Shown: piece by piece, positions 1 through 64,000 of the stretch
Layout: the number at the start of each line of letters is the position of its first letter
Numbering within the stretch: the stretch's first letter is position 1
Assembly (NCBI GenBank): GCA_035544875.1
Contig: DASZZP010000038.1
Location: 192,185 to 256,184, forward strand
Source: Thermoanaerobaculia bacterium
GTDB lineage: Bacteria; Acidobacteriota; Thermoanaerobaculia; Multivoradales; UBA5704
Direction: 5' to 3'
DNA length: 64,000 nt
The notes under the pieces: model-generated
Told to the model about the DNA's origin: nothing
Databases searched by the model: none
What the model saw: only the letters and a program-made list of their open reading frames with translations
Position numbers and translations under genes: made by a program

Positions 1-509
1 GGCACCGGACGGACCGAGCGCCAGTGCAAGATGAAGCGGTCGCGCAGCAGCCGCGACACTCCGGCGTCGGGATAGAGGACGGTGCGGAAGAAGCGGCTGT
101 TGGCGCAGCTCATCTCCTCGTCGAGGCGGCCGAGCAGGCGCAGCGACAGGATCGGCTTGCCGCTCGCCAGCGCCGCCGCCTTCGCCAGCCCGAAATCCGT
201 GTACCAGTACAGTCGCGAGGCGGCGCAGTCGCGCTGCGCGCACACCGCGTCGAGCGCCCGCCGCCAGCGCGCCTCTTCGGCCGCCCGCTCTGCCGGCGCT
301 CCCGGCCGCGCGGCCAGCAGCGCCTCCATGCCCGGCGGTCCGGCCGCTCTGAGCGCGGCGACCGCGGCGCGCGAGACTTCGGGACCGCCGCGCAGCGCCT
401 GATCGGCCAGCGCCCCGAGAGCGAGTCCGCCGGTCGCACCCTCCAGCCGCGGCGCGCGCCATGCGGAGCGCAGGGAGAGCAGCAGGACGATACCCAGAAC
501 GAAGTTTCT
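1..509 (-). CDS. Secreted thioredoxin-fold-like protein (CxxS variant), 5' part only; gene runs off the window start
   Basis: Minus-strand translation from ATG at 509..507 gives MNRQRNFVLGIVLLLSLRSAWRAP (signal peptide), then ...AKAAALASGKPILSLRLLGRLDEEMSCANSRFF, which resembles the thioredoxin/DUF255 pattern with CxxS. An AAAGGGG Shine-Dalgarno sits upstream. The ORF track shows only shadow ORFs here. Confidence 0.4.
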
Positions 510-832
510 TTGCCGATTCATGTCGTGCCCCTTTCTCATCGGGCGCCAGAGCGCAGCGGCCGCGCCGGCGGCGCAAGCCTTCGAGAAACGACCACCCGCT
601 GACGGGTTCCGCGAACCACGGCGCTCCGCTCTACCACCGCCCGTCCCCCGACAACCGAGTTGCGTCGCTCGGGCCGCTCATTGCGACGGCGACCAGCAAC
701 CAGAGTAGGCCGGCCGAAGGGGGCTTGCGGTAACCGTTCTGTAACGTCGTGGGCCGGCTCGCCCGGCGGACCAGGCCCGTCCGGTTAAACTGATCGGGAA
801 CTGCGGGGAGAGCCCGCCCTGGGAGGTGAGAG

Positions 833-1525
833 GTGCAGCGCAGGGTCGTGCTGGTGATCGAGGACGACCTGCCGATCCGGCGCGGCGTCGCCGATGCGCT
901 GCGCCATGCCGGCCATGAGTGCCTCGAAGCCGGCGACGGCGCCGGCGGGCTGAGGCTCGCCATCGAGCGCGAGCTCAGCCTGGTCCTGCTCGATCTCGTG
1001 CTGCCGTTGCGCGGCGGCCTCGAGGTGCTGGCCGAGCTGCGGCGGGCCAAGCCCGGCCTGCCGGTGATTCTCCTCACCGCGCTCGGCAGCGAGGAGGAGC
1101 GGGTGCGCGGTCTGCGCCTGGGCGCCGACGACTACGTGGTCAAACCGTTCAGCGTGCGCGAGCTGCTGGCGCGTGTCGAGGCGGTGCTGCGGCGCTCCGT
1201 GGAACGCACGGAGGGCGTGGATTCGATCCGCCTGGCCGACGGCGAGGTCGATCTGCTGCGCCAGGAGGTGCGCTTCGACGACGGCTGCCGCCAGAGCTTG
1301 ACCGAGCTCGAGGCCCGTCTGCTGCGCTATCTCGCCTCGTGCCCCGACCGCCTGCTGTCGCGCGGCGAGCTACTGCTGCGCGTCTGGCAGGTCGATGCCC
1401 GGCGCGTGCGCACGCGCTCGGTCGACATGACGATCGCCCGCCTGCGCCGCAAGCTGCGCGACGATGGCAATCCCGGGCGGGTCATCGAGACGGCCCGCGG
1501 CAAGGGCTACCGGCTGAAGATATGA
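833..1525 (+). CDS. OmpR-family two-component response regulator (REC + winged-helix)
   Basis: VLVIEDDLPIRRGVADAL...LLDLVLP...DDYVVKPFSVRELLARVEAVLRR...GKGYRL. GTG start with GGGAGG RBS. Stop overlaps the kinase start (ATGA at 1522-1525). Confidence 0.9.
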   Translation: MQRRVVLVIEDDLPIRRGVADALRHAGHECLEAGDGAGGLRLAIERELSLVLLDLVLPLRGGLEVLAELRRAKPGLPVILLTALGSEEERVRGLRLGADDYVVKPFSVRELLARVEAVLRRSVERTEGVDSIRLADGEVDLLRQEVRFDDGCRQSLTELEARLLRYLASCPDRLLSRGELLLRVWQVDARRVRTRSVDMTIARLRRKLRDDGNPGRVIETARGKGYRLKI

Positions 1526-3792
1526 CGCGCCCGGGTGCGCTCGTCGGCGGCTTCGCTCTGATCTGCGCCGCGCTGCTCGGGGCGCTGGCCTGGATCTCGC
1601 ACCTGGCGCTCGAGCTCACCCGCGGCGAGGCCGACGCGCAGGTCCGTGCGGCGCGGGAGGAGAAGGTCCGCCTGGCGCTCTGGCGCATGGATTCACAGCT
1701 CGCGACCTACCTCGCGCAGCGCAACGCGTTGCCGGTGGCGAATCCCTGGCTGGCGGCGGGGAGCGCCGCCGGCTCCTCTCCTGGCGGCGCCCGCGGCTCT
1801 CCTGGCTTCTCGGGCCCTCCCGGCCTCTCTGGCCCCCCTGGCCTCGACGCCGCGGCGCGGGTCTCGCCCTTTCGCGAGATCCAGTTCGAGATCGATCCGG
1901 CCGGGCACCGCCGAACCGCCCCACCCGGACCGTTGCCGCCGCAGGCCAGCGACGACCCCCAGGTGGCGCGCGCCCTCGACCGCGACTCGCTGCTCGCCCT
2001 CCTGGCGCAGCAGCCCCTGGCCGCTCCCCCGCCCGCTCCGGCGGTGCCCATCACGACAATCACCGTGCGGCAGGCAGCCGGCGCACGCGGGGGTCGGCTG
2101 ACCGCGAAGGTCCAGGCGAGATCGGCCCCGGCGGCAGCTCCGCCGGCCACGGGGGTCCCGGCGCAGGCAGCCCCCCCGTCAACCCCACCTTCAGCGCCGT
2201 CGCCCGCACCGCCCCCGGCCCCGCGCGAGAACCCCGTGGTCCGCCAGGAAATGATCACCCAGTCGGCGCTCAACAGCGCCGAGTTCGAGCGCCGCAACGC
2301 CGCCGCGGCTAGCGCCCAGTCGCCGCTGCCGCTGCCCTCGGCGAACCCGCCCGCGCCGGCAGTTCCCCCTGCCGCAGAGGCAGCGGGCGCGGCTCGAGGT
2401 CCGTCCGCCGCCAAGGTTGAGGCGCGGGCAGCCCGTCCGGCCGCAGGGGTCGAGGCGCGGGCGACTCCGCCGGCTACTCCGCCGGCCGCACCGCACCCGG
2501 CAGCGCGCGACGACCCCATGGGCCGCCAGGAGGTGCTCACCCAGCCGGCGCTCAACCGCACCGAGCTCGAGCAGCGCAACGCGGCGGCGGCCAGTGCGCA
2601 GTCGCCGCCGCCGGCGCCGCCCCTGCCGCTGCCGCACTCGAGCCGCGCCGCCCCGCGGCCAGGACCGCCGGTGCGCCAACCCCAGCCGCCGGGCGAGACC
2701 CGGGTCGAGACGCCGCTCCTGCCAGTCTGGGTTGGCGGCGACCTGGTGCTCGCCCGGCGCGTGGTCAAGGACGGCACCGAGCATCTGCAGGGGAGCTGGG
2801 TCGAGGGGGCGGGCCTGCGCCGCTGGCTGCTCGCCATGATCGCCGACCTGCTGCCGGCGGCGAGCCTCGAGCCGCGGCACGCCGGCGAGCCGGCCGAACC
2901 CGGCCGCCAGCTCGCCCTGCTGCCGCTTCGCCTGGCGCCCGGACCCCTGCCGGCGGCACCGCGGGAAGGCTGGTCGCCGGCGCGCCTGGGCCTCGCCGTC
3001 GCCTTCCTGACCGCTCTCCTGCTGGTCGCCGCGGCGGCCGGCCTGCTGGCGGCGAGCCTGCGGCTGAGCCGGCGGCGCTCCGACTTCGCCTCCGCGGTGA
3101 CGCACGAGCTGCGCACTCCGCTCACCACCTTTCGGCTCTATACCGACATGCTCGCCGGCGGCATGCTGCCACCCCAGGCAGCGGCCGACTATCTCGCCAC
3201 CCTGCGCGACGAGGCCGGCCGCCTCGGCCACCTGGTCGAGAACGTGCTCTCCTTTGCCCGGCTCGAAGCGCACGGCCCGCGGGCCGCCGCCGGCGAGGCA
3301 ATGACTCTCGGCCTGCTGCTCGACGAGCTCGCGCCGCGCCTCGCCGAGCGCGCCCAGCGCGGCGGCCTCGCGCTCGAGCTGAGCTTCGATCCGGAGGCCG
3401 GCGCCGCCCGGGTGCTCGCCGACCGGGTCGGGGTCGAGCGCATCCTGATGAATCTCGTCGATAATGCTTGCAAGTATGGCAAGTACGCCGGCGCCGAGCC
3501 GGCGCGGCGCCACTTGCGCCTCGCGGGGCGCCTCGACGGCCGGGGCCGGCATGCCGTCGTGCGTCTGCGCGACCAGGGGCCTGGGATCCCGGCGCGCCAG
3601 CGGCGGCGGCTTTTCCGCCCGTTCCACCGCTCGGCGCGGCAGGCCGCGGCAGGCGGCGCCCCCGGCATCGGTCTCGGCCTGGCCCTCTCGCGTCGCCTGG
3701 CGCGCGCCGGCGGCGGCGACCTGTGCTATGCCGACCCCGGCCCCGGGGCCGGCGCCGCCTTCGATCTATGGCTGCCGCTCGCCCGGCAATGA
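1522..3792 (+). CDS. Sensor histidine kinase (HisKA + HATPase_c) with internally duplicated Pro/Ala-rich periplasmic region
   Basis: H-box SAVTHELRTPLTTFRLYTDML and N/G boxes RILMNLVDNACKYG...DQGPGIP...GIGLGLALSRRLARAGGGDL. Two TM segments. Same frame as track ORF 919..3792, but the plausible start is the ATG overlapping the response-regulator stop. Confidence 0.85.
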   Translation: MTRPGALVGGFALICAALLGALAWISHLALELTRGEADAQVRAAREEKVRLALWRMDSQLATYLAQRNALPVANPWLAAGSAAGSSPGGARGSPGFSGPPGLSGPPGLDAAARVSPFREIQFEIDPAGHRRTAPPGPLPPQASDDPQVARALDRDSLLALLAQQPLAAPPPAPAVPITTITVRQAAGARGGRLTAKVQARSAPAAAPPATGVPAQAAPPSTPPSAPSPAPPPAPRENPVVRQEMITQSALNSAEFERRNAAAASAQSPLPLPSANPPAPAVPPAAEAAGAARGPSAAKVEARAARPAAGVEARATPPATPPAAPHPAARDDPMGRQEVLTQPALNRTELEQRNAAAASAQSPPPAPPLPLPHSSRAAPRPGPPVRQPQPPGETRVETPLLPVWVGGDLVLARRVVKDGTEHLQGSWVEGAGLRRWLLAMIADLLPAASLEPRHAGEPAEPGRQLALLPLRLAPGPLPAAPREGWSPARLGLAVAFLTALLLVAAAAGLLAASLRLSRRRSDFASAVTHELRTPLTTFRLYTDMLAGGMLPPQAAADYLATLRDEAGRLGHLVENVLSFARLEAHGPRAAAGEAMTLGLLLDELAPRLAERAQRGGLALELSFDPEAGAARVLADRVGVERILMNLVDNACKYGKYAGAEPARRHLRLAGRLDGRGRHAVVRLRDQGPGIPARQRRRLFRPFHRSARQAAAGGAPGIGLGLALSRRLARAGGGDLCYADPGPGAGAAFDLWLPLARQ

Positions 3793-3829
3793 CCGGCGGC
3801 TAGCGCAGCGGCCCAGGAGGTCAGTGAGA

Positions 3830-4210
3830 ATGGCTGAGAAAATGGCTGAGAACGAGGAGTGGTTCCGCCACCTGGCGCATCTCTTCCGCGAAGCGGTCGG
3901 CGTTCGGGCCGTTTTCGGGGAGCCGGTGTCGGCGCATGGCAGGACGGTCATCCCGGTGGCGCGGATCGCCTTCGGCGGCGGCGGCGGCACCGGTCCGAGC
4001 GGCGCGCGGAGCGTGGCCGGCGCGGCCGACAAGAGTTCACGCCCCGGAGCCTACGGCGGCGGTGGCGGCGTCGTCGCCGCGCCGGTCGGCTTTCTCGAGA
4101 TCGACGGCGAGTGCACGCGCTTCGTCCGCTTCGACGAAGGCAAGCGGCTGCTGGCTGCCCTGGCTGCCGGCTTCGGGCTCGCCCTCTTGCTGACCCGCCG
4201 CAGAAGCTGA
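3830..4210 (+). CDS. GerW/YtfJ-family (sporulation-protein-YtfJ-like) small protein
   Basis: GEPVSAHGRTVIPVARIAFGGGGG...GGGGGVVAAPVGFLEIDG pattern typical of Spore_YtfJ/GerW. GGAGG RBS 10 nt upstream of ATG 3830. Confidence 0.55.
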   Translation: MAEKMAENEEWFRHLAHLFREAVGVRAVFGEPVSAHGRTVIPVARIAFGGGGGTGPSGARSVAGAADKSSRPGAYGGGGGVVAAPVGFLEIDGECTRFVRFDEGKRLLAALAAGFGLALLLTRRRS

Positions 4211-4293
4211 GCGGCAGGCCGCCCCATCTGCCGCCCTCGCCCCGCGCGCCTGCGGCCTCGGCTTGCCACCGGGCACCGCGGGCCGCCGGGCCA

Positions 4294-5691
4294 TCACGGA
4301 CTGGAGTGGCCGGCAGCGCAGCCGCTGTCGAGGCGGAAGGCGTCAAGCGCGACGGCGAAGTGACCGTGCGACGACTGCACGGCGACCACCCACGCTTGCG
4401 CCGCCAGCGGATCGATCGGCGGGTTCGGGGGGCTTCCCGGAACTGTCGGCGCGTTGAGATCGAGGTACAGCCAGCCGAAATTGAACGGCACCGGGAATTG
4501 CGCACTGTTCACGTGAACGCGCTGCGTCGCCGCCGGGAACGGCAGCAGATCCGAACCCGCTGGCGGCTCGGGAATCCTTATTACCTCCGAAGTGAACGGG
4601 TGTTCCTGCTCGTCGAAGAGCACGATGTTTTCCTGCGGCCGCGGATACCAGGCCGGATTGGCGATGCCCGCGGGACAGGGAAAGGCACCCTGCGCCACCT
4701 TCGGATCGCGCCAGACGATCAGGTCCGTGCCCCCCTCGAAGGCACCGCCGTTAGAGAACTGCGCCGCGAAGAGGGTCGCCAGCGGCTCGCGGTGGTCGGC
4801 GGCGCTCCAGCCGTCGTAGCGGCCATAGAAGCTGTAGCGCCCGGCGATCGAGGTGGCTGGATCGGCGCCGTCGGCCTCGATCGCCGCCAGGTCCGAGCCC
4901 TGCGCAAAGTTGTGCGCGGCGTCGACGATGGTCCATGCTCCCCAGAGCACGTTCTGATCGGTGAGGTCGCCGCCCGGCCCAAGGTAGCCCGGCTCTCCCG
5001 GAAAGCGCGGCGTGCACTTGCCCACCGTGTCCACGGTGATGTAGCCGCGGGCGACGTTGTCGCCGAGCGCCTGGCCCGCGCATCGGTTGCCCAGCAACGG
5101 CGATGGCTTGCCGGTGAGAGCGCTCTGCAGGTGCGCGAGAGCCGCCGGCGCGAGCGGAGGAGGGGGAAGCTGTCCCTGACAGCCGGGAAAGGCGACATCC
5201 TGCGAGAGTCTGCCCCGCGGGCTGATGGTGTCGTTGGGGTCCTCCGCGGCGTCGGCGGTCTGCGGCAGACGGCCGTAGAAGAGGATGTCGCGCAGGTTGA
5301 TCGTCTGCACGTCGTAGCCGGTCAGATAGACGTCGAAGTTGAATAGCGGCACCGCGAGATCGGACCAGATCACCGCATGGGCGAGGACCGCCGCCGCGGC
5401 AGAGTTGTTGATCGAGAAGAGCGTCGTCAGGCCGTTGGGGTCGTCGAGATTGACCTCGAAATAGGGCAACAGGAGCGTCGCCGCGGGGACCGTGTCCATC
5501 GTACAGATCTTGGCCTCGGCACGGCCACCGGCTGCCAGCGCACAGCCGCAGAGGAGAACGGTGGCCGCGGCTCCTGCCGCCGCGCGCCGCCCTGCTCTCG
5601 AGCCCGCCTCCTCCACCCTCGCCTCCCCCATCCTCGGTTCCGCCGCTGGCCCGCGGCCGGCGGGGAGAATGCTCCCGGCAGCTCGATGCAT
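4294..5691 (-). CDS. Secreted hypothetical protein (signal peptide), function unknown
   Basis: Long minus-strand ORF. First ATG (5691) has an AGGAGGA RBS; the track's 5715 start is a TTG. N-terminus RRAAAGAAATVLLCGCALAAG looks like a signal peptide. No recognisable catalytic motif. Confidence 0.5.
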   Translation of the reverse strand: MHRAAGSILPAGRGPAAEPRMGEARVEEAGSRAGRRAAAGAAATVLLCGCALAAGGRAEAKICTMDTVPAATLLLPYFEVNLDDPNGLTTLFSINNSAAAAVLAHAVIWSDLAVPLFNFDVYLTGYDVQTINLRDILFYGRLPQTADAAEDPNDTISPRGRLSQDVAFPGCQGQLPPPPLAPAALAHLQSALTGKPSPLLGNRCAGQALGDNVARGYITVDTVGKCTPRFPGEPGYLGPGGDLTDQNVLWGAWTIVDAAHNFAQGSDLAAIEADGADPATSIAGRYSFYGRYDGWSAADHREPLATLFAAQFSNGGAFEGGTDLIVWRDPKVAQGAFPCPAGIANPAWYPRPQENIVLFDEQEHPFTSEVIRIPEPPAGSDLLPFPAATQRVHVNSAQFPVPFNFGWLYLDLNAPTVPGSPPNPPIDPLAAQAWVVAVQSSHGHFAVALDAFRLDSGCAAGHSSP

Positions 5692-5869
5692 CGCTTCCTC
5701 CTGCGATCGGGACAAGTAGTGACGGCGGATATGCTATAAAGCCATCCAATCTATGTCAATACGCCGTCGCGGCGCCGCGCTGCCCCCGCCGCCGACGCCA
5801 CCGGCGCTACTTGTGAAGCCGTGCTTTCCGGCATAAGTTGAAGCTGTTCTCGCTCGAGGAAGCCCGGCA

Positions 5870-7039
5870 ATGGTGGATTTTTCGACCGTCAGCCTGCTGA
5901 TCCAGTGGGTCGGCATCCTGGTCATCCTGGGTTTGCTGCTCTTCCTGACCCAGTCGATCCGGCGCCCTTCGCTCGACTACTGGGCCGCGGCCTGGTGTTG
6001 CCTGGCGCTCGCGCTCGCCGCGCTGTACGTCGATGTGGAGTTCCAGCCGCAGTCCCATCTCCTGCGCGTCCCCTATTTCCTCGGCGAGTACGGCTTTGGC
6101 TTCCTGCTGGTCGCCGGCTGCCGCAACTTCGCCTCCGGGCCGGTTTTGACCTGGCGGTCCTTGCGATGGGTGCCGGCCGGCCTGGCCGCGGCGCTCCTGC
6201 TCATCTGGCTGACGCCCGATCTCAACGTCGAGTTCGCCATCCACGCGCCGATCGTGGCCGCCCTCTGCGTTGCCGCCTTCGCCGCCCTGCGCCCGGCGCG
6301 CCGCCTGCAGCGCGGCCCCGGCTTCACCGTCATGTCGGCGGGGCTCCTCCTGCTGGCGATCGACCTCGCCCACAACACGCCGGTGTTCCTGCTCGCGACC
6401 TATCTTGGCAGGACGCGGCGTTTCGCCTATCTGAATTACACCTCGGTCGTCGACCTGATCTTCGAGACCGTCCTCGGTTTCGGCATGGTCATGCTCACCA
6501 TGGAAAGCTTGCGCCAGCAGTCCGAGCAGGCCAACCGCGAGCTGCAGGACGCGCTTGGGCGCCTGGAGGTCCTCGCCAGGACCGATCCCCTGACCAGCGC
6601 CCTCAACCGCCACGCCTACCACAGCTTGCTGGGCAGCCACGATCCGGCGGATCTCGCCGGCAGCGTCGCCGTGGTCGACGTCAATGAGCTCAAGCAGATC
6701 AACGACCGCGACGGGCACCTGGCCGGCGACGTCGCGATCCGTCAGGTCGCGACCGCGATCCGCTCGGTGATCCGCGCCGACGACCTGCTCTTCCGCTGGG
6801 GTGGGGACGAGTTCCTGGTGGTCTTGCGGAGCCTCGACCCCGAGGAGACTCGCCGCCGCTTCGAGTCCGTCAACGCCATCCTCGCCGACTCCCGCCAGCG
6901 GCCCGCCGCGGCTGAGCAGCTCCCGCTCTCGGTCTCCTTCGGCATCGCCCCCTTCGGCGCCGGCGCGACGATCGAGCAGGCCGCCGAAAAGGCCGACAGC
7001 CTGATGTACCTGCGCAAGCGCGGCTCCGGGGAGCGCTGA
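5870..7039 (+). CDS. Membrane-anchored diguanylate cyclase (GGDEF domain)
   Basis: About 6 N-terminal TM helices, then ...VDVNELKQINDRDGHLAGD...RWGGDEFLVVL (GGDEF motif). GAGGA RBS before ATG 5870. Confidence 0.85.
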   Translation: MVDFSTVSLLIQWVGILVILGLLLFLTQSIRRPSLDYWAAAWCCLALALAALYVDVEFQPQSHLLRVPYFLGEYGFGFLLVAGCRNFASGPVLTWRSLRWVPAGLAAALLLIWLTPDLNVEFAIHAPIVAALCVAAFAALRPARRLQRGPGFTVMSAGLLLLAIDLAHNTPVFLLATYLGRTRRFAYLNYTSVVDLIFETVLGFGMVMLTMESLRQQSEQANRELQDALGRLEVLARTDPLTSALNRHAYHSLLGSHDPADLAGSVAVVDVNELKQINDRDGHLAGDVAIRQVATAIRSVIRADDLLFRWGGDEFLVVLRSLDPEETRRRFESVNAILADSRQRPAAAEQLPLSVSFGIAPFGAGATIEQAAEKADSLMYLRKRGSGER

Positions 7040-7044
7040 GGACC

Positions 7045-7130
7045 GACCTCCGGGAAGTGCCGCACGGCCACCACCGGCCGTGCGGCCGACCTCCGGGAAG
7101 TGCCGCACGTCCATAGCCGGACGTGCGGCC
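7045..7130. repeat. Tandem pair of 43-nt REP-like palindromic elements (first locus)
   Basis: Two units gacctccgggaagtgccgcacgNccaNNNccggNcgtgcggcc, each with an 11-bp perfect hairpin stem (gccgcacgNcc / ggNcgtgcggc). They lie between the convergent ends of the GGDEF and HAD genes. A near-identical pair recurs at 48630..48715. Confidence 0.7.
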
Positions 7131-7230
7131 GCGGCGGCGTCAGCCCGCGGGCGCACAGCTAGCCCAGCCAGTTCCCCTTCGGTCAAATTGCGGAGCGGTC
7201 AGTCCGCAGCGTGGTCAGATCGCGAGGCAG

Positions 7231-7875
7231 TCAGCCCGCGGCGCGGTCGACAAGATCGGCGAGCGCCAGCAGATCGCGGACCCGGTGGTCGGCGGGACCC
7301 GGGCGCGCGTGCGGGCGCTCGACGAAGACGGTCGTGAGGCCGAGACGGCGCGCCGCCTCGAGGTCGTAGTCGGTATAGGCCGAGACGTGCCACCAGGCGG
7401 CGGACAGCTGCTCGCCGATCCGCTCCGCGGTGCGGCGCCAGAAACGCTCGTCGGGCTTGTAGAGCCGCAGCTCCTCGGCGCATACCCAGGCGCTCAGCCG
7501 GACCCCGAGCTGAGCCTCCACTTCCTCCCGGTTCACCCGATCGCTGTTGGTCGTGGCCACGCAGGCGGCCTTGCCCAGCAGCCGGCGCAGCGCCGCCGCA
7601 GAGTCGGGAAAGAGCGGCCAGTGGCCGAGGCCGGCGGCGATCTCCTCCGCCGCCGCGCGCGGCAGTCCCACCACCGCCTCCAGGCTGCGCGCCGTGATCT
7701 CGCGATAGCTCAGGTACGCCCGCCCCTCCTCGGCGCCCTGGGCATCGACGATGCGGTCGAAGGTCGACTCGTCCACGTCGGCCCCTTGGCGCGCCAGCGC
7801 CGACAGCAGCCCGCGCCGCCAGTCGACCACCGTGCCGAAGATGTCGAACGAGAGCACTCTCGGCTGCGCGGTCAT
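7231..7875 (-). CDS. HAD-superfamily hydrolase (haloacid dehalogenase-like, subfamily IA)
   Basis: MTAQPRVLSFDIFGTVVDW (DxDxT-type motif I variant) ...VATTNSD...LYKPDERFW. The first ATG is at 7875; the track start 7893 is a TTG. Confidence 0.7.
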   Translation of the reverse strand: MTAQPRVLSFDIFGTVVDWRRGLLSALARQGADVDESTFDRIVDAQGAEEGRAYLSYREITARSLEAVVGLPRAAAEEIAAGLGHWPLFPDSAAALRRLLGKAACVATTNSDRVNREEVEAQLGVRLSAWVCAEELRLYKPDERFWRRTAERIGEQLSAAWWHVSAYTDYDLEAARRLGLTTVFVERPHARPGPADHRVRDLLALADLVDRAAG

Positions 7876-7900
7876 TTCCGGCCCCACCGGCAATACGCTT

Positions 7901-10549
7901 CTATTCGGAGCGCAGGGCGACCAGCGGGTCGACCCGGGTCGCCCGCCGGGCCGGGATGTAAGACGCGAGCAGCGCCACCGCGGCCAGCAGCAGCGCCACC
8001 GCGGCGAAGGTTACCGGGTCGGTCGCGCTCACCCCGAAGAGCAGCGACTGCATGGTACGGGTGAGCACGACCGCGCCGCCGACTCCGAGCGCCACCCCGA
8101 CGGCGGCCGCCAAGACACCCTGACCGAGAATGAGGCGCAAGACGTCGCCGGCGCGAGCTCCAAGCGCCATGCGCACTCCGACCTCGCGGGTGCGCCGCTC
8201 GACCGCATAACCCATCACGCCGTAGATGCCGATCAGCGCGAGCAGCAGCGCGGTGCCGGCGAAGCTGCCCAGCAGGATCAGATGGAAGCGCCGGGTCTGC
8301 AGCGAGCGGGCGAAAACCTGCCTGAAGGTGTTCAAGCTCGGCGGCACGGTGGGGTCGAGGTTGCGGACGATCGACCGCGCCGCCGCCAGCACCGCCGCGG
8401 GGTCTGCCTTGGCGCGCATCACCACGTCGAAGCTCCAGGTCTTGCGCGGCCGCTGGCGATAGTTCACATAGACGGTGGGGCGTGGCAGCGCTTCGAGGCT
8501 CTTGGCGCGGATGTCGCCGACGACCCCCACGACGGTGAGCACGCGCAGGTCGCCGTCCATGTTGCCGAACTCGATCGCACGACCGAGCGGATCCTGATTG
8601 GGCCACTTCTCGCGTGCCAGCGCCTGGCTGATGACAGCGGCGTGCGGCGCTTCCATGGTGTCGCGATCGTCGAACAGCCGGCCGCGCAGCAGGGGGATGC
8701 CGAGAGTCGGGAAGTAGCCGGCGCTGGCGACGCAAAAGTCCGCATCGCCGGTGCGGGTCGAGTCATGGAAGAGGCGCTCCAGGTCCTTCATCCGCGGCAA
8801 CACCTCCCCTGGGTTCAGCAGCAGAAACGTGCCGTTGGGCGGGGCTTCGACCAGCGGCAGGGCGGCGCTACCCCCCACCTCCCCGACCCCGGGAATGCCG
8901 CGCAGGCGGGCGAACAGCTCGTCGAGGAACCGCACCCGGCGGTGTCCATCCGCCTCCGAATCGACGCCCGGCAGCGCCAGATTCATAGTCGCGACCTGCT
9001 CGGTGCGGAAGCCGGGGTCGACGGCCAGCACTGACAGCAGGCTCCGGCCAAGAAGTCCTGCGCCGACCAGCAATACCAGGGTCATGGCGAGCTGCGCGGC
9101 AACGATCACCCGGCCGAGCCGCTGGCCGCGCACCGTGCCCGCCTGCGCGCGACCGCCCTCGACCAGGGCGCCCTGCAGCTCCCCCGAGGTGGCACGCCGC
9201 GCGGTCAGGATCCCCAGTCCGGCCGCCACCGCCACCGTCAGGCCCAAGGCGAAGAAGAGCACCGGCAAGCTCACCGCCACTTCGCCAAGGCGCGGCAGGT
9301 CGCGCGGCGCCTTGGCCACCAGCGCCTCGACCCCCCAGACCGCCGCCAGCACGCCCAGCGCTCCGCCGCTCAAAGAGAGCAGGAGCGATTCGGTGAGGAA
9401 CTGGCGGATGAGTCGGCGGCGCCCGGCGCCGAGCGCCGCCCGGATCGCCAGCTCCCCCTCGCGCACCGTGAGCTGGGCGAGCAGCAGGTTCACCACGTTC
9501 GCACAGGCGATCAGCAGCAGGAAGCCGACGCCGCCGAGCAGGATGAGCAGCGCCCCTCGGACGTCGCCGGTCAGCGCCTCACGCAGCGGCACAACCGCGG
9601 CATCGGCCATTTCGATGTCCTTGCCATACTGCCGCTTGAGCTGCTGAGCGATGCCCGCGATCTCGGCGCGGGCCTGGGAGAGCGCGATGCCATCGCGCAG
9701 CCGGCCGACGACCCGCCAGTTGTGCGCGGTGCGGCTAGGATACGGCGCCTCGAGCTCGCGCGGCGTCCAGATCTCGGCGTCCTCCGGGAAGCTGAAGCCA
9801 CGTGGCAACACCCCGACCACGGCGGTGGCGTGATTCTCGATCGTCAACCTGGTCCGGGTCAGATCGGTCGAGCTTCCCAGGTACCGTCTCCAGAAGGCGT
9901 CACTCACCAGGGCCACGGGGGCTGCGCCGAAGCGCTGGTCCTCGACCGCAAAGCCGCGGCCCAGCACGGGCTCGATTCCCATGACCAGGAAGAAGTCGCG
10001 GGAGACCGTGGCTACCGGCGTACGGGTCGGCTCGGAGCCACCCGAGACCGATTGCACCCAGGACGCATACTCCGCCAGACCCCGCAACGAATGGCTCTGG
10101 GCATGAATGTCCGCGAAGTTGGGGTCGGCGAAGGACATTTGGTGGCCCTGGGCGCTGACCTCCCAAAGCCGGACGATCCGCTCGGGTCTGGCGTAAGGCA
10201 AGGGGCGCAGGAGAACTCCGTAGACGACGCTGAAGATGGCGGTGGCGGCGCCGATGCCCAGGGCGAGCGTCAAGATGGCGACCAGGGAGAAGGCGCGGTT
10301 CTTGCGCAGCAGGCGTGCGCCGTAGCCCAGGTCCTGGACCAGGCGCTCCCACCACGTCCATCCCCACGCCTCGCGCGTCGCCTCCTTGATCAGGCCGACG
10401 TTGCCCAGCTCGCGGTGCGCCGCGTGGCGCGCCTCCTCGGCGCTCTCGCCGCGCTCGATGCGCTCGCGCACCGCCATCTGCAGATGGCTCTGAATCTCCT
10501 GCTCTAGGTCCTGTTCCCGTCGCTTCCGGCGCCAGAATCCAAGGCTCAT
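7901..10549 (-). CDS. ADOP-family ABC transporter permease (duplicated MacB-like FtsX domains)
   Basis: MSLGFWRRKRREQDLEQEIQSHLQMAVRE...RKNRAFSLVAILTLALGIGAATAIF... with two FtsX 4-TM modules. The true start is the internal ATG at 10549; the track's 128-aa N-terminal extension overlaps padR in another frame. Confidence 0.85.
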   Translation of the reverse strand: MSLGFWRRKRREQDLEQEIQSHLQMAVRERIERGESAEEARHAAHRELGNVGLIKEATREAWGWTWWERLVQDLGYGARLLRKNRAFSLVAILTLALGIGAATAIFSVVYGVLLRPLPYARPERIVRLWEVSAQGHQMSFADPNFADIHAQSHSLRGLAEYASWVQSVSGGSEPTRTPVATVSRDFFLVMGIEPVLGRGFAVEDQRFGAAPVALVSDAFWRRYLGSSTDLTRTRLTIENHATAVVGVLPRGFSFPEDAEIWTPRELEAPYPSRTAHNWRVVGRLRDGIALSQARAEIAGIAQQLKRQYGKDIEMADAAVVPLREALTGDVRGALLILLGGVGFLLLIACANVVNLLLAQLTVREGELAIRAALGAGRRRLIRQFLTESLLLSLSGGALGVLAAVWGVEALVAKAPRDLPRLGEVAVSLPVLFFALGLTVAVAAGLGILTARRATSGELQGALVEGGRAQAGTVRGQRLGRVIVAAQLAMTLVLLVGAGLLGRSLLSVLAVDPGFRTEQVATMNLALPGVDSEADGHRRVRFLDELFARLRGIPGVGEVGGSAALPLVEAPPNGTFLLLNPGEVLPRMKDLERLFHDSTRTGDADFCVASAGYFPTLGIPLLRGRLFDDRDTMEAPHAAVISQALAREKWPNQDPLGRAIEFGNMDGDLRVLTVVGVVGDIRAKSLEALPRPTVYVNYRQRPRKTWSFDVVMRAKADPAAVLAAARSIVRNLDPTVPPSLNTFRQVFARSLQTRRFHLILLGSFAGTALLLALIGIYGVMGYAVERRTREVGVRMALGARAGDVLRLILGQGVLAAAVGVALGVGGAVVLTRTMQSLLFGVSATDPVTFAAVALLLAAVALLASYIPARRATRVDPLVALRSE

Positions 10550-10551
10550 GT

Positions 10552-10911
10552 CTAGCTCTCCTGCGGCCGCCGGTCCAGGACCCCGGCCATCGCCGCCAGC
10601 AGTTGCCGCCAGCGCGAACGCTCGGCCGCCAGCTGCTTGCGGCCCGCCAGCGTCAGACGATAGATCTTGACCCGCTGCTTGTTCTCGGAGACCTTCCACG
10701 CGGCGCTGATCCAGCGCTGCTTCTCCAGCCGGTGCAGCGCCGGATACAGCGACCCGGTGTCGACCTGCAGCAGCTCGCCGGAGCTGGCCCGGATCGCCTG
10801 GCTGATGCCGTAGCCATGCCGGGGACCCCAGCGCAGCGTCTGCAGGATGAGCAGATCGAGCGTCCCCTGCAGCAGCTCGATCCGGTTCTGATAGCGCTCC
10901 TTCTTGGCCAT
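10552..10911 (-). CDS. PadR-family transcriptional regulator
   Basis: LDLLILQTLRWGPRHGYGISQAI...LYPALHRLEKQRWISAAW (winged-HTH PadR signature). Sits directly upstream of the ADOP permease, a pairing typical of Acidobacteria. Confidence 0.8.
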   Translation of the reverse strand: MAKKERYQNRIELLQGTLDLLILQTLRWGPRHGYGISQAIRASSGELLQVDTGSLYPALHRLEKQRWISAAWKVSENKQRVKIYRLTLAGRKQLAAERSRWRQLLAAMAGVLDRRPQES

Positions 10912-11152
10912 GTAGACATCCTACACCCATGGCAGTAGCGTGTCTACATGCTCCTACGGGCGAGGCACTGCCTTTGTTTCACTACGCAGGACGGTAGCTC
11001 CCGAGAAGGCCGCCCGCCGGTCGGCCCCACGGAGAGCAGCCAGCGCTTATGAACCACACGGCCGCAGAAGGACCGCATTTCAACCCCTTTCCAGCTCGAG
11101 GGCCGCGAAGGTACACTACGGACGTGTCCACCCCTCGGAGTGCTTACGCAAT

Positions 11153-11554
11153 ATGGAGTTGACGTCGTCCATTGACATGGATGAGACCACCCCCGACATC
11201 GTCATCGTCGAACGCAGGATAGAGCCAGCCGAGCTCGCCCGGCTCGTCCTTCTCCACTTCGAGGACATGGTGAAGTACGTGGTCGACGTCGAGCGTCGGC
11301 TCGCCGCCGTCGGTGGCGAGCTGCACGCGGATGCCGAGCAGCTCCTCCTTCAGTCCGGGAGCCGGCAGGCGGACCTCTGGGGAGCGAACTACTATCCCGG
11401 CAGAGGACCGGAGGAGTGCATCGAATACACCTCGCTCATCAACATCCGGCCCGCCCAGGGGAATCGCAGCATGCTCATTGCGGACCCCGGCCTCCGTCTG
11501 CGCGTCCGCGAGATCACGCTTGCCCTGATCGGCGTTGGTGAGCCGCTCCCATGA
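11153..11554 (+). CDS. Hypothetical protein (133 aa), first gene of a coupled two-gene module
   Basis: ATG at 11153. Stop overlaps the start of the next ORF (ATGA at 11551-11554). No recognisable motif. Confidence 0.4.
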   Translation: MELTSSIDMDETTPDIVIVERRIEPAELARLVLLHFEDMVKYVVDVERRLAAVGGELHADAEQLLLQSGSRQADLWGANYYPGRGPEECIEYTSLINIRPAQGNRSMLIADPGLRLRVREITLALIGVGEPLP

Positions 11555-11913
11555 CCCAGCACGCCTCCCTGTCCGCCGAGCGCTGGGCGTCCTTCCCTCG
11601 CGACCAACAGATCCTGATGATCGGCAATGAAATGAACCGCGCCACTCGCCTGCTTCGGCTCGCCGATCGGCCGGGCCTCCTCCTAGCCTACGAGAGGGTC
11701 CTGCGGCTGGTGGACCTCACGGTCGAGGTCCAGACTGGCTACGGTCTGCGCCGTGAGCTTCTCCGCTGGCGGGACCTCATCGCAGAGATGTACGTCAGCC
11801 CCGATCTGCATCCGGACCAGCACTTCGCCACTTTCCGAGCTCTCCTCCAACTCACCCCGACTTCAGCCCGCCAGATCCCCTTCGTGTTCGCCGCGCCGGG
11901 TAAGCACTCCTGA
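11551..11913 (+). CDS. Hypothetical protein (120 aa), second gene of the coupled module
   Basis: Start overlaps the upstream stop. No recognisable family. Confidence 0.4.
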   Translation: MTQHASLSAERWASFPRDQQILMIGNEMNRATRLLRLADRPGLLLAYERVLRLVDLTVEVQTGYGLRRELLRWRDLIAEMYVSPDLHPDQHFATFRALLQLTPTSARQIPFVFAAPGKHS

Positions 11914-12020
11914 TGCTCTTTCCTCAGCTGCTGTAACTCTGGCGGCGGTGGGTTCCCCTCCCACTCGTTATTCGAGAGGATGGAGACGATCCACCAGTGA
12001 TCGCCGTCGTGGAAGCGAGA

Positions 12021-13466
12021 TCACTTGCCGCGCCGGTGAGGCAGCAGCTCGGGCGGCGCCAGCCCGGCGCGGGCTTCGACCAAGAACGGCGCGTCGCCGG
12101 GCGACCACACGCTTGGGGCGATCGTGAGGCGATCCAGCGCCGGCGGGTAGTAGAGCTCGTCGCTCTTGCCTCTCGGATAGCAGAAAGCGCCGACCGCCTG
12201 GATCGCGATCCCGGCTGCCACCGTCAGGACGAAGCCCCGCAGCCCCCACCCGCGCAGCCGAGCGACGACCGGCACCAGCAGCCAGACCACGAAAGGCACG
12301 GCGTCCGTGAGGAAGCGCGGCCCGTAGCACGCGCCGGCCCGGAAGTCGGTCTGGGCATAGAAGAGGAGCTGCGCCAGGCAAGCCGCCGCAGCGCACAGCT
12401 CGAGCAGCCGGTCGGCCTGTCCGCGCGCGGCTCGCGGCGTCTCGAGCACCGGCCCCGCCGTTCGGCCCGCCGGCACCATCCTGCGCGCCAGGAAAAGGAG
12501 GAAGGGGGAGAAGACCAGCAGCCCCTTGGCTGGGCTGACCAGCAGTCCGGCGACCCCCGGCAGCAGGGGGTGGGCATAGTAAGGGTGCGGGCCGGCGAGA
12601 CCCAACGCACCATAGCCGCCGGCCAGATGCCGGAAGACCGCGAGGTTGTAGACGACGACCGGCGCGAGGGCCGCGGCGGCCGCCCCGAGCGCCCAGAGCG
12701 CCCGCCGGCCGTGGCGCACCGCGAGGTAGACCAGCACCGCCACTCCCAACGCCGCGTCGGGCGGTCGGTTGCCGGCCAGCAGGCCGGCTGCCATGCCGGC
12801 GGCGGCGAGACTCCAAGCCGTCGGCTCGGCGGTCGCCGCCAGCAGCGCGCAGACCGCCAGCAGCTCGCCCGTCCCGTGCAGCCAAAGCGCCTGACTCGAG
12901 ATCACCCAGGTGCTGGTCGCGAAGCCGTAGGCCACCGCCGCGAGCACGGCGCGGGGGCGCTCCGCCTGCCGTCTCGCCAGGAGGAAGAACAGGCCCACCG
13001 ACAGGGCGGCCAGCAGCGAGGCCGCGAGCTTCTCCATGCGCAGCGAGGTGTTCTCGAGCCGCCACGGCTCCCACCCTCGCCAGGCGAGGTACGCCACGGC
13101 GGGGGCGTAGAGCGGGGAGATCAGGACCGGCGTCACGATCGGGTATCTCGTGAAGAGATGGCCGTCGGGGGAGCGAAACAGCCAGTACGCCTCGTGGTAG
13201 GGCTTGCCGGGCGGCACCTGGGTGGCCGGCCCCGCCACCGCGTCGAGGCTCACGCTCCCGGTCTGCCACAGCGCAAACGGCAGAAGGCGGGCCGGCACTG
13301 TGTCGCCGTCCTGGATGACGCGAAAATTCAGGTTGTAGACGGCGAGCGCGAGCACCGCCAGCGCGAGCGCCGCGCGCCGATCAGCGCGCCGGGTAAGCGG
13401 AGATGCGCCGCCCTCCGGGGGGTTGCCGCCGGCAGGGCAGGCGCCGACTCGACCCCGCACGATCAC
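12021..13466 (-). CDS. Polytopic membrane protein, probable GT-C-type glycosyltransferase (ArnT/PMT/DUF2029-like)
   Basis: At least 10 predicted TM helices with loops typical of GT-C enzymes. GTG start at 13466 overlaps the GT4 stop (GTGA). The track start at 13559 would overlap the upstream gene by 97 nt. Confidence 0.5.
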   Translation of the reverse strand: MIVRGRVGACPAGGNPPEGGASPLTRRADRRAALALAVLALAVYNLNFRVIQDGDTVPARLLPFALWQTGSVSLDAVAGPATQVPPGKPYHEAYWLFRSPDGHLFTRYPIVTPVLISPLYAPAVAYLAWRGWEPWRLENTSLRMEKLAASLLAALSVGLFFLLARRQAERPRAVLAAVAYGFATSTWVISSQALWLHGTGELLAVCALLAATAEPTAWSLAAAGMAAGLLAGNRPPDAALGVAVLVYLAVRHGRRALWALGAAAAALAPVVVYNLAVFRHLAGGYGALGLAGPHPYYAHPLLPGVAGLLVSPAKGLLVFSPFLLFLARRMVPAGRTAGPVLETPRAARGQADRLLELCAAAACLAQLLFYAQTDFRAGACYGPRFLTDAVPFVVWLLVPVVARLRGWGLRGFVLTVAAGIAIQAVGAFCYPRGKSDELYYPPALDRLTIAPSVWSPGDAPFLVEARAGLAPPELLPHRRGK

Positions 13467-14776
13467 CGGCTCACGCCATCGCTCCGCTGCGGCTCCTGCG
13501 CCTCGGCCACGACCCCCAGCTCCGCGTACACCCGGCCCAGTGCCGCGGCGAAGGCGCACGCCGAGAAGCGCTCCTCGAAGACCATGCGGGCGCCGGTCGC
13601 GAGGCGGCGACGGAGGCTCGCGTCGCCGAGCAGCCGCGCCAGGGCGCCGGCGAGCGCCTCGGGATCTCCGGGCTCGACCAGCAGGGCGCTGGCGCCGTCG
13701 ACCACGTCCTCGGGGATGCCGTCGACCCGAGACGCGACCACGGCACAGCCGGCCTGTAGCGCCTCGAGCAGCGACAGCGAGCCGCTCTGCTCACTACGCG
13801 AGGGCAGCACGAACACGTCCGCGCGCTGCAAATAGGGATAGGGATCAGGCACCTCCCCCACGAGCGCCACCGAGCTGCCGCCGAGCCCGAGCCGGTGGGC
13901 GAGAGCCCGGTCCGCCGCGAGGTGCGGCCCGCCGCCTGCCAGGAAGGTGCGGAACGGCACCCCCTGCCGGCGCAGGCGGTCGAGGGCGGCGAGCAGCACG
14001 TCCCAACCCTTGCGCGGGTCGTGGCGGGAGACCGCGACGATCAGCGGCGCGCCTGGCGGCCCGAGCTGCTCCGCCAGCTCGGCGATCCCCTGCCACGTCC
14101 ACTCCGCGGCCCGTGGGTGGGGCGCCGGCTGACCCTCGTGCAAGAAGGCAGCCTCTGAGGCGTAGGTGAGCTTGACGCAGCGCGCCGCGGCGCCATACCT
14201 GGCGGCGACCAGGCGCCGCACCGATTCGTAGTTGAGCAGCACCCGCTCCGACTCGCAGTAGGCGCGCCGTTCCCAGCCTGCCACCGCCAGACGGATCCAG
14301 AGGTGAGCAGCGCCATAGCGCAGGCGCGCGCGCCAGCCGTAGCCCGCGGGGGAGCACAGCAGGGAGCGCGACTCGCTCTCGTAGGTGGTGTAGGAGCTCA
14401 CGATCGGAATCGCCTCGCACCCCGCCGCGCGCAGCCGCGCGCAGGCCAGCACCCCGGCATACCCCCAGACCCCGAAGCCATGCACCAGGAGCGGCCCGCG
14501 GCGCCCGGCGGCGAAGCGCGCGATGGCTGCCGCGATACGCGGCGCGTGCAGCCCGGCGAGAAGCTGGCGCACTGGACGCACCTGGGCGGCGCTGCGGTGA
14601 ATGACCCCGAAGTCGGTGACCACCTCCGCATCGTCGCGGCCGGCGCAGAACAGGTGCGGCGTAAAGCCGAGCCGGAGGACCGCCCGGGCATGGGAACGGA
14701 CATAGCTCGAATGGCCTCCTCCCGGCTCGTCGAGCGGGTCGCGGCCCGCCACCAGGACGACGTCAGGCGCCGGCAC
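13463..14776 (-). CDS. Glycosyltransferase family 4
   Basis: GT4 C-terminal motifs ...DVFVLPSRSEQSGSLSLLEALQAGCAVVASRVDGIPEDV... (E-x7-E region). GTG start at 14776, 3 nt after the DegT stop. Confidence 0.8.
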   Translation of the reverse strand: MPAPDVVLVAGRDPLDEPGGGHSSYVRSHARAVLRLGFTPHLFCAGRDDAEVVTDFGVIHRSAAQVRPVRQLLAGLHAPRIAAAIARFAAGRRGPLLVHGFGVWGYAGVLACARLRAAGCEAIPIVSSYTTYESESRSLLCSPAGYGWRARLRYGAAHLWIRLAVAGWERRAYCESERVLLNYESVRRLVAARYGAAARCVKLTYASEAAFLHEGQPAPHPRAAEWTWQGIAELAEQLGPPGAPLIVAVSRHDPRKGWDVLLAALDRLRRQGVPFRTFLAGGGPHLAADRALAHRLGLGGSSVALVGEVPDPYPYLQRADVFVLPSRSEQSGSLSLLEALQAGCAVVASRVDGIPEDVVDGASALLVEPGDPEALAGALARLLGDASLRRRLATGARMVFEERFSACAFAAALGRVYAELGVVAEAQEPQRSDGVSR

Positions 14777-14779
14777 TTC

Positions 14780-16033
14780 CTAGGGGTCGCCCGCCGCGCG
14801 CGCCACCTCGCACGCCACGAAATCGATCTCCGACTCGCTCAGCGTCGGGCCGGAGGGGAGATACAGCCCCTTGCGGCAAAGCTCTTCGGCCACCGGATAG
14901 CGCTCGCCGCGGTGGCGCCGGAAATAGATCGGTTGCAGGTGCACCGGAATGAAGAAGGTCCGCGTCTCGATGCCCTGTCGCGCCAGACGGCGGCGCAGCT
15001 CGTCCCGCGAGCAGCCGAAGTCGTCCTCGACCAGCAAGCCGTACATCCAGAAGACGCTTTCGACTTCCGGGCGCTCGCCGGGAAGGGTGAGGCCGTGCAC
15101 CGCGGCCAGGCGCTCGCCATAGCGCCGGGCGTTGCGCCGCCGCGTCTCGACCAGCTGCGGCAGGCGCTCGGTCTGGGCGAGCCCCACCGCCGCCTGGAGG
15201 TTGCTCATGCGGTAGTTGAAGCCGAGATACGAGTGCCAGAAGTGGCGGTCTGGCGAAAAGGCGTGATCGCGCAGCCGGCGGGCGGTGGCCGCGACGCGCG
15301 CATCGTTGGTGGTCACCATCCCGCCCTCGCCGGTGGTGACGATCTTGTTGCCGTAAAACGAGAAGACGGCCGCGTCACCCAGGCTGCCCACGGGCGCGCC
15401 GCGATAGACGGCGCCGTGCGCCTCGGCCGCATCTTCCAGCAGGGCGAGCCGGTGGCGGCGGGCGATCTCGTCGAGCGGCCGCATCTCCGCCGGATGGCCA
15501 TAGGTGTGCACCGCGACGATGGCGCGAGTGCGCGGCGTGACCTTGGCCTCGACCTGCGCCACGTCCAGATTCCAGCTCTCCGCCTCGGCATCTACCAGCA
15601 CCACCCGCGCCCCGGTGTAGGTCACCGCGTTGGCGGTGGCGATCATGGTGAAGGTGGGTACGATGACCTCGTCGCCAGGGCCGATGCCGAGCGTCGCCAG
15701 GGCGAGGTGGAGGGCGGTGGTGCCGCTGGCGCAGGCGACGCCGTGGGCGCAGCCCATCGCTGCGGCAAAGCGTTCTTCGAAGGCGGGGACGAAGCGCCCC
15801 GCCGAGGAGATCCAGTTCGACTCGATGCACTCGGTCACGTAGCGCAGCTCGTTGCCGTCGAGCAGCGTGTCGCAGACCGGCAGGATGCGCCGCGCCGCGC
15901 CGCCGCGCCCGCCATCGCCTTCGCCGCTGCCCGGCGGCAGCGTCGGCTCGGGCTCCGGGCCGGGAATCAGCTGCCGCCAGGGACCCATCTCCTCGTCGCT
16001 CAACTCGAGCTCGAGCACCGTCCCCCGGATCAT
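14780..16033 (-). CDS. DegT/DnrJ/EryC1/StrS-family PLP-dependent sugar aminotransferase
   Basis: ...ILPVCDTLLDGNELRYVTECIESNWISSAGRFV...SFYGNKIVTTGEGGMVTTND... ATG at 16033 overlaps the upstream stop (ATGA). Confidence 0.85.
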   Translation of the reverse strand: MIRGTVLELELSDEEMGPWRQLIPGPEPEPTLPPGSGEGDGGRGGAARRILPVCDTLLDGNELRYVTECIESNWISSAGRFVPAFEERFAAAMGCAHGVACASGTTALHLALATLGIGPGDEVIVPTFTMIATANAVTYTGARVVLVDAEAESWNLDVAQVEAKVTPRTRAIVAVHTYGHPAEMRPLDEIARRHRLALLEDAAEAHGAVYRGAPVGSLGDAAVFSFYGNKIVTTGEGGMVTTNDARVAATARRLRDHAFSPDRHFWHSYLGFNYRMSNLQAAVGLAQTERLPQLVETRRRNARRYGERLAAVHGLTLPGERPEVESVFWMYGLLVEDDFGCSRDELRRRLARQGIETRTFFIPVHLQPIYFRRHRGERYPVAEELCRKGLYLPSGPTLSESEIDFVACEVARAAGDP

Positions 16034-17559
16034 GGCGCGGAGTTCCTCTGTTGCTTCCGGCAGGCGAGCGGCGCGGCGACGAAGCTCGCCAGCCGCTCGC
16101 CGCGCTCCAGCACGGCGGCATCGGCGCCGCTCGCGGCGAGCTCGAAGTGCTCGGCGAAGACCGCCCCGACCGGCTCCGCGATCGACGGGTCGAGCCCGCG
16201 CAGGAAATCCGCACGGTAGCCCGGAGCCGGCGGCGCCGTCGCGACCGCGGCGACGCGCCGCCGCAGGCGCACGTAGGCGGCGAACGCGCGCCAGCCGCTG
16301 GGCTGCAGCAGCCGCGCCGGACCTCCCGCGGCCAGGGCCGCCAGCACCCGGCTGGGGGCCGTGGCGGCGAGCGCGCGCACCACCTGGGCATGCAGCCGGG
16401 CGGCCACGATCGCGGCCGGCAGGGCGCCGTTCGCGATCTCCCGCGGCCGCCAGTCGGCCAAGGCGGGGAACAGCGTCACCAGATCGATCCCCATGCGCTC
16501 CGGTCGCTCGCCCAGGGCCAGCAGCGAAAGCGCCACGCGCAGGCACTGAGAGCAGCGACTGCACGCCGCCTCGTTCGCCCCCACCCGCCAGCAGGAGTAC
16601 TGGAGGTCGCAGAGATCGGTATAGCGGGTCCACAGCAGCAGCTGCACCTGCTCGCTGTGCAAGGCGCTGATCAGCGAGCCGTAGCGCAGGCCAAGCGGCG
16701 CGAGCAGCGACTCGATCGACTGCTGCGTGGCGCGCGAGTACATGAAGTGCGGGTGCTGGACGATGCGCCCGTCGAGCTCGACGTTCTCCTGCACCTCCGC
16801 CTCCGCGGCCAGGAACAGGCGGGTGGCGCCGAGCGCAACCGCACACACCAGCAGCGCCGCGAAATAGAGGAACGTGTCGGTGATCTCGTTGACCGCCACC
16901 GGATAGCCGACGAGCGGCGGGAAATCGTTCTTCCAGCTCGTGCGCAGATCGGACTCGACCTCGACCAGCGTGACGTCGCGGCGCGCCGCCATCGCCGCCA
17001 GCACCTGGCGGCGGCGGGCGGTCTGATGGTCGTGCAGCGGCGGCATCGGCGAGGTGGTGGTGACCAGCAGCGGCGCCGCCGTGAAGTCGCACAGGAGCGC
17101 CGCCTGCAGCAGGCTGTCCTTGCCACCGCTGAAGGCGGCGGCGCAGCGCCGGCCGGCGGCCAGGCGCTGGGGCGACGGCAGGCGGGGACCGCGCGCATGG
17201 AGCTCGAACGCCGCCAGTGGGGGCCAGGGCGACGCCGCGGATCTCCCGCTGCGATAGGCCTCGAGCGTCGCCGCCTCGGTCTCGAGCAGGCGGCACCAGA
17301 ACTCCGCCTCACCCGGCGGCAGCTCGACAGGCAGCTCGACGCGGCAAGGGCGCAGCAGGTTCCAGTGCGAGTGCAGGCAGAGCAGCGCCACCGTCCACCA
17401 GAGCGGCTGTGGCAAGCGCGCCAGCTCGACCTCCGCAGGGAACCTGAGCGTGAAGCTGGTGCGGTGATAGAGGTCCGTCTCCGGCTCGACGCGCCAGCGG
17501 AAGGTTGCCGTCCGCCGCTCCGCGTCGAGCGCCGGCGGGGCGAGCGTGATGACGTTCAT
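16030..17559 (-). CDS. PP-loop ATP-pyrophosphatase-family protein with unique ~160-aa N-terminal domain and CxxCxxC tail (possible sugar amidotransferase)
   Basis: AAAFSGGKDSLLQAALL (SGGxDS PP-loop) in the middle of the protein and ...CSRCSQC near the C-terminus. Translationally coupled on both sides (ATGA overlaps at 17559 and 16033). Confidence 0.6.
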   Translation of the reverse strand: MNVITLAPPALDAERRTATFRWRVEPETDLYHRTSFTLRFPAEVELARLPQPLWWTVALLCLHSHWNLLRPCRVELPVELPPGEAEFWCRLLETEAATLEAYRSGRSAASPWPPLAAFELHARGPRLPSPQRLAAGRRCAAAFSGGKDSLLQAALLCDFTAAPLLVTTTSPMPPLHDHQTARRRQVLAAMAARRDVTLVEVESDLRTSWKNDFPPLVGYPVAVNEITDTFLYFAALLVCAVALGATRLFLAAEAEVQENVELDGRIVQHPHFMYSRATQQSIESLLAPLGLRYGSLISALHSEQVQLLLWTRYTDLCDLQYSCWRVGANEAACSRCSQCLRVALSLLALGERPERMGIDLVTLFPALADWRPREIANGALPAAIVAARLHAQVVRALAATAPSRVLAALAAGGPARLLQPSGWRAFAAYVRLRRRVAAVATAPPAPGYRADFLRGLDPSIAEPVGAVFAEHFELAASGADAAVLERGERLASFVAAPLACRKQQRNSAP

Positions 17560-19661
17560 CGGCTCCTACCCGGCAGGCGAGAGAGGGCGGCGCCCAGGGC
17601 GCGGCGCGCGGACCAGTAAGCATGGGCGCCCCGCCACCAGCGGGAGTCGTGGATGGCGGCGAGCTCCCGGCGGGCCTGCCGCAGCCGCTCTTCGGCGGCG
17701 GCCAGCTCGGCACCGGTCGCCGCGAGCTCCCGGCCGGCCTGCCGCAACCGCTCTTCGGCGGCGGCCAGCTCGGCCTCAGGTCCGACGCCGGCCCGCAACA
17801 GCGGCGCGAGGCCGCCGTTGAGCCAGTTGAGCAGCGCCCAGTCGGTGCCTTTGGCCGCGATCAGCTCGAGCAGCAGCCGCGCTGCGGCAACGTCCTGCCG
17901 TCCGCCGCTGGCCAGCTCCGGCGCGAAGGCGAAGACGGTGTCGAGGACGCGGCCATGCAGCTGATGGAAGCGGGCGGCCGCGGCGAGGAAAGGGAGCGCG
18001 TCGCCGACGCCCACCAGTCCGCAACCGAGGCGCCCCTTCTCCTGCTGCTGATGCAGCGCCAGCGCCTCGACCGAGCGGCGCAGCGAACCCGGCCGCCAGG
18101 CATCGAGCCGGTAGCACCACTCGTTGTCTTCGAAGTAGGCCATCTCCACTTCCAGCGGCAAGGTGGCGAACGCCGACCAGCGCGCCAGGAGCAGCGCCCC
18201 GCTCACCCACCGGCACGGGCCGGAGCTCCCCAGCCCGGGGTCGTCGAAGCGCAGGCCGCGGCCGAGCGGCGCGAGGGTGAGGACAGCGCCGTCCTCGCGG
18301 TAGTCGCCCCCGCAAAGCTGTACCCGCCCGTCGGGGAGGACGATGGTGCCGCCGCAGGCGATGGCGGCGGAGTCGCTGTCGAGGACCTGCGCGAGGTGCT
18401 CGAGCGTGCCGGGAAGGACCTCGATGTCGTTGTCGATGAACAATACGTACTCGGTCGTGGCCCGTTCGACGCCGAGCTGCCGGCCGCCGGCACAACCCAG
18501 GTTGCGGTCGAGCTCGACGAGCTCGGCGCCGTGAGCCCGGCAGGACCGGCGCACGGCATCCCTGGCCGCCGCGGGCGAGTTGTTGTCGATCACCAGCAGA
18601 TGACAGGGAAGGCGCGCGAAGCGGCGCAGCGCGGCCAGCGCGGCCTCCGTGTGCGAGGCTCGGTTCCACGACAACATCACCACCGTGACCCGGGGCTCGC
18701 CGCCGCCCGCGAGCAGGCTGGCCGGCAGCGGGGCGAGGTTCGCCTCGGCATGGGCGACCAGCTCGCGGCGCAGGGCGTCCAGCGATCCTTCTTCGAGTGC
18801 GGCGCCGGCCGCGGGCGCCGCCTCCCGCACCCCGGGTCGTCGCACCTCGCGTTCGGGCGGCGCGGCGGACACCTCGAAGTCGGCGAGCGCGAACTCGGCG
18901 ATGGCCGGCAGTTTGTGGTAGGCGGAGGCGCGATACTGCACGGCCTTCCCCAGCAGTGCCGCGGCGATCATCACGTGAGCGCGGTCGGTGCGCACCAGCG
19001 CGGCGCCCGCGATGCGCGCCAGCCACTCCGGCAGAGCCTCGCAGACGTCCGAGATATCCACGTTGTCAGGCGGCAGGGCGAAGCTCGAGCTCGACTCGCG
19101 GTCGGTGCGATAGGCGTGCAGCACTCCGTCGCCGGCCCGTGCGAAGGGGGTGAAATCGAAGAAGAACGCGCAGTCGTGTGCGAGGCGCGCGTCGCAGAGG
19201 CCGCGGATCTGGCGCCAGGACTCCCGCTCGCGTGCGAAGACCAGGGCGCGGCTGCGCGACAGCGCGTCGCGCACGGCCTCTTCGGCGGGCTCGAAGGAGG
19301 AAGGCAAGATCACGACGCGGGCGAAACGCATCTCGGCCAGCGCCAGCACGCGCGGCATGATTTCGTGGTAGACGCGGCACCAGGCGCCTCCGCCCGAGAT
19401 CACCGCCAGCTCGCCGCTTGCCCCGGCGACCTCCTCGAAGCCGATCTCCCGGTAGTCGAGGCCGGCGAGCAGCCGTCTGGTGCCGGCCTGGATCAGCTCG
19501 TCGCCGCGATTGCCGACGCCGCGGACATAGGTGAAGCCGGCGGCGCCGCCGATCGCCGCCAGCAGCTGGCGCCGGCTCCGCTCGAGGCGCCGCCGATGGC
19601 TGGACGGCGGCGCGAAGGGCTGCGGCTCGGCGGCGGCGGGTGACGCCTCGCCCCGGCTCAC
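17556..19661 (-). CDS. Fusion protein: polysaccharide pyruvyl transferase-like domain + GT2 glycosyltransferase + C-terminal coiled-coil repeats
   Basis: N-terminus ...YVRGVGNRGDELIQAG (PS_pyruv_trans-like). Middle: VTVVMLSWNRASHTEAAL...LLVIDNNS...DNDIEV (GT2 DxD). C-terminus: ELAAAEERLRQAGRELAA repeated, from a 63-nt tandem DNA repeat. Start assigned to the GTG at 19661 (RBS GGTGAGG), which is conserved with the decayed paralog's start. Confidence 0.65.
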   Translation of the reverse strand: MSRGEASPAAAEPQPFAPPSSHRRRLERSRRQLLAAIGGAAGFTYVRGVGNRGDELIQAGTRRLLAGLDYREIGFEEVAGASGELAVISGGGAWCRVYHEIMPRVLALAEMRFARVVILPSSFEPAEEAVRDALSRSRALVFARERESWRQIRGLCDARLAHDCAFFFDFTPFARAGDGVLHAYRTDRESSSSFALPPDNVDISDVCEALPEWLARIAGAALVRTDRAHVMIAAALLGKAVQYRASAYHKLPAIAEFALADFEVSAAPPEREVRRPGVREAAPAAGAALEEGSLDALRRELVAHAEANLAPLPASLLAGGGEPRVTVVMLSWNRASHTEAALAALRRFARLPCHLLVIDNNSPAAARDAVRRSCRAHGAELVELDRNLGCAGGRQLGVERATTEYVLFIDNDIEVLPGTLEHLAQVLDSDSAAIACGGTIVLPDGRVQLCGGDYREDGAVLTLAPLGRGLRFDDPGLGSSGPCRWVSGALLLARWSAFATLPLEVEMAYFEDNEWCYRLDAWRPGSLRRSVEALALHQQQEKGRLGCGLVGVGDALPFLAAAARFHQLHGRVLDTVFAFAPELASGGRQDVAAARLLLELIAAKGTDWALLNWLNGGLAPLLRAGVGPEAELAAAEERLRQAGRELAATGAELAAAEERLRQARRELAAIHDSRWWRGAHAYWSARRALGAALSRLPGRSR

Positions 19662-19916
19662 CCTCACCGCCTCAACCTCGCCCGGTCGGGAGACGCTGGC
19701 CGGGAGGACTGGGCAGATGCACGGATGGCGACGCGGACCGGGAGCACTTGACGAACTGGGTTTTCCAGGCTTGGCGGCGCAGTATAGCACGCGCTCGCGC
19801 GTACCATGGCTCGTTCATGGCTTGTCGCCTTCCGCATCTCGACACCAAGCCGAGGGGTAGCCGGAAGAGTCTTGCACCTTGGGCGAGGACGTGACGGCGG
19901 TGGCTCGACAGGGTTC

Positions 19917-20219
19917 CTAGCGGGCTTGTCGTGATCGGCGGCCGTAGCGACCGATGTCGTCATGCTTGATCACGTCTACGAAGAAGATTGCGCCCTGCTC
20001 CACACGAAACACAATGCGGTCGCCGCTGCTAATCCGCGCCTCGAGATAGTACTTGTCCGGCAGGATCGGCTTCACGTTGAGGCCGGGAGTATCAGTCCCT
20101 TTGATGAGCGCCATTGCAACCCGATCACAGGAAGCTTGCCGTTCCGCAGGGAGCCGCGCGTAACTGTTCCACCACTGTTCCGTCCAGGTGGCGGATGCAA
20201 CAGCCGGACGGAGAGCCAA
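19917..20219 (-). CDS. RelE/ParE-family type II toxin
   Basis: ...PDKYYLEARISSGDRIVFRVEQGAIFFVDVIKHDDI matches the RelE/ParE core (RxxxGDyRiiyri...i.il.i.hR). Lies directly downstream of the antitoxin. Confidence 0.6.
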   Translation of the reverse strand: MALRPAVASATWTEQWWNSYARLPAERQASCDRVAMALIKGTDTPGLNVKPILPDKYYLEARISSGDRIVFRVEQGAIFFVDVIKHDDIGRYGRRSRQAR

Positions 20220-20225
20220 ACCTGC

Positions 20226-20543
20226 CTACCGATGCCCGCGCCGGCCCTTGCCCTTGAAGCTATCGAGGATTGCCCGAGCTTCTTCGGCCGAATGCGTAAC
20301 CTTGGCCCGGCCCTCGGCAAGGTCTGCCTCGGCCTTGCGGATTCGGCGCTGCATCTCGGGATGGTGAAACCAGAGCTGGTCGCGCGGCACAAGCGCCGCC
20401 GGCACCAGTTCGTAGGTCCCCCGCTCCGTTCGCTCGAGAAGCACGAAGTCTCCAGGTTTGAGGCCAAGCGAAGCGCGCACCTCCTCGGGCAGGGTCGCGC
20501 GCCCCTTCCGGTCGACGCTCAAGTACGAAACTGCGCTCGCCAT
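20226..20543 (-). CDS. AbrB/MazE/SpoVT-family antitoxin
   Basis: MASAVSYLSVDRKGRATLPEEVRASLGLKPGDFVLLE (swapped-hairpin AbrB/MazE fold signature). Internal ATG at 20543. 7 nt upstream of the toxin. Confidence 0.65.
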   Translation of the reverse strand: MASAVSYLSVDRKGRATLPEEVRASLGLKPGDFVLLERTERGTYELVPAALVPRDQLWFHHPEMQRRIRKAEADLAEGRAKVTHSAEEARAILDSFKGKGRRGHR

Positions 20544-20749
20544 CGTCCCTTCATCCCACAGTGGGAAAGTACCACTCGGCTTCTCACTTCGCAAGAGGTC
20601 GCTGTCTCTTGTCCGATCGTCTCCTCGTTCGGCAAAATGGCAACACAGCCCAGGGGTGTGGGGATCTCTTGCCATGTCACCTTGAGAGGACGGAAATCCC
20701 GCCCCGGCTACCCGGGGGAACCGCAAGTCTTGGGCGAAAGGGCGCTGCT

Positions 20750-21517
20750 CTACCATGAGCTGAGGACGACCACCTCGAGGTCGCGGCGGGGAGCGATCTC
20801 CGCCAGCACCTGCCGGCGGCGCGGCGTCACGTGGTCGCTGAGCGGGTGCATCGGCGAGGTGGTGGTCACCAGCACCGCCGGCAGTCCCAGCTCGGCGAGC
20901 AGCGCGGCCTGGAGCAGGCTGTCCTTGCCACCGCTGAAGGCCGCCGCACAGCGCCCCGCCTCGGCCAGCGGCGCCGGCCCGAGCAGCGGCGGCCCGTCGT
21001 CCAGCAGCTCGATCGAGCTCGCGCCGCCGGGGCCGCGCCCGGAGGCGCCGGCCGGCGCCTCCGCTAGGCCGCCACCGGGCTCACTCGCGGCGCCGCCCGC
21101 GGGCCGCTCCGCGCCGCCGCCTCGACGGTAGGCCCCGAGCGTCGTCAGCTCGCGCGCCAGCAGCCGGAGCCAAAACTCGCGGTGCCCGGGCTCGAGACCG
21201 ACCGGCAGCCGCACGGAGCAGGGGCGCAGGAGCGTCCAGTGCGAGTGCAGGCAGAGCAGCGCCACGGTCCACCAGAAGCCTTCAGGCAACCGGCGGCCGT
21301 CGAGGCCGGCAGGCAAACGCAAGCCGAAGGAGTGCGCGCTGTAGAGCGGTGTCGCAGGCTCGATCTGCCAGCGAAACCAGGCGCCCGCGCAGCTCACCTC
21401 CGGCGGATGGAGAACGATCCGGTGCATGGTCGGCGTCACCCGGGCGGCCGTCGCGCGCGGCCGCCCAGCCGCGCGGCGGCACGGCGCGAGCGCCAGTAGA
21501 GGTCGGCGACCCGCCAC
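20750..21517 (-). pseudogene. Truncated paralog of the PP-loop gene (N-terminal 250 aa only, ends in a premature stop)
   Basis: Protein aligns along its length to residues 1-260 of the 16030..17559 product (FRWRVEPxT..., WWTVALLCLHSHW, AAAFSGGKDSLLQAALL, LVTTTSPM) and then stops at LSSW*. Confidence 0.6.
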
Positions 21518-22511
21518 TACAGCGAGCCGTGGTCGGCGGCCAGCTCCCGCCGCAGGGCCGCCAACTCGGCCTGCGCCGCCGCCCGCTCTTGCTGCGTCGC
21601 GGCGAGCTCGCCCTGCGCCGTCGCCAGCTCACCTCGAGCCGGGCCGAGCGCCCCGCGCGCCTCGTGGAGCTCGGCCAGCAGCCCGCTCCGAAACAGCGGC
21701 GCCAGGCCGCCGCGCGTCCACTCCGTCGCCAGCCACGCTGGGCCGCGGGCGGCGAGCAGCTTGAGCAGTAGCCGCGCCCCGGCCGCGTCGCGGCCGCCAC
21801 CCGCCGAGAGCTCGGGAGCGAACACGAAGACCCCTTCGAGCACGCGCCCGTGCACGCGGTAGAAGTGGGGCAATCGCCTACAGGTAGGGAGCGATCGGCT
21901 GACCTCGGCCGCAACCTCAGGGGGCCCTTTGACGTCCAGCCCCCGTCCCAGGGGCTCGAAATGCAGCACCCCGTCGGGCTGCTCCCAGAAATCGCCGCCG
22001 CAGACAGTGCTGCGGCCGATCGCGCGTCAGCACGACTAAGGTCAAACGCGGTTCGCCGCCGCCCGACAGCAGTTCTGGCCTCAACAGCTCCAGGTTGCGC
22101 CGCGCGCGGGCGAGCAGCCGTTCGCGCGGCGGCGTCGGTGCCGGGGGAAGCGGCGGAGACGGCGCCGGCGGCACCGCCATCCCCGCCGGCAGCGGCCGGG
22201 CGAGCCGCCGGACGTCAAAACCGCCCAAGACGTACTCGGCGATCGCCGGCAGCTTGTGATAGGACGAGATGCGGTATGCCACCGTAGCCCACAGCCACTC
22301 GTCGAGAGAGCAGCAGCGGACGGAGAGGTCGATGCCGCCGGCGGGCGCCGGCGTAGATCAGCTCGTCGCCCAGATTGCCGGCGCCGCGCACGAATGTCAG
22401 GTCCGAAGGGTCGCCGATCGCTGCCAGTAGCCGCCGCCGGTTGTCCTCGATGCTGCCGGCGGGGGCCCTCGACCCCGGCTCCGGCGCCGCGGCCGGGTGC
22501 TCCGCGCTCAC
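21517..22511 (-). pseudogene. Decayed paralog of the pyruvyl-transferase::GT2 fusion gene (three out-of-frame fragments with internal deletions)
   Basis: ORF fragments 22215..22511, 21917..22282 and 21517..21969 align respectively to the N-terminus (RRRLLAAIG...FVRGAGNLGDELI), the middle (YHKLPAIAEYxLxxFxV...LSGGGEPRxTxVxL) and the C-terminus (HGRVLxxVFxFAPEL...coiled-coil) of the 17556..19661 product. Most of the catalytic domains are missing. Confidence 0.6.
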
Positions 22512-23011
22512 CGCCCGAGCTCCGGTGGCGGACGTCGCGCCGAGGTCGCGGAAGGGTGCGCGGACGGGCAGTCGGCCCGCCCCGCCGGGGGCGGCGCGAA
22601 CCCTTTGCCGCCGCTCCGCGATCAGCCGGGAGGCGCGACGGGCACACGGCAGTGAGCTGCATGATAGGGAAGTTACTATAGCACGCTCCCCCGTGCCTCC
22701 TCCGGGTAGCGAAATGCACGCCCAGAGGTAGATTTCGCTTGAAAGATGTCGCGGGCGGGGCTCTCAAGCGAGGCTCTCGCCCCGGCCAGCCTCCCGGCCC
22801 GCCCCCCGGACAGCAGCCGGAGCCCCCACGGGACGCGCACAAGGAGCAAGGGCGTGCTATAATCAGTAGCAAGGTAATCGCGAAGAGGTCGAAGTAGGGC
22901 ATTGGGGTCTGATCGGCCTGCTCGGAGGAATCGTTGAACTACGTCGGTTTCTCTTGCCCCGCAGAATGACCAAGAAATGGGCTATCAGACACACTCGAAG
23001 GAGAACTTATC

Positions 23012-23485
23012 GTGGGAATCTTGATACTCATCCTCATGGTGCTTCTGCCTCTGATCCCGGCCTTCCTTCTGTTCAAGTACCTGCCGCAGCCTAGGGCAAG
23101 CGTTGATGGAAAGGTTCCCGGCTTCACTATTAAGCTTGGCGGGGCAATCGCCGGGTATGCTGCTCTTCTCTTAATTGTGCTCTTTAACAATTCCAGGTTT
23201 ACAATACCACCAAACCCAAGCGCCTTCCAGAAATGGACGGTTGAAGGTACTGTCTCGTTCGATGACCAGCGGGGCACACTACTGTACGACAGTATTTATT
23301 TCTTACCGCCAACCCTAGTCATCAAGGAGAATCACTTTCTCTTCACGCTGTACGCACCCGCTCAGACGCATCTGCCGAAGCTATATATTGGTGTGGACGG
23401 CTACAAATCTAATGAACGGTCCTTGACTCTGGATGCTCGCGAGCGAGTCAGCAAGCTTATGGCGGTAGAGAGCAAAGGTCCATGA
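23012..23485 (+). CDS. Hypothetical membrane-anchored protein in a low-GC islet
   Basis: GTG start with AAGGAG RBS 8 nt upstream. N-terminal TM (ILILILMVLLPLIPAFLLF). Local GC is clearly below that of the flanks. Confidence 0.45.
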   Translation: MGILILILMVLLPLIPAFLLFKYLPQPRASVDGKVPGFTIKLGGAIAGYAALLLIVLFNNSRFTIPPNPSAFQKWTVEGTVSFDDQRGTLLYDSIYFLPPTLVIKENHFLFTLYAPAQTHLPKLYIGVDGYKSNERSLTLDARERVSKLMAVESKGP

Positions 23486-23908
23486 TTTGTGCGGAAATGT
23501 TGACTTGTGCGGAACTACGTAAGAAAGATAGGTGAGCGCGTTCGTGGTGTCCGTGTTGCTGCCATTGCGGACGCCCGACACGGTGTCGGCACCGAGGGTT
23601 GAGGTAAATGTACTGGGAGCATGGCCGCTGTCGGTAAACTGCGTCCGGTAAGTGAAGTGCTTGCCTTCCGTGGACACTTCCTGATGGTCAAAGGTCGTAG
23701 CCGCGAGACCCGCAGGGTTGGTAAAGGCAGTTGTGGCGTCGTCAGCAAGTCCGAGAAAGGCGCCGCCCATCGCTAGGCTCCTTGCACCGGGCGTTGAGAA
23801 GTTGAACTGGATACCGGTGCTGATCTCGTCATTGCTCTGAGCCAAGGAGTCGGCGGGTAGCAGGAGAAGAAGGGGCAAGAGCCGGAGAATCATGATCGAA
23901 CGGTACAT
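23381..23908 (-). CDS. FadL/OmpP1-like outer-membrane protein N-terminal fragment (probable remnant)
   Basis: Signal peptide MYRSIMILRLLPLLLLLPADSLAQ, then ...ARSLAMGGAFLGLADDATTAFTNPAGLA (FadL-family N-terminal signature). Only 176 aa against about 430 expected. The 3' end overlaps the opposite-strand ORF by about 105 nt. Confidence 0.35.
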   Translation of the reverse strand: MYRSIMILRLLPLLLLLPADSLAQSNDEISTGIQFNFSTPGARSLAMGGAFLGLADDATTAFTNPAGLAATTFDHQEVSTEGKHFTYRTQFTDSGHAPSTFTSTLGADTVSGVRNGSNTDTTNALTYLSYVVPHKSTFPHKSWTFALYRHKLADSLASIQSQGPFIRFVAVHTNI

Positions 23909-24274
23909 ATGCGGGTTCCTCTCTCTTGGATATAGCACAATCTCGATCGAAGTGAAGAAATCATAGCATAGCTGGGAGCAAGAAGGCAAGGTTAGCCGTT
24001 TCTGGTTGTCGAGTGGCCGGCCGCCGCCGGGGTTGCTCGTTGCGCGTCCGACGGCCAGGAAAACCGCCGCCCCTATGCTCGCCTCACCGGTGGCGCTGGC
24101 GTGCCTCGGCACGTCCGAGGGGATGAAGCCCACCGAGGCGCTTGCCATGGTCGCCGGCTACGGCGAGGGTTATCCGCACAAGTGGCCGCCGCCGCGAGGG
24201 CTCGCGGTGTCAGGGCGAGGCGCTATTCGATCGAAAGGCGGCTCCGGCCCGCCCGAACCGGCGGTCGGTCAGGG

Positions 24275-24850
24275 CTACGGCCGGGCGGCCGCCGACGGCG
24301 ACGACGTTGCGGATGCTGCGGGGCGCGCGGCCCGGGAGGCCGGCGGCGCCGGATTGGGCTTGTAGAGGGTGACCAGGCAGCCGCCGAGCGCGGCCAGCAC
24401 GATGCCGGCGAAGAAGGGCCAGCGGATGCCGCGCCAGCCGCCGGCCGGCGGCTGCAGGAGCAGCGCGACCACCGCGTTGACGATCGGCGCGCCGGCGAAG
24501 ACGATCGACATCACCACCGGCGGCGTGCCGCGGGCGCCGAAGGCGAGGAGGACGCCGAATGCTCCCACCGCCCCGGCCACGCCGGCGGCGAGCGACCAGA
24601 GCATGCCGGTGCCCGGAAAGCTCCAGGAGGTCCCGCCGCGCGCCGCCAGCCAGCCGAGCGGGGCCAGCACGGCGGTGAAGAAGTAAGCCACGCCGACGAA
24701 CAGGAAGGCCTTGTAGCGGCCGTTCACCGGGTCGGCCATGCCGACCTGCCCGCTGTGCAAGAGGATGCCGTAGAGCCCCCACGCGACCACCGACGACAGC
24801 GCGAACAGCAACCACGCGAGACCCGCCCCTGCACCTTCTCCGCTGGTCAT
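24275..24850 (-). CDS. Small 4-TM membrane protein, last gene of the large cluster
   Basis: AAGAGGA RBS, ATG 24850. Four hydrophobic helices. Lies 60 nt after the permease stop. Confidence 0.55.
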   Translation of the reverse strand: MTSGEGAGAGLAWLLFALSSVVAWGLYGILLHSGQVGMADPVNGRYKAFLFVGVAYFFTAVLAPLGWLAARGGTSWSFPGTGMLWSLAAGVAGAVGAFGVLLAFGARGTPPVVMSIVFAGAPIVNAVVALLLQPPAGGWRGIRWPFFAGIVLAALGGCLVTLYKPNPAPPASRAARPAASATSSPSAAARP

Positions 24851-24910
24851 GGCCTTTGTCCTCTTAGATCTGATTATCTGATTGATTCCCCGGCCTGGCC
24901 CCTGCCCGCC

Positions 24911-27900
24911 TCAACGCTCTGCCTTGAGCGCCGGCACCAGCGGCACCCGGAGCGCGCTGGCCGCGGCGACGGCGCTCGCCAGCATGCCGGCCAGCAGCAC
25001 GGCGGCCAGGGTCGCGGTCAGGGAGCGCCATGGCAATCCCCCGGCCAGTCCCGCGCCGAGCGCCTCCGGCAGCAGTCCGGCGGCGGTTCCCAGCGCCACC
25101 CCGAGTGCGAGCAGGGCCGCGTTCTCGAGCAGCAGCAGGCCGGCCAGCTGGTGCCTGCGGAAACCGAAGGCGCGAAGCGCCGCGAGCTCCCAGCGCCGCT
25201 CGACCACGTTGCGCAGCAGCACCACCGCGAGACCGCAGGTGCCGAGCAGCAGGCCGAGGCTGCCCAGGGCCTGGAAGCTCGCGAGGTAGGTCTCCTCCAC
25301 CTTGGCGTAGAGGCGCAGCCGCTCGGCAACCGGCACCACCTCGAATCCGAAGTCGCGCAGCTGGTCGCCGAGCAGGCCGGCGACGGCGTTTTCCCGCCCG
25401 CGAGCCGTGCGCACCAGGAAAAAGCTGCGCCCGCCATGGCGCGGGAAGTGGCGCGCCAGCTCTTTCTCCGGGATCAGCAGCGCGTCCTGCAAGGGGCTGC
25501 CGGCGAGCAGGCCGACGATGCGCAGCCGCACCGGCTCGCCGCGCTCGCCGGCCAGGCTCAGCTCGTCGCCGACCCCGAGATGGAGGATCCAGCGCACCGA
25601 CTGCTCGTCGCCGAGCGCCGGTACCACCTCGGACCCCGCTCCGCCAGCGCGCGCCGCGGAGCGCGCCTTGGCGAAGAGGTCCGCCAGGCTCCCCTCCCCC
25701 GCGGCCATCGCGAAGGTTCGGCGCGCCAGGAGAGGCGGCACGCCCAGCAGCCGCGGCCGCCGCGGCTGGTAGAGGTTGAGACAGCTCGCGTCGTCGCCCG
25801 GCACCGCCGGCAGGCCGACGATCTCGCCGCCGGCGAGCAGCCGCTCGGCCGGCTCGGGAAAGCCGAGCGCGCGGCGCCCGTCGCTCCGGCCGAGGTCGTG
25901 GTAGAGAGGGGTCGCGGACTCGGCGAGCAGTGTGAATCCTCCCCACTCCCGCCCCTCCCCCGCCGCGCCAGCGCGGCGGTTGGCCGCCACCAGCACCAGC
26001 ACGAAGCAGGCGCAGGCCACCAGGGCGACCGCGAGCACGCTGCGGCCCGGGTTGGCGGCGGTGTTGCGGACCCCCAGGATCATCAGGCCGCCGCCGGGCG
26101 ACTCCCGCTCGCCGACCGCCAGGCACCAGAGCGCGAAGGCGCTGACGCCGGCCGCGAGCAGACTGGCGCCGCTGCCGAAGGCGAGGGCCGGCGCGCCGCC
26201 CCCAGCGGCACGGAGAGCCACGGCCAGCACGACGCCGGCGGCGCCCGCGGCGAGGCCAACCGCCCGCCACCAGGGCCGGCGGCGCTCGCCGCGCCCCGCC
26301 GTCACGGCGCCGGCCAGCAGTTGCGCCACCGGCAGCCGGCCCATCCGGCGCACGCCGGCGGCGAGGAAGACGAGCACCGTGACGACGCTCCCCAGCCAGC
26401 CCCAGACGAAGGTCGAGGGGCTGGCCGCAAACGCGAGCCGCGGCGCGCCCGCCCCCGCTTGCAAACCGCCGAGCAGCGGCAAGGCGAAGGCGCCCGCGCC
26501 TGGGAGACCGAGCAGCGCGCCGGCGCCGGCTAGCACCAGCCCTTCGCCCAGGAAGCGGCGCCGCACCGCGCCGGCCGGGTAGCCCAGGGCCAGCAGCAGG
26601 CCGACCTCGCGCGCCCGGCGCTCGAGCCCGAGAGTGAAGAGCAGACCGGTCACCAGCGCCGCGGAGACGATCAGGAACGAGCTGAAGCTGACGAACAGCG
26701 AGCTGAAGTCGGTGCCCTCGGCGGCCGACCGCAGCCCCTCGGCGCGCACCGGGCGCAGGGCGAGGCCGAACGCCGCGGGCCGCAGGCGCGCCAGGAGGAG
26801 CGGCTCGAAACGCGCGGCGAAGGCGGCGGCGCTTTCACCCGCCGGGCAGCTGAGGCGCAGCGAGGTGAGGTCGCCGAAGCGGGTGTGCCAAAGCCGGCGG
26901 CCGGCGGCGAGGCTCACGAAGGCCTTGGGAGTGGGCCCGAAGCGCTGCCAGTATGCCTCGTCGCGCGGCCGCACCCGGTGGAGATCGACCGGAAAGGGCG
27001 GCGACCACGAGGCCATGTCGCGCGCCTGGTCGATGCCGGGGAAGGCAGGGGTCAGGCCGCGGTCCGCCGCCAGTCCGGCGAGAGCCACCACGCCGCGCAC
27101 CCTGAAGCTGGCGCTGGCGGTGGCGAGCGGCGCTCCGGCGCTGCCGCTGTCGGGCAGGAAGTAGCTCATCGCGACCCTGTCGCCGGGCCGCGCCGCGAGA
27201 TCCTCCGCCGCCCAGCTGTCGAGCAGGATGTCGTCGCCCTCGGGCAGCGCCGCCGGCTCACCGCTCGCCAGGAGCAGCTCGCCGGCGCCCAGGTCGGCTT
27301 TCGACCGAGGTACGTCAGGGGTGGTTTTCACAGCCTTCAAGCCGGTGGGAGGAGTCCCGGCCCCCCCGGCGAGCCAGCGCCTGGCAGGCCGCCTTCCGAC
27401 CGAGGTCCCAGAACGGCGGCGATCCTCTTCGCTCCATTCAAGCCGGTGGGAGGAGTCCCGGCCTCCCTGGCGAGTCAGCGCCTGGCGGGTCGCCTTCCGA
27501 CCGAGGTCCGCGAGCCGCCACTCCAAACCCCCATAGCGTCTTGCCTCACCCGCCCCACCAGCGAGCGGACCTCGGTCGGAAGGCGACCCGCGAGGCGCCC
27601 CCCGGCCATTCGCGAGCCCGGGACGGAGGGGTCCCACTGCGCTCACCATCGAGTAGGGAACGGCGCGCCCGTGGGCGGCGAGCTCGATCGCCAGGTAGGT
27701 CAGGACCGGCTGCGCCGCCGAGCCCAGCTCGACGGCGGCCGCCGCGGCGCCCTCCGCCACCGCCGGCGGCAGGAAGAACTCGCCGCTCTCGAGCGCGAGG
27801 CAGGCGGCGCCGCCGGCCGCGCCGAGCGGGCGCAGGGCAAGGCCGATGTCGTCGAGCCGCAGGCCAGCGGCAAGCGCCTTCTCCGCCCCCTGCGCCCTCA

Positions 27901-28738
27901 TCGCCCCCTGCGCCCTCATCGCCGACGGCGCACGGCCGTCCTCAGGCAGCTGGCCGATCAGCAGAGCGTTGGCGCGCCCTGCCTGCCCCAGCTCGCGCTG
28001 GAGCTCGGCGAGCGGCACGAAGGCGTTGGGCGGGGTCGCCTGCCCGGCCGCCAGGTCGAAGCTCCCCGAACCGCGGTCGGGGACCACGCCGGCGACGGTG
28101 AAGCGATGCGTCGCGAGCTGCCCCTCGGGGTCCTTGGCGGCCAGCAGCATCTCGCGTGGGATGGCGCTCGGCTGCTCCCAGGACAGCAGGACGTCGTCGC
28201 CGGGCCGCGCTCCGAGCTGCCGCGCCAGCGTCTCGTTGACCGTCAGAGGGGGCAGCAGCCCGGTGCCCGCCGGGCCTGCCGAGCCCGCCGGCAGCGGCGC
28301 CGGCGCGCCGGGGTAGAGCGCGGCGAAGCGCCGATCGACGCCGAGGACGGCGACCCGGGCGGCACGGCGGTTGAGGGCGGCGTGCACGGCGGTGCCGCGC
28401 AGCACGATCAGCGGGGCGACAATTGGCGTGGGCGGCGTGGGCAGCGTGGGCGGCATGGGTGCCGCGGGTGCCCCGCCCGCCGTCGCCTGCGCCACGGCCG
28501 TGGCCGCCGCCGGCCGGGCCAGCCGGCGCGCCATCTCCTCCGCCAGCTCCTCGCGGAAGAAGTGCGGCGCCACCGCCGCCAGCTCGATGTCGCCGAGCCG
28601 TTCGAGCCACAGCCGCCGCAGGCTGTCGCGCACCGAGTCGCCCACCGCCAGCGCGCCGGTCAGCACGCTGGTGGTGACCGCCGCGCCGAGCAGCACCGCG
28701 AGGTGGAGGCGCCAGAAGTGGGTCAGGCTGCGAAGCAC
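24911..28738 (-). CDS. Giant ABC-transporter permease with two MacB/FtsX-type modules (YbbP-like, ~1275 aa)
   Basis: N-terminal TM1 MLRSLTHFWRLHLAVLLGAAVTTSVL followed by a large extracytoplasmic domain and an FtsX 3-TM bundle. The second half repeats the arrangement (GVRNTAANPGRSVLAVALVACACFVLV...FtsX). GTG start overlaps the ATPase gene by 16 nt. Confidence 0.8.
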   Translation of the reverse strand: MLRSLTHFWRLHLAVLLGAAVTTSVLTGALAVGDSVRDSLRRLWLERLGDIELAAVAPHFFREELAEEMARRLARPAAATAVAQATAGGAPAAPMPPTLPTPPTPIVAPLIVLRGTAVHAALNRRAARVAVLGVDRRFAALYPGAPAPLPAGSAGPAGTGLLPPLTVNETLARQLGARPGDDVLLSWEQPSAIPREMLLAAKDPEGQLATHRFTVAGVVPDRGSGSFDLAAGQATPPNAFVPLAELQRELGQAGRANALLIGQLPEDGRAPSAMRAQGAMRAQGAEKALAAGLRLDDIGLALRPLGAAGGAACLALESGEFFLPPAVAEGAAAAAVELGSAAQPVLTYLAIELAAHGRAVPYSMVSAVGPLRPGLANGRGAPRGSPSDRGPLAGGAGEARRYGGLEWRLADLGRKATRQALTRQGGRDSSHRLEWSEEDRRRSGTSVGRRPARRWLAGGAGTPPTGLKAVKTTPDVPRSKADLGAGELLLASGEPAALPEGDDILLDSWAAEDLAARPGDRVAMSYFLPDSGSAGAPLATASASFRVRGVVALAGLAADRGLTPAFPGIDQARDMASWSPPFPVDLHRVRPRDEAYWQRFGPTPKAFVSLAAGRRLWHTRFGDLTSLRLSCPAGESAAAFAARFEPLLLARLRPAAFGLALRPVRAEGLRSAAEGTDFSSLFVSFSSFLIVSAALVTGLLFTLGLERRAREVGLLLALGYPAGAVRRRFLGEGLVLAGAGALLGLPGAGAFALPLLGGLQAGAGAPRLAFAASPSTFVWGWLGSVVTVLVFLAAGVRRMGRLPVAQLLAGAVTAGRGERRRPWWRAVGLAAGAAGVVLAVALRAAGGGAPALAFGSGASLLAAGVSAFALWCLAVGERESPGGGLMILGVRNTAANPGRSVLAVALVACACFVLVLVAANRRAGAAGEGREWGGFTLLAESATPLYHDLGRSDGRRALGFPEPAERLLAGGEIVGLPAVPGDDASCLNLYQPRRPRLLGVPPLLARRTFAMAAGEGSLADLFAKARSAARAGGAGSEVVPALGDEQSVRWILHLGVGDELSLAGERGEPVRLRIVGLLAGSPLQDALLIPEKELARHFPRHGGRSFFLVRTARGRENAVAGLLGDQLRDFGFEVVPVAERLRLYAKVEETYLASFQALGSLGLLLGTCGLAVVLLRNVVERRWELAALRAFGFRRHQLAGLLLLENAALLALGVALGTAAGLLPEALGAGLAGGLPWRSLTATLAAVLLAGMLASAVAAASALRVPLVPALKAER

Positions 28739-29559
28739 AGCCCGTCTCGCAGCTCGAGCCGGCGCGCGCAGCGGGCGGCGAGCGGACGACTATGGGTGGC
28801 GATGACCAGCATCGTCCCTTCCTGCCGCTGCAGCTCGAAGAGCAGCTCGGTGGCCGCCTCGGCCGTGGCGTGGTCGAGGCTGCCGGTCGGCTCGTCGCAC
28901 AGCAGCAGCGCCGGCCGGTGCAGCAGGGCGCGGGCGATGGCGGCGCGCTGGCGCTCGCCGCCCGACAGCTCGGCCGGCCGGTGGCGCAGGCGATCGGCGA
29001 GCCCGACCCGCGCCAGCAGCTCCTCGGCCCGCGGCCGCGCGCTCCCCCAGCGGCGCTGAAAGGCCAGCGCGGGCAACAAGACGTTCTCGAGCACCGAGTA
29101 CTGGGGCAGCAGATAGTGGTCCTGGAAGACGAAGCCGATGCGCTCGTTGCGCAGCCGCGCCAGGACCCGCTCGGGCAGCGTGTAGAGGTCGCGGCCGGCG
29201 AGCGTCACCGTGCCGCCGGTCGGCCGCTCGAGGGTCCCCAGGATGTGCAGCAGCGTGCTCTTTCCCGACCCCGACGGCCCGATGATGGCGAGCGTCTCCC
29301 CCGCCGCCAGGCGGAAGCCGACGCCGCGCAGCACCGGCAGCTCCCGTCCTCCCAGGGTGAAGCTCTTGCGCAGCTCGTGGACGGTCAGCAGGCGGGCCGG
29401 CTCCGGCTGGCGATTGCCGGAGCCAGTGGACTCGGCCGACTCGCCCGGATCGCCTGGATCTCCGGAGCCCGCGTGCTCGCCGGGACCGCCGGCAACGGCG
29501 GCCGCGGCAGGCTCGGCGGCGGCGCCGGTTGTGGAGTCGCCAGGTGCGCCGGGCGCCAT
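28723..29559 (-). CDS. ABC transporter ATP-binding protein (MacB/LolD-like)
   Basis: Walker A GPSGSGKST, Q-loop, signature LSGGERQRAAIARAL, Walker B LLLCDEPT. ATG at 29559 lies 2 nt after the GT4 stop. Confidence 0.85.
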   Translation of the reverse strand: MAPGAPGDSTTGAAAEPAAAAVAGGPGEHAGSGDPGDPGESAESTGSGNRQPEPARLLTVHELRKSFTLGGRELPVLRGVGFRLAAGETLAIIGPSGSGKSTLLHILGTLERPTGGTVTLAGRDLYTLPERVLARLRNERIGFVFQDHYLLPQYSVLENVLLPALAFQRRWGSARPRAEELLARVGLADRLRHRPAELSGGERQRAAIARALLHRPALLLCDEPTGSLDHATAEAATELLFELQRQEGTMLVIATHSRPLAARCARRLELRDGLCFAA

Positions 29560-29561
29560 GC

Positions 29562-30983
29562 TCAGCCCCGGCCGCCGCCCACTGCTGCGGTTGCTGCGCC
29601 CGCTGCGCGCGCCGTCCGCTCCCCGCCAGCGCCGTCTAGACAGCGCTCGTAGAGCGCCAGGGTGGCGGCGGCCATCGCCTCGGCGCTGAAGCGGCCGTGC
29701 ACCGCGGCGCGCCCGGCGCGGCCCAGGCGCTCGCGCCGCTCGGGGTCCGCGAGCAGCTCGCCGAGCGCCGCGGCCAGCTCGGCGGGAGCATCGGGCGCCA
29801 CCAGGACGCCGCCGCCGGTCTCCTCGAGCAGCTCGGGAAAAGCGCCGCGGCGCGGCGCCACCACCGGCACGCCGCTGGCGAGCGCCTCGAGCACGTACAG
29901 CCCTTTCGGCTCGGCGAAGAGGGCCGGCGCCGCCAGCACGTCGAGGCCGGCGAGGAAGCGCAGCTTCTCCTCGCGCGTCACCTCGCCGAAGTAGCGGTAG
30001 GCGCCGGCGAGGCCCCAGCCGGCGAGCTGGCGCTCGATGCCGCGCAGGTAGCCCCGGTGCTGCGCCGGCAGGTAGCCGGCGACGTGCAGCCGCACGCGCC
30101 CGGCGCCCAGCGACAACGCCACCTGGCGGAAGGCGTCGGCGAGCAGCTGCAGCCCCTTCTCCGGCGCGATGCGGGCCAGGTAGCCGATCACCCACGGCCG
30201 GCCGGCCTCCGGGGCTGCGGCCGGCGGCGGGCGGTAGCCGGCGAGGTCAGCGCCAGAGGAGTCAGAGGACCCCGTGGAGCCAGCGGAGCCATGGCCGGAG
30301 AGCTGGATGCCCAGCGGCACCACCGCCAGGCGGGTGCGCTCCACTCCCAGATAGGACGCCATGAAGTCGGCGTAGAAGCGGTTCGGGGCGACGAACAGGT
30401 CGATGTCGCGGGCGCGCTCGGCGAGCGCCGCGCGCACCTCGCCGCGGCTCGGCTCGGGCAGCGAGTCCAGGAACAGCTCCTCGCCCTGCACCGAGCACAG
30501 CACCGGCACGCCGAGCTCGGCCTTCAGGCGGCGCGCGAAGCCGGCGAACATCGAGTTCGTCAGGTGGACGACCTCGGGCTGAAAGGTGTCGCGCAGCCAG
30601 CCGAGGAGCTTGTCGAGCTCGCCCGCCTGGTGGCCCTCCTCGCCGCGCAGAATCGACAGCGTCAGCTCGCCCAGGCGCCGCGGATCGGTCGACGAGCCGA
30701 GCCGCGACACCAGCGCAAGCAGCCGCGGGCGGTCGAGCAGCCGCTCGAGGCGCGCCGGAGCGCGGCGCAGCAGCGGCGCGATCTGCTTGAGGTAGACGTT
30801 GAGGGCGCCGAAGAACACCCGGTCGATGCTCACGTCCGGCTCGTCGGTGCGCAGGCGGGTGTAGGTCGGCACCAGCACCGCGTCATGGCCCAGCCGCTGC
30901 AGCGCCGCCACCAGCGTGTTGTCGTGCAGGCAGCTGCCGCAGTACATGTGGGCCGCGCCGGCCGAGATATAGGCGATTCTCAC
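29562..30983 (-). CDS. Glycosyltransferase family 4 (cluster-associated)
   Basis: ...GYLARIAPEKGLQLL...FAEPKGLYVLEALASGVPVVAPRRGAFPEL... (GT4 donor-binding region). ATG at 30983. Confidence 0.8.
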   Translation of the reverse strand: MRIAYISAGAAHMYCGSCLHDNTLVAALQRLGHDAVLVPTYTRLRTDEPDVSIDRVFFGALNVYLKQIAPLLRRAPARLERLLDRPRLLALVSRLGSSTDPRRLGELTLSILRGEEGHQAGELDKLLGWLRDTFQPEVVHLTNSMFAGFARRLKAELGVPVLCSVQGEELFLDSLPEPSRGEVRAALAERARDIDLFVAPNRFYADFMASYLGVERTRLAVVPLGIQLSGHGSAGSTGSSDSSGADLAGYRPPPAAAPEAGRPWVIGYLARIAPEKGLQLLADAFRQVALSLGAGRVRLHVAGYLPAQHRGYLRGIERQLAGWGLAGAYRYFGEVTREEKLRFLAGLDVLAAPALFAEPKGLYVLEALASGVPVVAPRRGAFPELLEETGGGVLVAPDAPAELAAALGELLADPERRERLGRAGRAAVHGRFSAEAMAAATLALYERCLDGAGGERTARAAGAATAAVGGGRG

Positions 30984-30990
30984 CGCTGCC

Positions 30991-32568
30991 TCAGGCTGGC
31001 CCGGGACGGTCCCGCCGCGGGTGGCCGCCGGCCAGCGGCGGCGCGGCAGCCGGCGCCCCCACCACCCCCGGCGCGACAGGCGGCGTTCCCTCCTCCCCCG
31101 GCCCGGGCGCCGCGGGGAAGAACAGCGCCAGCGTCGCGGCGTCGGGCGGGCGGGTGAGCAGCGACACCACGACCAGCGCCGCCGCCGACACCGCTAGCAG
31201 CAGGGCCACCGGCAGGATGCCGGTGCCGCCCAGGGTGTAGTCGGGCGAGCGCCACCCGGCGACCACCAGGTAGCTCCACAGGGCGACCACGCTCAGCACG
31301 GCGGCGGCGATCCCCTGCTTCGTGCTGCGCCGCCAGAAGAGCGCCGCCAGCAAGACCGGGAAGAGCGCCGCGAAGGCGGTGAAGCACCAGACGCCGAGCT
31401 TGAACAGGCTGGGATCGAAGACCAGCGACAGCAGGTAGGTGACGAACAGGACGCCGATCACGAACAGGCGTCCGACCCACACCCGCTGGCGCTCGCTCAG
31501 GCGGTCGCGGTAGCCGTAGTGGTGCACGATGTCCTGGGTGAACATCGTGCTCACCGCCAGCACCTGGTGATCGAAGGAGTTCATGATCGCCGACAGCAGG
31601 GTGGCGGCGAGCAGGCCGACCAGCACCCCGGGGGCATGGTGCTCGACGATCCTGACCAGCAGCGAGTTGGCGGCCGCCGGCGGCAGGCGGGGAAAATCGA
31701 TCCGCGACAGCACTCCGAGGACCACGGTCGGCACCCAGACGACGGCGATGCACAGCGGATAGACGGCGACCGGCAGGCGGAAGGCGCGGGCGCTGCGCGC
31801 CGTCAGCCACTGGATGAAGATGTGCGGGAACATCCCGACCGAGAGCGGGATGAAGGTATAGGTGAGCAGCTGCAGGGGACGGATGTGGCCGGCGCGCGCC
31901 AGCAGGTCGGGGTGCGTCGCGCCGACCCGGGTCATGGCGCTCTCGAGGCCGCCCAGCTGGTGGACGATGACCCAGCAGGAGATCCCGCCCAGGACCAGCA
32001 GCAGCAGCGCCTGGAAGGCGTTGACCAGGATCGCGCCGCGCATGCCGCCGTAGGCAACATAGCTCAGCACGACCGCGACGATGATCAGGCTCCCCAGCCA
32101 CTTCGGAATCAGCCCGTGGGTGATCTGGGCGAGGGCGATGCCGCCTCCCCCCAGACCGATCAGCAGGTACGGGATCAGCAGGCCGGTGACCACGACGAAG
32201 AGCAGCAGTCCCAGGCCGTCCGATTGGTAGCGCTCGCGGAAAAACTCGATCGGCGACACGTAGCCGCGCCGCTTGCCGATCTCCCACACCCGGGTGCCGA
32301 CGAAGTAAAAGACCAGCGGGATGACCAGCGCCGACGACGAGGCCATCAAGGCGAAGACGCCGATCCCCGTGGTATAGGCCTCGCCGCTCGCGCCGAGCAC
32401 GGCAAAAGCCGTCATGTTGGCGCCGAACAGGTTGAGCAGCAGCAGCGCCGGGCCCAGGCTGCGGGTGGCGACGAAGAAGTCCTCGCTGGTGCCGTGGAAC
32501 AGGCGGTGGCTGAAGCCGCCGATCACCAGGACGGCGGTCAGGTAGAGCGCAATGACGAAGATGATCAC
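30991..32568 (-). CDS. Sodium:solute symporter (SSS family)
   Basis: 13 TM helices, ...FFVATRSLGP...GASGEAYTTGIG... GTG start overlaps the DUF3311 stop (GTGA). Confidence 0.8.
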   Translation of the reverse strand: MIIFVIALYLTAVLVIGGFSHRLFHGTSEDFFVATRSLGPALLLLNLFGANMTAFAVLGASGEAYTTGIGVFALMASSSALVIPLVFYFVGTRVWEIGKRRGYVSPIEFFRERYQSDGLGLLLFVVVTGLLIPYLLIGLGGGGIALAQITHGLIPKWLGSLIIVAVVLSYVAYGGMRGAILVNAFQALLLLVLGGISCWVIVHQLGGLESAMTRVGATHPDLLARAGHIRPLQLLTYTFIPLSVGMFPHIFIQWLTARSARAFRLPVAVYPLCIAVVWVPTVVLGVLSRIDFPRLPPAAANSLLVRIVEHHAPGVLVGLLAATLLSAIMNSFDHQVLAVSTMFTQDIVHHYGYRDRLSERQRVWVGRLFVIGVLFVTYLLSLVFDPSLFKLGVWCFTAFAALFPVLLAALFWRRSTKQGIAAAVLSVVALWSYLVVAGWRSPDYTLGGTGILPVALLLAVSAAALVVVSLLTRPPDAATLALFFPAAPGPGEEGTPPVAPGVVGAPAAAPPLAGGHPRRDRPGPA

Positions 32569-32816
32569 CGGCGCTCTCCCTGCTCTCGTTCATCGCGCGC
32601 CGCCGGCAGCGCGCCCTCGCCCCAGGGTGGCCAGGCGAAAACGACCAGCAGCCCGAGCAGCGCCGAGGCCGCGACGCAGAAGCCGATGTGATAGAGCAGG
32701 CCGGCCGGCAGGCCGAGCCACAGCCGGCGGTCGTTCCACAACCAGAGATCGTTGTGCAGCAGGTAGAGCACCGCGAGCGCGCTGTAGAGCAGCGCGGCCC
32801 ATCCACGGCGTCTCAT
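32565..32816 (-). CDS. DUF3311-like small membrane protein partnered with the SSS transporter
   Basis: 83 aa, two TM helices, LYLLHNDLWLWND motif. Canonical partner gene immediately upstream of SSS permeases. Confidence 0.6.
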   Translation of the reverse strand: MRRRGWAALLYSALAVLYLLHNDLWLWNDRRLWLGLPAGLLYHIGFCVAASALLGLLVVFAWPPWGEGALPAARDEREQGERR

Positions 32817-34171
32817 GTCCGGTCTCCCGTGACGGCGTTGCTGGCGAGGGCGAGGCCCCCTTCGGCCGGCGCCGCATCCGTAGCCGCCGGCGCGTCGGGC
32901 ACGGCGGTCGCGGCCAGCGCCGCGAACAGGCGCGAGAAATCGTGATCGAAGACGTCGCCGCGCAACACCCGAATGAGGTCCAGGCGGCAGTCGGGGAAGC
33001 GGCGGATGAATTTCGAAAAGCGGAAGTTCGGATCGTAGAAGGTGTAGACCAGGCGGCGCATGGCGTCCATACCGGCACTGAAGCGCGGCCCGAAAGCGCC
33101 GAGGCGGGCGGCCGAGAAGTCGCCCGTGGCGAGCGCGCCCAGGATCGCGTCGGCGGCGAACTCGCCCGAGCTGAAGGCGAGCAGCACTCCAGAGGAGTAG
33201 ATCGGGTCGAGGAAGCCGAAGGCGTCGCCGACCAGCACCCAGCCGTCGCCGGCGATCTGGCGCGAGCGGTAGGAGAAGTCGCGGGTGGCGAGGAAATCCA
33301 TCACCCGCCGCGCCCCGGCCAGGCGCGGCTGCAGCGGCGGGCAGCGTGCCACCTCCTCGTCGAACACCCGCTGCAGGTCGCCGCCGCGGCCGGTGACCAG
33401 GTACTCGACCGAGCCGACGACGCCGACGCTCACCCGGTCGTGCGGCAGCGGGATGTACCAGAACCACGACTCCTGCTGCTCGGTGTGCAGCACCAGCGTG
33501 GCCCCCTCGTCGATCCCGGGGTCGCGCAGGGCGCCCTCGAAGTGGGAGAAGATGGCGGCCTTCTTGAGCCGCGGATCGATCTCGCGCAGACCCAGGCGGC
33601 GCCCCAGCACCGCGCTCTGGCCTGTCGCGTCCACCACCACCTTGGCGGCGAGCTCGCGGCGGCCCTCGCCCGGCAGGTCGGCGAGGACGCCGGCCGCCCG
33701 CTCGCCGGCAAAGAGCACCTCGCGCACAGTGGCTCCCTGGCGCACTTCGACGCCGTGGTCGCGCGCGTTTTCGAGCAGCAGGCGATCGAAGTCGCGGCGC
33801 GGCACCTGCCAAGTGATCGAGCCCTCGCCCGGGTCGGTCTCCTGGAAATAGAAGGGGGCCGAGGCGCGGCCGCTCTTGGAGTAGAACTGAACGCTGTACT
33901 TGCGCGGGAACGGGCTGGCGTAGAGCCGCTCGAGCAGGCCGAGCCGGGCGAAGGTGCGGTAGGTCTCCGGCATCAGCGACTCGCCGATCTTGAACCCGGT
34001 TTCGGGCAGGCGCTCGAGCAGCGCCACCCGATGGCCGGCATCCGCGACCAGGGTGGCGACGGTCGACCCGGCAGGTCCGCCGCCCATCACGATGACGTCA
34101 TAGTCCGGGGAGTCCGCGCTCGGCGCTCTCGCCACTCTCGGCGCTCTCGCCACTCTCAGCGCTCTCAGCAT
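32813..34171 (-). CDS. FAD-dependent oxidoreductase of the flavin-dependent halogenase / geranylgeranyl-reductase fold
   Basis: DVIVMGGGPAGSTVATLVADAGHRVALLER (GxGxxG Rossmann motif) ...FKIGESLMPETY...GDAFGFLDPIYSSG. A 21-nt tandem repeat at the 5' end encodes ARAPRVARAP. Confidence 0.65.
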   Translation of the reverse strand: MLRALRVARAPRVARAPSADSPDYDVIVMGGGPAGSTVATLVADAGHRVALLERLPETGFKIGESLMPETYRTFARLGLLERLYASPFPRKYSVQFYSKSGRASAPFYFQETDPGEGSITWQVPRRDFDRLLLENARDHGVEVRQGATVREVLFAGERAAGVLADLPGEGRRELAAKVVVDATGQSAVLGRRLGLREIDPRLKKAAIFSHFEGALRDPGIDEGATLVLHTEQQESWFWYIPLPHDRVSVGVVGSVEYLVTGRGGDLQRVFDEEVARCPPLQPRLAGARRVMDFLATRDFSYRSRQIAGDGWVLVGDAFGFLDPIYSSGVLLAFSSGEFAADAILGALATGDFSAARLGAFGPRFSAGMDAMRRLVYTFYDPNFRFSKFIRRFPDCRLDLIRVLRGDVFDHDFSRLFAALAATAVPDAPAATDAAPAEGGLALASNAVTGDRT

Positions 34172-34187
34172 GGCGTCGCGGTCCTCG

Positions 34188-36365
34188 TCAAGGCTGCCTC
34201 GGGGCCGGCGCCTGGGGGGCGAGGCTGGGCGCGGTCCAGCGCGCCTCGAACCCGGCGTAGACCGCCCGCCCGCTGGCCGGAATGACCGAGGTGGTGCCGA
34301 GCCCGCGCGTGTAAGTGCGCTCGCCGGTCAAGTTCTTGACCTCGATCCTGCCCCGCAGCGGTCCGAGCGGCAGCGACAGGGCGGCGTCGGCGGTGAAGGC
34401 GCCGGGAATGGCGAAGGCGTCGTCGGCCGCGATGAACTGCCGCGACACGTAGCGTCCGCCGGCGGCGAGCTCGAGGCCGCCCGGCAGGCGGCGGGTGAGC
34501 CACAGGTTGGCGATGTGGGCCGGCGCCAGCGGCGGCGTCTTGCCGCTGCGGTCGATGGTGGCGAAGGTGGGCGGCGCGAAGCTGACCAGCACGCTCTCGG
34601 CAAAGCGGGTGAAGACGGCGCGGTCGTAGGCGTAGCTGAACACCACGTCGAGGCCCGCCAGCCGGTGCGCCACCAGCTCGAGCTCGACGCCGCGCGAGCG
34701 CTCGCTGCCGCTCTGCTCGGTGAAGCCGTTGGCATCCGGGATCGCCTGGTTCCGGCGCCGCAGATCGTAGACCGCGAGCGTGCCGCGCAGCCGGCCGCCC
34801 AGCAGCTCGCTCTTGAGCCCCGCCTCGGCCTGGGTGCCGGTCTCCGGCCGGCGCGGCCCGGCGACGCGGGTCGAGGGCGGCGCGAAGCCGCGCCCGGCGT
34901 TGGCGTAGATCGACCAGCCGGCGGCCGGCGAGAAGACGGCGCCGGCCATCGGCGAGAGCTGCGAGTCGCGCCGCGCGGTCGCCGTCGCCCGGTCGCGGTA
35001 GTCGAGATGGTCGAAGCGCCCGCCGAGCAGCAGCTGGAAGCGCTCCGACACCAGCACGCGGTCGAGCACGTAGGGAGCGGCGATCAGCATCCGCGTGTTG
35101 GCGGCCGCCGACTGCCCGGGCAGGGGAACCACCGGGCGCCGCGCCGTCTCCACCGGCGCCAGCAGGTCGATCGGCGGCAGCCCTCCGACGTCGAGCGTGA
35201 AGTTGTCGCCGCGGCGCGCCAGCTCGACTCCGGCCATGAGTTGGTGGGTGAGGCGGCCGGTCCTGGCCTCGACGCTCCCCTCGAGCTGGTTGCCCCAGAA
35301 GCGCTGCCGGTCGTCGAGCAGCACCAGCGCGCGCGCCAGCTCGAGGCGGCCAGTGAAATCGGGAAAAACGCCGGCGAGCAGGGTGCCGTCCGACCGCCAG
35401 GAGAGCTCCCTGTAGTACGCCTTGTCGTGCAGGGTGAAGCCGCCGGCCTTGCCCTGCCAGTCGAGCTGCAACCGGCTGAGCCGCTGGTCCGAGCGATCGA
35501 ACGGCGACTGGTAGGAGCGGCGGACGGGGACGCCGGCGACCCGGTTGCCCACCAGCGGCAGCCCGGCGTCGGGGTGGAAGGAATCCTCGACCCGCTCGAC
35601 GCTCAGGATCAGCGAGCTGTCGGCGTCGCGGCGCCAGGCGAAGGTGGGATTGGCGCCCCAGGCGCGGCCGGAGCGGCCGTCGCGCCAGCCGTCGGTCGCC
35701 TGCCAGAGGCCGTTGAGGCGCAATCCGAGCCGTCCGTCCTGGCCGCTCCAGTTGCCGTCGACGGCGCCCTGGCGGGTGCCGAAGGAGCCGCCCAGCCCCG
35801 ACAGCTGCACGAAGGGATCGGACAGCGGCTGCTTGCGCACGATGTTGACCGCGCCGGCAAGCGGGTTGCCGCCGTAGAGAAAGCTCGCCGGCCCCTTGAG
35901 CAGCTCGACCCGCTCGGCGTTGTAGAGCTGGTAGAAGGTGGTCACCGGCTCGGGCGCGCCGTCGGTCATCACCAGGGCGCTGGTCTCCGAGTCGAGGCCG
36001 CGCACCACGAACAGGTCGGCCACCCCGGATTCGGTGTGAACGCCCACGCCGCTGGCGTTCTTGAGCGCGTCCCCGAGCACCCGCGCGTCCTGCTGCTCGA
36101 GCAGCGGCGCGCCGATCACGTCGACGCTCGCCGGCAGCAGCCGGGTGGGGAGCGGCAGCCGGGCGATCGCGGTGACCGCCGGCACCAGCTCCGCGGTCTC
36201 CTTGACCACCAGCTCCTCGTGATGTTGCAGCAGCGGCGGCCCGGCGGCGGGCTCTTGCGGCGCCGCGGCGGCGGCGGGCGCCTGCGCCGGTCCGCCAGAC
36301 GCCTGGGCCAGCACGGCCGGAGGGCAGGCGGCGAGCACGGCGGTCGCCACGATGGCCAGGGCCAT
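34188..36365 (-). CDS. TonB-dependent outer-membrane receptor
   Basis: Signal peptide MALAIVATAVLAACPPAVLAQA, plug domain (...ERVELLKGPASFLYGGNPLAGAVNIV), 22-strand barrel ending in the aromatic-rich terminal strand ...GFEARW. Confidence 0.85.
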   Translation of the reverse strand: MALAIVATAVLAACPPAVLAQASGGPAQAPAAAAAPQEPAAGPPLLQHHEELVVKETAELVPAVTAIARLPLPTRLLPASVDVIGAPLLEQQDARVLGDALKNASGVGVHTESGVADLFVVRGLDSETSALVMTDGAPEPVTTFYQLYNAERVELLKGPASFLYGGNPLAGAVNIVRKQPLSDPFVQLSGLGGSFGTRQGAVDGNWSGQDGRLGLRLNGLWQATDGWRDGRSGRAWGANPTFAWRRDADSSLILSVERVEDSFHPDAGLPLVGNRVAGVPVRRSYQSPFDRSDQRLSRLQLDWQGKAGGFTLHDKAYYRELSWRSDGTLLAGVFPDFTGRLELARALVLLDDRQRFWGNQLEGSVEARTGRLTHQLMAGVELARRGDNFTLDVGGLPPIDLLAPVETARRPVVPLPGQSAAANTRMLIAAPYVLDRVLVSERFQLLLGGRFDHLDYRDRATATARRDSQLSPMAGAVFSPAAGWSIYANAGRGFAPPSTRVAGPRRPETGTQAEAGLKSELLGGRLRGTLAVYDLRRRNQAIPDANGFTEQSGSERSRGVELELVAHRLAGLDVVFSYAYDRAVFTRFAESVLVSFAPPTFATIDRSGKTPPLAPAHIANLWLTRRLPGGLELAAGGRYVSRQFIAADDAFAIPGAFTADAALSLPLGPLRGRIEVKNLTGERTYTRGLGTTSVIPASGRAVYAGFEARWTAPSLAPQAPAPRQP

Positions 36366-36394
36366 GCCTGCCCGCGCTTGGAACCGCCGCGTTT

Positions 36395-37759
36395 TCAAGG
36401 CCGGGCCGCGGCGACGTCGTAGGCCGCCATCGCCTCGCGGTTGCGCAGGAAGAGCTTGCCGCCAGCCAGGCTCGGCCCGGTCCAGCAGCGGCCGGAGAGC
36501 GGCTGGAAGCTCCCCCGCTCGTGGTAGGCCTCCGGGGCGGCGTCGGCCAGCACCAGCTTGCCGCTCTCCGAAAGCACCAGCAGAAGGCCGTCGGCGAGGA
36601 TCACCGAGCCGTGGCCGAGCCCGCGCTCCTTCCAGCGCTCCTCCCCGTTCTGCGCCTTGATGCACTTGAAGGTGCCGTTGTCGAAGCCGTAGAGATAGTC
36701 GCCGGCGAGCACCGACGAGCTGAACTGATTCTTGAGCCCGCGGCTCTTCCACAGTGGCTCGGCAGTCATCTGGCGGGCGTCGCCGCGGATCTGGAAGAGC
36801 GCCGAGCCGGTGTCGTAGCCGGATGAGACAAAGAGTTTGTCGGGGGCCACGAAGAGCGGCGTCGCCGCGTTGACGTCGTAGCTGGTCTCCCAGGGAACCC
36901 GCCAGAGCAGACGCCCGTCCGCCACCGCGAGGCCGGAGACGTACCCGCCGGTGAAGAAGATCGCCTGGCGCACCCCGGCGGCGGTGAGAGCAATAGGGGA
37001 GGCGTAGCCCGGCCGGTCGTCGAGCGCCTTCCACACCACCCGCCCGCTGTGCTTGTCGAACGCCATCGCCGCGCGGCCGCCGCTGCCGCCGGCCGCCACC
37101 AGCAGCAGGTCGCCTTCGACCAGCGGCGAGCTGGAGCTGCCCCAGGTCGGCATCTGGGCTCCGAACTCCTGCGCCAGGTCGTGGCTCCACTCGACCTTGC
37201 CGCTCGCTGCCGCCACGGCGAGCAACTTGCCCTGGGCGCTCTGGACGTAAAGATTGCCATCGTCGAAAGTGGGCGTCGAGCGCGGGCCGTTGCCCTGATC
37301 GTTCATCAGCTCCGAGTCGGTGCGCCGCACCCATAGCTGGTGCCCGTTGGCGGCGTCGTAGGCCGCCAGGTTCTCGGCGTTGTTCGCGCCATACAGCGTG
37401 AAGATGCGCCCGCCGGCGACCGTCAGATGCGAGTAGCCCTCGCCGATCGGCACCTGCCAGAGCTGCCGCGGGCCGCCGGCCGGCCAGCTGTGCAGCAGGT
37501 GCGCCTGGGGCGCGATACCGTCGCGGTGCGGGCCGCGAAACTGCGGCCATTCGCTGCCCGCGGCAGTCGCCGCAGTCGCGGCGCTCGCGCTGCTTGCGTT
37601 GTTCGCAGCAGGGGCGGCGCCGGAGGTTGCCGCGGCGGCGAGGAGCACCGCCGCCATCGCTCCGAGCAGGACCGGAGCGGGCCGCAGCTTCCGCCGGTCG
37701 GTGAGCGCAGTGAGCAGGGTACGGCGGGGAACGGCTGCACGGTGTCTGTTGATGGTCAT
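36395..37759 (-). CDS. Secreted PQQ-like beta-propeller repeat protein 1 (BamB-like)
   Basis: Tat-like signal NRHRAAVPRRTLLTAL. Repeated ...G.lyal...tG..lW motifs (AYDAANGHQLWV, AVAAASGKVEW, AFDKHSGRVVWK, ...). Start assigned to the ATG at 37759 (RBS GGGAGG); the track start 37798 has no RBS. Confidence 0.7.
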   Translation of the reverse strand: MTINRHRAAVPRRTLLTALTDRRKLRPAPVLLGAMAAVLLAAAATSGAAPAANNASSASAATAATAAGSEWPQFRGPHRDGIAPQAHLLHSWPAGGPRQLWQVPIGEGYSHLTVAGGRIFTLYGANNAENLAAYDAANGHQLWVRRTDSELMNDQGNGPRSTPTFDDGNLYVQSAQGKLLAVAAASGKVEWSHDLAQEFGAQMPTWGSSSSPLVEGDLLLVAAGGSGGRAAMAFDKHSGRVVWKALDDRPGYASPIALTAAGVRQAIFFTGGYVSGLAVADGRLLWRVPWETSYDVNAATPLFVAPDKLFVSSGYDTGSALFQIRGDARQMTAEPLWKSRGLKNQFSSSVLAGDYLYGFDNGTFKCIKAQNGEERWKERGLGHGSVILADGLLLVLSESGKLVLADAAPEAYHERGSFQPLSGRCWTGPSLAGGKLFLRNREAMAAYDVAAARP

Positions 37760-37781
37760 GGTGGTCGGCCCTCCCTGGCGG

Positions 37782-39149
37782 TTAGGTGTAGCGCGCATTG
37801 CGGTAACGCTCGTCGTAGAGCTCGGGCAACAGCTGATCGACGCGCAGCAGCCCGGCGTGGGTGAGCTCGATGCGGTCGGCGAACGGCTGCAGCATGCCGC
37901 GCTGCCGCAGCCGCTCCCAGGCCGGCGCGAACTCGGCGCGCACGTCGACCCCGAACTTGTCCTGGAAATAGGCGCCGTCGAGCCGCCCGAGCTTGAGCTG
38001 CAACGCCGCCTCGCGGGTCAGCAGCTCGTGCGGGCTCGGCACCAGGCCACGCTCGAGCGGCAGCCGGCCGCCCTCCACCGCCCCCAGGTAGTCGCTCCAG
38101 GTGGCGGTGTTCTGGAAGTGGCAGCCGTTGACGTGCGAGAACGACGAGATGCCGGTGCCGAGCATGTCACAGCCGTGCCAGACGGCGTCGCGATAGACGA
38201 AGCGGCAGCTCTTGTCGCGGCGCACCAGGGTGTAGGCGCTCGACTGCTCGTAGCCGGCGGCGGTGAGCTGCTCGAAGGCGTATTCCTGCCAGGCGCGCCG
38301 GGTCTGCCAGCCGGCGAAGGTCATCGCCGGGGAGTCGAGCGAGCCGCCCAGCACGCTCTTCGAGAAATCCGTGTTGTAGGGCAGCTCGAGCTGATAGATG
38401 GTGACGCTGTCCGGCGCCAGGTCGAGCGTCTTCTTGACCGTCTCGCGCCACGCCGGCCACGACTCGCCGAGCATGCCGGCGATCAGGTCGATGTTGAGCT
38501 GATCGAACGCCAGCTCCTTGATCCACGGCATCACCCGGTAGATCTCCGCCGAGAGATGGGCCCGTCCGTTGGCGCTCAGGATCTCGTCGTCGAAGTTCTC
38601 GACGCCCAGCGACAGGCGGGTGACGCCGAAGGCGCGGACCGCCTCGAGCTTGGAGCGGGTCAGGGTGCCGGGCTCGCACTCGAAGGTCACTTCCTCGACG
38701 CCGTCCCACGGCATGACGCGGCGCATCCGCTCGACCAGGCCGGTCAGCTGGCGCACGCTGAGCAGCGACGGCGTGCCGCCGCCGAAATAGACGAAGCGCA
38801 GCGGGCGGCCGGCGGTCGCGGGCAGCTCGCCATAGTGCTCGATCTCCCTGCCGAGCGCCTCCAGGTAGCGGTTGATGGCTGCGCTGTCCATCTCGGTGAA
38901 GACCCGGAAATAGCAGAACTTGCAGCGCTTACGGCAGAAAGGCAGGTGCAGGTAGAGGCCGAAATCGGTGCCCGGGCGCGGCGGGGAGGCGAGCGCCGCC
39001 TCGACGCGCGGCAACTCCTCGCCGCTCCAGAACGAGAACGGCGGATAGTTGGCCACGAACAGGTTGCCCACCGGGGGCGGATCGGCCAGCAGCGAGGAGG
39101 CGAGCTCAGCGCCCTCCTGCCTCCGTGCTGGACTCGCGGGCTCGATCAT
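37782..39149 (-). CDS. HemN/HemW-like radical SAM enzyme (class C radical SAM family)
   Basis: LYLHLPFCRKRCKFCYF (CxxxCxxC) ...YFGGGTPSLL... plus the HemN C-terminal domain. ATG at 39149 overlaps the upstream stop (ATGA). Confidence 0.8.
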   Translation of the reverse strand: MIEPASPARRQEGAELASSLLADPPPVGNLFVANYPPFSFWSGEELPRVEAALASPPRPGTDFGLYLHLPFCRKRCKFCYFRVFTEMDSAAINRYLEALGREIEHYGELPATAGRPLRFVYFGGGTPSLLSVRQLTGLVERMRRVMPWDGVEEVTFECEPGTLTRSKLEAVRAFGVTRLSLGVENFDDEILSANGRAHLSAEIYRVMPWIKELAFDQLNIDLIAGMLGESWPAWRETVKKTLDLAPDSVTIYQLELPYNTDFSKSVLGGSLDSPAMTFAGWQTRRAWQEYAFEQLTAAGYEQSSAYTLVRRDKSCRFVYRDAVWHGCDMLGTGISSFSHVNGCHFQNTATWSDYLGAVEGGRLPLERGLVPSPHELLTREAALQLKLGRLDGAYFQDKFGVDVRAEFAPAWERLRQRGMLQPFADRIELTHAGLLRVDQLLPELYDERYRNARYT

Positions 39150-40378
39150 GATGCGCCGTCTCCCTTTCCCGGTCTCGCCGCAAAGCAGTAGAGCGTGCCG
39201 TCGAGCGTGCCGACCACCAGCCGGCCGCCGGCGATCGCCGGCGAGGCCTCGATCGCCGCGCCGGCGGCGAACTGCCAGACCGGCTTGCCGGTGCGGTCGT
39301 CGAGGGCGAAGATGTCGCCGCTGCGCGCCGCCGCGACCGCGAGGCCACCGACCAGCACGGGCGAGGAGTCGACCGCGGCGCGGGCGGCGAAGGTCCAGAG
39401 CTCCTCGCCGGTGCGCGGCGACAGCGCGTGCACCAGCTTATCGCGGCCGCCCACCACCAGCAGGTCGTCGCGCACCGCCGCTGAGGAGTAGTACGGAAAC
39501 TTGAGCCGCGAGTTCTCGTAGCGCCACGCCACCCTGCCGGAACGCAGGTCGACCGCCACCAGCTGGTTCTCGAAAGTGCCGACGAACGCCCGCCCCAGGG
39601 CGACCGCCGGGCTGGCGCCGAGATAGCCGCCGAGGGCGACCTTCCAGACCTCGGCGCCGTTGCGCGCCCGCAGCCGCCGCAGGTTGCCGTCGCAGCCGGC
39701 GATCAGCACCGCGTCGCCTGAGACCGCGGGCGTGGCATTGACGTAGCCCCCGGTCTCCCGGCTCCAGCGCCGCGCGCCGTCGGCCGCGGACAGGCAGTAG
39801 ACGCTGCGGTCGTAGGAGCCGAAGAGCACGCAGCCGGCGGCAAAATTGGCCGCCGAGACGATCTCGGCGCCGGTGCGGAAGCTCCAGCGGCGCCGCCCGG
39901 TGGCGGCGTCGATGGCGTGGAAGACTCCATGCCCGTCGCCGAAGTAGACGACGCCGTCGCGCACCGCCGGCGAGGAGCGAATAGGACCCTCGGCGCGATA
40001 CTTGAAACGCAGCGCGCCGCTGTCCAGGCTGAGGGCGTATAGATTGCCGTCGAGCGAACCGACGTAGGCGCTGCCGTGCCAGATCGCCGCCGTCGAGGCG
40101 ATGCCGGCGCCCGCCTTGAACGTCCACACGGGGGCGAGCTCCCGGCCGAGAGCGCCAGCGGCGCGCCCGGTGAGCTCGGGATCGCCGCGGAACAGGGCCC
40201 AGGCGGCGCCGGCCGCCTCGCCCGCTGCTTTGCCTGCCGCTGTGCAAGCCGCCTTGCCTGCCGTTTTGGAAGACGCTTTGCCTCCAACACCCGCCGCGGC
40301 ATCGACCCCTGTCGCCGCCAGCCGCAGGCAGGCCAGCGCGAGCAGCGCGGCGGTTGCGGGACGTGGGCGAGGTCGCAT
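39146..40378 (-). CDS. Secreted PQQ-like beta-propeller repeat protein 2
   Basis: Signal peptide MRPRPRPATAALLALACLRLAATG. Repeats ...GNLYALSLDSGALRFKY, VFHAIDAATGRRRWSF, VYCLSAADGARRWS, LVAVDLRSGRVAWRY, IFALDDRTGKPVWQF. Confidence 0.75.
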   Translation of the reverse strand: MRPRPRPATAALLALACLRLAATGVDAAAGVGGKASSKTAGKAACTAAGKAAGEAAGAAWALFRGDPELTGRAAGALGRELAPVWTFKAGAGIASTAAIWHGSAYVGSLDGNLYALSLDSGALRFKYRAEGPIRSSPAVRDGVVYFGDGHGVFHAIDAATGRRRWSFRTGAEIVSAANFAAGCVLFGSYDRSVYCLSAADGARRWSRETGGYVNATPAVSGDAVLIAGCDGNLRRLRARNGAEVWKVALGGYLGASPAVALGRAFVGTFENQLVAVDLRSGRVAWRYENSRLKFPYYSSAAVRDDLLVVGGRDKLVHALSPRTGEELWTFAARAAVDSSPVLVGGLAVAAARSGDIFALDDRTGKPVWQFAAGAAIEASPAIAGGRLVVGTLDGTLYCFAARPGKGDGAS

Positions 40379-40422
40379 GGCGCAATGGGTCTGGCGTGCG
40401 GGTCTTGCCGTCGTCACGGGAT

Positions 40423-41727
40423 TCAGTAGGCCTGCTGGTAGAGCCACAGCAAATCGGCTTCGCCGACCAGCCGCGGGTTGAAGCGGGCGGTCCACTGCCG
40501 CGCCGCCTCGCACGCCAGCTCCTCCAGGGCCGCCGCCTCGACGCCGACCTCGCGCAGGCGCGCCGGTAGACCGGCGGCGGCGCGCAGCGCCTCGATCCTC
40601 GCCGCCAGCTCCTCTCCCCCGGCGTATGGGCCGAGCCCGGGGTAGCCGCCGGTGTCTAGAGTCGGCGGAGTCGGCGGAGTCGGGGGAGTCGGCGGTGTCA
40701 GAGTCGTGGCCGGCGGCCGGGCGCTGTTGAAGCGCACCACGTGCGGCAGCAGCAGGGCGACCGCGGCGCCGTGCACGATGCCGTAGCGGGCGGTGAGCGG
40801 GTTGGCGCAGGCGTGCGCCGCCCCCAGCATCGAGACCTCGATTGCCGCGCCGGCGAGATGGGCGCCGAGCAGCATGGCGCCGCTGGCGCCGGCATCCTCC
40901 GGCGCCGCGAACGCGCGCTCGAGGCTCGGCTCGAGCAGCCGCCAGGCCTCGCGCGACAGCATCCGCGACACCGGGTTGGCGCGCCGGCATACCAGACTCT
41001 CGACGGCATGCGAGAGGGCGTCGAGCCCGGCTGCCGCCGCCACCCGGCGCGGTGCGCTCCCGACCAAGGCCGGATCCAGGACCACGATGCGGAAACGCGC
41101 CTTGCGGTCGCCGCAGGCCATCTTCTGGTGGCTCTCCTCCTGCGAGATCAGGGCGTAGGACTGCGCCTCGCTGCCGGTGCCGGCAGTGGTGGGAACGCCG
41201 ATCGCCGGCAGCATCGGCCGCCGGGCGCGGCCAAAGCCCTGGTAGTCCTCCATGCGGCCGCCGTTGGTGAGCAGGAAGTTGATCCCCTTGGCGCAGTCCA
41301 TGGCGCTGCCGCCGCCGAGGCCCACCAGCAGGTCGGCGCCCCACTCTGCTGCGGCGTCGCGGCCGGCCTCCACCTGCCGCGTCGTGGGGTTCTCGCCCAC
41401 CCCGTCGAAGACCCGCGCCGCCACCTCCGCCGCGCCCAGGACGACCGCGGCGCGCTCGACGTGGCCCGCGGCGCGCACCCCGGGGTCGCTGACCAGCAGC
41501 GCACGGCGGCCGCCGAGCTCGCGCGCCAGCTCGCCCAGGGCCGCCACCGCGCCGTGGCCGAAGAGCACGTCGATGCCGCCCACCTCGGCCCGCCACTCGG
41601 CTGCCCGCCACTCCGCCGCCGCGGGCGGCGTCCGGGAGCCGGGATCGGTGCTGGGTTCGCTGGCTGCGCCGGCGTCGCTGGCGCCGCCGGCTCCACTGGC
41701 TACGCTGCCTCTGAACACCGCGCTCAT
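40423..41727 (-). CDS. Iron-containing (group III) alcohol dehydrogenase
   Basis: ...LVGLGGGSAMDCAKGINFLL...GVPTTAGTGSE...LDALSHAVES... Contains an inserted PPTPPTPPTPPT stretch from a 9-nt tandem DNA repeat. ATG at 41727 overlaps the LuxC-like stop (ATGA). Confidence 0.8.
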   Translation of the reverse strand: MSAVFRGSVASGAGGASDAGAASEPSTDPGSRTPPAAAEWRAAEWRAEVGGIDVLFGHGAVAALGELARELGGRRALLVSDPGVRAAGHVERAAVVLGAAEVAARVFDGVGENPTTRQVEAGRDAAAEWGADLLVGLGGGSAMDCAKGINFLLTNGGRMEDYQGFGRARRPMLPAIGVPTTAGTGSEAQSYALISQEESHQKMACGDRKARFRIVVLDPALVGSAPRRVAAAAGLDALSHAVESLVCRRANPVSRMLSREAWRLLEPSLERAFAAPEDAGASGAMLLGAHLAGAAIEVSMLGAAHACANPLTARYGIVHGAAVALLLPHVVRFNSARPPATTLTPPTPPTPPTPPTLDTGGYPGLGPYAGGEELAARIEALRAAAGLPARLREVGVEAAALEELACEAARQWTARFNPRLVGEADLLWLYQQAY

Positions 41728-43361
41728 CGGCCCTCGCCCTCCGGCGCCGACACGAGCGCCGGCGGCTGAGGCAGCGGCGCCGGGGGCGCCGCCAGGCCGG
41801 GGCCCAGGCCGGCCACGCGCAGCGCGCGGCGGCGGTAGAGCAGGTCGAAGAGGTTGCCTTCGTGCGGCTGGGCAAAGGAGACCTGCCAGGTCGGCACGGC
41901 GCCCAGGTGCAGGTGATCGACGTCGCGGCAGGCGAGCAGCTCGCCGCGCAGCTCCTCGTCCGCGGTCAGGACGGTCGCCACTAGCGTCGGACCGAGGCGC
42001 GCCGGCAGCTCGGCGCGCGGTACTTCGACCACCGCGCCGAACGGGAAGAGCAGCTCGGCGCGGGCCAGCGGGTGGTCGGCATCGCGCACCCAGATCAGGG
42101 TCGGCAGCAAGAAGGTGCAGCCGTCGACCTCAACCACGCGCCCGCCACTCCGATCGCCGCGCGCCGCGGCGGTCAGGTCTTCGGCCTCCCCCGGGGCCAG
42201 CCGGCGATCGATCCACTCCGAGATGCGGCGCGCCGCCGCGGGGTCGGGCCACGCCGCCAGCTCTGCGCGCGGGTCGTCGAGCGGACGCGCCTCGACCGCG
42301 GCCAGGCGCCGCGCCAGCGCCTCGGCGAATTCGCGCGCCGGCGTGGAGCGGCCACCGCGCGCCGGGCCGGCGCCGCTGGCGGCCTGGGCGCCGTCAACGG
42401 CTTCCAGCCAGACCCCCGAGGCGTTGATGCACGAGCGGCCGCCATTGGCGAGCAGCGAGCTCGCCACCAGCTCGAGGTGGGAAGGCCACTCGGCGAGCTG
42501 GTCGGCACCCATGATCACCTTGCTGAAACCCGGCCCATGGACCTCGATCCGCCGGTCGCCGCGCCACGGGCTGACCGTCGCCGCGTCGCCAAATAGCAGC
42601 GAGCGGCCGCAGCGCAGCAGGATCTCGGCGGCGCCGGCGTGGTCGGTGGGATAGAACGAGAGCGCCGCCGGCGGGCAGCCCGCCGCCGCCAGGGCGCGCA
42701 GCAGGCGCAGTGGGGTCCAGGGCTCGTCGCGCCCCGGCTTGAGCGCCAACCCGACACCCAGCGCCGGCGCGGCCAGCCACAGCCCATGCACCCCCGGCGA
42801 GTTGCTCGGCAGCACGGCGCCCAGGGTGTCGGCGAGGCGCTGGAAGTGCGCGCCGCCGGCGTCGCGCTCCGGAGCCGAGGAATCGAGGGCGGCGGCCGGC
42901 AGGCCGCGCGTCAGCCCGGCAACCACCTCTTCCATCCCGGCGAGCGTGGCGCGCAGCTTCTCGAGGTTGGCGCGCGCCAGGGTCAGCGGCAGGCCGGTGG
43001 TGGCCGAGACGTCGCGCAGGTAGTCGGCGGGCGCCTGCGTCTCGCCGTCAAAGCCGACCGCCAGCTCGCCTTCGGCGAACAGCGCCGCCGCCCGGCGGCA
43101 GATCGCCAGCCGCTCGCCGAGCGGCAGCGCACCCAGGGGCGCCGCCAGCCGGCTCTCGCGGCTCTCGGGTACGCGCGCCGCCGCGGCGGCCGGAGCAAGG
43201 CTCGCGCCCAGATCGCGGGCGATCAGGGCGGCATTGGCCTGGCTCACCTCGGCCACCAGCTCGCCGCTGCGCAGATCGCGCAGCCGCGCCACCTCGGCGC
43301 TGCGATAGGCGGCGCCGCCGCGCAGCACCGGCAGGTGCAAGGCCACCGGCCGCCGCGCCAT
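41724..43361 (-). CDS. LuxC-like acyl-CoA reductase / aldehyde-dehydrogenase-superfamily protein
   Basis: ...LPSNSPGVHGLWLAAPALGVGLALKPGRDEP... and the catalytic region ...LANGGRSCINASGVW (conserved Cys). 545 aa. ATG at 43361 overlaps the stop of the adenylating-enzyme gene (ATGA). Confidence 0.55.
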   Translation of the reverse strand: MARRPVALHLPVLRGGAAYRSAEVARLRDLRSGELVAEVSQANAALIARDLGASLAPAAAAARVPESRESRLAAPLGALPLGERLAICRRAAALFAEGELAVGFDGETQAPADYLRDVSATTGLPLTLARANLEKLRATLAGMEEVVAGLTRGLPAAALDSSAPERDAGGAHFQRLADTLGAVLPSNSPGVHGLWLAAPALGVGLALKPGRDEPWTPLRLLRALAAAGCPPAALSFYPTDHAGAAEILLRCGRSLLFGDAATVSPWRGDRRIEVHGPGFSKVIMGADQLAEWPSHLELVASSLLANGGRSCINASGVWLEAVDGAQAASGAGPARGGRSTPAREFAEALARRLAAVEARPLDDPRAELAAWPDPAAARRISEWIDRRLAPGEAEDLTAAARGDRSGGRVVEVDGCTFLLPTLIWVRDADHPLARAELLFPFGAVVEVPRAELPARLGPTLVATVLTADEELRGELLACRDVDHLHLGAVPTWQVSFAQPHEGNLFDLLYRRRALRVAGLGPGLAAPPAPLPQPPALVSAPEGEGR

Positions 43362-44502
43362 CAGTACACCCCGACCACCACCGAGCTGGCGAGCGCCTCG
43401 AGCAGGCGCACGTTGCGCACCCCGTCCCACGGGAACCCGGCGACCGGGGCGGCGCGCTCGGCCTGGTCGCGCTCGAGGAAGCGCGGCATGAAAAACTCGC
43501 GCGTCAGGGTGGTGAGCATCACCTGTCCGGTTTCGCCGTACTCCACCCGCCGCTCGGGATCGTCGGGATCCACCAGCTCGAGCACGGCGCGCGGTTGCGG
43601 CGCGTAGTAGGTGATGGCCCAGCGCGACTCGGGCGGCTCGGGCGACTCGGAGACGCCGCCGCCGGCGCCGTCCGCCGCGCCCGCCCCCCCGGGGGCGGGA
43701 CAGGCGAGCCCCATCAACGTGTTGCCGTAGACCGGGTAGAAGACGACGCCCGGGATCAGCTCCTCGCGCGCGAAGCGGTGGAACTGCGGGCTCATCTCGG
43801 TGCCGCCGCAGAAGACGCCGCGGATGCCCAGCCGCGGCAGCGCGACCCGCTCGGCAAGCGCGGCGAGCAGCTTCGGCGTGGTGAACAGGCAGCGGATGCT
43901 CTCGTGCGCCCGCAGCAGCTTGAGCCCCTGCTCGACGACGTGGCGCTTGTAGGCCTCGAGCTCCCGCGGCCGGCCGTCCCTGATCAGCTCGTTGACCCAG
44001 CGCGGATCGAGGTCGACCAGGAAGCAGATGCCGCCGCGGTGCTGGGCCAGGTGCTCGATCGCCAGGCGCAAGCGGCGCGGCCCGGTCGGCCCCAGCATCA
44101 GCCAGTCGGCGCCGCGCGGGAAGCCGTCCTCCGGGAGGCGCTCGCTCAGCTGCTCGTAGTCGATGCGGAAGTCCTCGATGTTGATGCGCGACTTCGGCAG
44201 GCCGGTCGAGCCGCCGGTCTCGAACACCGCGATCGGGCGGTCGGCCAGGGCGCGCGGCACCCAGCGCCGGATCGGACCGCCGCGCAGCCACTCGTCCTCG
44301 AAGTGGCCCAGCCGCCGCAGGTCGTCGTAGCCGCCGATCTCGCGCCGCGGATCGAAGTCGAGGCGTCGGGCGTAGTCGAGCCAGAACGGCGAGCCGGTCG
44401 CGGGGTCGAAGTGCCAGCGCACGACCTCGCGCACGTGCTCGTCGAGCCGCTCGCGGGCAGCCCTCACCGCCGCGGCCAACGAGCTCTCGAGGATGGCGGT
44501 CA
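43361..44502 (-). CDS. LuxE/PaaK-like adenylate-forming enzyme (acyl-protein synthetase / phenylacetate-CoA-ligase fold)
   Basis: AMP-binding P-loop FETGGSTGLPKSR, ...VFCGGTEMSP..., about 380 aa. No in-frame ATG is available, so a TTG start at 44502 (RBS GGAGAG) is proposed. Start is uncertain. Confidence 0.5.
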
Positions 44503-44577
44503 AGATCTTCTCTCCGGCGTCGTAGCCCGCTCGTCCTGCCCGCTCGTCCTGCCCGGTCGTCCTGCCAAGAGCCTCCG

Positions 44578-46233
44578 CTACCGCGGAGGCCTGACGGGAG
44601 CGGCTGATGCCGGGTCCGCTGAGGCCGCCGCCTTGTGCTCCGGAATGCCTTCGGCGATCGCGAACAGCTTCGAGCGGGAGGTGACGTAGAGCACGCCGTC
44701 GCGCGCCACCGGGGTGCTGAACACGGCGCTCCCCAGATTGATCTTGCTCAGCACTTCGAGCTGGCGGGCCGCCCGCAGCACCGCGACGTCGCCGTCCTCG
44801 TTGCCGATATAGACCTTGCCGTCGGCGAGGAGCGGCGAGCCCCAGATCGCGCCGTAGGAGTTGTAGACCCAGTACGGCTTGCCGGTCTGGGCGTCGAGGC
44901 AGTAGACGTAGCCCGAGAAATCGGCCGTGAACAGCAGTCCGTCGCGCACCGCAACCGTCGACAGGCTGCGATGGAAGTCCTCGCCGCCGCGTTGCCAGAC
45001 CACCGCCTTGCCGGTCAGGTCGCCCTCGCCGCGCGGCCGCAGCGCCCACAGGTGGCCGATGCCTTCGCCGTGTTCGGGGTCCTCGCCGACCGCGACGTAG
45101 ACCATGTCGCCGGCGATCACCGGCATCGCTAGGATGCCGTTGCGCGTCGAGCCGGGACCGATGGTGTAGACCGAGTCCTTGGGGTTGCAGTCGAAGCGCC
45201 AGATGACCTTGCCGGTCTTCGGCTCGAGGGCGTAGAGCCAGCCGTCGCCGCCGGCGAAGAGCACCTGCGGCTTGCCGTCGAGGACGCCATAGGAGGGGCT
45301 CGACCACTGCCCGTGCAGGATCTTCTCGCCCGGCAGCGAGCTCTGCCAGACGACCTTGCCGGTGTGCTTGTCGACGGCGAGGAAGCTGGGCGCCCGCGGC
45401 GCCGGGATGTTGATATGCCCTTCGTCGACGCCGTTGCCGGTGACCACGTAGACCAGGTCGTCGATGACCAGCGGGCTGCTCGCCGCTTGGTTGTGCGGGT
45501 AGACGCCGAGCTCGCCGATCATGTCGAGCTTCCAGACGAAATCGGCGTCGATCTCGCTGGTCTCGGTCTCGGCGGTGAAGGGGCCGTCGTTCTTGCCGTC
45601 GCGGAACCCCTCGGTGTCGGCGCACACCAGCTCGGCGCGGTTCGAGACGTAATAGAGCCGGTTGCCCTCGACCGCCGGCGTCGAGCAGATGCCTTGCAGC
45701 GGCCAGTCGTTGACCTTGCCCTGGCTCAGCTTGTCGTGTGCGGCCTGCCAGAGGAACTGGCCGTCGGCGGCGCGGAAAGCCATGATCACACCGCGGTCGC
45801 CGGTGATCTTCGGATTGCGCTTGCCCTGGTTGTTGGTGCCGACGAAGACCTTGCCGCCGGCCACCAGCGGCCCGCCATAGCTCTGCGACCCCAGGTCGGC
45901 GGCCCACTTGACATTGAGGCCGGTCGCGGGGTCCCAGCGGCTGGGCAGGTGGGTCGCGTCCGAGACCATGTTGCGCGCCGGAGTGCCGCCGTACATCGCC
46001 CGGTCGGCCGCGCCGCCCGGCGCCGATGCCGCCGGCAGTGCCTGCGCCGCCGCGGTTGCCGGCGCCGGCCGGGCCGCCGATCCGCCAGGCGGTGCCGGAG
46101 AAGCTGGCGCCGCTGCCGGCGCGGACGGCGCGGTCGGCGCTGTCGGAGACATGGGCGCCGGCTCGAGGCGGCCGGCGGCGAACAGCGCCGCGAGCGCCAG
46201 CAGCTGACCTTTACCGATCATCCTTGCCATCAC
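44578..46233 (-). CDS. Secreted PQQ-like beta-propeller repeat protein 3 (551 aa)
   Basis: Signal peptide MMARMIGKGQLLALAALFAAG, Pro/Ala-rich linker, then 8 propeller-blade repeats (...GQFLWQ, ...GKVVWQS, ...GKVIWRF, ...GKPYWVY). Confidence 0.75.
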   Translation of the reverse strand: MMARMIGKGQLLALAALFAAGRLEPAPMSPTAPTAPSAPAAAPASPAPPGGSAARPAPATAAAQALPAASAPGGAADRAMYGGTPARNMVSDATHLPSRWDPATGLNVKWAADLGSQSYGGPLVAGGKVFVGTNNQGKRNPKITGDRGVIMAFRAADGQFLWQAAHDKLSQGKVNDWPLQGICSTPAVEGNRLYYVSNRAELVCADTEGFRDGKNDGPFTAETETSEIDADFVWKLDMIGELGVYPHNQAASSPLVIDDLVYVVTGNGVDEGHINIPAPRAPSFLAVDKHTGKVVWQSSLPGEKILHGQWSSPSYGVLDGKPQVLFAGGDGWLYALEPKTGKVIWRFDCNPKDSVYTIGPGSTRNGILAMPVIAGDMVYVAVGEDPEHGEGIGHLWALRPRGEGDLTGKAVVWQRGGEDFHRSLSTVAVRDGLLFTADFSGYVYCLDAQTGKPYWVYNSYGAIWGSPLLADGKVYIGNEDGDVAVLRAARQLEVLSKINLGSAVFSTPVARDGVLYVTSRSKLFAIAEGIPEHKAAASADPASAAPVRPPR

Positions 46234-46237
46234 CGCG

Positions 46238-48484
46238 TCACCGGTTCCTTGTCACGCTCAGGTTGGTGAACAGGATCTCCGCCGGCGAGTAGCCGTAGAG
46301 TCCCGGGCTGCCGTTGCGCACCGGGCGCGGGTCGCGCGCGGTGACCGTCCAGCCGGCGGGCTCCGGCTCGCCGCGCGGCCACACCTTGCCGCGGATCAGC
46401 CCCTGGTCGCCTTGCACTTCGGCCCGCAGCTTCATCGTGTACCAGACGTCCGGCGTCCACTTGAAATCGACCTGCTCCATCAGCCGCAGCTCGGTGTCCC
46501 AGGCGCGCAGCTGCAGGCGCTGGCTCGCCCCCATCAGGTCGAGGACGTAGCCGCTGGCGATCAGCCCCATGTCCGGCAGCACCTGGCCGGCCTGGGTGCC
46601 GAGCAGGTCGGCCTGCACCGTGTAGTCGCGCAGCGTCGGCGGGCCGATATAGGTGTTCGCGCGGTGGAGGCCGCGCGGCGCCGGGGGCTTGGCCAGGACC
46701 CTGCCGTAACGGGTCTCCTTGACCACGAACTTGCCGGGAGCGCCCACCCAGCCGGGCGGCGAGCTGGGCGCCAGCGCCGCGAAGTCCTCTTTCCAGGGGA
46801 GATCGGGCACCACGCGCACCCGCGCCTTGGCGGCGAGCTCGCCCCAGCGTGCGTTGATCTCTCCGGTCTGGAATCCGCGGCCGGGGTCGGCGACAAACGT
46901 GCCGTCCGCGTCGAGGCGGCCGGCCAGCCCCGCCAGCGACCAGCTCACTGCTGAGGACGCTCCGGGCGGCGGCGCCACCGCCAGGCCCTGCTCGTCGAAG
47001 GCCACGCCGCGGAAGCGCGCCGGCTCGCCCGGCCGGATCAGCACCTCGGCAGGCACCACCTGCAGCAGGCGCGCGCCCCCGGCGGCCGGCGTGCCCGCCC
47101 CGGCCGCCCTGCCTGCCGGCTCGGCCGCGCTCTCGGCCCGCAGCGGCTGCGACTTTTCGCCCAGGCAGTAGAGCCCGCTCTCGGCGGCGAAGTAGATCCG
47201 CCCGTAGGCCACCGCCGGCGAGCCGTAGATCTCGGCGAAGCGGCTGCCGTCGGCGGTGCGCAGGCGCTGCTCGTCGAGCACCTCCACGCTGCCGCGGCTG
47301 GGCTTCAGGATGTCGAACCGGCCGTTGACCTCGGCGACGTAGAGCTTGCCGTCGGCCCACACCGGCGACGCCTTGCCGATGGTGCCGAGCTTGTGCCTCC
47401 AGAGGATCTTGCCGGTCGTTGCGTCGAGGGCGGCGAGGGCGGCCGCGTTGTCCACGACGTAGAGCAGCCCGTCGTGGTAGAGCGGCGACGGGAAGCCCGA
47501 CACCACCTCGTCATTGCGCCAGAGCTCGTGCGTGCGCGTCACGTCGCCGGTGCCGGTGGCGTCGATCGCTACCACCCTGCCCTGCAGCCCGGTGTCGAGG
47601 TTCTCCTCGCCGTGGGCGGCGAAGACCACCTTGTCGTGCACGACCACCGTGTTGTTGAACGCGCCCTTGCTCAGGTGAAAGCTCCAGACCTTCTCGCCGG
47701 TGCGCGCCTTGAGCGCGTAGATCCAGCCGTCGCCCTGACCTTCGATGAGCAGCCGCTGGCCGCCGATCTCGGCCACCACCGGCGTCGTCTGGATGTTGAA
47801 ATCCTGCGGCAGCTCGCCGGGGGTCGACACCCAGCGCAGCTCGCCGGTGCGCTTGTCAAAGGCGAAGACGCGGTGGCGGGGGGGACCCTGGTCGCCCCAG
47901 CCGGCGTTGACGAAGCTGACGATCAGCCGGTCCTCGTCCACCAGCGGCGAGTGCGTGCGGCCGCCGACCCCGGAGATGAGTCCGAACTCCTCGGTCAGCG
48001 ACCGCCACCACGCGATCTTGCCGTCGCGGTCGAAGCAATACAGCAGCCCGCCGACGCCGAGCGCGTAGACGTTGCCGGTCTCGCGGTCGGCAGCCAGGCT
48101 GCCCCAGCCGACGCGGCTGAACGGCACCGCCGTGAGATAAACGTCGAGAAAACGCTCCCAGAGCTTGCGGCCGCTGGCCGCGTCGAAGCAGGCCACGCTC
48201 TCCTGGCGAGTTGGACCGTTGCCGACGCGGCCGTTGGCACAGACCCGGCCGCCGACCACCACCGGCGTCGAGCGGCCGCTCAGATCGGCCCGCCAGACCA
48301 GGTTCTCGCCCGCGGGGCTCCACTTCGAGATCAGCTGGACGTCGCTCGCGACGCCGTTCTGCTGCGGCCCGCGCCAGGAAGGCCAGTCAGCCCGGACGCG
48401 CCGTGCCCCGAGCCCGCCCGCCAGCAGGATGCATCCCAACCCGATCAGCAAGCGCCGCCACGGCATCGCTCTCGCTCCATTCAT
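46238..48484 (-). CDS. Secreted PQQ-like beta-propeller repeat protein 4 with an extra ~300-aa C-terminal domain
   Basis: Signal peptide MNGARAMPWRRLLIGLGCILLAGG, propeller repeats (...GRKLWER, ...GELRWVS, ...GEKVWSF, ...GKILWRH), then a non-propeller domain of unknown family. Start assigned to the ATG at 48484 (RBS GGTGAGGA). Confidence 0.7.
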   Translation of the reverse strand: MNGARAMPWRRLLIGLGCILLAGGLGARRVRADWPSWRGPQQNGVASDVQLISKWSPAGENLVWRADLSGRSTPVVVGGRVCANGRVGNGPTRQESVACFDAASGRKLWERFLDVYLTAVPFSRVGWGSLAADRETGNVYALGVGGLLYCFDRDGKIAWWRSLTEEFGLISGVGGRTHSPLVDEDRLIVSFVNAGWGDQGPPRHRVFAFDKRTGELRWVSTPGELPQDFNIQTTPVVAEIGGQRLLIEGQGDGWIYALKARTGEKVWSFHLSKGAFNNTVVVHDKVVFAAHGEENLDTGLQGRVVAIDATGTGDVTRTHELWRNDEVVSGFPSPLYHDGLLYVVDNAAALAALDATTGKILWRHKLGTIGKASPVWADGKLYVAEVNGRFDILKPSRGSVEVLDEQRLRTADGSRFAEIYGSPAVAYGRIYFAAESGLYCLGEKSQPLRAESAAEPAGRAAGAGTPAAGGARLLQVVPAEVLIRPGEPARFRGVAFDEQGLAVAPPPGASSAVSWSLAGLAGRLDADGTFVADPGRGFQTGEINARWGELAAKARVRVVPDLPWKEDFAALAPSSPPGWVGAPGKFVVKETRYGRVLAKPPAPRGLHRANTYIGPPTLRDYTVQADLLGTQAGQVLPDMGLIASGYVLDLMGASQRLQLRAWDTELRLMEQVDFKWTPDVWYTMKLRAEVQGDQGLIRGKVWPRGEPEPAGWTVTARDPRPVRNGSPGLYGYSPAEILFTNLSVTRNR

Positions 48485-48513
48485 CGTTCGAGTCCTCACC
48501 GCCAGTGCTGATC

Positions 48514-48778
48514 CCGAGGGATGAACGGCACTGCGATGCGGCAGTGGAGGCCTACTCGAAGCATCCATCGGATCGCCACCCGCATCCCCCGCGAGTCCCC
48601 TTCCCGGTTGTCGGAAGCCGCCGGGTCCCGACCTCCGGGAAGTGCCGCACGTCCATCACCGGACGTGCGGCCGACTTCCGAGGAGTGCCGCCCGGCCATA
48701 GCCGGACGGGCGGCCTGCCCGGGGGCGCCGGGGGGGAAGGGGACGCCCCCTCCCCCTCACAGCGGGGAGTTTCGTCTT
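48514..48778. repeat. Copy A of a ~150-nt repeated intergenic element carrying a nested REP pair
   Basis: Shares the ccgagggatgaaNggcNctgcgatNNggcNgtggaggcctactcgaagcatcNatcgg...ccccttccc core, a G-rich palindrome (gggggaaggggacgccccctcccc) and a tcgtctt tail with 63045..63192. A REP pair (48630..48715) is inserted between the core and the palindrome. Confidence 0.65.
48630..48715. repeat. Tandem pair of 43-nt REP-like palindromic elements (second locus, nested inside the larger repeat)
   Basis: gacctccgggaagtgccgcacgtccatcaccggacgtgcggcc followed by a diverged unit whose changes largely preserve the stem, though the right arm has one mismatch (ggacgggcggc where ggccgggcggc is needed). Confidence 0.7.
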
Positions 48779-49042
48779 ACCGCACGCCGCGCCATCCTGC
48801 CTCCCCCGGCGCACGCCAGCCTGCGGCTGAGCATACATCGACCTGCCGGAATCGGCTATCACCCTCCCCCTTCAGCAATGGTGTTGAAGGAAGCGCTGCC
48901 AAGAATGTCCTCCCCTGGCACTGGGTCATTCTAAAGTGACCCCGTACCCCTCCCCCTGCAGCGCGACCACGAGCGCGTAGACTGCTGGTTTCGGACTCAC
49001 CGGCGATTCAGCCGGCCGGAAGCTGGGTGAGGAGGATTCCCG

Positions 49043-49837
49043 ATGCGCATGCGTCTCGGAAGCTGGCTCATGATCGCGGCGGTGGCGGCCGGCGGGGTGG
49101 TGATCGGTCGGGTGTCCAGAGGCGCCCAACCGGGCGCCGGCGAGATGGCCGTCCGTTTGGCGCAAGAGATGGCTGTCTCGGCCTCGCGCCGGGACGCCGC
49201 CAGCAACGGCAAGCTCATCCCGCAAACCGATCGGGTGGTCTATGTGAGCAACGGCAATCCAGTCACCGGACGGCAGTATGTCGAGACCCTGGGCAAGTAC
49301 TACGCGTCGCTCAAGACGCTCGACTTCCGCTGGGACCGATGGGAGGCTTCGCCGCTGGGCGACAGCGCGGCGGTCTTCACCGGCTGGGCCACCGCCAAGA
49401 CCGTGGACCAGATGGGTAAGACCGAAGCGGGCCGAGCGCTCTTCACCATGGTCTTCGCGCGCGACGCCACCGGTTGGAAGCGGGTGATCGCTCAGAAGTG
49501 GCAGGCCCAGGTGCCGAAGGTGAGCGCTGCCTGGGCCGTCGCGCCGTCGCGCAGCGTGCCGCCTGACAGCCCGATCGCGGTCCACTTCAGCCCGGCGGTG
49601 AATGCTTCCGGCTCAGCCTTCAAGCTGGAGTGTCCGGCTGGCTCTCCGATCCCCGCGACCGCGACGCCCGAGACGCCAGGCGATGGCACGTCATTCTTGG
49701 TACGCGCGGACCACGGCCTTCCGGCGGGCGCCAATTGCCTGCTCACGGTGGCGGCGCCGCAGATCTCCGACGACCACTTCGGCCAGCCGATGGCCGAGGA
49801 CTATCGGTTCACCTTCACCGTAGCGGCCGCATCGTGA
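49043..49837 (+). CDS. Secreted SnoaL/NTF2-like (DUF4440-type) domain protein with C-terminal beta-rich domain
   Basis: GTGAGGAGG RBS, signal/anchor MRMRLGSWLMIAAVAAGGVVIG. ...YVSNGNPVTGRQYVETLGKYYASLKTLDFRWDRWEA...FTMVFARDATGWKRVIAQKW (NTF2-like fold signature). Confidence 0.55.
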   Translation: MRMRLGSWLMIAAVAAGGVVIGRVSRGAQPGAGEMAVRLAQEMAVSASRRDAASNGKLIPQTDRVVYVSNGNPVTGRQYVETLGKYYASLKTLDFRWDRWEASPLGDSAAVFTGWATAKTVDQMGKTEAGRALFTMVFARDATGWKRVIAQKWQAQVPKVSAAWAVAPSRSVPPDSPIAVHFSPAVNASGSAFKLECPAGSPIPATATPETPGDGTSFLVRADHGLPAGANCLLTVAAPQISDDHFGQPMAEDYRFTFTVAAAS

Positions 49838-49926
49838 AGCTCGCCCTTTTCGTCTATGCTGCTGCAATAGCTCCGGCACCTTGCCCCGATCACGCATCGT
49901 TGCCAGCCCAGCGGAGGGAGCCGACC

Positions 49927-50979
49927 ATGAGAAAAGAAATCGGAATCGGAACCATTGCGCTTCTGGTCGCCACGGCGGCCGCCACCCTGGCCGCCGGCAA
50001 CGTCAAGACCGCGGACGAGGCACCCAGGGTGCGGGTGTTCGAGCTGTCTTACAAGGCGGTCGTGCGAGAGCTTCCGGCAGAGGCCGGCAAGATCGACATC
50101 TGGCTGCCGTATCCGCAGAGCGACGACACGCAGCAGGTGGAGGTGACGGCAGTCTCCTCGCCCTACCCCAAGGAGATCCGCAAGGAGTCGAAGCTCGGCA
50201 ACGGGGTCCTGCACATTGCAGCCGAACACCCAGGGCGGACCGAGATCGAGATCAGCATGATCGCGCGGGTCACGAGGAGCGAGCGTATCCGCCGGGCCTT
50301 CGGCACGGCGCGGGATCACTGGCAGGGACACCTCGACCCGGCGGTGGCGCCCTGGCTCGAGCCCGACCGGCTGGTGCCGCTCGACGAGCGTATCCGCGGC
50401 CTCGCCCGCGAGGTGACCGCGGGCAAGAAGACCGACCTCGAGAAGGCGCGAGCGATCTACGACTACGTCGTCGCGACGATGAGCTATGACAAGTCAGGCA
50501 CCGGCTGGGGCAAGGGCGACATCTACTGGGCGTGCGACGCCAAGCGGGGCAACTGCACCGATTTTCACGCCCTATTCACCGGGCTAGCCCGGGCGTCGGG
50601 GATCCCGGCCAAGTTCGAGATCGGCTTTCCGATTCCGCCCGAGCGCGGAGAAGGCAAGATCGGCGGCTATCACTGCTGGTCGCAGTTCTATCTCGACGGC
50701 TACGGCTGGGTGCCGGTCGACGCTTCCGAAGCCTGGAAGCACAAGGAGAAGAAGGAGTACTTCTTCGGCGCCCTCGACGAGGACCGCGTCAAGTTCTCCG
50801 AGGGCAGGGACCTGGTCCTCGAGCCGCCGCAGAAAGGCCAGCCGCTGAACTACTTCGTCTATCCCTATGTCGAAGTGGACGGCAAGCCCCACACGCCGGT
50901 GGAGCTGACATTCACCTATCGCGACCGTCCACCCCAGCCAGCGGTCAGTGCGCCCGCGGCGAGCTCCGGCAGGCGGTAA
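49927..50979 (+). CDS. Transglutaminase-like cysteine protease-fold protein
   Basis: Cys-His-Asp triad context: KRGNCTDFHALFTGLARASGIPAKF ... GYHCWSQFYLDGYGWVPVDASE. GGAGGGA RBS before ATG 49927. Confidence 0.8.
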   Translation: MRKEIGIGTIALLVATAAATLAAGNVKTADEAPRVRVFELSYKAVVRELPAEAGKIDIWLPYPQSDDTQQVEVTAVSSPYPKEIRKESKLGNGVLHIAAEHPGRTEIEISMIARVTRSERIRRAFGTARDHWQGHLDPAVAPWLEPDRLVPLDERIRGLAREVTAGKKTDLEKARAIYDYVVATMSYDKSGTGWGKGDIYWACDAKRGNCTDFHALFTGLARASGIPAKFEIGFPIPPERGEGKIGGYHCWSQFYLDGYGWVPVDASEAWKHKEKKEYFFGALDEDRVKFSEGRDLVLEPPQKGQPLNYFVYPYVEVDGKPHTPVELTFTYRDRPPQPAVSAPAASSGRR

Positions 50980-50986
50980 GTAGCGT

Positions 50987-51143
50987 CTAAGACTGAGTTG
51001 GTGGTGCGGGGGAAGAGAGCCAGTCTCCAATCTCAAACTCTTCCTCGAGCAGAGTGACATTCGTACCCTGCTTGTAGCTCTGGTAGTACTTTCCTCGAAC
51101 CGCATTCGAAAAGTCATACTCAGGCTGCAGATCGTCGTCGTCT

Positions 51144-51160
<17 letters not shown>
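50987..51160 (-). CDS. Small BrnA/DUF4415-like putative antitoxin (57 aa)
   Basis: MSQEPEDDDDLQPEYDFSNAVRGKYY... (the DFS.A.RGK motif seen in BrnA-type antitoxins). Lies directly downstream of, and overlapping, the brnT-like reading frame. Low-GC patch. Confidence 0.4.
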
Positions 51161-51460
<300 letters not shown>

Positions 51461-52501
51461 TCAGCCAGCCACGCGCCCGAGCTCGAGCAGCACGGCACCG
51501 GTGACATCTTCGGTGCGAGCGCTGCCGCCCAGATCGGGGGTGCGATGGTTGGCGAGGGCGGCGGTCACCGCGCGCTCGACCCGCTCGCCGAGGTCGGCCC
51601 TGCCCAGAGCGTGGGTCAGGAGGAGGGCGGCGGTCAGGATGGCCCCGGTGGGATTGGCGGTGCCGCGGCCGGCGAGGTCGGGCGCGGAGCCGTGCACCGG
51701 CTCGAAAAGGCCGGGCCCCGGCCCCAGCGAGGCGGAAGGGAGGACGCCGATCGAGCCCGCGAGAGCGGCGGCTTCGTCGCTCAGGATGTCGCCGAACAGG
51801 TTCTCGGTCAGCAGCACGTCGAAGCGCCGCGGGTTGCGCAACAGCTCGAAGCTCGCGGCGTCGACGTACAGGTGCTCCAAGGTCACCTCGGGGAAGTCGC
51901 GGCCGACCTCGGTCACCACCCGCCGCCAGAGCCGCGACGCCTCGAGCACGTTGGCCTTGTCGACCGAGGCGACGCGGCGCCGCCGGCCGCGGGCGAGGCT
52001 GAACGCCACCTTCGCCACTGCCCGCACCTCGGCCGCCGTCTGCCGCCAGCTGTTCCATGCCTCCTCGGCGTTGGCGCCGCGCGGCTCGCCGAAGTAGACG
52101 CCGCCCTGGAGCTCGCGCACCACCAGCAGGTCGGCGCCGCGCGCCAGCTCGGGGCGCAGCGGCGTCGGCAGCCCCAGATCGCGCGCCGGCCGCAGGTTGG
52201 CGTAGACCCCGAGCGCGCGGCGCAGGCCGAGCAGCCCCTCCTCCGGCCGCCGCGGCGCCCCGTCCCAGCGCGGCCCGCCCACCGCCCCCAGGAAGACGGC
52301 GTCGCAGCCGGCGCACAGCTCGAGCGTCGCCCGCGGCAGGGGCTCGCCGGCCGCGTCGATCGCCGCGCCGCCGATCAGGCCGCGCCGCAGCCGCCGCACC
52401 GCCGACGGCATCACGGCGCCCAGCACCGACAGCGCCGCTTCCGTCACCTCCGGTCCGATGCCGTCGCCCGGCAGGATCGCCAGGATCGGCCCGCCGCTCA
52501 C
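51461..52501 (-). CDS. leuB: 3-isopropylmalate dehydrogenase
   Basis: ILAILPGDGIGPEV...ANLRP...DLLVVRELQGGVYFG...NLFGDILSDEAAALAGSIGVLPSASL (LeuB/IDH family). GTG start overlaps the leuD stop (GTGA). Confidence 0.9.
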   Translation of the reverse strand: MSGGPILAILPGDGIGPEVTEAALSVLGAVMPSAVRRLRRGLIGGAAIDAAGEPLPRATLELCAGCDAVFLGAVGGPRWDGAPRRPEEGLLGLRRALGVYANLRPARDLGLPTPLRPELARGADLLVVRELQGGVYFGEPRGANAEEAWNSWRQTAAEVRAVAKVAFSLARGRRRRVASVDKANVLEASRLWRRVVTEVGRDFPEVTLEHLYVDAASFELLRNPRRFDVLLTENLFGDILSDEAAALAGSIGVLPSASLGPGPGLFEPVHGSAPDLAGRGTANPTGAILTAALLLTHALGRADLGERVERAVTAALANHRTPDLGGSARTEDVTGAVLLELGRVAG

Positions 52502-53130
52502 CGCTCCGCCGCCGGCCCCGCGGCCGGATCTCCGGCCCCCCTTCGCTCCGCCTCGAAGGCAGCGATCGCCGCCTCTTGGCCGAGCAGGAACTCGAGCTCG
52601 TCGAGCCCCGACAGCAGGCAGTGGCGGGCGAAGCTATCGATCGCGAAGGCGGCCGGCGCGCCGCCGCCGAGGGTGAGGGTCTGCGCCGCCAGATCGAGCG
52701 TCACCTCGCCGCCGGGCTCGGCGAGCAGGCGGGCATGGGCCGCGGCATCCACCTCGACCGCCAGCAGACCGTTCTGGAGGGCGTTGCGGCGGAAGATGTC
52801 GGCCAGCGATCGGGCGAGCACCGCGGCGAAGCCGAAGTCCTGCAGCGCCCAGACCGCGTGCTCCCGCGACGAGCCGCAGCCGAAGTTGCGCCCGGCGATC
52901 AGGATGCGCGCCCCGGCCGCCCCCGGCTGGTCGAGCGGCGAGTCGGGGCGCGGCCCGCCCTGGGCGTCGTAGCGCCAGTCGGCAAAGAGCTTCGTCCCCA
53001 GCCCGTCGCGGGTGGTGACCGTCAGGAAGCGGGCCGGGATGATCTGATCGGTATCCACGTTGTCGGCCGCCAGCACCAGGGTGCGCGAGCGCAGGGTGTG
53101 GAGCGGCTCGCGCCGCACGATTGATTGCAT
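52498..53130 (-). CDS. leuD: 3-isopropylmalate dehydratase small subunit
   Basis: ...VLAADNVDTDQIIPARFL...ILIAGRNFGCGSSREHAVWALQDFGF... (aconitase swivel domain). Confidence 0.9.
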   Translation of the reverse strand: MQSIVRREPLHTLRSRTLVLAADNVDTDQIIPARFLTVTTRDGLGTKLFADWRYDAQGGPRPDSPLDQPGAAGARILIAGRNFGCGSSREHAVWALQDFGFAAVLARSLADIFRRNALQNGLLAVEVDAAAHARLLAEPGGEVTLDLAAQTLTLGGGAPAAFAIDSFARHCLLSGLDELEFLLGQEAAIAAFEAERRGAGDPAAGPAAER

Positions 53131-53207
53131 GCCGCGGGTCCCAACCCGCGGCGAGGGTTGGATGCCGCGGGTCCCATCCCGCGGCGAGGGTTGGATGCGG
53201 TCCGCGC
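53131..53207. repeat. Tandem 33-nt palindromic repeat filling the leuC-leuD intergenic spacer
   Basis: gccgcgggtcccaacccgcggcgagggttggat appears twice plus a partial copy. Each unit contains the hairpin ccgcggg-N6-cccgcgg. Confidence 0.7.
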
Positions 53208-54626
53208 TCACCGCAGCACCTGCCGCGGGTCGGCGATCTTGCCCGCCACCGCCGCCGCCGCCGCGGTCAGCGGGCTGGCCAGGAAGGTGCGGCCGCCCGA
53301 CCCCTGCCGCCCCTCGAAGTTGCGGTTGCTGGTCGACACCGCATACTCGCCCGCCGCCAGCCGGTCGTCGTTCATCGCCAGACACATCGAGCAGCCCGCC
53401 TCCCGCCACTCGGCGCCCGCCTCGCGAAAGATCCGGTCGAGCCCCTCGGCCTCCGCCTGGCGCTTGATCTGCTGCGAGCCGGGGACGACCAGCGCCCGCA
53501 CGCCGGCTGCGACGCGGCGGCCGGCGAAGATGCTTGCGGCCAGGCGCAGGTCCGACAGCCGCGAGTTGGTGCAGCTGCCGATAAACACGACGTCGATCGG
53601 CCACCCCAGCAGCGGCTGACCGGGCGCCAGCCCCATGTAGCGCAGCGCCTTCTCCTGCCCGGCGTCGCCGGCCGGGTCGGGGATGACCCCGCCGATCGGG
53701 ATCCCCATGCCGGGGTTGGTGCCATAGGTGATCATCGGCTCGAGCGCCGCGGCGTCGATCCGCACCGTGCGGTCGAAGCGCGCACCCTCGTCGGAGGGGA
53801 GCGCCCGCCAGCGGCCGAGCGCTGCCTCCCACTCCCGCCCCTGCGGCGCGCCCGGGCGGCCGCTCAGGTACTGATAGGTATGGTCGTCGGGAGCGATCAT
53901 GCCGGCCCGCGCCCCGGCCTCGATCGACATGTTGCACACCGTCATCCGCTCCTCCATCGACAGGGCGCCGGCGCACTCGCCGCGGTACTCGACAGCGAGG
54001 CCGGTGGCGCCGCCGACGCCGATCTGGGCGATCACCCCCAGGATCAGGTCCTTGGCGGTCACTCCCGGCTGCAGGCGGCCGTCGATCTCGACCGCCATGG
54101 TGCGCGGACGGCCGAGCAGCAGGCATTGCGTGGCCAGCACCTGGGCGACTTCGCTGGTGCCGATGCCGAAGGCCAGCGCGCCGAAAGCGCCATGAGTGCT
54201 GGTGTGGCTGTCGCCGCAGACGATGGTCATTCCCGGCTGGGTGAGCCCGAGCTCGGGGCCGATGACGTGCACGATCCCCTGCCTCCCGCTCTCCACGCCA
54301 TACAGGCGGATCCCGAGCTCGGCGCAGTTGCTCTCCAGCGCCGCCACCTGCGCCGCCGCCTGCGGGTCGTGCACCACCAGCCGGCCGCCGGCCGGGCGCG
54401 GCGTGGTGGGGATCGCATGGTCGACTGTCGCCACGGTGCGCTCCGGCCGGCGCACCGGCAGGCCGCGCTCGCGCAGCTGGGCAAAGGCCTGCGGCGAGGT
54501 CACCTCGTGCACCAGGTGGAGATCGACGTAGACCACCGCCGGCGTCTCGGCAGAGGCCGCGCGGACCAGGTGAGCGTCCCAGATCTTGGCAAACAGCGTG
54601 CGCGGCGCTCCGCTGCCGTCCATCAT
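53208..54626 (-). CDS. leuC: 3-isopropylmalate dehydratase large subunit
   Basis: ...[25 protein letters not shown]...[14 protein letters not shown]...[10 protein letters not shown]... (aconitase-family 4Fe-4S ligands). Tandem ATG start at 54626 with a GGAAGG...GGTGGA RBS. Confidence 0.9.
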
Positions 54627-54658
54627 TCCACCGCCTTCCGCCCGGCTCTGTCCGCCCG

Positions 54659-56203
<1,545 letters not shown>

Positions 56204-56227
56204 CGGATCCTCCTCGCAAGCTGTCCA

Positions 56228-56258
56228 TAAAAGCGAAAACCCCCGATCGGTCTCGGGG
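56228..56258 (-). terminator. Intrinsic terminator / putative attenuator hairpin immediately upstream of leuA
   Basis: On the minus strand: cccccga-gaccga-tcggggg (7-bp GC stem, 6-nt loop) followed by ttttcgctttt, 25 nt before the leuA RBS GAGGAGGA. The upstream neighbour is divergent, so this is not a terminator for an upstream gene. Confidence 0.6.
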
Positions 56259-56288
56259 GTTCTCGGCGGAGCGGCTTGAGCGTCGTTG

Positions 56289-56423
56289 CTTAGCGGGCCG
56301 CCGGCCCCCCCGAGATGGAGAGGGTAAGAGCCAGCAGCGCCAGCGACTGGGCAGAGAGGCCCAGCGGCGCCGGCGTCGCGGCGGCGAATCCCGAGCTGCG
56401 GAAGCTTGGCCGGCTAGTGCTCA
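56289..56423 (-). promoter_or_regulatory. Putative Leu-rich leader peptide ORF of a leucine attenuator (44 aa)
   Basis: Minus-strand ORF MSTSRPSFRSSGFAAATPAPLGLSAQSLALLALTLSISGGPAAR* has 7 Leu in a 16-residue stretch. Its TAA stop lies about 30 nt before the terminator hairpin. Confidence 0.35.
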
Positions 56424-56564
56424 TTGGCAGCGCACCCTAAGGCATGCTCCGACACCCTGTCAAGTGTCAGGGGTCGCTTGGTCGCTTGCGCCAGGGGCGC
56501 GCTGAGGCCGAGCCGCGAGCGTCAAGGCGCGCAAGGTGTGTTATGATTGTTATGGAGATGTTCT

Positions 56565-58758
56565 ATGCATAGAGAAGCTTGGATTCGCGCGGCGCGCCTG
56601 GCCCTCCGCCGACTGGCGCTTGCCGCATTCGCCTTCCTCCTGGCGGTGCTCGCAGAGCTCCCGCTGGCGGCGGGGGATGGTGTCTGGACACCGGTCGGTC
56701 CCACCGGCGGTTCGGTGACCGCCCTGGCGATGTCGCCGTCCACGGGGACGATCTACGCGGCGACCGCCAATGGCGGCGTCTTCAAACGAGCAACCAGCCG
56801 CGGCGGCCCCTGGGTCCCGGCGCGCGCCGGGCTGCCCACGAATTTCTACAACGCGGTGCTTGCCCTGGCCCTGGCGCCGGTCACTCCCGACGTGCTCTAT
56901 GCGAGCACCGCGACCGCGCTCTCGCGCTCCGCCGACGGCGGCGCCAGCTGGTCGCGCATTCTCGGCGGAGAGTTCTTCCCCGTGGCGGTCGCCCCACGAG
57001 ACCCGGCGACGGTTTACGTAATTGCCGAAAGCGTCGGCATCGGAAAGAGTACCGACGGCGGAGCCAGCTGGCAGTTCTCGACCCAGGGCCTGACGTTCCC
57101 GTACTTGTTCAATGCGATCGCGGTCGATCCACGCAGCGCGGACACGGCCTACGTGGCCGGCTTCGGCATCGTCTTCAAGACCACGGACGGCGGCGGACAC
57201 TGGACTCCAGCCGGTCCCATGCCGAGATCGCTCGACGTGGCGAGCTTGACGATCGATGCCGCGGACCCCGACACGGTGTACGTGGCGGGCCGGCAGCAGA
57301 TCCTGAGGAGCGCCGATGGCGGCGCGAGCTGGACCGACATCACCCCCGACCCGAATTTCGGCTACGGACCGCTCGCCCTCGCACACTCCCCGGCGGCACC
57401 CTCTTCACCTGGGGCGATCCTCTACGCGGCGGCGGGCCGGTTCCTCTTCGGCAGCCTGAACGGAGGAACCACCTGGACCCGGCAGCACCTGCCCGCGATG
57501 ATCCTGTCCGTCGCGGCCGATCCCGCCGACCCCGGCCACGTCGAGATTGGGCTCGACGGCCTGGGCGTCTGGCGAAGCCTGGATGGCGGACACAGCTGGC
57601 GGCCCGCCAACCGCGGGCTGCGGGCCACGACGGTCACCCTGGTGGCGGCAGACCCGCATGTCTCGGGAAGCCTCTACGTCGCCGACGAGAGCGGCCAGAA
57701 CCACGAGAGCCTGGGCGTGCGGACGAGCCGCGATGGCGGGGTGAGCTGGAGCGCCGCAAGCGGCGGGCCCGCCCTCGCCGGCGGTGACCCTCTGCAAGTC
57801 AGCCGGATCGTCGTCGATCCCCGCCGGGCCGGCGCTCTCTATGCGCTCACCATCTCCGGGCTGTTCGCGAGCGGCGACGGCGGCGCGAGCTGGCAGCGTC
57901 GAGCGGAGAGCCTCGCCGGTCACCTCGACTGGATGCTCGACATGGCTTTCGATCCGCGCAACCCGAACTGGATCTACCTGGTCCGGCCTCACTTTCTACT
58001 GTCCATCCACCGAGCCAGATATCTGCCTTCATCATACGATCACGGTCTACCACGCGGCGCGCAGCCGCGACGGCGGCGCCCACTGGACCATCGTCTCAGG
58101 CGGTCCCTTCGGGCCGCCCGGCGTCGGCGCCGGCAACGGCGCCACCTGGACCTCCATCGCCGTCACCCCGGAAGGCTTCGTCTATGTCGCCGGCTCACAG
58201 CTCGTGTCGAGCCTCGACGGCGGCATCACCTGGCAGCCCATCCACCCGCCGCCGGCAACGACGAGCGCGACGCCCATCGCACGCCTCTTCCTCGCGCCCC
58301 CGCCGCCCGCGGCGAGCAAGACGGCAGGGCTCGGAACCGCGGATGAAGCGGCTCCCTCCGCCGCCGCCGGCGCCAGAACGGCGGCGCGCGAGCTCTACGC
58401 TGTGGTCCCAACCGCGCCGGGCTTTGGCCAGTTCGAGGCGCTCTTCGGCAGCCGCGACGGCGGCCGCAGCTGGAGCGCTGCAGGAGCGGGCCTGCCCGTG
58501 CCCATCCACATCGGAGACCTGGTCACCGCGCCTCCTGCCGCCGCCACGGGCACTCAAGCCCGTCCCTCGTTGGCGCTCTATCTGTCCACCGATCAGGGCG
58601 TCTTCACCGCCGAGCCCGGCCAGAGCTGGCAGCCGCTCGCCGAGGGGCTCGAGGATCTGACCGTCCACTCCCTGGCCGTCGATCCGGCGACCGGCACCCT
58701 CTATGCGGGCACCGAGCGCGCGGGCGGCCTCTTCTCCTTCACGCCGCCGCCGCCGTAG
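56565..58758 (+). CDS. Secreted BNR/Asp-box repeat protein (Ycf48/sortilin-like multi-propeller), reading frame interrupted near 58000
   Basis: Signal peptide MHREAWIRAARLALRRLALAAFAFLLA. At least 10 repeats of the form xxYxxT....S.DGGxSW. Frame 1 (to about 57985) and frame 2 (from about 58020) both carry the repeats. The switch coincides with a 55-nt AT-rich patch. GGAGA RBS before ATG 56565. Confidence 0.6.
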
Positions 58759-59009
58759 CCGGCGCCTCCACTCCACTTGACAGCCGCCCGGGAGCTTCGG
58801 GTAGAGTGTCGTTCTTCTGCAGCTGAGCGCAGAAACCGACTTCAATGCACGGCCGCCGATTTACCTACGCCACCTACATCTGGCGCTTCTCCTTTGCGGG
58901 AGGAGCGGTAGGAGCGGGACCGTGCGCGGGCCCTGGCTCTGCTGGCCCTGAAGGGTGAGAGTGATCCAAGACCAGACAAGCTAAACCGGCGCAGCAGATT
59001 GCAACCCGA

Positions 59010-59050
59010 ACCAGCCGCGACTCCCGCAAGGGATCGCGGCTGGTTTTTTT
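59010..59050 (+). terminator. Strong rho-independent terminator (GNRA-loop hairpin + T8)
   Basis: ccagccgcgac-tccc-gcaa-ggga-tcgcggctgg followed by tttttttt. Lies 33 nt upstream of the DAHP synthase start codon. Confidence 0.7.
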
Positions 59051-59082
59051 TCCTCCGGCCGGCTACCAGGAAAGAGGAAAAG

Positions 59083-59991
59083 ATGCGAACTGAGACCCGC
59101 CCCGACCCGCCGCCCGCCTGCCTGCCGGCGCCCGCCTGCCTGCTCTCCAGCCGGCAAGCCAGGCAGCAACCGACCGTGGTGCGGATGCGAGGAGTCGCGA
59201 TCGGCGGCGGCGCCGTCGCGGTGATCGCCGGTCCGTGCTCCGTCGAGTCGCGCCCCCAGCTCCTGGCCACGGCGCGCGCGGTACGCGCCGCCGGCGCCTC
59301 GATGCTGCGCGGCGGCGCCTACAAGCCCCGCACCTCGCCCTATGACTTCCAGGGGCTGGGGCTCGAGGCGCTGGGGCTGCTGCGCGAAGCGAGCGCCGAG
59401 ACCGGGCTCCCCGTGGTCACCGAGGTGATGGGCACCGAGGACGTCGACATCGTGGCGGATCATGCCGACATGCTGCAGGTCGGTGCCCGCAACATGCAGA
59501 ACTTCCCTCTGCTGCGCTGCCTGGCGCGCATCGACCGCCCCGTCCTGCTCAAGCGCGCTCCCTCGGCCACCATCAAGGAGTGGCTGCTCGCCGCCGAGTA
59601 CCTCCTGGCCGGCGGCAACTCCCAGGTGGTGCTCTGCGAGCGCGGCATCCGCTCCTTCGACACCGAGATGCGCAACACCTTGGACATCGCCGCCGTGGCC
59701 CGGGTGCGTGAGCTCTCCCACCTGCCGGTCATCGTCGACCCCTCGCATGCCACCGGCCGCCGATCGCTGGTCCCCGCCGCCGCCCGCGCCGCCCTGGCCG
59801 TCGGCGCCGACGGCCTGATGATCGAAGTCCATCCCGATCCCGACCGCGCCCTCTCCGACGGTGCCCAGTCGCTCCCCCTGGACGCCTTCGCCCGCCTCAT
59901 GGAGAGCCTCGCCGCTCCGGCAGCGATCTTTCATCCCTCGGGATCGGCACCGCCGGTGGGACCTAAGATCAGAAAGAAGGTGTTGAACTGA
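59083..59991 (+). CDS. aroF: 3-deoxy-7-phosphoheptulonate (DAHP) synthase, type I-beta (KDO8PS-like fold)
   Basis: ...[46 protein letters not shown]...VVTEVMG...[12 protein letters not shown]... AAGAGGA RBS before ATG 59083. Confidence 0.85.
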
Positions 59992-60218
59992 TATTACTAG
60001 CGGAATGTGAAAGAGGCAGGTTATCCGTCTGGAGCCGGCATCGCGGTGAAGAGGTTTGCGTTACAGCTGCGCGATCGCGGCTGAAGACACGGCGGACATC
60101 ACCTTGCGAATTGGGACGGCGGCACGCGGCTACGGCGATCAGCGGACCACGCGCCGCTCAGCGACCTGGGCCCTCGAGCGCTCGCCGACGGCGCGGCAAG
60201 GCCAGAGGGAGGCTCTCT

Positions 60219-60428
60219 TCAAGCTTTGCGCGCGCGCTTGGTGGCTGTCTTCTGCTCTTTCTTGCCGCGCTTGTTCCACTCTTCCACCGCTTCGTCGAGA
60301 CTGTTCCGGTCGCTCGACCGGCCCAGGCAGGATGCGCACTGGATCCAGAACCAGCGCCCCCTAATGTATGAAACACTCTTCGCTTCGGCTTTGCCCCCGC
60401 ATTCACATGGTGCAAGCTGCTGTCTCAT
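60219..60428 (-). CDS. Lar-family (restriction-alleviation protein-like) small zinc-ribbon protein
   Basis: MRQQLAPCECGGKAEAKSVSYIRGRWFWIQCASCLGRSSDRNSLDEAVEEWNKRGKK matches the Lar family pattern (C-x-C...C-x2-C...eA...WN.R). Strong GGGAGGA RBS. Low-GC island. Confidence 0.55.
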   Translation of the reverse strand: MRQQLAPCECGGKAEAKSVSYIRGRWFWIQCASCLGRSSDRNSLDEAVEEWNKRGKKEQKTATKRARKA

Positions 60429-60701
60429 CAGATCCTCCCTCGTCGTTAGCGCGTAGGATAGCACTTCTCCGCGATCTTTGATCATAACGCGGCGATTTTC
60501 GTACCGCAGCCAGCCAGTGTTTGCGCATAGCACGCGGCAGTGTTTGCGCACATCCCAGCATGATCGGCGGGCGGTCAAGACGATTGAAGATCGTGATGCG
60601 GGAAATCTTCAGTCAACTCGTTGCGGCTCGAGCCCGGTTGCCGCCCGTATACTGCTGCCGAGCGTGAAGCCTTTCTCTGAACGCGCGGGCCTTGCGCGGC
60701 C

Positions 60702-61218
60702 TTGCCCGCGCCTCATTCGAGCGGAGGTCGGCAAACCTTGCCGAGAGACAGTCCCGCCACCGGCCGGCCGCTGCGCGAGCTGGCGTGGCTCTATCTGAAG
60801 CTGGGCACCATCGCCTTTGGCGGCCCGGCGGCGCACATCGCCATGATGGAGGACGAGGTGGTCCGCCGCCGCGGCTGGCTCAACCGCGAGCGCTTCGCCG
60901 GCGGCGCGCGGCGCGCTCTACGGGATCAAGCCGGTGGTCATCGCGATCGTGTTGCAGGCCCTCTGGCGGCTGGGCACGAAGGCGGTCAAGGGCCGGCTCC
61001 TTGCCGGCATCGGCATCGCCGCCCTGGTTGCCGCGGCGCTCGGCGCCAACCTGGTGATCGTGCTCCTCCTCGCGGCGCTCTGCGCCGCGGGCGGCGCTGA
61101 TCGACCTCCCCGCGCTCCTGATCGCCGCCGCCGCCGCGGCGCTCCTGCTCTGGCGCAACGTCAACTCCGCCTGGCTGGTGCTGGCCGGCGCCCTAGCCGG
61201 CATGGCCCTCGCCCGCTG
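60702..61218 (+). pseudogene. chrA: Chromate transporter (ChrA) gene remnant with ~60-aa internal deletion and two frameshifts
   Basis: Frame 1: LRELAWLYLKLGTIAFGGPAAHIAMMEDEVVRRRGWLNRERF (ChrA N-terminal motif). Frame 2: ALYGIKPVVIAIVLQALWRLGTKAVKGRLLAGIGIAALVAAALGANLVIVLLLAAL. Frame 3: LIDLPALLIAAAAAALLLWRNVNSAWLVLAGALAGMALAR*. Confidence 0.55.
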
Positions 61219-61399
61219 ATCGGCGGCGAGCCCGCCTACCAACCGGTTTGAGAAAGCCTCTCTTTCGAGGCTCGGCGAAATCCCTACGCAAAGCGGTTGA
61301 AGAAGCGGATCACGATCTGGCTGGAGGTCGGACCCTTGACTACTTCGGGGCACTCTCCGATGAGCCAACTAAACTCATCGCACTTCTCGAGCAATGCAC

Positions 61400-61600
61400 G
61401 TCATGGTCGTGCTTCGGCATGAATGCCCAAGTCGGCTAGGCCGCATGCCCGCGCAGACAATCGATGCTGCCGGGCAGATCCCGAATGAGTCGAAGCAGCA
61501 TGTCCATTGCGGCAGCTTGCACGTTCCGCCCCGCTTCCCAGCGAGACACCGTGTTCGCTCCGAGCCGCAGCAAGCGCGCGAGGACGGGCGCTCAACTTTT
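61400..61600 (-). pseudogene. Degenerate XRE-family HTH regulator remnant (frameshifted, N-terminally truncated)
   Basis: Minus-strand frames give ...REKLSARPRALAAARSEHGVS then, with a +1 shift, TVSRWEAGRNVQAAAMDMLLRLIRDL, which is the LA...gvS..TVSRWE.G helix-turn-helix signature. No intact start. Confidence 0.3.
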
Positions 61601-61759
61601 CCCGCTCTCCTCCGTACCTAGCAGCTGGAAGTCCCGTGCCGGTCTCCCCGCGGTGCCGCTCGCAGGCGCCCCGGGCTCGGGCGCCAGCGGTCCTCCGCCG
61701 AGGGCCGCGGCGCCAGCGCAGCGGCGCGGTCCCAACTCACCTCATTGGAGGAAAAGCTC

Positions 61760-63022
61760 ATGGCAAGGAAATCTCGTCATCCCGAGGCGTTCAGAGCACG
61801 CGCCCTGCTGCGGTCGCTGCGGTCGCTGCCGTCGGTGCGGTCGCTGCCCGCTCTGCCTGCTCTGATCATCGGCCTCGTCAGCCCCGCTCCGATCGCCCTG
61901 CTGGCGGTCATGGCCCTGGCGGCCCCCGCCGCCGCCCAGTTCACCGGCCCCACCACACCGCCCTCCGGCGGCGCCCAGCGGCAAGCCATCACCCAGCAAA
62001 TCGGCCTGGTCAAGGTCACCATCGACTACAGCAGCCCCCACGTGCACAGCCCCGCCGGCGTCGACCGCCGCGGCAAGATCTGGGGCAAGGGGAATCTGGT
62101 GCCCTACGGCATGGCCAACCTGGGCTTCGGCACCTGCGGCGACGAGTGCCCCTGGCGGGGCGGCGCCAACGAGAACACCGTCTTCACCACGACGAACGAC
62201 GTCAAGGTGCAGGGGCAGACACTGCCCGCCGGATCCTACGGCCTCCACTTCATCCCCGGCCCGGACGAGTGGACGATCATCTTCTCCAAGAACCACACCG
62301 CTTGGGGAAGCTTCTTCTATGACGCGAAGGAAGATGCCCTGCGCGTCAAGGCCAAGCCGGCCAAGAGCGAGTACTACGAGGACGTGACCTACGAGTTCCG
62401 CGACCGCAAGCTCGACCATGCGACCGCAGTGCTGCGCTGGGAAGAGCTCGAGTTGCCCTGGGCGATCACGGTCGACAACGCCAACGACCTCTATGTCGAC
62501 AACATGCGCCGCGAGCTGCAGTCGGCCGCCGGCTTTAGCTGGGAGGGCTGGAACATCGCCGCCGGCTTCTGCCTCCTGAACAAGACCCACGTCGACCAGG
62601 GTCTGGAGTGGGCCAAGAAGGCGGCCGACCCGGCCGGCCCCGGGCAGGAGAACTTCACCACCCTCATCACTCTGGCCGAGCTCGAGCAGGCCAACGGCCA
62701 TGCCGCGGAGTCCAAGAAGGCGCGCGACAAGGCGTTGCGCCACCCGACGGCCAACCCTGCCGATCTCCACCAGTACGGCCGCCAGCTCATCGGCCAGAAG
62801 CGCGCGGCCGACGCGATGGAGGTCTTCCAGCTCAACGCCAAGCTCCACCCCAACGCCTGGCCTGTCCACGTCGGGCTCGCCCGCGGTCACTCGGCCCTCG
62901 GCCACTACAAGGAAGCGCTGGCGGAGGCCCAGCTCGCCCTGCCGCAGGCGCCGAACTCGCCCAGCCGCAAGCAGCTCGAGCAGCTGATCGAGACGCTCAA
63001 GGGGGGCAAAGACATCAACTGA
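61760..63022 (+). CDS. Secreted DUF2911-domain protein with C-terminal TPR-like region
   Basis: GGAGGA RBS, ATG 61760, signal peptide with an LRSLRSLPSVRSLPALPAL tandem repeat. ...VKVTIDYSSPHVHSPAGVDRRGKIWGKGNLVPYGMANLGFG...WRGGANENTVFTTTNDVKVQGQTLPAGSYGLHFIPG..EWTIIFSKN (DUF2911 signature). Confidence 0.65.
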   Translation: MARKSRHPEAFRARALLRSLRSLPSVRSLPALPALIIGLVSPAPIALLAVMALAAPAAAQFTGPTTPPSGGAQRQAITQQIGLVKVTIDYSSPHVHSPAGVDRRGKIWGKGNLVPYGMANLGFGTCGDECPWRGGANENTVFTTTNDVKVQGQTLPAGSYGLHFIPGPDEWTIIFSKNHTAWGSFFYDAKEDALRVKAKPAKSEYYEDVTYEFRDRKLDHATAVLRWEELELPWAITVDNANDLYVDNMRRELQSAAGFSWEGWNIAAGFCLLNKTHVDQGLEWAKKAADPAGPGQENFTTLITLAELEQANGHAAESKKARDKALRHPTANPADLHQYGRQLIGQKRAADAMEVFQLNAKLHPNAWPVHVGLARGHSALGHYKEALAEAQLALPQAPNSPSRKQLEQLIETLKGGKDIN

Positions 63023-63044
63023 GGTCCCACCGACGGTGCCGTTA

Positions 63045-63192
63045 CCGAGGGATGAAAGGCGCTGCGATATGGCGGTGGAGGCCTACTCGAAGCATCGATC
63101 GGGTCTCCCCCCGCAACCCCTCGATCCCCTTCCCACCCCTCCGGGGGGGAAGGGGACGCCCCCTCCCCTGCGCACGGACCAATCTCGTCTTT
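63045..63192. repeat. Copy B of the ~150-nt repeated intergenic element (no REP insertion)
   Basis: About 85% identical to the core of 48514..48778, including the G-rich palindrome ggggggaaggggacgccccctcccc at 63149..63172. Lies 53 nt upstream of the lipoprotein gene start. Confidence 0.65.
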
Positions 63193-63244
63193 GCCTGGTC
63201 CGCGGCATTGTGCCCGGCGATGAGAAGCGGATGGCGGGTATACT

Positions 63245-64000
63245 TATGCGCGTGCATCCAGTGCGGACCGGGGTGCGCCGTCTCGGCGCTTCGCTCGCGG
63301 GAGCGCTCGCCTTGGGCGCTTGCGCTCAGGCGCCGCCCCCGGCTCTGGTCTACAACAAAACGGACCCCCCTGCCGCTCCAGGCAAGAGCGCGCCCGCCGG
63401 CCAGAGCGAGGCCGACGAATACACCCGCTACGAGCTGCTCGAGCCGGCGAGCTCGAAGTTCCACATCCTCTACGAGGTGACCGCCACCACGCCGGGCGCC
63501 GCGGCCTTCTATAACCCGATCCGCAAGGGGAGCGAGGCGAGCGGCGAGGCGGTCTTTGACCAGGCCACCTCGGCGCCGCTCCCTTTCACCGTGGTGAGCG
63601 GCGCCGAGGCCAAGGCCGCCGGCCTCGACGACGCCGATCCGGCGACCAGCTACATCCGCGCCGCGCTGCCCCACCCGGTGCCGGCAACGGGAGGCGTGCG
63701 GCTGCTGATCGAAAAGACTTACCTCGACCCGAAGAGCTACTACCGCGAAGGGGACGACCGCATCGTCTTCTCCCGCTCGCTGGGCATTCGCCGCAACGCG
63801 GTCGTGCTGCCCGCCGGCTATGAGGTGGTCGCCGCCAACGTCCCGGCCCAGGTCCTGACCGAGCCGGACGGCCGCATCAAGGTGAGCTTCGTCACGACCG
63901 GCCCCGGCGCGCCGCCGGTGCTGATCCGGGCTAGGGCCGCCACCCGTCCGGCGCCACCTGCCGCCGCCGCGCCGATCGCCCCGAACGCTCCAGGCTCCGC
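63245..64000 (+). CDS. Putative lipoprotein, 3'-truncated by the window end
   Basis: MRVHPVRTGVRRLGASLAGALALGACAQ (lipobox LALGAC). Open reading frame continues to the last base. No recognised domain. Confidence 0.55.

What the first reader, a model, noticed from the sequence alone, without database searches (positions are those of the whole stretch)
36395..48484. Four paralogous secreted PQQ-like beta-propeller proteins interleaved with the enzymes; one carries an extra 300-aa C-terminal domain
Seen in sequence:
- All four have signal peptides and 6-8 blade repeats of the ...G.lyalda.tG...W type.
- They are too small and lack the vicinal CC motif expected of true PQQ-dependent dehydrogenases, so they are more like BamB-type scaffolds.
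- Propeller 4 (46238..48484) adds a domain of unknown family containing ...GWVGAPGKFVVKE...TRYGRVL....

Inference: four such scaffolds in one operon next to a TonB receptor suggests a periplasmic or outer-membrane assembly or trafficking complex dedicated to the cluster product.
Basis: partly seen in the sequence, partly recalled or inferred. Interest (0 to 1): 0.5.

Follow-up and report, generated by a model that had tools for sequence, protein, structure and literature searches.

The report
Secreted propeller proteins in conserved operon
Four different secreted eight-bladed propeller proteins sit in a 16-gene operon that recurs from soil Acidobacteria to sponge-symbiont Poribacteria and looks built to tailor, export and re-import a small sugar-decorated molecule; its product is unknown, and at least two of the propellers look more like ligand-binding or catalytic parts than inert scaffolds.

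Summary
- an EhpF/EhpG-like carboxylate-reducing pair;
- an Fe-alcohol dehydrogenase;
- a HemN/NocN-like radical SAM enzyme;
- a PltA-like flavin halogenase;
- a GT4 glycosyltransferase;
- a LolD-like ABC ATPase with a giant FtsX permease;
- a siderophore-type TonB receptor and an SSF symporter.

The core EhpF-EhpG-GT4-ABC-FtsX occurs in more than 600 species genomes, usually with propellers nearby. P3 is extremely conserved (223 of 452 positions at least 95% invariant, several His, Asp and Glu). My best reading is that the propellers are periplasmic binding or processing components for the operon's glycosylated small-molecule product, not BamB-like scaffolds. Product and chemistry remain unknown. 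This is a widespread, uncharacterised system of moderate interest.

The parts
46238..48466 (-). P4: secreted 742-aa protein with a signal peptide, an 8-bladed PQQ_2 propeller, an Ig-like domain and a ConA-like lectin domain. An alternative ATG start lies at 48484.
   Evidence: Pfam PQQ_2 E 8e-37. AF2 model pLDDT 84.4. Foldseek to BamB E 9e-18 and tetrathionate hydrolase E 2e-16. Identical to NCBI protein P0001, with orthologs 52-83% identical and 718-801 aa long.
46241..46810 (-). P4 C-terminal lectin/CBM-like jelly-roll domain (residues 553-742).
46811..47068 (-). P4 Ig-like beta-sandwich linker domain (residues 467-552).
   Evidence: Secondary structure of the AF2 model. This is my own reading; the fold class was not searched separately.
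44578..46233 (-). P3: secreted 8-bladed propeller with a lineage-specific Pro/Ala-rich linker after the signal peptide. It is the most conserved of the four.
   Evidence: PQQ_2 E 7e-29. Orthologs are 55-65% identical across phyla. 223 of 452 positions are at least 95% invariant. Invariant H247, H273, H307, H388 and many Asp, Glu and Asn. Homologous to P4 over 8 blades.
43361..44503 (-). EhpF-like adenylating enzyme (ANL superfamily, lacks the C-terminal domain).
   Evidence: PDB EhpF 3l2k/3hgu E 1e-42, full length. 31% identity to Pantoea EhpF, E 2e-47. TGGSTGLPK motif present. 61-69% identical in more than 600 species genomes.
41724..43346 (-). EhpG-like aldehyde-dehydrogenase-fold protein, partner of the EhpF-like enzyme.
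   Evidence: Weak Pfam Aldedh hit. The four Pantoea agglomerans plasmid hits (31% identity over 43% of the query) fall on an aldehyde-dehydrogenase gene which, in the one record opened, is the EhpG gene next to EhpF. 27% identity over 430 aa, E 7e-34.
40423..41727 (-). Iron-containing alcohol dehydrogenase.
   Evidence: Pfam Fe-ADH E 3e-44. Below every NCBIfam equivalog cut-off.
39146..40378 (-). P2: secreted, highly regular 8 x ~40-aa PQQ_3/ACSF4-type propeller. It always lies between the Fe-ADH and the radical SAM gene.
   Evidence: PF13570 188.7 bits against cut-off 133. PDB designed 'Bagel8' and 'Cake' proteins and 3hxj. Orthologs 49-59% identical in 16 loci, 15 of them with the radical SAM gene in the fetched stretch.
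37782..39149 (-). HemN-like (class C-like) radical SAM enzyme.
   Evidence: Radical_SAM plus HemN_C. CRKRCKFC motif. PDB HemN 1olt E 7e-35 and the methyltransferase NocN E 7e-28. Below all NCBIfam equivalog cut-offs.
36395..37798 (-). P1: secreted 8-bladed propeller next to the outer-membrane receptor.
   Evidence: PQQ_2 E 8e-36. Orthologs 44-56% identical in type A loci, and relatives of about 41% identity in type B loci.
34188..36365 (-). TonB-dependent siderophore-type outer-membrane receptor.
   Evidence: Plug plus barrel domains. TIGR01783 240.9 bits, above the 223.5 cut-off. Replaced by a porin in L005.
32813..34171 (-). Flavin-dependent halogenase (PltA/Bmp2/CndH type).
   Evidence: PDB halogenases 8zop E 5e-64 and PltA E 6e-59. 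GGGPAG and WFWYIP motifs.
30991..32816 (-). DUF3311 small membrane protein (32565-32816) plus a sodium:solute symporter (30991-32568).
   Evidence: Pfam. NCBIfam sss superfamily. Conserved in L015, L082 and L017.
29562..30983 (-). GT4 glycosyltransferase. It is part of the widest-conserved core, EhpF-EhpG-GT4.
   Evidence: Pfam. Follows EhpG directly in 40 or more type B loci.
24911..29559 (-). LolD/MacB-type ABC ATPase (28723-29559) and a giant 1275-aa double-FtsX permease (24911-28738) with predicted periplasmic domains of about 650 and 240 aa.
   Evidence: Pfam and NCBIfam: LolD 251.6 bits against cut-off 307.75, FtsX x2. Hydropathy topology. Conserved after GT4 in type B loci.
24275..24811 (-). 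Small 5-TM membrane protein, the last gene of the operon. It also occurs in 13 related loci.
   Evidence: Hydropathy. ORF family F19. No Pfam or NCBIfam match.
48467..49040 (-). Non-coding leader of about 570 nt upstream of P4, with a tandem 43-nt hairpin-bearing repeat at 48628-48713.
   Evidence: Sequence. Repeat family D1, 81% identity. No Rfam family.

Best explanation
The four genes encode four distinct, individually conserved families of Sec-exported, soluble, 8-bladed PQQ_2/PQQ_3-fold propellers. They are the periplasmic components of one 16-gene, envelope-spanning operon.

Cytoplasmic part (shown by homology):
- An EhpF/EhpG-like pair. In phenazine tailoring this pair is thought to turn an aromatic carboxylate into an aldehyde.
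- An Fe-alcohol dehydrogenase.
- A HemN/NocN-like radical SAM enzyme.
- A PltA-type flavin halogenase.
- A GT4 glycosyltransferase.

Transport part (shown by homology):
- A LolD/MacB-type ABC ATPase with a giant FtsX permease.
- A small membrane protein.
- A siderophore-type TonB receptor.
- A sodium:solute symporter.

Inferred mechanism. A small, probably aromatic, carboxylate-derived molecule is reduced, tailored and glycosylated in the cytoplasm. It is then handled in the periplasm and moved out, and back in, across the envelope. In the periplasm the propellers bind or chemically process that molecule. This would work much as pyoverdine is matured by periplasmic enzymes and exported from the periplasm by the FtsX-type pump PvdRT-OpmQ.

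Inferred roles of the four:
- P4 holds the sugar part with its lectin-like domain.
- P3, its paralog and constant neighbour, has invariant His/Asp/Glu-rich loops and is the best candidate for a metal- or cofactor-dependent catalytic subunit.
- P2 is a regular-repeat propeller, always found between the Fe-ADH and the radical SAM gene. P1 sits next to the outer-membrane channel. These two are more likely binding or adaptor modules.
For: - The operon is tight: gaps are at most 99 nt and six junctions overlap.
- Each propeller has an orthologous family with a conserved signal peptide.
- The order P4-P3-EhpF is kept in 31 loci, including Poribacteria, Latescibacterota, Gemmatimonadota, Thermoanaerobaculia, Polarisedimenticolia and isolate Mor1. 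FeADH-P2-rSAM is kept in 15 loci.
- The core EhpF-EhpG-GT4-ABC-FtsX occurs in Pyrinomonadaceae, Blastocatellia, Bryobacteraceae and others, often with a propeller right after FtsX.
- 38 of 46 loci of at least 18 kb carry at least one propeller within 10 kb of EhpF.
- EhpF and EhpG homology, in the same gene order.
- Halogenase, radical SAM and TonB siderophore receptor above its cut-off.
- FtsX permease with a predicted periplasmic domain of about 650 aa.
- P4 lectin fold. That domain family is found mostly fused to such propellers (six of ten sampled architectures).
- Extreme conservation and shared loop motifs: P3 'GQDPEHGEGxGH' aligns with P4 'HSEENxD'.
- Precedent for periplasmic maturation and export of pyoverdine: PMC9305348 and PMC6206403.
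Against: - No product, substrate or scaffold-forming enzyme (NRPS, PKS, phz) is encoded. The chemistry is guessed from tailoring enzymes only.
- No membrane-fusion or TolC-like partner for the ABC/FtsX pump is present.
- No propeller-transporter or P3-P4 contact was tested.
Whether the invariant His, Asp and Glu residues cluster is therefore unknown.
- I could not read model coordinates. The placement of conserved P4 residues on one propeller face rests on the secondary-structure string alone.
- Eight long type B loci have no propeller within 10 kb.
- PQQ_2 propellers are numerous in Acidobacteria, so some of the adjacency could be chance.
Confidence: 0.45

Rival explanations
1. The propellers are non-catalytic, BamB-like scaffolds that organise a periplasmic or outer-membrane assembly and trafficking complex. 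That complex would include the TonB receptor and the ABC/FtsX periplasmic domain and would serve the cluster product.
For: - 8-bladed BamB-like fold.
- P2 is a regular, symmetric propeller of the kind found in binding modules.
- A propeller sits next to FtsX or the receptor in many loci.
- No cofactor motifs.
Against: - Not lipoproteins.
- Below the BamB cut-offs.
- P3 and P4 conservation, with invariant His, Asp, Glu, Arg and Asn loop motifs, is much higher than scaffold function usually demands.
- The closest non-BamB fold match is an enzyme, tetrathionate hydrolase.
Confidence: 0.2
2. A catabolic or salvage locus. An external glycoside or aromatic compound enters through the TonB receptor. 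The periplasmic propeller enzymes trim it, with P4 acting as a CBM-bearing enzyme. The SSF symporter then imports it, and the cytoplasmic oxidoreductases degrade it.
For: - The combination of TonB receptor, SSF symporter, ALDH and Fe-ADH resembles an uptake pathway.
- CBM-like and Ig-like domains are typical of secreted carbohydrate-active enzymes.
- P3 gives a weak hit to the lambda-carrageenase propeller.
- PhyH, TPP-enzyme and amidohydrolase genes are inserted in some loci.
Against: - The widest-conserved core is EhpF-EhpG-GT4-ABC(LolD-like)-FtsX. That is an ATP-consuming activating enzyme, a glycosyltransferase and an exporter-type ABC, and they fit synthesis and export.
- A halogenase and a class-C-like radical SAM enzyme are tailoring enzymes.
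- Identity of 55-69% from soil to sponge symbionts is unusual for substrate-specific catabolic loci.
Confidence: 0.15
3. The propellers are genuine cofactor enzymes. They would be non-canonical quinoproteins that use scavenged PQQ or a new cofactor that the operon's enzymes modify.
For: - PQQ-repeat fold, with fold matches to PQQ- and lanthanide-dependent alcohol dehydrogenases.
- Many invariant Arg residues in P4 loops, as would suit a polycarboxylate ligand.
- EhpF/EhpG act on an aromatic dicarboxylate in the known case (own knowledge; context in PMC3175449).
- The TonB receptor could import a cofactor.
Against: - No Cys-Cys.
- Only one or two blades align locally to PQQ dehydrogenases.
- TIGR03075 scores are far below the cut-off.
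- No cytochrome partner and no pqq genes in the window.
- The match to the PQQ receptor PqqU is negligible (31.9 bits against a cut-off of 1200).
Confidence: 0.1
4. Chance clustering. PQQ_2 propellers are simply an expanded family in this genome and happen to lie among unrelated enzyme genes.
For: Such propellers are abundant in Acidobacteria. Automated pipelines label them all generically.
Against: The same four orthologous families occur in the same order in distant phyla, with overlapping start and stop codons.
Confidence: 0.03

Closest known systems
BamB (YfgL), lipoprotein of the beta-barrel assembly machine
   Same: 8-bladed PQQ_2-type propeller with no cofactor motifs. It is the best Foldseek match for the P4 propeller (8orr E 9e-18, TM 0.74 on the target).
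   Different: - BamB is a lipoprotein of about 390 aa. P1-P4 have SPase-I signals and no conserved Cys.
- Scores are 60-172 bits against a cut-off of 285 for TIGR03300.
- P4 carries additional Ig-like and lectin domains.
- P3 and P4 have strongly conserved polar loops.
- The genomic context is a metabolite operon, not the Bam genes.
Type I PQQ- or lanthanide-dependent alcohol dehydrogenases (MxaF, XoxF, ExaA, PedH)
   Same: Eight 'W-motif' blades and a periplasmic location. Fold matches at E about 1e-15.
   Different: - The propellers here are about 400-450 aa instead of about 570-600 aa.
- No Cys-Cys, no full-length profile match (36-80 bits against 480), no cytochrome c or pqq genes nearby.
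Tetrathionate hydrolase (Acidithiobacillus; PDB 6l8a)
   Same: A cofactor-free, secreted 8-bladed propeller enzyme. It is the second-best fold class for P4 (E 2e-16) and shows that this fold can be catalytic without PQQ.
   Different: 16% identity. The catalytic Asp325 equivalence was not examined. The context is different (sulfur oxidation).
EhpF/EhpG of the D-alanylgriseoluteic acid (phenazine) cluster of Pantoea agglomerans
   Same: Full-length homologs, adjacent and in the same order: 31% identity with E 2e-47, and 27% with E 7e-34. The EhpF-like protein also lacks the ANL C-terminal domain.
   Different: No phz core genes are present here. The family here is 61-69% identical across phyla and is joined to GT4, ABC/FtsX and propellers. 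The substrate is unknown.
Pyoverdine pathway: periplasmic maturation enzymes, the PvdRT-OpmQ exporter and the FpvA TonB receptor
   Same: The logic is alike. A precursor is made in the cytoplasm, dedicated secreted proteins act on it in the periplasm, an FtsX/MacB-type ABC pump exports it from the periplasm, and a TonB receptor re-imports it (PMC9305348, PMC6206403). That PvdT is MacB-type is my own knowledge.
   Different: None of the proteins is homologous apart from the generic ABC/FtsX and TonB parts. There is no NRPS here, and no adaptor or TolC-like gene in the operon. This is an analogy, not membership.
CBM66, the lectin domain of galactocerebrosidase, and DUF1080 (ConA-like lectin/glucanase superfamily)
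   Different: No detectable sequence relationship. It is a separate sequence family found mostly on PQQ_2 propellers (six of ten sampled architectures). Its ligand is unknown.

Membership tests
PQQ-dependent dehydrogenase, methanol/ethanol family (TIGR03075) | Whole-protein profile score at or above the curated cut-off (480 bits) | tested here: not met
   36.0, 80.4, 48.5 and 44.6 bits for P1-P4. Only one or two blades align to solved PQQ dehydrogenases.
PQQ-dependent dehydrogenase, methanol/ethanol family (TIGR03075) | Vicinal Cys-Cys disulfide over the PQQ site | tested here: not met
   No 'CC' in any of P1-P4.
PQQ-dependent dehydrogenase, methanol/ethanol family (TIGR03075) | PQQ and Ca/Ln ligand residues (Glu, Asn, Asp, Arg, stacking Trp) in place | tested here: inconclusive
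   No full-length alignment to a PQQ dehydrogenase could be obtained, and model coordinates were not readable. Invariant Arg, Glu, His and Asn residues exist in P4 loops, but their equivalence to PQQ ligands is untested.
PQQ-dependent dehydrogenase, methanol/ethanol family (TIGR03075) | Cytochrome c partner or pqq biosynthesis genes nearby (usual, not strictly defining) | tested here: not met
   No CxxCH in operon proteins. No such Pfam hits among the window genes scanned. The rest of the genome was not available.
BamB (TIGR03300 / PRK11138) | Equivalog profile score at or above the cut-off (285.2 / 423 bits) | tested here: not met
   60.0, 171.6, 83.2 and 84.6 bits for TIGR03300.
BamB (TIGR03300 / PRK11138) | Lipoprotein signal peptide with a lipobox Cys | tested here: not met
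   Ortholog N-termini end in AxA followed by D/E-W. No Cys is conserved there.
BamB (TIGR03300 / PRK11138) | 8-bladed propeller fold | tested here: met
   AF2 model of P4 and Foldseek. For P1-P3 this follows by homology.
BamB (TIGR03300 / PRK11138) | Binding to the BamA POTRA domains | not testable with these tools
   No complex prediction was available.
Pfam PQQ_2 (PF13360) / Beta-prop_ACSF4 (PF13570) repeat propellers | Score above the gathering threshold | tested here: met
   PQQ_2 scores of 124, 157, 102 and 128 bits against 27.6. P2 also scores 188.7 against 133 for PF13570.
EhpF/EhpG-type carboxylate-activating and reducing pair | Full-length homology to EhpF, including absence of the ANL C-terminal domain | tested here: met
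   Query residues 12-380 align to residues 11-366 of 3l2k, E 1e-42. 31% identity to Pantoea EhpF end to end.
EhpF/EhpG-type carboxylate-activating and reducing pair | An adjacent downstream ALDH-fold partner homologous to EhpG with the active-site Cys region | tested here: met
   E 7e-34 over 430 aa. 'GGRSCINASGV' aligns with 'GGAACVCASSV'. The gene order is the same as in pASB05p2.
EhpF/EhpG-type carboxylate-activating and reducing pair | Phenazine core genes (phzA-G) that supply the substrate | tested here: not met
   None in the window or in the related loci inspected. The substrate here is therefore not established as a phenazine.
Flavin-dependent halogenase (PltA/CndH type) | GxGxxG and WxWxIP motifs and homology to solved halogenases | tested here: met
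   GGGPAG at residue 30 and WFWYIP at residue 236. 8zop E 5e-64 and PltA E 6e-59. The catalytic Lys was not checked.
HemN / HutW / HemW equivalogs | Score at or above the equivalog cut-offs | tested here: not met
   179 against 400 (HutW), 173 against 325 (HemN), 140 against 205 (HemW). It is a HemN-like radical SAM enzyme (CX3CX2C, HemN_C) of an unnamed subfamily, and it also resembles the methyltransferase NocN.
TonB-dependent siderophore receptor (TIGR01783) | Subfamily score at or above the cut-off (223.5 bits) | tested here: met
   240.9 bits.
MacB/LolCDE-type (type VII) ABC transporter | LolD/MacB-like ATPase, an FtsX-domain permease with a large periplasmic domain, and an adaptor plus TolC for a tripartite pump | tested here: inconclusive
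   The ATPase is closest to LolD but below its cut-off (251.6 against 307.75). Two FtsX domains and predicted periplasmic domains of about 650 and 240 aa are present. No adaptor or TolC-like gene is in the operon.
ConA-like lectin / CBM66 | Jelly-roll fold match, and membership of the sequence family | tested here: inconclusive

The most novel reading that the evidence does not exclude
The operon is a previously unrecognised, phylum-spanning envelope system found in Acidobacteriota, Gemmatimonadota, Latescibacterota and Poribacteria. In this reading the secreted propellers, P3/P4 above all, are new metal- or cofactor-dependent periplasmic enzymes. They would mature, load or recycle a halogenated, glycosylated aromatic metallophore or redox cofactor made by the EhpF/EhpG-GT4 core. 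That molecule could even be the missing cofactor of the 'empty' quinoprotein-like propellers that abound in these phyla.
Probability: 0.12. Interest if true: 0.85.

Novelty: new variant of a known kind. Interest (0 to 1): 0.55.

Why it matters
PQQ-like propellers are among the most expanded and least understood secreted protein families in Acidobacteria and related phyla. Pipelines label them 'BamB' or 'PQQ-binding-like'. This work ties four specific, highly conserved propeller families to a defined operon with a recognisable biosynthesis, export and uptake logic. The operon is present in hundreds of mostly uncultured species, including sponge symbionts. That gives a concrete handle for assigning function: a gene set, candidate chemistry, and a cultured carrier such as isolate Mor1. 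It also defines a new lectin-like domain family found mostly on these propellers. If the product is a metallophore or cofactor, it would bear on metal acquisition in major soil and marine lineages.

Tried and rejected
- Pfam at E up to 10 and a PDB sequence-profile search on the P4 C-terminal domain gave nothing. Only fold comparison identified it.
- A profile of P3 against PDB sequences gave only repeat-level hits to PQQ-type blades and no specific enzyme relative.
- Rfam on the whole window and, at relaxed threshold, on the operon leader found no riboswitch or other family that could have named the ligand.
- A literature search for PQQ-like or BamB-like propellers in Acidobacteria returned no papers. 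Searches on EhpF/EhpG gave only annotation tables and context. The EhpF structure paper (PMC2879354) is not held, so its proposed mechanism is cited from memory.
- LuxC/LuxE-type fatty-acid reductase was considered for the adenylase and ALDH pair. No Pfam LuxE or LuxC hit appeared, and the EhpF/EhpG match is direct.
- Quinohemoprotein amine dehydrogenase-like maturation was considered (QhpG-like flavoprotein, radical SAM, ABC exporter, propeller). It was set aside for three reasons: the flavoprotein is much closer to true halogenases, the radical SAM enzyme is HemN-like rather than SPASM-type, and the intergenic gaps leave no room for a small peptide gene.
- Heme uptake with anaerobic degradation (HutW/ChuW) was considered. 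The radical SAM scores equally and weakly to HutW, HemN and STM4012, and the receptor is of the siderophore type rather than the heme type.

Full report
**1. What is there**

The window has 72% GC. It matches a Thermoanaerobaculia (Acidobacteriota) metagenome-assembled genome: NCBI proteins P0001, P0121 and P0241 are 100% identical to window proteins and come from a 350,704-bp contig. Third-position GC plots and a codon-usage score resolve the many overlapping ORFs into one long minus-strand gene series from about 48.5 kb down to about 24.3 kb. Gaps between genes are at most 99 nt, and six junctions overlap by 4-17 nt. The order is:

| Gene | Coordinates |
|---|---|
| P4 | 46238-48466 |
| P3 | 44578-46233 |
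| EhpF-like adenylase | 43361-44503 |
| EhpG-like ALDH-fold protein | 41724-43346 |
| Fe-alcohol dehydrogenase | 40423-41727 |
| P2 | 39146-40378 |
| HemN-like radical SAM | 37782-39149 |
| P1 | 36395-37798 |
| TonB-dependent receptor | 34188-36365 |
| Flavin-dependent halogenase | 32813-34171 |
| DUF3311 | 32565-32816 |
| Sodium:solute symporter | 30991-32568 |
| GT4 glycosyltransferase | 29562-30983 |
| ABC ATPase | 28723-29559 |
| 1275-aa double-FtsX permease | 24911-28738 |
| 5-TM small membrane protein | 24275-24811 |

**2. Check of the observation**

- All four propellers pass Pfam PQQ_2 by a wide margin. P2 also passes PF13570.
- All four have Sec signal peptides, and so do their orthologs in other phyla. 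The cleavage-type AxA is followed directly by a family-specific conserved N-terminus.
- The AF2 model of P4, built from an alignment of 26 orthologs, has pLDDT 84.4 and pTM 0.87. By my reading of the strand list it shows eight four-stranded blades, closed by the N-terminal strand.
- P3 aligns with all eight blades of P4 (hhalign probability 100%, E 2.8e-40, 403 columns). P1 aligns with P4 residues 60-418.
- P2 is eight regular repeats of about 40 residues. It matches designed 8-fold symmetric propellers and the archaeal template 3hxj over its full length.
- No protein has a Cys-Cys pair or a CxxCH motif.

The description is therefore correct. One qualification applies. The four are only remote paralogs, at 24-27% identity, and P1 against P2 is not significant.

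**3. The C-terminal extension of P4**

Residues 467-552 form an Ig-like sandwich. Residues 553-742 were modelled alone at pLDDT 91.5 and form a concanavalin-A-like jelly roll.

| Structure | Score | Call |
|---|---|---|

The domain has no Pfam or PDB sequence relative. An exhaustive search found 1032 representatives at E up to 0.001. Of ten differing architectures that I sampled:
- six also carry a PQQ_2 propeller (five above the Pfam cut-off, one weak);
- three have no Pfam domain at all;
- one is a 1988-aa purple-acid-phosphatase protein with five matched stretches.

In a group of Poribacteria the propeller (about 446 aa) and the Ig-plus-lectin part (about 313 aa) are separate adjacent ORFs.

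**4. Each propeller is a conserved orthologous family**

- P4 homologs keep the full 718-801-aa architecture at 52-83% identity.
- P3 homologs are 61-92% identical.
- I used the EhpF-like protein as a probe for related loci because it is the most distinctive gene. It is 61-69% identical in at least 600 species-representative genomes: Poribacteria, Latescibacterota, Gemmatimonadota and most classes of Acidobacteriota.

I compared the window proteins with 85 fetched loci by tblastn and clustered all ORFs. Two layouts emerge.

- **Type A.** The order is P4-P3-EhpF-EhpG-FeADH-P2-rSAM-(P1)-TonB receptor or porin-halogenase-DUF3311-SSF-(GT4).
  - It is found in Thermoanaerobaculia, Polarisedimenticolia, isolate Mor1, Poribacteria, Latescibacterota and Gemmatimonadota.
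  - P4-P3-EhpF occurs in 31 loci and FeADH-P2-rSAM in 15.
- **Type B.** The order is EhpF-EhpG-GT4-ABC-giant FtsX.
  - It is found in Pyrinomonadaceae, Blastocatellia, Bryobacteraceae, Vicinamibacteria and Chloracidobacterium.
  - It often has a P1- or P4-like propeller directly after FtsX and a large TonB-dependent receptor nearby.

The window contains the type B core with the type A modules inserted between EhpG and GT4. Of 46 loci of at least 18 kb, 38 have at least one such propeller within 10 kb of EhpF.

**5. What the neighbours say**

- **EhpF/EhpG pair.**
  - The adenylase is a full-length homolog of EhpF (PDB 3l2k, E 1e-42). It has 31% identity to Pantoea EhpF and likewise lacks the ANL C-terminal domain.
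  - The ALDH-fold protein's four Pantoea plasmid matches fall on an aldehyde-dehydrogenase gene. In the one record I opened, that is the gene next to EhpF in the phenazine (ehp) operon. Identity is 27% over 430 aa, E 7e-34, with the active-site Cys region aligned.
  - In that system EhpF-O convert phenazine-1,6-dicarboxylate to a product whose carboxyl has become a hydroxymethyl group (PMC3175449).
  - The specific adenylate-then-reduce role of EhpF/EhpG is from my memory of Bera et al. 2010, which is not held.
- **Flavoprotein.** It is a true flavin-dependent halogenase relative. Its best PDB matches are 8zop (E 5e-64) and PltA (E 6e-59), followed by structures deposited as halogenases that I take to be Bmp2 and Mpy16, and by CndH and CmlS. 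The GGGPAG and WFWYIP motifs are present.
- **Radical SAM enzyme.** It is HemN-like and also resembles the class C methyltransferase NocN. It falls below every named equivalog cut-off.
- **TonB receptor.** It passes the siderophore-receptor subfamily cut-off.
- **ABC system.**
  - The ATPase is LolD/MacB-like.
  - By hydropathy, the permease has periplasmic domains of about 650 and 240 aa.
- **What is missing.** There are no NRPS, PKS, phz or pqq genes, no cytochromes, no adaptor or TolC gene, and no Rfam element.

**6. Scaffold or active component?**

Among 22 P3 orthologs from several phyla, 223 of 452 mature positions are at least 95% invariant. They include these motifs:
- GTNN....NPK.TGDRG
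- GRVNDWP.QGICS
- DGENDGP
- FPHNLA
- NGVDEGH.HIP
- LHGQWSNPAY
- GQDPEHGEG.GH
- DEDGD

In the broader 23-sequence alignment the invariant histidines are H247, H273, H307 and H388.

P4 has invariant R65, R80, R118, R170, R197/R199, H285/E287/E288/N289/D291, N340, K365, E379, R409/E412 and E429. Judged against the strand list, these fall in the D-to-A and B-to-C loops, which lie on one face of the propeller. P4's HSEENxD loop aligns with P3's GQDPEHGEGxGH loop.

This pattern, and the fold match to the cofactor-free enzyme tetrathionate hydrolase, fit a ligand-binding or catalytic site better than a BamB-like scaffold. P2, by contrast, is a regular-repeat propeller typical of binding modules.

**7. 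Most likely mechanism (inferred)**

- A small carboxylate-bearing, probably aromatic, molecule is activated and reduced by the EhpF/EhpG-like pair, with the Fe-ADH taking the aldehyde to the alcohol.
- It is tailored by the halogenase and the radical SAM enzyme and glycosylated by GT4.
- It crosses or leaves the inner membrane with the help of the ABC/FtsX machine and the small membrane protein.
- It passes the outer membrane. The TonB receptor and the SSF symporter can take it up again.
- The secreted propellers act on it in the periplasm.
  - P4 anchors the glycan through its lectin domain.
  - P3 is the likeliest catalytic or metal-binding partner.
  - P1 and P2 are probably adaptors.

The closest working analogy is pyoverdine. 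A cytoplasmic precursor is matured by periplasmic enzymes, exported from the periplasm by PvdRT-OpmQ, and taken up by a TonB receptor (PMC9305348, PMC6206403). This is an analogy only. The proteins are not homologous beyond the generic transporter parts.

**8. Rivals**

- A catabolic or salvage locus.
- Genuine cofactor-using quinoprotein-like enzymes.
- Chance clustering, which the synteny rules out.

None of the first three is excluded. They are weighed in the report sections above.

**9. Novelty and verdict**

The fold and the general class of secreted PQQ-repeat propellers are known. What is new is the following.
- Four specific, strongly conserved propeller families are assigned to a defined, phylum-spanning operon of unknown product.
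- P4 has the architecture propeller + Ig-like + an unclassified lectin-like domain.
- At least P3 and P4 are unlikely to be mere scaffolds.

I found no paper describing this cluster. I rate it a new variant of a known kind, with interest about 0.55. It is wrong in its 'BamB-type scaffold' label.

Noticed in passing
window 48628-48713 (within the non-coding leader 48467-49040, upstream of P4): There are two tandem 43-nt copies (81% identical). Each holds a GC-rich hairpin, and several of the base differences between copies appear, by eye, to keep the stems paired. No Rfam family matches. It could be a regulatory RNA or a protein-binding element for the operon.
   Followed up: partly
L014, L016, L018, L020, L023, L024, L025, L028 (Poribacteria), upstream of the P3 ortholog: P4 is split into two adjacent ORFs: a propeller of about 446 aa and an Ig-plus-lectin part of about 313 aa. 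This is a natural domain split, or a shared frameshift, confined to one Poribacteria lineage.
   Followed up: partly
L001 14975-15406; L002 12309-22220: Mobile or defence DNA interrupts the cluster in other genomes. In L001 an IS200-type Y1 transposase lies between the EhpF and EhpG orthologs. In L002 a restriction-modification and AAA-ATPase island lies directly after the P4 ortholog.
   Followed up: no
window 22900-24150: A low-GC patch (the 22001-24000 bin is 61.5% GC against about 72% overall) lies just downstream of the operon. It holds atypical ORFs. One (23381-24148, - strand) has an N-terminus that, by eye, resembles a FadL-type outer-membrane protein. This may be acquired or decaying DNA.
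   Followed up: no
window 12021-21439 (- strand): A polysaccharide or glycoconjugate gene set lies downstream. It includes a GT2 fused to a pyruvyl transferase (17556-19661), a DegT-type aminotransferase (14780-16033), a GT4 (13463-14776) and two large ORFs with no family (16030-17559, 12021-13355). Whether it belongs with the propeller operon is unknown.
   Followed up: no
window 7901-10911 (- strand): There is a second, ordinary-sized duplicated FtsX permease (858 aa, MacB_PCD plus FtsX x2). A PadR-family regulator is encoded just upstream of it.
   Followed up: no
L004 9100-9975, 11171-12919, 14693-16872; L001 5097-6682: Extra tailoring-type genes are inserted in the cluster in some genomes: PhyH dioxygenase, a TPP-dependent enzyme, an APH-type kinase, a creatininase-family amidohydrolase and a cupin. 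This suggests lineage-specific variants of the product.
   Followed up: no
L012 (DASROJ010000342.1): A complete type A cluster lies on a contig labelled 'Patescibacteria group bacterium'. That is implausible for an operon with a TonB receptor and periplasmic proteins, so the contig is probably misbinned.
   Followed up: no

What the first reader, a model, noticed from the sequence alone, without database searches (positions are those of the whole stretch)
37782..39149. HemN-like radical SAM enzyme in a non-heme context, candidate class C radical SAM methyltransferase
Seen in sequence: CxxxCxxC plus the HemN C-terminal domain are intact. There are no neighbouring heme-biosynthesis genes. The gene is sandwiched, with start/stop overlaps, between two secreted propeller genes.

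Established knowledge: stand-alone HemN paralogs inside biosynthetic clusters frequently act as C-methyltransferases or cyclopropanases rather than coproporphyrinogen oxidases.
Basis: partly seen in the sequence, partly recalled or inferred. Interest (0 to 1): 0.5.

Follow-up and report, generated by a model that had tools for sequence, protein, structure and literature searches.

The report
Orphan HemN-like enzyme in halogenase operon
The gene is a real, intact radical-SAM enzyme of the HemN type, but it is neither the heme enzyme HemN nor the heme chaperone HemW: it belongs to an uncharacterised subfamily found in several bacterial phyla, always inside the same operon, which probably modifies and exports a small halogenated aromatic compound.

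Summary
Window 37782-39149 (-) encodes a 455-aa HemN-fold radical SAM protein (CRKRCKFC, GGGTP, HemN_C). No heme genes occur anywhere in the 64 kb, and secreted beta-propeller genes flank it.

It scores below every curated cut-off (ChuW/HutW, STM4012, HemN, HemZ, HemW). It lacks HemN's fourth Cys and RNFQGY loop, and HemW's CxHNxxYW. It sits in its own clade, marked by CxxxCxxCY[YF], FxYRDxxWHG and a C-terminal ...ARYT. All residues that hold the second SAM in NocN/HemN are conserved.

At least 575 species genomes carry orthologs (Acidobacteriota, Planctomycetota, Poribacteria, Latescibacteria). The neighbourhood is syntenic:
- an EhpF-like adenylase
- an Aldedh-fold reductase-like protein
- an Fe-ADH
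- a secreted propeller
- this enzyme
- often a flavin halogenase, GT4, transporter and MacB-type ABC exporter

Natural fusions (Fe-ADH::HemN-like, ANL::HemN-like) confirm the coupling.

Most likely it performs two-SAM, class-C-type chemistry on an aromatic acid/aldehyde/alcohol intermediate. A 2026 preprint noticed similar "Halo_AMP" clusters without assigning a function.

The parts
37782..39149 (-). G7: HemN-like radical SAM enzyme (455 aa), the finding. Motifs: NYPPFSFW (34-41), CRKRCKFCYF (72-81), GGGTPS (123-128), E157, R178, E184, R196, D221, T250, FVYRDAVWHG (317-326), C-terminal ARYT.
39146..40417 (-). G6: secreted PQQ_2 / Beta-prop_ACSF4 beta-propeller (423 aa). Its stop overlaps the G7 start (ATGA). 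It is the most constant neighbour of G7 across phyla.
40423..41727 (-). G5: iron-containing (group III) alcohol dehydrogenase (434 aa). Found fused to the HemN-like domain in P0122.
41724..43361 (-). G4: divergent aldehyde-dehydrogenase-fold protein (545 aa). Has Cys311, Asn187 and Lys208, but His275 in place of the general-base Glu. Proposed EhpG-like acyl reductase.
43361..44503 (-). G3: EhpF-like adenylating enzyme (380 aa), an ANL family member that lacks the C-terminal domain.
44578..46233 (-). G2: secreted PQQ_2 beta-propeller (551 aa).
46238..48568 (-). G1: secreted PQQ_2 beta-propeller (776 aa), first gene of the operon.
36395..37798 (-). G8: secreted PQQ_2 beta-propeller (467 aa; an alternative start at 37759 gives 454 aa). 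Present mainly in Acidobacteriota.
34188..36365 (-). G9: TonB-dependent receptor, siderophore-type (TIGR01783, 241 bits, above its cut-off of 223.5). Present in Acidobacteriota and Multivoradales clusters, absent from Planctomycetota clusters.
32813..34171 (-). G10: flavin-dependent halogenase (452 aa). Motifs: GGGPAG, FKIGES Lys61, WFWYIP at 236.
32565..32816 (-). Small membrane ORF (83 aa) in the position of the DUF3311 gene of orthologous clusters. ATGA overlaps on both sides.
   Evidence: no Pfam/NCBIfam hit of its own
30991..32568 (-). G11: sodium:solute symporter family transporter (525 aa). Replaced by an MFS transporter in Gemmataceae clusters.
29562..30983 (-). G12: GT4 glycosyltransferase (473 aa).
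28723..29559 (-). G13: ABC ATPase of the LolD/MacB/DevA type (278 aa).
24911..28738 (-). G14: large FtsX/MacB-type permease (1275 aa).
24275..24850 (-). G15: small polytopic membrane protein (191 aa, no family hit). Conserved at the end of several orthologous clusters.

Best explanation
G7 is a catalytically competent, cytoplasmic HemN-fold radical SAM enzyme that binds two SAM molecules. It belongs to a distinct, uncharacterised subfamily.

It is one step of a conserved, co-transcribed pathway of about 24 kb that tailors a small aromatic carboxylic acid. The proposed steps are:
1. G3 (EhpF-like) adenylates the acid.
2. G4 (Aldedh fold without the hydrolytic Glu) reduces the acyl group to an aldehyde.
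3. G5 (Fe-ADH) interconverts aldehyde and alcohol.
4. G10 halogenates the ring.
5. G7 uses the 5'-deoxyadenosyl radical from SAM-I to make a methylene radical on SAM-II. That radical adds a C1 unit to an sp2 carbon of the intermediate (class-C-type C-methylation or a related C1 transfer such as hydroxymethyl or cyclopropane formation).
6. G12 glycosylates, and the MacB/DevA-type ABC system exports the product to the periplasm. There the secreted propellers, and in Acidobacteria a TonB-dependent receptor, handle it.

**Shown:** fold, motifs, conserved SAM-I and SAM-II residues, synteny, fusions, and the identity of the partners.

**Inferred:** the order of steps, the aromatic nature of the substrate, and C1 transfer as the reaction outcome.
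For: **Not any known equivalog.** ChuW/HutW 179 bits (cut-off 400), STM4012 176 (380), HemN 173 (325), HemZ 145 (321), HemW 140 (205).

**Full HemN architecture.** 1OLT E=4.7e-30, TM 0.76-0.79 over 428 columns.

**Active site.** The cluster ligands, GGGTP, and the SAM-I residues R196 and D221 are invariant. So are the SAM-II residues Y66, Y121, R178, D221 and T250 (residue roles from PMC12871812).

**Separate clade.** It has its own motifs and excludes E. coli HemN, HemW, ChuW and the NocN fragment.

**Operon.** Gene spacing runs from -17 to +74 nt.

**Synteny.** The same gene order is found at ~65% identity in three complete-length genomes, and the core G2-G7 block is found across phyla. In full-flank loci G5, G6, G10 and G12 accompany G7 in 12/12 Acidobacteriota.

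**Fusions.** Fe-ADH::HemN-like (P0122, 50% identical to G7) lies inside the same cluster type. ANL::HemN-like fusions occur in the sister clade, one of them next to an aromatic ammonia-lyase.

**Partners.**
- G3 family vs EhpF: E=3e-56, full length.
- G4: Cys, Asn and Lys kept, general-base Glu replaced by His.
- G10: top PDB hits are halogenases (8zop 5e-64, PltA 6e-59, then 5buk, ChlB4, CmlS), with WxWxIP in 21/21 orthologs.

**Precedent.** Characterised class C enzymes act on sp2 carbons of aromatic or heteroaromatic natural-product intermediates (PMC12871812, PMC10114718). CoeI installs a C1 unit on an anthraquinone that ends up as a hydroxymethyl group (PMC9714029).
Against: - No activity data exist, and two bound SAMs are also used by HemN for H-abstraction without methyl transfer.
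- The family keeps a HemN-like N-terminal segment (NYPPFSFW vs HemN YTSYPTALEF) that NocN and HemW lack (PMC12871812).
- The cluster has no scaffold-forming enzyme, so the substrate is unknown.
- In Poribacteria only G4-G7 are clustered, among housekeeping genes, and in many Planctomycetota G7 stands alone within +/-10 kb.
- The halogenase catalytic Lys is replaced by His, Arg or Cys in 7/22 orthologs, so halogenation is not universal.
- The role of four secreted propellers is unexplained.
- Characterised class C enzymes other than ChuW and a NocN fragment could not be included in the tree, and the tree is neighbour-joining without bootstrap.
Confidence: 0.45

Rival explanations
1. HemN-type chemistry without C1 transfer. 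The SAM-II methylene radical abstracts a hydrogen from a side chain of the intermediate (for example the beta-carbon of an aryl- or pyrrolyl-propionate). This causes oxidative decarboxylation to a vinyl group, or another H-abstraction-initiated rearrangement.
For: HemN is the best full-length structural and sequence match in the PDB. A HemN-like N-terminal 'trip-wire'-type segment is retained. The pathway partners all act on a carboxylate or its reduced forms. Two SAMs are equally required for this chemistry (PMC10114718).
Against: HemN's fourth Cys and the RNFQGY loop (F310/Q311) are absent. The Tyr before GGGTP (Y121) matches the methylases NocN and ChuW, where HemN has His. The TIGR00538 score is about half its cut-off.
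Confidence: 0.2
2. Protein maturase. G7, possibly together with the flavoprotein G10, modifies a residue of the translationally coupled secreted propeller G6 (or of the other propellers) before export. This would create a protein-derived cofactor for these PQQ-like but PQQ-less propellers, by analogy with the QhpD/QhpG or anSME systems.
For: G6 is the most constant neighbour of G7, with a conserved ATGA overlap. G10 also matches QhpG, LodB and GoxB maturase models below their cut-offs. The propellers match Haft's 'acido-empty-quinoprotein' model weakly.
Against: G7 is fused to an Fe-ADH or to ANL adenylases, not to propellers. In the fusion locus L087 no propeller lies next to the rSAM. G10 has the halogenase-specific WxWxIP and Lys motifs. 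The adenylase, reductase, ADH, GT4 and transporters all point to a small molecule. No RRE or peptide-binding domain was detected.
Confidence: 0.1
3. One reading: a lipid-modifying class C methyltransferase or cyclopropanase acting on a fatty-acid- or isoprenoid-derived intermediate (a fatty acid reduced to an alcohol and glycosylated).
For: An acid-to-aldehyde-to-alcohol module plus a GT4 and a DevA-like exporter could make an alkyl glycoside. Jaw5 is a HemN-like enzyme acting on a polyketide chain (PMC13459092).
Against: There are no LuxC/LuxE, FAS/PKS, ACP or isoprenoid genes in the operon. The adenylase is EhpF-type, whose known substrate is an aromatic dicarboxylate. The flavoprotein is a pyrrole/phenol-type halogenase rather than a geranylgeranyl reductase.
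Confidence: 0.07
4. ChuW/HutW-like anaerobic heme (or other tetrapyrrole) degradation, coupled to uptake through the adjacent TonB-dependent receptor.
For: ChuW/HutW is nominally the top NCBIfam hit (179 bits). A TonB-dependent receptor lies two genes downstream. The host class includes anaerobes.
Against: The score is under half the cut-off. The receptor passes the siderophore-type model and scores only 58-62 bits on the heme-receptor models. There are no ChuS/T/U/V/X/Y homologs. The receptor is absent from all 18 Planctomycetota loci, while G4-G7 persist. ChuW falls outside the clade.
Confidence: 0.05
5. HemW-like heme chaperone.
For: It is a member of the HemN-like superfamily lacking HemN's fourth Cys, like HemW.
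Against: It has no CxHNxxYW motif (FVYRDAVWH instead). It has an N-terminal extension that HemW lacks. TIGR00539 scores 140 against a cut-off of 205. It lies outside the HemW clade. It sits in a tightly conserved biosynthetic-type operon.
Confidence: 0.03

Closest known systems
E. coli HemN / CgdH (PDB 1OLT), oxygen-independent coproporphyrinogen III dehydrogenase
   Same: Same overall three-part architecture: N-terminal segment, radical SAM (beta/alpha)6 core and HemN_C domain. TM 0.76-0.79. Same CxxxCxxC, GGGTP, Y56/H58, E145, R184 and D209 equivalents, and a two-SAM site.
   Different: Only 24-26% identical. No fourth Cys (F81). The RNFQGY loop is deleted. Q172 is replaced by E184. It has its own FxYRDxxWHG motif and ARYT tail. 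No heme genes nearby. Below the TIGR00538 cut-off.
Class C radical SAM methylases (NosN/NocN 9P2U, ChuW/HutW, TbtI, C10P/YtkT, Jaw5, CoeI)
   Same: HemN-like fold. All NocN SAM-II contacts are conserved, including the Tyr before GGGTP, which is shared with NocN and ChuW. Located in a tailoring operon next to enzymes that act on aromatic acids. YtkT also co-occurs with a PaaK-like ligase (YtkN) according to the Halo_AMP preprint.
   Different: About 25% identical to ChuW and about 30% to the NocN core. Falls in a different clade. Has an N-terminal extension that NocN lacks. NocN's substrate-contact residue R230 is Glu here. No activity is known.
HemW / RSAD1 heme chaperones
   Same: HemN-like fold without the fourth Cys.
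   Different: Lacks the defining CxHNxxYW motif. It is about 75 residues longer, with an N-terminal domain. Different clade and different context.
EhpF/EhpG step of D-alanylgriseoluteic acid (phenazine) biosynthesis
   Same: G3 is a full-length EhpF homolog (E=3e-56) that likewise lacks the ANL C-terminal domain. It is followed directly by an Aldedh-fold gene, as ehpF-ehpG are. Griseoluteic acid carries a hydroxymethyl group where PDC has a carboxylate (PMC3175449), matching an acid-to-aldehyde-to-alcohol route.
   Different: No phenazine core genes are present, so the substrate must differ. Direct homology of G4 to EhpG could not be tested because no EhpG sequence was available.
'Halo_AMP' gene-cluster pseudoclass from sponge metagenomes (Loureiro et al., bioRxiv 10.64898/2026.08.03.742642)
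   Same: Same ingredient list: flavin halogenase (best hit Bmp2), stand-alone adenylase, frequent PQQ-like domains, rSAM, GT, thioesterase, ABC and TonB-dependent transporters. Same phyla (Acidobacteriota, Latescibacterota, Poribacteria). Their rSAMs cluster with no characterised enzyme.
   Different: Their focal family (CC A) has P450s, which are absent here. Their detection rule requires the two core genes to be close together, and here they are 9 kb apart. They did not identify the rSAM as HemN-like, did not note the non-sponge (soil and freshwater Gemmataceae/Acidobacteriota) distribution, and did not note the Fe-ADH/Aldedh core.

Membership tests
Radical SAM superfamily | CxxxCxxC cluster motif plus GGGTP-type SAM loop in a partial TIM barrel | tested here: met
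   C72/C76/C79 and G123-P127 are invariant. Pfam PF04055 72.7 bits against a cut-off of 29.5. The model matches radical SAM cores.
HemN-like clan (fold level) | Radical SAM core followed by the HemN C-terminal domain | tested here: met
   PF06969 25.2 bits against a cut-off of 24. Full-length match to 1OLT, TM 0.76-0.79.
HemN / CgdH (coproporphyrinogen dehydrogenase) | Reaches the curated TIGR00538 score | tested here: not met
   172.6 bits against a cut-off of 324.95.
HemN / CgdH (coproporphyrinogen dehydrogenase) | Fourth cysteine (CX3CX2CXC) and the RNFQGY loop carrying F310/Q311 | tested here: not met
   F81 occupies the position of HemN C71. The 10-residue loop is absent from all family members.
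HemN / CgdH (coproporphyrinogen dehydrogenase) | Heme-biosynthetic genomic or physiological context | tested here: not met
   No tetrapyrrole genes in the 64 kb or in the orthologous loci.
HemW heme chaperone | CxHNxxYW motif replacing the SAM-II site (PMC13495026), and the TIGR00539 score | tested here: not met
   The sequence is FVYRDAVWH. TIGR00539 scores 139.5 against a cut-off of 205.4. It lies outside the clade that holds E. coli HemW and the motif-bearing representatives.
ChuW/HutW anaerobic heme-degrading methyltransferase | TIGR04107 score and a chu/hut heme-uptake operon context | tested here: not met
   179.3 bits against a cut-off of 400. 24% identical to E. coli ChuW and in a separate branch. 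No ChuS/T/U/V/X/Y genes. The receptor is siderophore-type.
Class C radical SAM methylases (functional class) | [quoted passage not shown] | tested here: met
   By sequence mapping only. NocN Y34, Y96, R153, D196 and S225 correspond to Y66, Y121, R178, D221 and T250, invariant in 30/30 (residues from PMC12871812). HemN shares most of them, so this feature is necessary but not sufficient.
Class C radical SAM methylases (functional class) | Transfer of a SAM-derived C1 unit to an sp2 carbon, with SAH and 5'-dA as co-products | not testable with these tools
   Requires anaerobic reconstitution and the (unknown) substrate.
Class C radical SAM methylases (functional class) | Phylogenetic grouping with a characterised methylase | tested here: inconclusive
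   It does not group with ChuW or the NocN fragment. Sequences of TbtI, C10P, YtkT, Jaw5, CoeI, CloN6 and MenK/MqnK could not be obtained.
Halo_AMP cluster pseudoclass (Loureiro et al. 2026) | Trp_halogenase (PF04820) and AMP-binding (PF00501) hits within the antiSMASH rule distance | tested here: inconclusive
   Both domains are present: PF04820 scores 90 bits, and PF00501 scores 25.6 bits, below Pfam's cut-off of 29.9. They lie 9.2 kb apart in the window, although only about 4 kb apart in L087. The rule's 5-kb cut-off may not be met here.

The most novel reading that the evidence does not exclude
The family founds a new functional branch of the HemN clan. It would be a two-SAM radical enzyme obligatorily coupled to a CoA-independent carboxylate reductase and an Fe-ADH (sometimes fused to them). 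Together with a flavin halogenase and a glycosyltransferase, it would make a so-far unknown halogenated, C1-modified aryl-alcohol glycoside. That product might be a small-molecule ligand or cofactor for the 'empty' PQQ-like periplasmic propellers. The pathway would be widespread in soil, freshwater and sponge Acidobacteriota, Planctomycetota, Poribacteria and Latescibacteria.
Probability: 0.25. Interest if true: 0.75.

Novelty: new variant of a known kind. Interest (0 to 1): 0.55.

Why it matters
HemN-like proteins are routinely mis-annotated as coproporphyrinogen oxidases, and only a handful have known reactions. This one defines a large, sharply conserved clade: at least 575 species genomes, with 50-65% identity between phyla. 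It has its own signature motifs and an invariant set of partners, and natural gene fusions point to the chemistry it is coupled to. If its product is a halogenated metabolite made by abundant but poorly cultured soil and aquatic phyla, it would bear on natural organohalogen production and on the unexplained 'PQQ-like' propellers seen in orphan gene clusters. It also gives radical-SAM enzymologists a defined target for finding a new class-C-type reaction.

Tried and rejected
- **LuxE/LuxC fatty-acid reductase idea for G3/G4.** No Pfam LuxC/LuxE hit even at E<=10. The G3 profile instead hits EhpF.
- **Lipid / brGDGT / membrane-spanning-lipid idea.** A 2026 review of lipid-modifying rSAM enzymes lists only Jaw5 as HemN-like and nothing from Acidobacteria. 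No lipid genes are in the operon.
- **G10 as geranylgeranyl reductase, MenJ or QhpG.** All were below cut-off. PDB hits and motifs show a halogenase.
- **Propellers as true PQQ dehydrogenases.** They match only single blades of PF01011 and reach 44-80 bits on TIGR03075, whose cut-off is 480.
- **Direct test of G4 against EhpG** through the plasmid collection. One weak, partial hit only, so it was uninformative.
- **Reference sequences of characterised class C enzymes.** The supplement of PMC10114718 is not held, and the EhpF structure paper PMC2879354 is not held. What I state about the EhpF/EhpG reaction beyond PMC3175449 is from memory.
- **Riboswitch or other RNA in the operon leader.** No Rfam hits in the window.
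- **Literature search for the cluster as such.** Nothing found apart from the Halo_AMP preprint.
- **NocN (9P2U) in the Foldseek PDB copy.** It did not appear, so the NocN comparison rests on the HMMER alignment.
- **My simple ORF caller on high-GC loci.** It produced spurious antisense ORFs. Synteny statements therefore rest on tblastn and on the database gene calls.
Full report
**1. The observation**

The window is about 72% G+C, so raw ORF lists are full of false ORFs. A GC3 frame plot shows one continuous run of minus-strand genes from 48568 down to 24275.

The ORF 37782-39149 (-) has GC3 of 0.92-0.97 in its own frame. It encodes 455 residues with C72-RKR-C76-KF-C79 and GGGTPS. Pfam finds Radical_SAM (72.7 bits) and HemN_C (25.2 bits against a cut-off of 24). 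The protein is 100% identical to an NCBI entry from a Thermoanaerobaculia (Acidobacteriota) MAG annotated 'coproporphyrinogen-III oxidase family protein'.

An AlphaFold2 model built from 59 homologs is confident (pLDDT 86.3, pTM 0.86; residues 1-32 are disordered). Its only full-length structural match is HemN 1OLT (E=4.7e-30, TM 0.76-0.79 over 428 columns). All other hits cover only the radical-SAM core.

The upstream gene G6 and the downstream gene G8 are PQQ_2/BamB-like propellers. They carry Sec-type signal peptides followed by a conserved (A)DW[PT]xFRG mature N-terminus, in the window and in orthologs.

The G6/G7 junction is a true ATGA overlap. The G7/G8 'overlap' of 17 nt depends on the start chosen: a GGGAGG site precedes a second ATG that would leave a 22-nt gap.

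I scanned about 50 ORFs across the whole 64 kb with Pfam and NCBIfam and found no tetrapyrrole gene.

**2. What the protein is not**

NCBIfam places it below every curated cut-off:

| Model | Bits | Cut-off |
|---|---|---|
| ChuW/HutW | 179 | 400 |
| STM4012 | 176 | 380 |
| HemN | 173 | 325 |
| HemZ | 145 | 321 |
| HemW | 140 | 205 |

I fetched E. coli HemN, HemW and ChuW as references and aligned them with 29 orthologs. G7 is 24-26% identical to each.
- It lacks HemN's fourth cysteine (F81 instead). It also lacks the RNFQGY loop with F310/Q311; HemW and ChuW lack that loop too.
- It lacks the CxHNxxYW motif that defines HemW (PMC13495026). The equivalent stretch is the family-specific F-x-Y-R-D-x-x-W-H-G.
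- Other family-only features are E184 where HemN, HemW and ChuW have Gln, C158, E255, an N-terminal G[NS]xF[VI][AS]NYPPFSFW segment and a nearly invariant C-terminal ...ARYT.
- The N-terminal segment aligns with HemN's YTSYPTALEF 'trip-wire' region, which HemW and NocN do not have.

**3. The second SAM site**

The NocN structure paper (PMC12871812) lists the SAM-II contacts as Tyr34, Tyr96, Arg153, Asp196, Ser225 and a main-chain contact. It lists the SAM-I contacts as the GGGT loop, Cys133, Gly157 and Arg171.

I used the HMMER alignment to NocN and alignment A3 to map these onto G7. They correspond to Y66, Y121, R178, D221, T250, G123-T126, C158, G182 and R196. All are invariant in 30/30 family members.

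Most are shared by HemN and HemW. The discriminating position is Y121: it is Tyr in the methylases NocN and ChuW, His in HemN and Phe in HemW. The two-SAM site therefore appears intact. That is necessary for class C chemistry but does not prove it.

**4. Placement**

An exhaustive phmmer search over 1.84 billion representatives found 28,893 relatives at E<=1e-3. I compared the top 150 with G7 and the three references.
- A core family at >=48% identity carries CRKRC[KH]FCYF, YRDxxW and the ...RYT tail.
- It sits inside a broader clade at 35-42% identity that shares CxxxCxxCY[YF] and often an RY[TSW] tail.
- Genuine HemW representatives (with the motif) appear only at about 31-33% identity and are closer to E. 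coli HemW than to G7.
- No representative is closer to HemN or ChuW than to G7.

A neighbour-joining tree (82 sequences, 418 columns, no bootstrap) gives the same picture. The NocN fragment falls next to the HemW clade, as the literature reports for NosN (PMC10114718).

**5. The neighbourhood is the main result**

Orthologs occur in at least 575 species genomes. These include Thermoanaerobaculia, Vicinamibacteria and other Acidobacteriota; Gemmataceae, Isosphaera and other Planctomycetota; Poribacteria; Latescibacteria; and Multivoradales.

In three genomes of 3.5-8.4 Mb whose protein is only about 65% identical, the gene order is the same as in the window:

propeller, propeller, AMP-binding-like, Aldedh, Fe-ADH, G6 propeller, HemN-like, propeller, TonB-dependent receptor, FAD protein, DUF3311, SSF transporter, GT4, ABC ATPase, FtsX permease.

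The window also has the small DUF3311-position ORF (32565-32816), with ATGA overlaps on both sides. Gene spacing in the window operon is -17 to +74 nt.

tblastn of the 15 window proteins against 83 loci shows the G2-G3-G4-G5-G6-G7 core in Gemmataceae, Multivoradales and others, and G4-G7 in Poribacteria. Co-occurrence with G7 in loci that have full flanks:

| Phylum | Loci | G5 | G6 | G10 | G12 | TonB receptor (G9) |
|---|---|---|---|---|---|---|
| Acidobacteriota | 12 | 12 | 12 | 12 | 12 | 8 |
| Planctomycetota | 18 | 8 | 11 | 2 | 2 | 0 |

In Planctomycetota the cluster is often split, and Gemmataceae use an MFS transporter instead of the SSF.

**6. Identity of the partners**

- **G3.** A profile of 19 G3 orthologs hits EhpF (3hgu/3l2k) at E=3e-56 over its full length. 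EhpF is the ANL-family adenylase without a C-terminal domain from the D-alanylgriseoluteic acid pathway. In that pathway EhpF-O convert phenazine-1,6-dicarboxylate to a product carrying a hydroxymethyl group (PMC3175449). The specific proposal that EhpF and EhpG reduce the carboxylate to an aldehyde is from my memory of Bera et al. 2010, which I could not read.
- **G4.** A profile of 23 G4 orthologs hits aldehyde dehydrogenases (KauB 1e-17). The nucleophile Cys311, Asn187, Lys208 and Glu436 are conserved. The general-base Glu of hydrolytic ALDHs (L-E-A-G-G-K) aligns with an invariant His275. This fits a non-hydrolysing, reductase-type enzyme.
- **G5.** A group III Fe-ADH (150 + 112 bits).
- **G10.** A flavin-dependent halogenase. 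PDB hits are 8zop at 5e-64, PltA at 6e-59, then 5buk, 5bul/5bva, ChlB4 (7fco), 3e1t and CmlS. It has GGGPAG, the Lys in FKIGES, and WFWYIP. WxWxIP is present in 21/21 orthologs. The Lys is replaced by His, Arg or Cys in 7/22, so halogenation may not be universal.
- **G12, G13/G14, G9.** G12 is a GT4 glycosyltransferase. G13/G14 are a LolD/MacB/DevA-type ABC system. G9 passes the TonB siderophore-receptor model.

**7. Fusions**

Among the representatives, P0122 is Fe-ADH::HemN-like (50% identical to G7). It lies in a locus with the same gene set: DUF3311, SSF, MFS, two propellers, EhpF-like, Aldedh, the fusion, FDH, a 4HBT thioesterase, ABC, propeller, GT4, propeller.

P0132 and P0134 are full ANL adenylase::HemN-like fusions from the sister clade, and P0134 sits next to an aromatic ammonia-lyase fragment.

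These fusions independently tie the rSAM to carboxylate-activation and alcohol/aldehyde chemistry on a small, probably aromatic, molecule.

**8. Literature**

No paper describes this protein family.

A bioRxiv preprint of August 2026 (10.64898/2026.08.03.742642) mined sponge metagenomes for clusters with a flavin halogenase plus an AMP-binding enzyme ('Halo_AMP'). It reports frequent PQQ-like domains, rSAM enzymes, GTs, thioesterases, and ABC and TonB-dependent transporters. The clusters come from Acidobacteriota, Latescibacterota and Poribacteria. Their halogenases are most similar to Bmp2, and their rSAMs cluster with no characterised enzyme. No product is known.

This is probably the same broad cluster type. 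However, their focal family has P450s, and they did not recognise the rSAM as HemN-like or the wide non-sponge distribution.

Precedents for class C enzymes acting on aromatic carbons include NosN/NocN, TbtI, C10P/YtkT (PMC10114718, PMC12871812) and CoeI, whose C1 unit ends up as a hydroxymethyl on an anthraquinone (PMC9714029).

**9. Interpretation**

I commit to the following:
- G7 is an active two-SAM HemN-fold enzyme of a new subfamily that acts in the cytoplasm on an intermediate of this pathway.
- The most likely outcome is class-C-type C1 transfer to an sp2 carbon (confidence about 0.45 for the whole statement).
- It is not HemN, HemW or ChuW (about 0.9).
- It is part of a conserved operon (about 0.95).
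- The pathway acts on a small molecule (about 0.65).

The main rival is HemN-type H-abstraction or decarboxylation without C1 transfer (0.2), favoured by the retained HemN-like N-terminal segment. A protein-maturase role toward the coupled propeller (0.1), a lipid substrate (0.07), ChuW-like heme degradation (0.05) and a HemW-like chaperone (0.03) are less likely, for the reasons given under each rival.

Three things remain unexplained: the four secreted propellers, the source of the scaffold, and the stand-alone G4-G7 module among housekeeping genes in Poribacteria.

**10. Verdict**

The finding is real, and more interesting as a family and operon than as a single gene. The enzyme is a new variant within a known superfamily. 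Interest 0.55.

Noticed in passing
window 37782-37796 (C-terminus of G7); all orthologs in alignments A3/A4: The last residues ...(Y)R(N)ARYT are nearly invariant across phyla. RY[TSW] tails recur in the wider CxxxCxxCY[YF] clade, including the ANL fusions. The tail has low model confidence (pLDDT about 54), which suggests a flexible, functionally important C-terminal peptide.
   Followed up: partly
G10 orthologs: L045, L059, L077, L080, L083 (His), L007 (Arg), L039 (Cys): The catalytic Lys of flavin-dependent halogenases (FKIGES in the window) is replaced in 7 of 22 orthologs while WxWxIP is kept. These lineages may have a non-halogenating variant.
   Followed up: partly
L075:7519-10387, L081:11363-11824, L010:12558-13742: In several Planctomycetota the HemN-like gene is followed by a glycine-cleavage-H-like (lipoyl-carrier-type) protein, a 4Fe-4S dicluster protein and a second radical SAM gene. 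I did not establish whether these belong to the same pathway.
   Followed up: partly
window 7901-10978 (-) and 12021-19790 (-): A second MacB_PCD/FtsX permease (1025 aa) and a polysaccharide-type gene set lie downstream of the operon: GT4 at 13463-14776, DegT aminotransferase at 14780-15970, and GT2 plus pyruvyl transferase at 17556-19790.
   Followed up: no
window 58999-59991 (+): A DAHP synthase (first step of aromatic amino-acid synthesis) lies about 10 kb upstream of the operon, beyond leucine-biosynthesis-type genes (Iso_dh, aconitase-family, HMGL/LeuA-dimer; 51461-56203). It could be coincidental, or it could supply aromatic precursors.
   Followed up: no
window 22001-24000: A dip in G+C (0.615 against about 0.72) just past the operon end. 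The ORFs there (22081-22902, 23381-24148) have no Pfam family; the latter has only a weak PorV/PorQ-like hit.
   Followed up: no
window G5 (40423-41727) and G3 (43361-44503): Lineage-specific low-complexity insertions: PPATTLTPPTPPTPPTPPTLDT in the Fe-ADH and GGAGAADGAGGGVSESPEPPES in the adenylase. Both are absent from the consensus of orthologs.
   Followed up: no
L021 (CAZVZK010000049.1): A MAG labelled 'uncultured Alcaligenaceae' carries a 58%-identical G7 with no other operon gene within +/-10 kb. This may be a binning or label error, or a transferred solo copy.
   Followed up: no
window 20226-20756 (-): An ORF with a MazE-antitoxin-like domain lies between the polysaccharide genes and the operon end.
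   Followed up: no

What the first reader, a model, noticed from the sequence alone, without database searches (positions are those of the whole stretch)
41724..44502. Adjacent, overlapping LuxE/PaaK-like adenylating enzyme and LuxC-like reductase followed by an Fe-alcohol dehydrogenase
Seen in sequence:
- The adenylating enzyme carries the P-loop FETGGSTGLPKSR.
- The stop of its ORF overlaps the ATG of a 545-aa ALDH-superfamily protein with a ...GGRSCINASG... active-site Cys.
- That gene's stop in turn overlaps the Fe-ADH start.

Established knowledge: the LuxE+LuxC arrangement is the fatty-acid reductase module of lux operons and also occurs in non-luminous bacteria.

Inference: a fatty acid to aldehyde to alcohol route. 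The adenylating enzyme lacks an obvious in-frame ATG (a TTG start is proposed). It also lacks the C-terminal acylation Cys of canonical LuxE, so it may be a distinct subfamily.
Basis: partly seen in the sequence, partly recalled or inferred. Interest (0 to 1): 0.65.

Follow-up and report, generated by a model that had tools for sequence, protein, structure and literature searches.

The report
Split carboxylate reductase plus alcohol dehydrogenase
Three tightly packed genes in an uncultured Acidobacterium most likely turn a carboxylic acid into an aldehyde and then an alcohol; the first two enzymes are relatives of a pair from phenazine antibiotic pathways, not of the lux enzymes, and they sit in a large, widely conserved operon whose product is unknown.

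Summary
The sequence features are real, and all lie on the minus strand:
- a 380-aa truncated adenylating enzyme (43361-44503, TTG start);
- a 545-aa ALDH-superfamily protein (41724-43361);
- an Fe-alcohol dehydrogenase (40423-41727).

Their stop and start codons overlap as TGATG and ATGA.

The LuxE/LuxC label does not hold at family level. Neither protein matches the LuxE or LuxC Pfam models. The adenylating enzyme is a full-length homologue of EhpF (PDB 3L2K, E 1e-42). Its partner is a homologue of EhpG (E 4e-35).

The ALDH-like protein keeps the catalytic Cys, the oxyanion Asn and the cofactor-binding Glu. It lacks the deacylating Glu, which fits a reductase.

The best reading is ATP-dependent carboxylate activation, NAD(P)H reduction to the aldehyde, then Fe-ADH reduction to the alcohol. 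Fusion proteins found elsewhere support this reading. The substrate is unknown; relatives in interpretable gene contexts sit beside pathways that make aromatic acids, not fatty acids.

This clade is 61-88% identical across Acidobacteriota, Poribacteria, Latescibacterota and Gemmatimonadota. Here it lies in a roughly 15-gene operon with four exported PQQ-like propellers, a HemN-like radical SAM enzyme, a flavin halogenase, a TonB receptor, a symporter, a glycosyltransferase and an ABC/FtsX exporter.

Verdict: a new variant of a known kind, of moderate interest.

The parts
43361..44503 (-). EhpF-type truncated ANL adenylating enzyme, 380 aa, TTG start. It has no ANL C-terminal domain.
   Evidence: phmmer against PDB: EhpF 3L2K/3HGU, E 1e-42, residues 12-380 against 11-366 of 366. 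34% identity to a plasmid-borne EhpF, E 9e-58. Only a sub-threshold Pfam AMP-binding hit and no LuxE hit.
44510..44515 (-). Shine-Dalgarno-like GGAGAG, six bases upstream of the TTG start
   Evidence: Read directly from the sequence.
44186..44224 (-). P-loop (ANL motif A3), FETGGSTGLPKSR
   Evidence: Six-frame motif search. E95, G97, G98, T100, G101 and P103 are invariant across the clade, EhpF, and the haloarchaeal and Streptomyces homologues.
41724..43361 (-). EhpG-type ALDH-superfamily protein, 545 aa, the proposed acyl-adenylate reductase. Its ATG shares one base with the upstream TGA.
   Evidence: 28% identity to EhpG, E 4e-35. A family profile against PDB hits ALDHs at 5e-19. The AF2 model (pLDDT 81, pTM 0.82) has an ALDH fold, TM 0.6-0.7.
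42429..42431 (-). Codon of Cys311, equivalent to the ALDH catalytic Cys302
   Evidence: Invariant in 23 of 23 family members, including EhpG and the archaeal homologue. It aligns to the catalytic Cys of ALDH structures.
40423..41727 (-). Iron-containing (group III) alcohol dehydrogenase, 434 aa from ATG 41727, or about 386 aa from GTG 41583
   Evidence: Pfam Fe-ADH 3e-44 and ADH_Fe_C 3e-32. PDB methanol, propanediol and lactaldehyde reductases score 1e-47 to 2e-55, and AdhE ADH domains also match. The Asp/His/His/His metal ligands and the GGGS motif are aligned.
44578..48568 (-). Two exported PQQ-like (BamB-like) beta-propeller proteins, 776 and 551 aa, the first genes of the operon
   Evidence: Pfam PQQ_2. 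N-terminal hydrophobic signal-like segments. Conserved directly upstream of the ANL gene in 24 of 62 loci.
36395..40378 (-). Propeller (410 aa), HemN-like radical SAM enzyme (455 aa), propeller (454 aa)
   Evidence: Pfam and NCBIfam. PDB HemN 7e-35 and NocN 7e-28. Conserved order in type A loci.
30991..36398 (-). TonB-dependent receptor, flavin-dependent halogenase homologue, DUF3311 small protein and sodium:solute symporter
24911..30983 (-). GT4 glycosyltransferase, LolD/MacB-like ABC ATPase and a 1275-aa duplicated FtsX permease
   Evidence: They follow ANL-ALDH directly in the 'type B' loci: GT4 in 33, ABC in 29 and FtsX in 25 of 49 loci.

Best explanation
The three genes encode a split, carrier-protein-independent carboxylic acid reductase followed by an alcohol dehydrogenase.

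Proposed steps, all inferred:
1. The 380-aa EhpF-type enzyme is an ANL adenylating enzyme without the C-terminal domain that normally handles CoA or phosphopantetheine. It uses ATP to form an acyl-adenylate from a free carboxylate.
2. Cys311 of the EhpG-type ALDH-like partner attacks the acyl-adenylate. This forms a thioacyl-enzyme, which NAD(P)H reduces to the aldehyde.
3. The Fe-ADH reduces the aldehyde to the primary alcohol. This resembles a split AdhE fed by acyl-AMP instead of acyl-CoA.

Shown here:
- homology of both proteins to EhpF and EhpG;
- absence of the ANL C-terminal domain;
- conservation of the ALDH nucleophile, oxyanion and cofactor residues, and loss of the deacylating Glu;
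- translational coupling;
- strongly conserved ANL-ALDH adjacency.

The direction of the reaction is also inferred, from those features. The substrate is unknown. A small aromatic or heteroaromatic acid is the best guess from relatives and from the neighbouring halogenase and class-C-like radical SAM enzyme.

The trio is the cytoplasmic core of a roughly 24-kb, 15-gene operon (24911-48568, minus strand). That operon looks like a biosynthesis, export and uptake system for an unknown small molecule.
For: Family assignment:
- ANL: full-length homologue of EhpF; 34% identity to a plasmid EhpF.
- ALDH-like: 28% identity, E 4e-35, to the EhpG encoded directly after that ehpF. ehpF and ehpG are adjacent in phenazine clusters (PMC11278526).

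Literature on related pairs:
- The lomofungin cluster has ADH / EsmB1 (annotated 'phenazine antibiotic biosynthesis protein', the name an EhpF homologue carries) / ALDH genes, and its product carries a 6-formyl group (PMC4549113).
- Griseoluteic acid carries a 6-hydroxymethyl group and derives from phenazine-1,6-dicarboxylate through EhpF-O (PMC3175449).
- GriC (AMP-binding) and GriD reduce 3,4-AHBA to the aldehyde through an acyl-AMP (Suzuki 2007, as cited in PMC10179220).

Active site of the ALDH-like protein:
- Asn187 (=Asn169), Cys311 (=Cys302) and Glu436 (=Glu399) are invariant; Lys208 (=Lys192) is present here and is Lys or Arg in the family.
- The general base Glu268 aligns to His275 (Gln in EhpG, Tyr in the archaeal homologue), as expected for a non-hydrolysing enzyme.

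Coupling and synteny:
- TGATG and ATGA overlaps.
- The ALDH gene lies downstream on the same strand in 53 of 58 loci, median gap 67 nt.

Fusion proteins point to an aldehyde product that is processed further:
- ALDH-like + Fe-ADH (P0094, 58% identity);
- Zn-ADH + EhpF-like (P0359);
- class III aminotransferase + EhpF-like (P0331).

Fe-ADH: metal ligands intact; it matches AdhE ADH domains.

Context of relatives points to aromatic acids: phenazine genes; PhzD/PhzE-like genes; DAHP synthase and PabB; MqnD/E/C. NCBI names these relatives 'arylcarboxylate reductase'.
Against: - No biochemical assay exists for this clade, and none can be run here.
- EhpF-type enzymes lack the C-terminal-domain Lys that canonical ANL enzymes use in adenylation, so even ATP-dependent adenylation is an inference.
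- Identity to EhpF/EhpG is only 28-35%. This clade is a separate, much more conserved branch, so its substrate and even its acceptor could differ.
- The Fe-ADH accompanies the pair in only 11 of 49 loci. The alcohol step is therefore not a universal part of the module.
- Uptake genes (TonB receptor, symporter) in the operon would also fit a salvage or catabolic role.
- Homology of GriC/GriD to these proteins was recalled from memory, not tested here.
Confidence: 0.65

Rival explanations
1. A LuxE/LuxC-type fatty acid reductase. A fatty acid is activated, reduced to a fatty aldehyde and then to a fatty alcohol, perhaps for a glycolipid that the GT4 builds and the ABC/FtsX system exports.
For: - The architecture parallels LuxE/LuxC: an ANL enzyme of about 370 aa plus an ALDH-superfamily Cys reductase of about 480 aa.
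- 2 of 23 ALDH-like members, and EhpG itself, give weak LuxC hits (3.8e-4; 9.9e-5).
- GT4 and a LolD/DevA-like ABC exporter directly follow ANL-ALDH in most loci.
Against: - No LuxE or LuxC Pfam hit for the window proteins, even at E<=10; 0 of 16 ANL members hit LuxE.
- No C-terminal acyl-Cys.
- No LuxD-like, luciferase or fatty-acid genes were found among the window ORFs scanned.
- All relatives with interpretable context act next to aromatic-acid pathways.
Confidence: 0.12
2. The ANL enzyme is an amide- or thioester-forming ligase of a small halogenated peptide-like natural product. This is the 'Halo_AMP' idea. The ALDH-like and Fe-ADH proteins would be ordinary oxidative tailoring enzymes.
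For: A 2026 preprint describes orphan clusters in sponge Acidobacteriota, Latescibacterota and Poribacteria. They combine a halogenase, an AMP-binding enzyme, PQQ-like domains, rSAM, TonB, GT and ABC genes, and the authors propose adenylation for amide bond formation. A halogenase homologue is present in this operon.
Against: - The enzyme lacks the ANL C-terminal domain.
- The ALDH-like gene is its most constant neighbour, 53 of 58 loci, and is often translationally coupled. The halogenase was seen within 10 kb downstream in only 3 of 49 loci, though these flanks end where it would lie.
- The ALDH-like protein lacks the deacylating Glu.
- No carrier protein, condensation, ATP-grasp or amine-supplying gene turned up in the Pfam scans of the operon genes.
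Confidence: 0.1
3. Catabolic or salvage direction. An imported alcohol or aldehyde is oxidised by the Fe-ADH and the ALDH-like protein, and the resulting acid is activated by the ANL enzyme.
For: - A TonB-dependent receptor and a DUF3311/SSF symporter lie in the same operon.
- A symporter-ANL-ALDH trio recurs on a Halalkalicoccus plasmid. Its symporter is 29% identical to the one here, E 5e-46.
- Most ALDHs are oxidative.
Against: - The general base Glu268 is missing, so the thioacyl-enzyme could not be hydrolysed efficiently.
- An ANL enzyme without a C-terminal domain has no evident acceptor for the activated acid.
- Characterised relatives run in the reductive direction.
- Halogenase, GT and exporter genes point to biosynthesis.
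Confidence: 0.08

Closest known systems
EhpF/EhpG of the D-alanylgriseoluteic acid (phenazine) pathway, Pantoea agglomerans. EsmB1/Lomo15 and Lomo16 in Streptomyces appear, by their annotations, to be related.
   Same: - A truncated ANL enzyme of about 355-380 aa without the C-terminal domain, full-length alignable (E 1e-42).
- It is directly followed by an ALDH-family protein with the same Cys motif (E 4e-35).
- An alcohol dehydrogenase lies nearby in the lomofungin cluster. The products carry a formyl or hydroxymethyl group where a carboxylate was.
   Different: - Only 28-35% identity.
- No phenazine genes here.
- This clade is far more conserved (61-88% identity across phyla).
- It sits with exported propellers, a TonB receptor, rSAM, a halogenase, GT4 and an ABC/FtsX exporter.
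- EhpG has Gln where this clade has His at the position of the ALDH general base.
GriC/GriD carboxylic acid reductase of grixazone biosynthesis, Streptomyces griseus
   Same: An AMP-binding protein makes an acyl-AMP from an aromatic acid (3,4-AHBA), and a second protein reduces it to the aldehyde (PMC10179220 citing Suzuki 2007). This is the same two-protein, carrier-free logic.
   Different: Sequence relationship to the window proteins was not tested here; the GriC/GriD sequences are not in the accessible collections. NCBI's name 'arylcarboxylate reductase' for actinomycete EhpF-like proteins is only an indirect link.
LuxE/LuxC fatty acid reductase of lux operons
   Same: It works in a similar way. 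A small ANL-type synthetase activates an acid with ATP, and an ALDH-superfamily enzyme with a catalytic Cys reduces the acyl group with NADPH to an aldehyde.
   Different: - No match to the LuxE or LuxC models.
- No C-terminal acyl-Cys relay on the synthetase.
- No LuxD.
- Relatives are linked to aromatic acids, not to fatty acids.
AdhE (bifunctional acetaldehyde-CoA/alcohol dehydrogenase)
   Same: A non-hydrolysing ALDH domain followed by an Fe-ADH domain carries out acyl to aldehyde to alcohol. The Fe-ADH here matches AdhE ADH domains, and a fused ALDH-like + Fe-ADH relative exists (P0094).
   Different: The acyl donor would be an acyl-adenylate from a dedicated ANL enzyme, not acyl-CoA. In this window the ALDH and ADH are separate proteins.
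Type I carboxylic acid reductases (Nocardia CAR, Lys2-like A-T-R enzymes)
   Same: The net reaction is the same: acid + ATP + NADPH gives an aldehyde.
   Different: CARs are single polypeptides of about 1,200 aa with a phosphopantetheine carrier and an SDR-type reductase domain. Here there is no carrier, and the reductase has an ALDH fold.
'Halo_AMP' orphan gene clusters of sponge symbionts (Loureiro et al., bioRxiv 2026)
   Same: The same phyla and the same unusual mix of genes: halogenase, AMP-binding enzyme, PQQ-like domains, rSAM, TonB transporter, GT and ABC.
   Different: The preprint does not mention the ALDH or ADH partners, or EhpF, and it proposes amide formation. Identity of its clusters with this operon could not be checked, because the figures and sequences are not held.

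Membership tests
LuxE acyl-protein synthetase (PF04443) | Match to the LuxE family model | tested here: not met
   No PF04443 hit at E<=10 for the window protein. 0 of 16 members of the family alignment hit it at E<=1.
LuxE acyl-protein synthetase (PF04443) | Acylatable Cys near the C-terminus, which relays the acyl group to LuxC | tested here: not met
   The protein ends ...LEALASSVVVGVY. There is no Cys in the last 140 residues. The C-terminal GVY is conserved in the family.
LuxE/LuxC system | Lux operon context (LuxD acyltransferase, LuxAB luciferase) | tested here: not met
   Pfam and NCBIfam scans of the candidate ORFs submitted from the window (about 45) found none.
LuxC acyl-CoA reductase (PF05893) | Match to the LuxC family model | tested here: not met
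   No hit for the window protein at E<=10. 2 of 23 family members hit weakly (best 3.8e-4), against 23 of 23 for Aldedh.
PaaK phenylacetate-CoA ligase | Full-length similarity, including the C-terminal domain | tested here: not met
   PDB PaaK 4R1L matches only residues 307-346, E 1.7. No NCBIfam PaaK hit. The protein ends where the N-terminal domain ends.
EhpF-type truncated ANL enzymes ('arylcarboxylate reductase' in NCBI naming) | End-to-end homology to EhpF, with no ANL C-terminal domain | tested here: met
   Residues 12-380 of 380 align to 11-366 of 366, E 1e-42. The P-loop, YGxT, GExG and ERD motifs are invariant.
EhpF-type truncated ANL enzymes ('arylcarboxylate reductase' in NCBI naming) | An adjacent EhpG-type ALDH-like partner gene | tested here: met
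   One-base overlap in the window. Homology to EhpG, E 4e-35. Adjacent in 53 of 58 related loci and in the E. coli, Burkholderia, Streptomyces and Halalkalicoccus plasmid loci.
EhpF-type truncated ANL enzymes ('arylcarboxylate reductase' in NCBI naming) | ATP-dependent reduction of an aromatic carboxylate to the aldehyde | not testable with these tools
   This needs an enzyme assay or genetics. The only support is literature on EhpF/G and GriC/D.
ALDH superfamily | Catalytic Cys302, oxyanion Asn169, Lys192 and Glu399 equivalents, and the ALDH fold | tested here: met
   C311, N187 and E436 are invariant in the family; K208 is present in the window protein (Lys or Arg in the family). The AF2 model against PDB ALDHs gives TM 0.6-0.7, probability 1.00.
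ALDH superfamily, hydrolysing (acid-forming) class | General base Glu268 for deacylation | tested here: not met
   The position aligns to His275 (His in the clade, Gln in EhpG, Tyr in the archaeal homologue).
Iron-containing (group III) alcohol dehydrogenases | Family models above threshold, the Asp/His/His/His metal site and the GGGS nucleotide motif | tested here: met
   PF00465 scores 150.8 bits against a cutoff of 31.3; PF25137 scores 112.3 against 27. The ligands align in GLDALSH, HACA and VHG; GGGSAMD is present.

The most novel reading that the evidence does not exclude
The whole 15-gene operon (24911-48568) would make, export and take back an as yet unknown small molecule. It is conserved in at least several hundred species of Acidobacteriota, Poribacteria, Latescibacterota and Gemmatimonadota.

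The product would be a halogenated and/or C-methylated aromatic alcohol or aldehyde, possibly glycosylated. It would act in the periplasm together with the four exported PQQ-like propeller proteins, for example as a cofactor, metallophore or signal. The split carboxylate reductase would be the one invariant biosynthetic step.
Probability: 0.25. Interest if true: 0.75.

Novelty: new variant of a known kind. Interest (0 to 1): 0.5.

Why it matters
Carrier-free, two-protein carboxylic acid reductases are known only from a few actinomycete and enterobacterial antibiotic pathways. They have hardly been studied biochemically.

This work shows a distinct branch of that enzyme pair that is unusually well conserved, at 61-88% identity across at least four phyla. 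That degree of conservation points to one shared, selectively important substrate.

It also gives a concrete, testable chemical role to the 'AMP-binding' gene of orphan halogenase/PQQ-like clusters recently reported in sponge symbionts: reduction, not amide formation.

If the substrate were found, it would open a route to the product of a common operon in major uncultured soil and sponge lineages. It would also add a compact ATP/NAD(P)H acid-to-aldehyde module to the biocatalysis toolbox.

Tried and rejected
- LuxE/LuxC membership: rejected, because the Pfam models do not match.
- PaaK or CoA-ligase catabolism: rejected, with only a local E 1.7 match and no C-terminal domain.
- Curated family names: NCBIfam gives none for either protein. 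The 'arylcarboxylate reductase' name is not backed by any HMM in the library.
- Link to GriC by name: a homologue search with a Streptomyces 'arylcarboxylate reductase' returned no GriC label, so that link stays untested.
- Literature: the EhpF structure paper (PMC2879354) is not held. Searches for two-component CARs and for EsmB1/GriC co-mentions found nothing usable.
- Phytanate alpha-oxidation idea: PhyH and a TPP enzyme sit next to the ANL gene in Poribacteria. Dropped, because these genes are lineage-specific insertions absent from the window and from most loci.
- Heme or tetrapyrrole degradation idea (ChuW-like rSAM plus TonB receptor): not supported. The rSAM enzyme is equally close to HemN and to the class C methyltransferase NocN.
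- True PQQ dehydrogenases: the propellers match only single repeats of the PQQ-dehydrogenase model and look BamB-like.
- Other scans: no Rfam families in the window and no promoter-like or convincing terminator sites in 40000-49200, which spans the first genes of the operon. The single ARAGORN tRNA lies inside a coding sequence.

Full report

The window is about 72% G+C. The genes of the finding are on the minus strand.
- A six-frame motif search places FETGGSTGLPKSR at 44224-44186(-) and GGRSCINASG at 42443-42414(-).
- Codon-position G+C defines three consecutive genes, with third-position GC of 0.89-0.96:
  - the adenylating enzyme, 43361-44503;
  - the ALDH-like protein, 41724-43361 (545 aa);
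  - the Fe-ADH, 40423-41727.
- The junctions read tacTGATGgcg, a one-base overlap at 43361, and ccgATGAgcg, a four-base overlap at 41727-41724.
- The adenylating ORF has no in-frame ATG before codon 136. The TTG at 44503 is preceded by GGAGAG at a six-base spacing. The nearest in-frame start upstream would overlap the preceding gene by about 470 nt.
- The public annotation of the identical protein uses the same start (P0121), and homologues align from it.
- The Fe-ADH start is less certain. The 48 codons after ATG 41727 are low-complexity with a weak coding signal, and GTG 41583 would give a length typical of homologues.

The window comes from a Thermoanaerobaculia (Acidobacteriota) metagenome-assembled genome. 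The evidence is 100% identity of both proteins to database entries P0001 and P0121 from that MAG.

**2. What are the two enzymes?**

*Family models*
- Neither protein matches the LuxE (PF04443) or LuxC (PF05893) models, even at E<=10. There are only weak AMP-binding (6.5e-6, below threshold) and Aldedh (2.8e-6) hits.
- NCBIfam has no family for either protein.

*The adenylating enzyme*
- Against solved structures it aligns end to end with EhpF (3L2K/3HGU), E 1e-42, residues 12-380 against 11-366 of 366.
- EhpF is the ANL enzyme of the D-alanylgriseoluteic acid phenazine pathway. It lacks the C-terminal domain. That point comes from the title of Bera et al. 2010, cited in PMC3175449; the details are from my memory, because the paper is not held.

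*The ALDH-like partner*
- An E. coli plasmid carries an ehp-like phenazine cluster. Its ehpF homologue is 34% identical to the window protein (E 9e-58). The gene directly after it is annotated as an ALDH family protein (EhpG). It is 28% identical to the window's ALDH-like protein over residues 110-517 (E 4e-35), including the G-G-x-x-C-x-x-A-S motif.
- ehpF and ehpG are also listed as neighbours in a Proteus cluster (PMC11278526).

*Scans of family alignments*
- All 23 ALDH-like members hit Aldedh; 2 of 23 weakly hit LuxC.
- All 16 ANL members hit AMP-binding; none hits LuxE.

**3. Active-site reading of the ALDH-like protein**

A profile of 23 family members finds ALDH structures at E down to 5e-19.
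- Asn187 corresponds to ALDH Asn169.
- Lys208 corresponds to Lys192.
- Cys311 corresponds to the nucleophile Cys302.
- Glu436 and Phe439 correspond to Glu399 and Phe401.
- Asn187, Cys311, Glu436 and Phe439 are invariant across the clade, EhpG and a haloarchaeal homologue; the Lys208 position is Lys or Arg.
- The deacylation base Glu268 aligns instead to His275 (Gln in EhpG, Tyr in the archaeal protein).

By established ALDH enzymology, enzymes that do not hydrolyse the thioacyl intermediate lack this Glu. Examples are the CoA-acylating and reductive ALDHs.

An AlphaFold2 model (pLDDT 81, pTM 0.82) has a complete ALDH fold. It has no close solved relative: TM 0.6-0.7 at 15-19% identity.

**4. 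The Fe-ADH**

- It passes both Pfam Fe-ADH models.
- It matches methanol, propanediol and lactaldehyde reductases, and the ADH domains of AdhE.
- It keeps the Asp/His/His/His metal site and the GGGS motif.

**5. Evidence for the acid-to-aldehyde-to-alcohol route**

*Literature on relatives*
- Phenazine-1,6-dicarboxylate is converted by EhpF-O to griseoluteic acid, which bears a 6-hydroxymethyl group (PMC3175449).
- The lomofungin cluster has adjacent ADH, EsmB1 and ALDH genes. EsmB1 is listed there as a 'phenazine antibiotic biosynthesis protein', the annotation an EhpF homologue carries on the E. coli plasmid. The metabolites carry a 6-formyl group (PMC4549113).
- GriC and GriD reduce 3,4-AHBA through an acyl-AMP to the aldehyde (PMC10179220 citing Suzuki 2007).

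*Fusion proteins found here*
- The ALDH-like protein fused to an Fe-ADH (P0094, 904 aa, 58% identical to the window protein).
- An EhpF-like domain fused to a Zn-ADH (P0359).
- An EhpF-like domain fused to a class III aminotransferase (P0331).

The two EhpF-like fusions attach an enzyme that consumes aldehydes to the activating enzyme; the first joins the two reductive steps in one polypeptide.

*Synteny*
- Among 80 loci from a one-genome-per-species collection, the ALDH-like gene follows the ANL gene on the same strand in 53 of 58 loci with enough flank. The median gap is 67 nt.

The mechanism itself (adenylate, thioacyl-Cys311, hydride transfer) is inferred, not shown.

**6. Substrate**

The substrate is unknown. 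Relatives at 33-39% identity sit next to genes that make aromatic acids:
- phenazine genes;
- PhzD/PhzE-like genes in Burkholderia;
- DAHP synthase plus PabB in Streptomyces goshikiensis;
- MqnD/MqnE/MqnC (1,4-dihydroxy-6-naphthoate) in S. angustmyceticus;
- a type I PKS.

NCBI names many of them 'arylcarboxylate reductase'. Nothing points to fatty acids.

On a Halalkalicoccus plasmid the pair follows a sodium:solute symporter. That symporter is 29% identical to the one in this operon (E 5e-46). This hints that the acid may be imported.

**7. Context**

The trio lies in a tightly packed minus-strand operon, with gaps of 74 nt or less and many 4-nt overlaps. It starts at 48568, with divergent genes upstream. 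No promoter-like or convincing terminator sites were found in the stretch scanned, 40000-49200.

Gene order:
1. propeller (776 aa);
2. propeller (551 aa);
3. ANL;
4. ALDH-like;
5. Fe-ADH;
6. propeller (410 aa);
7. HemN-like radical SAM enzyme;
8. propeller (454 aa);
9. TonB-dependent siderophore-type receptor;
10. FAD enzyme;
11. DUF3311 protein;
12. sodium:solute symporter;
13. GT4 glycosyltransferase;
14. LolD/MacB-like ABC ATPase;
15. 1275-aa duplicated FtsX permease.

Further points:
- All four propellers have signal-like N-termini. The enzymes do not.
- The FAD enzyme is a flavin-dependent halogenase homologue: halogenase 8zop 5e-64, PltA 5e-59, Bmp2-type 1e-55, with the GGGPAG, FKIGES and WFWYIP motifs.
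- The radical SAM enzyme matches HemN and the class C methyltransferase NocN.

**8. Distribution**

The lineages are Thermoanaerobaculia, Pyrinomonadaceae, Blastocatellia, Bryobacteraceae, Vicinamibacteria, Chloracidobacterium, strain Mor1, Poribacteria, Latescibacterota and Gemmatimonadota.
- At 50% clustering, the whole EhpF-like family has only about 250 clusters at E<=1e-30.

Two architectures recur:
- Type A is the full set seen here. Fe-ADH, the 410-aa propeller and the rSAM gene are present in 11 of 49 loci.
- Type B is reduced to ANL, ALDH-like, GT4, ABC, FtsX and sometimes a propeller. GT4 is present in 33 of 49 loci.

The ANL-ALDH pair is therefore the constant core, and the Fe-ADH is a lineage-specific addition.

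A 2026 preprint reports orphan 'Halo_AMP' clusters in sponge Acidobacteriota, Latescibacterota and Poribacteria. These combine a halogenase, an AMP-binding enzyme, frequent PQQ-like domains, rSAM, TonB, GT and ABC genes. The authors propose amide formation, and they do not mention the ALDH or ADH partners.

**9. Verdict**

The chemistry, and a LuxCE-like way of working, are plausible. LuxE/LuxC membership and a fatty-acid substrate are not supported.
- The pair belongs to the EhpF/EhpG kind of carrier-free carboxylate reductases.
- It is a new, unusually conserved variant in an uncharacterised envelope-associated operon.
- Confidence is about 0.95 for the family assignment, about 0.65 for the acid-to-aldehyde-to-alcohol function, and about 0.5 for an aromatic substrate.

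Noticed in passing
window 32813-34153 (-): A flavin-dependent halogenase homologue (PltA/Bmp2/CndH type) with GGGPAG, the FKIGES lysine and the WFWYIP signature. No carrier protein turned up in the Pfam scans of the operon genes, although most of the closest solved relatives act on carrier-bound pyrroles or phenols.
   Followed up: partly
window 36395-37759, 39146-40378, 44578-46233, 46238-48568 (-): Four paralogous BamB-like/PQQ-like beta-propeller proteins with signal-like N-termini are interleaved with cytoplasmic enzymes in one operon. They match only single repeats of the true PQQ-dehydrogenase model. Their role is unknown.
   Followed up: partly
window 37782-39149 (-): A HemN-like radical SAM enzyme that is below the threshold of every NCBIfam equivalog (ChuW/HutW, STM4012, HemN). 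It also matches the class C methyltransferase NocN. It is translationally coupled to the preceding propeller gene.
   Followed up: partly
window 24911-30983 (-): GT4 glycosyltransferase, LolD/MacB-like ABC ATPase and a 1275-aa duplicated FtsX permease. In most Pyrinomonadaceae, Bryobacteraceae and Blastocatellia loci these directly follow ANL-ALDH, with no Fe-ADH, rSAM or halogenase ('type B').
   Followed up: partly
L001 and L086 (metagenome contigs, taxonomy not given), around 2600-17900: These versions insert PhyH, a TPP-dependent enzyme, an APH-family kinase and a creatininase-family amidase between the ANL and Fe-ADH genes. An AAA_15/DUF4276 gene pair, plus a transposase in L086, sits between the two upstream propeller genes.
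   Followed up: no
L032, L053, L064: Some Blastocatellia-type loci carry two ANL paralogues (about 64% and 56% identical to the window protein) flanking the GT4 gene. Where the flank reaches (L032, L064), the second is followed by a more divergent ALDH-like gene (38-39%).
   Followed up: no
L005 (Halalkalicoccus jeotgali plasmid 2), 6505-10563: A haloarchaeal plasmid carries a sodium:solute symporter, an EhpF-like gene and an ALDH-like gene in a row. The pair therefore crosses the bacteria/archaea boundary and recurs next to the same transporter family.
   Followed up: partly
window 37041-37131 (-): ARAGORN calls a 91-nt tRNA-Thr(GGT) inside the coding sequence of the 454-aa propeller gene. 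No Rfam tRNA hit supports it, so it is probably a false positive.
   Followed up: partly
window 20000-24300 and 10000-12000: Stretches of lower G+C (0.62-0.66, against about 0.72). The ORFs at 20750-24148 and at 24275-24850 have no Pfam match. The content of this region, just downstream of the operon, is unexplained.
   Followed up: no
window 7901-19790 (-): A second MacB-type permease (882 aa, with a MacB periplasmic core domain) lies next to a PadR regulator. There is also an exopolysaccharide-like gene set: a GT2/pyruvyl-transferase fusion, a DegT aminotransferase and a GT4.
   Followed up: no
window 41724-41816 and 41584-41727 (-): The ALDH-like protein has a Pro/Ala-rich C-terminal tail of about 30 aa, and the Fe-ADH has a possible low-complexity N-terminal extension of 48 aa. 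Most homologues lack both. It is unclear whether these are real linkers or a start-codon artefact.
   Followed up: partly
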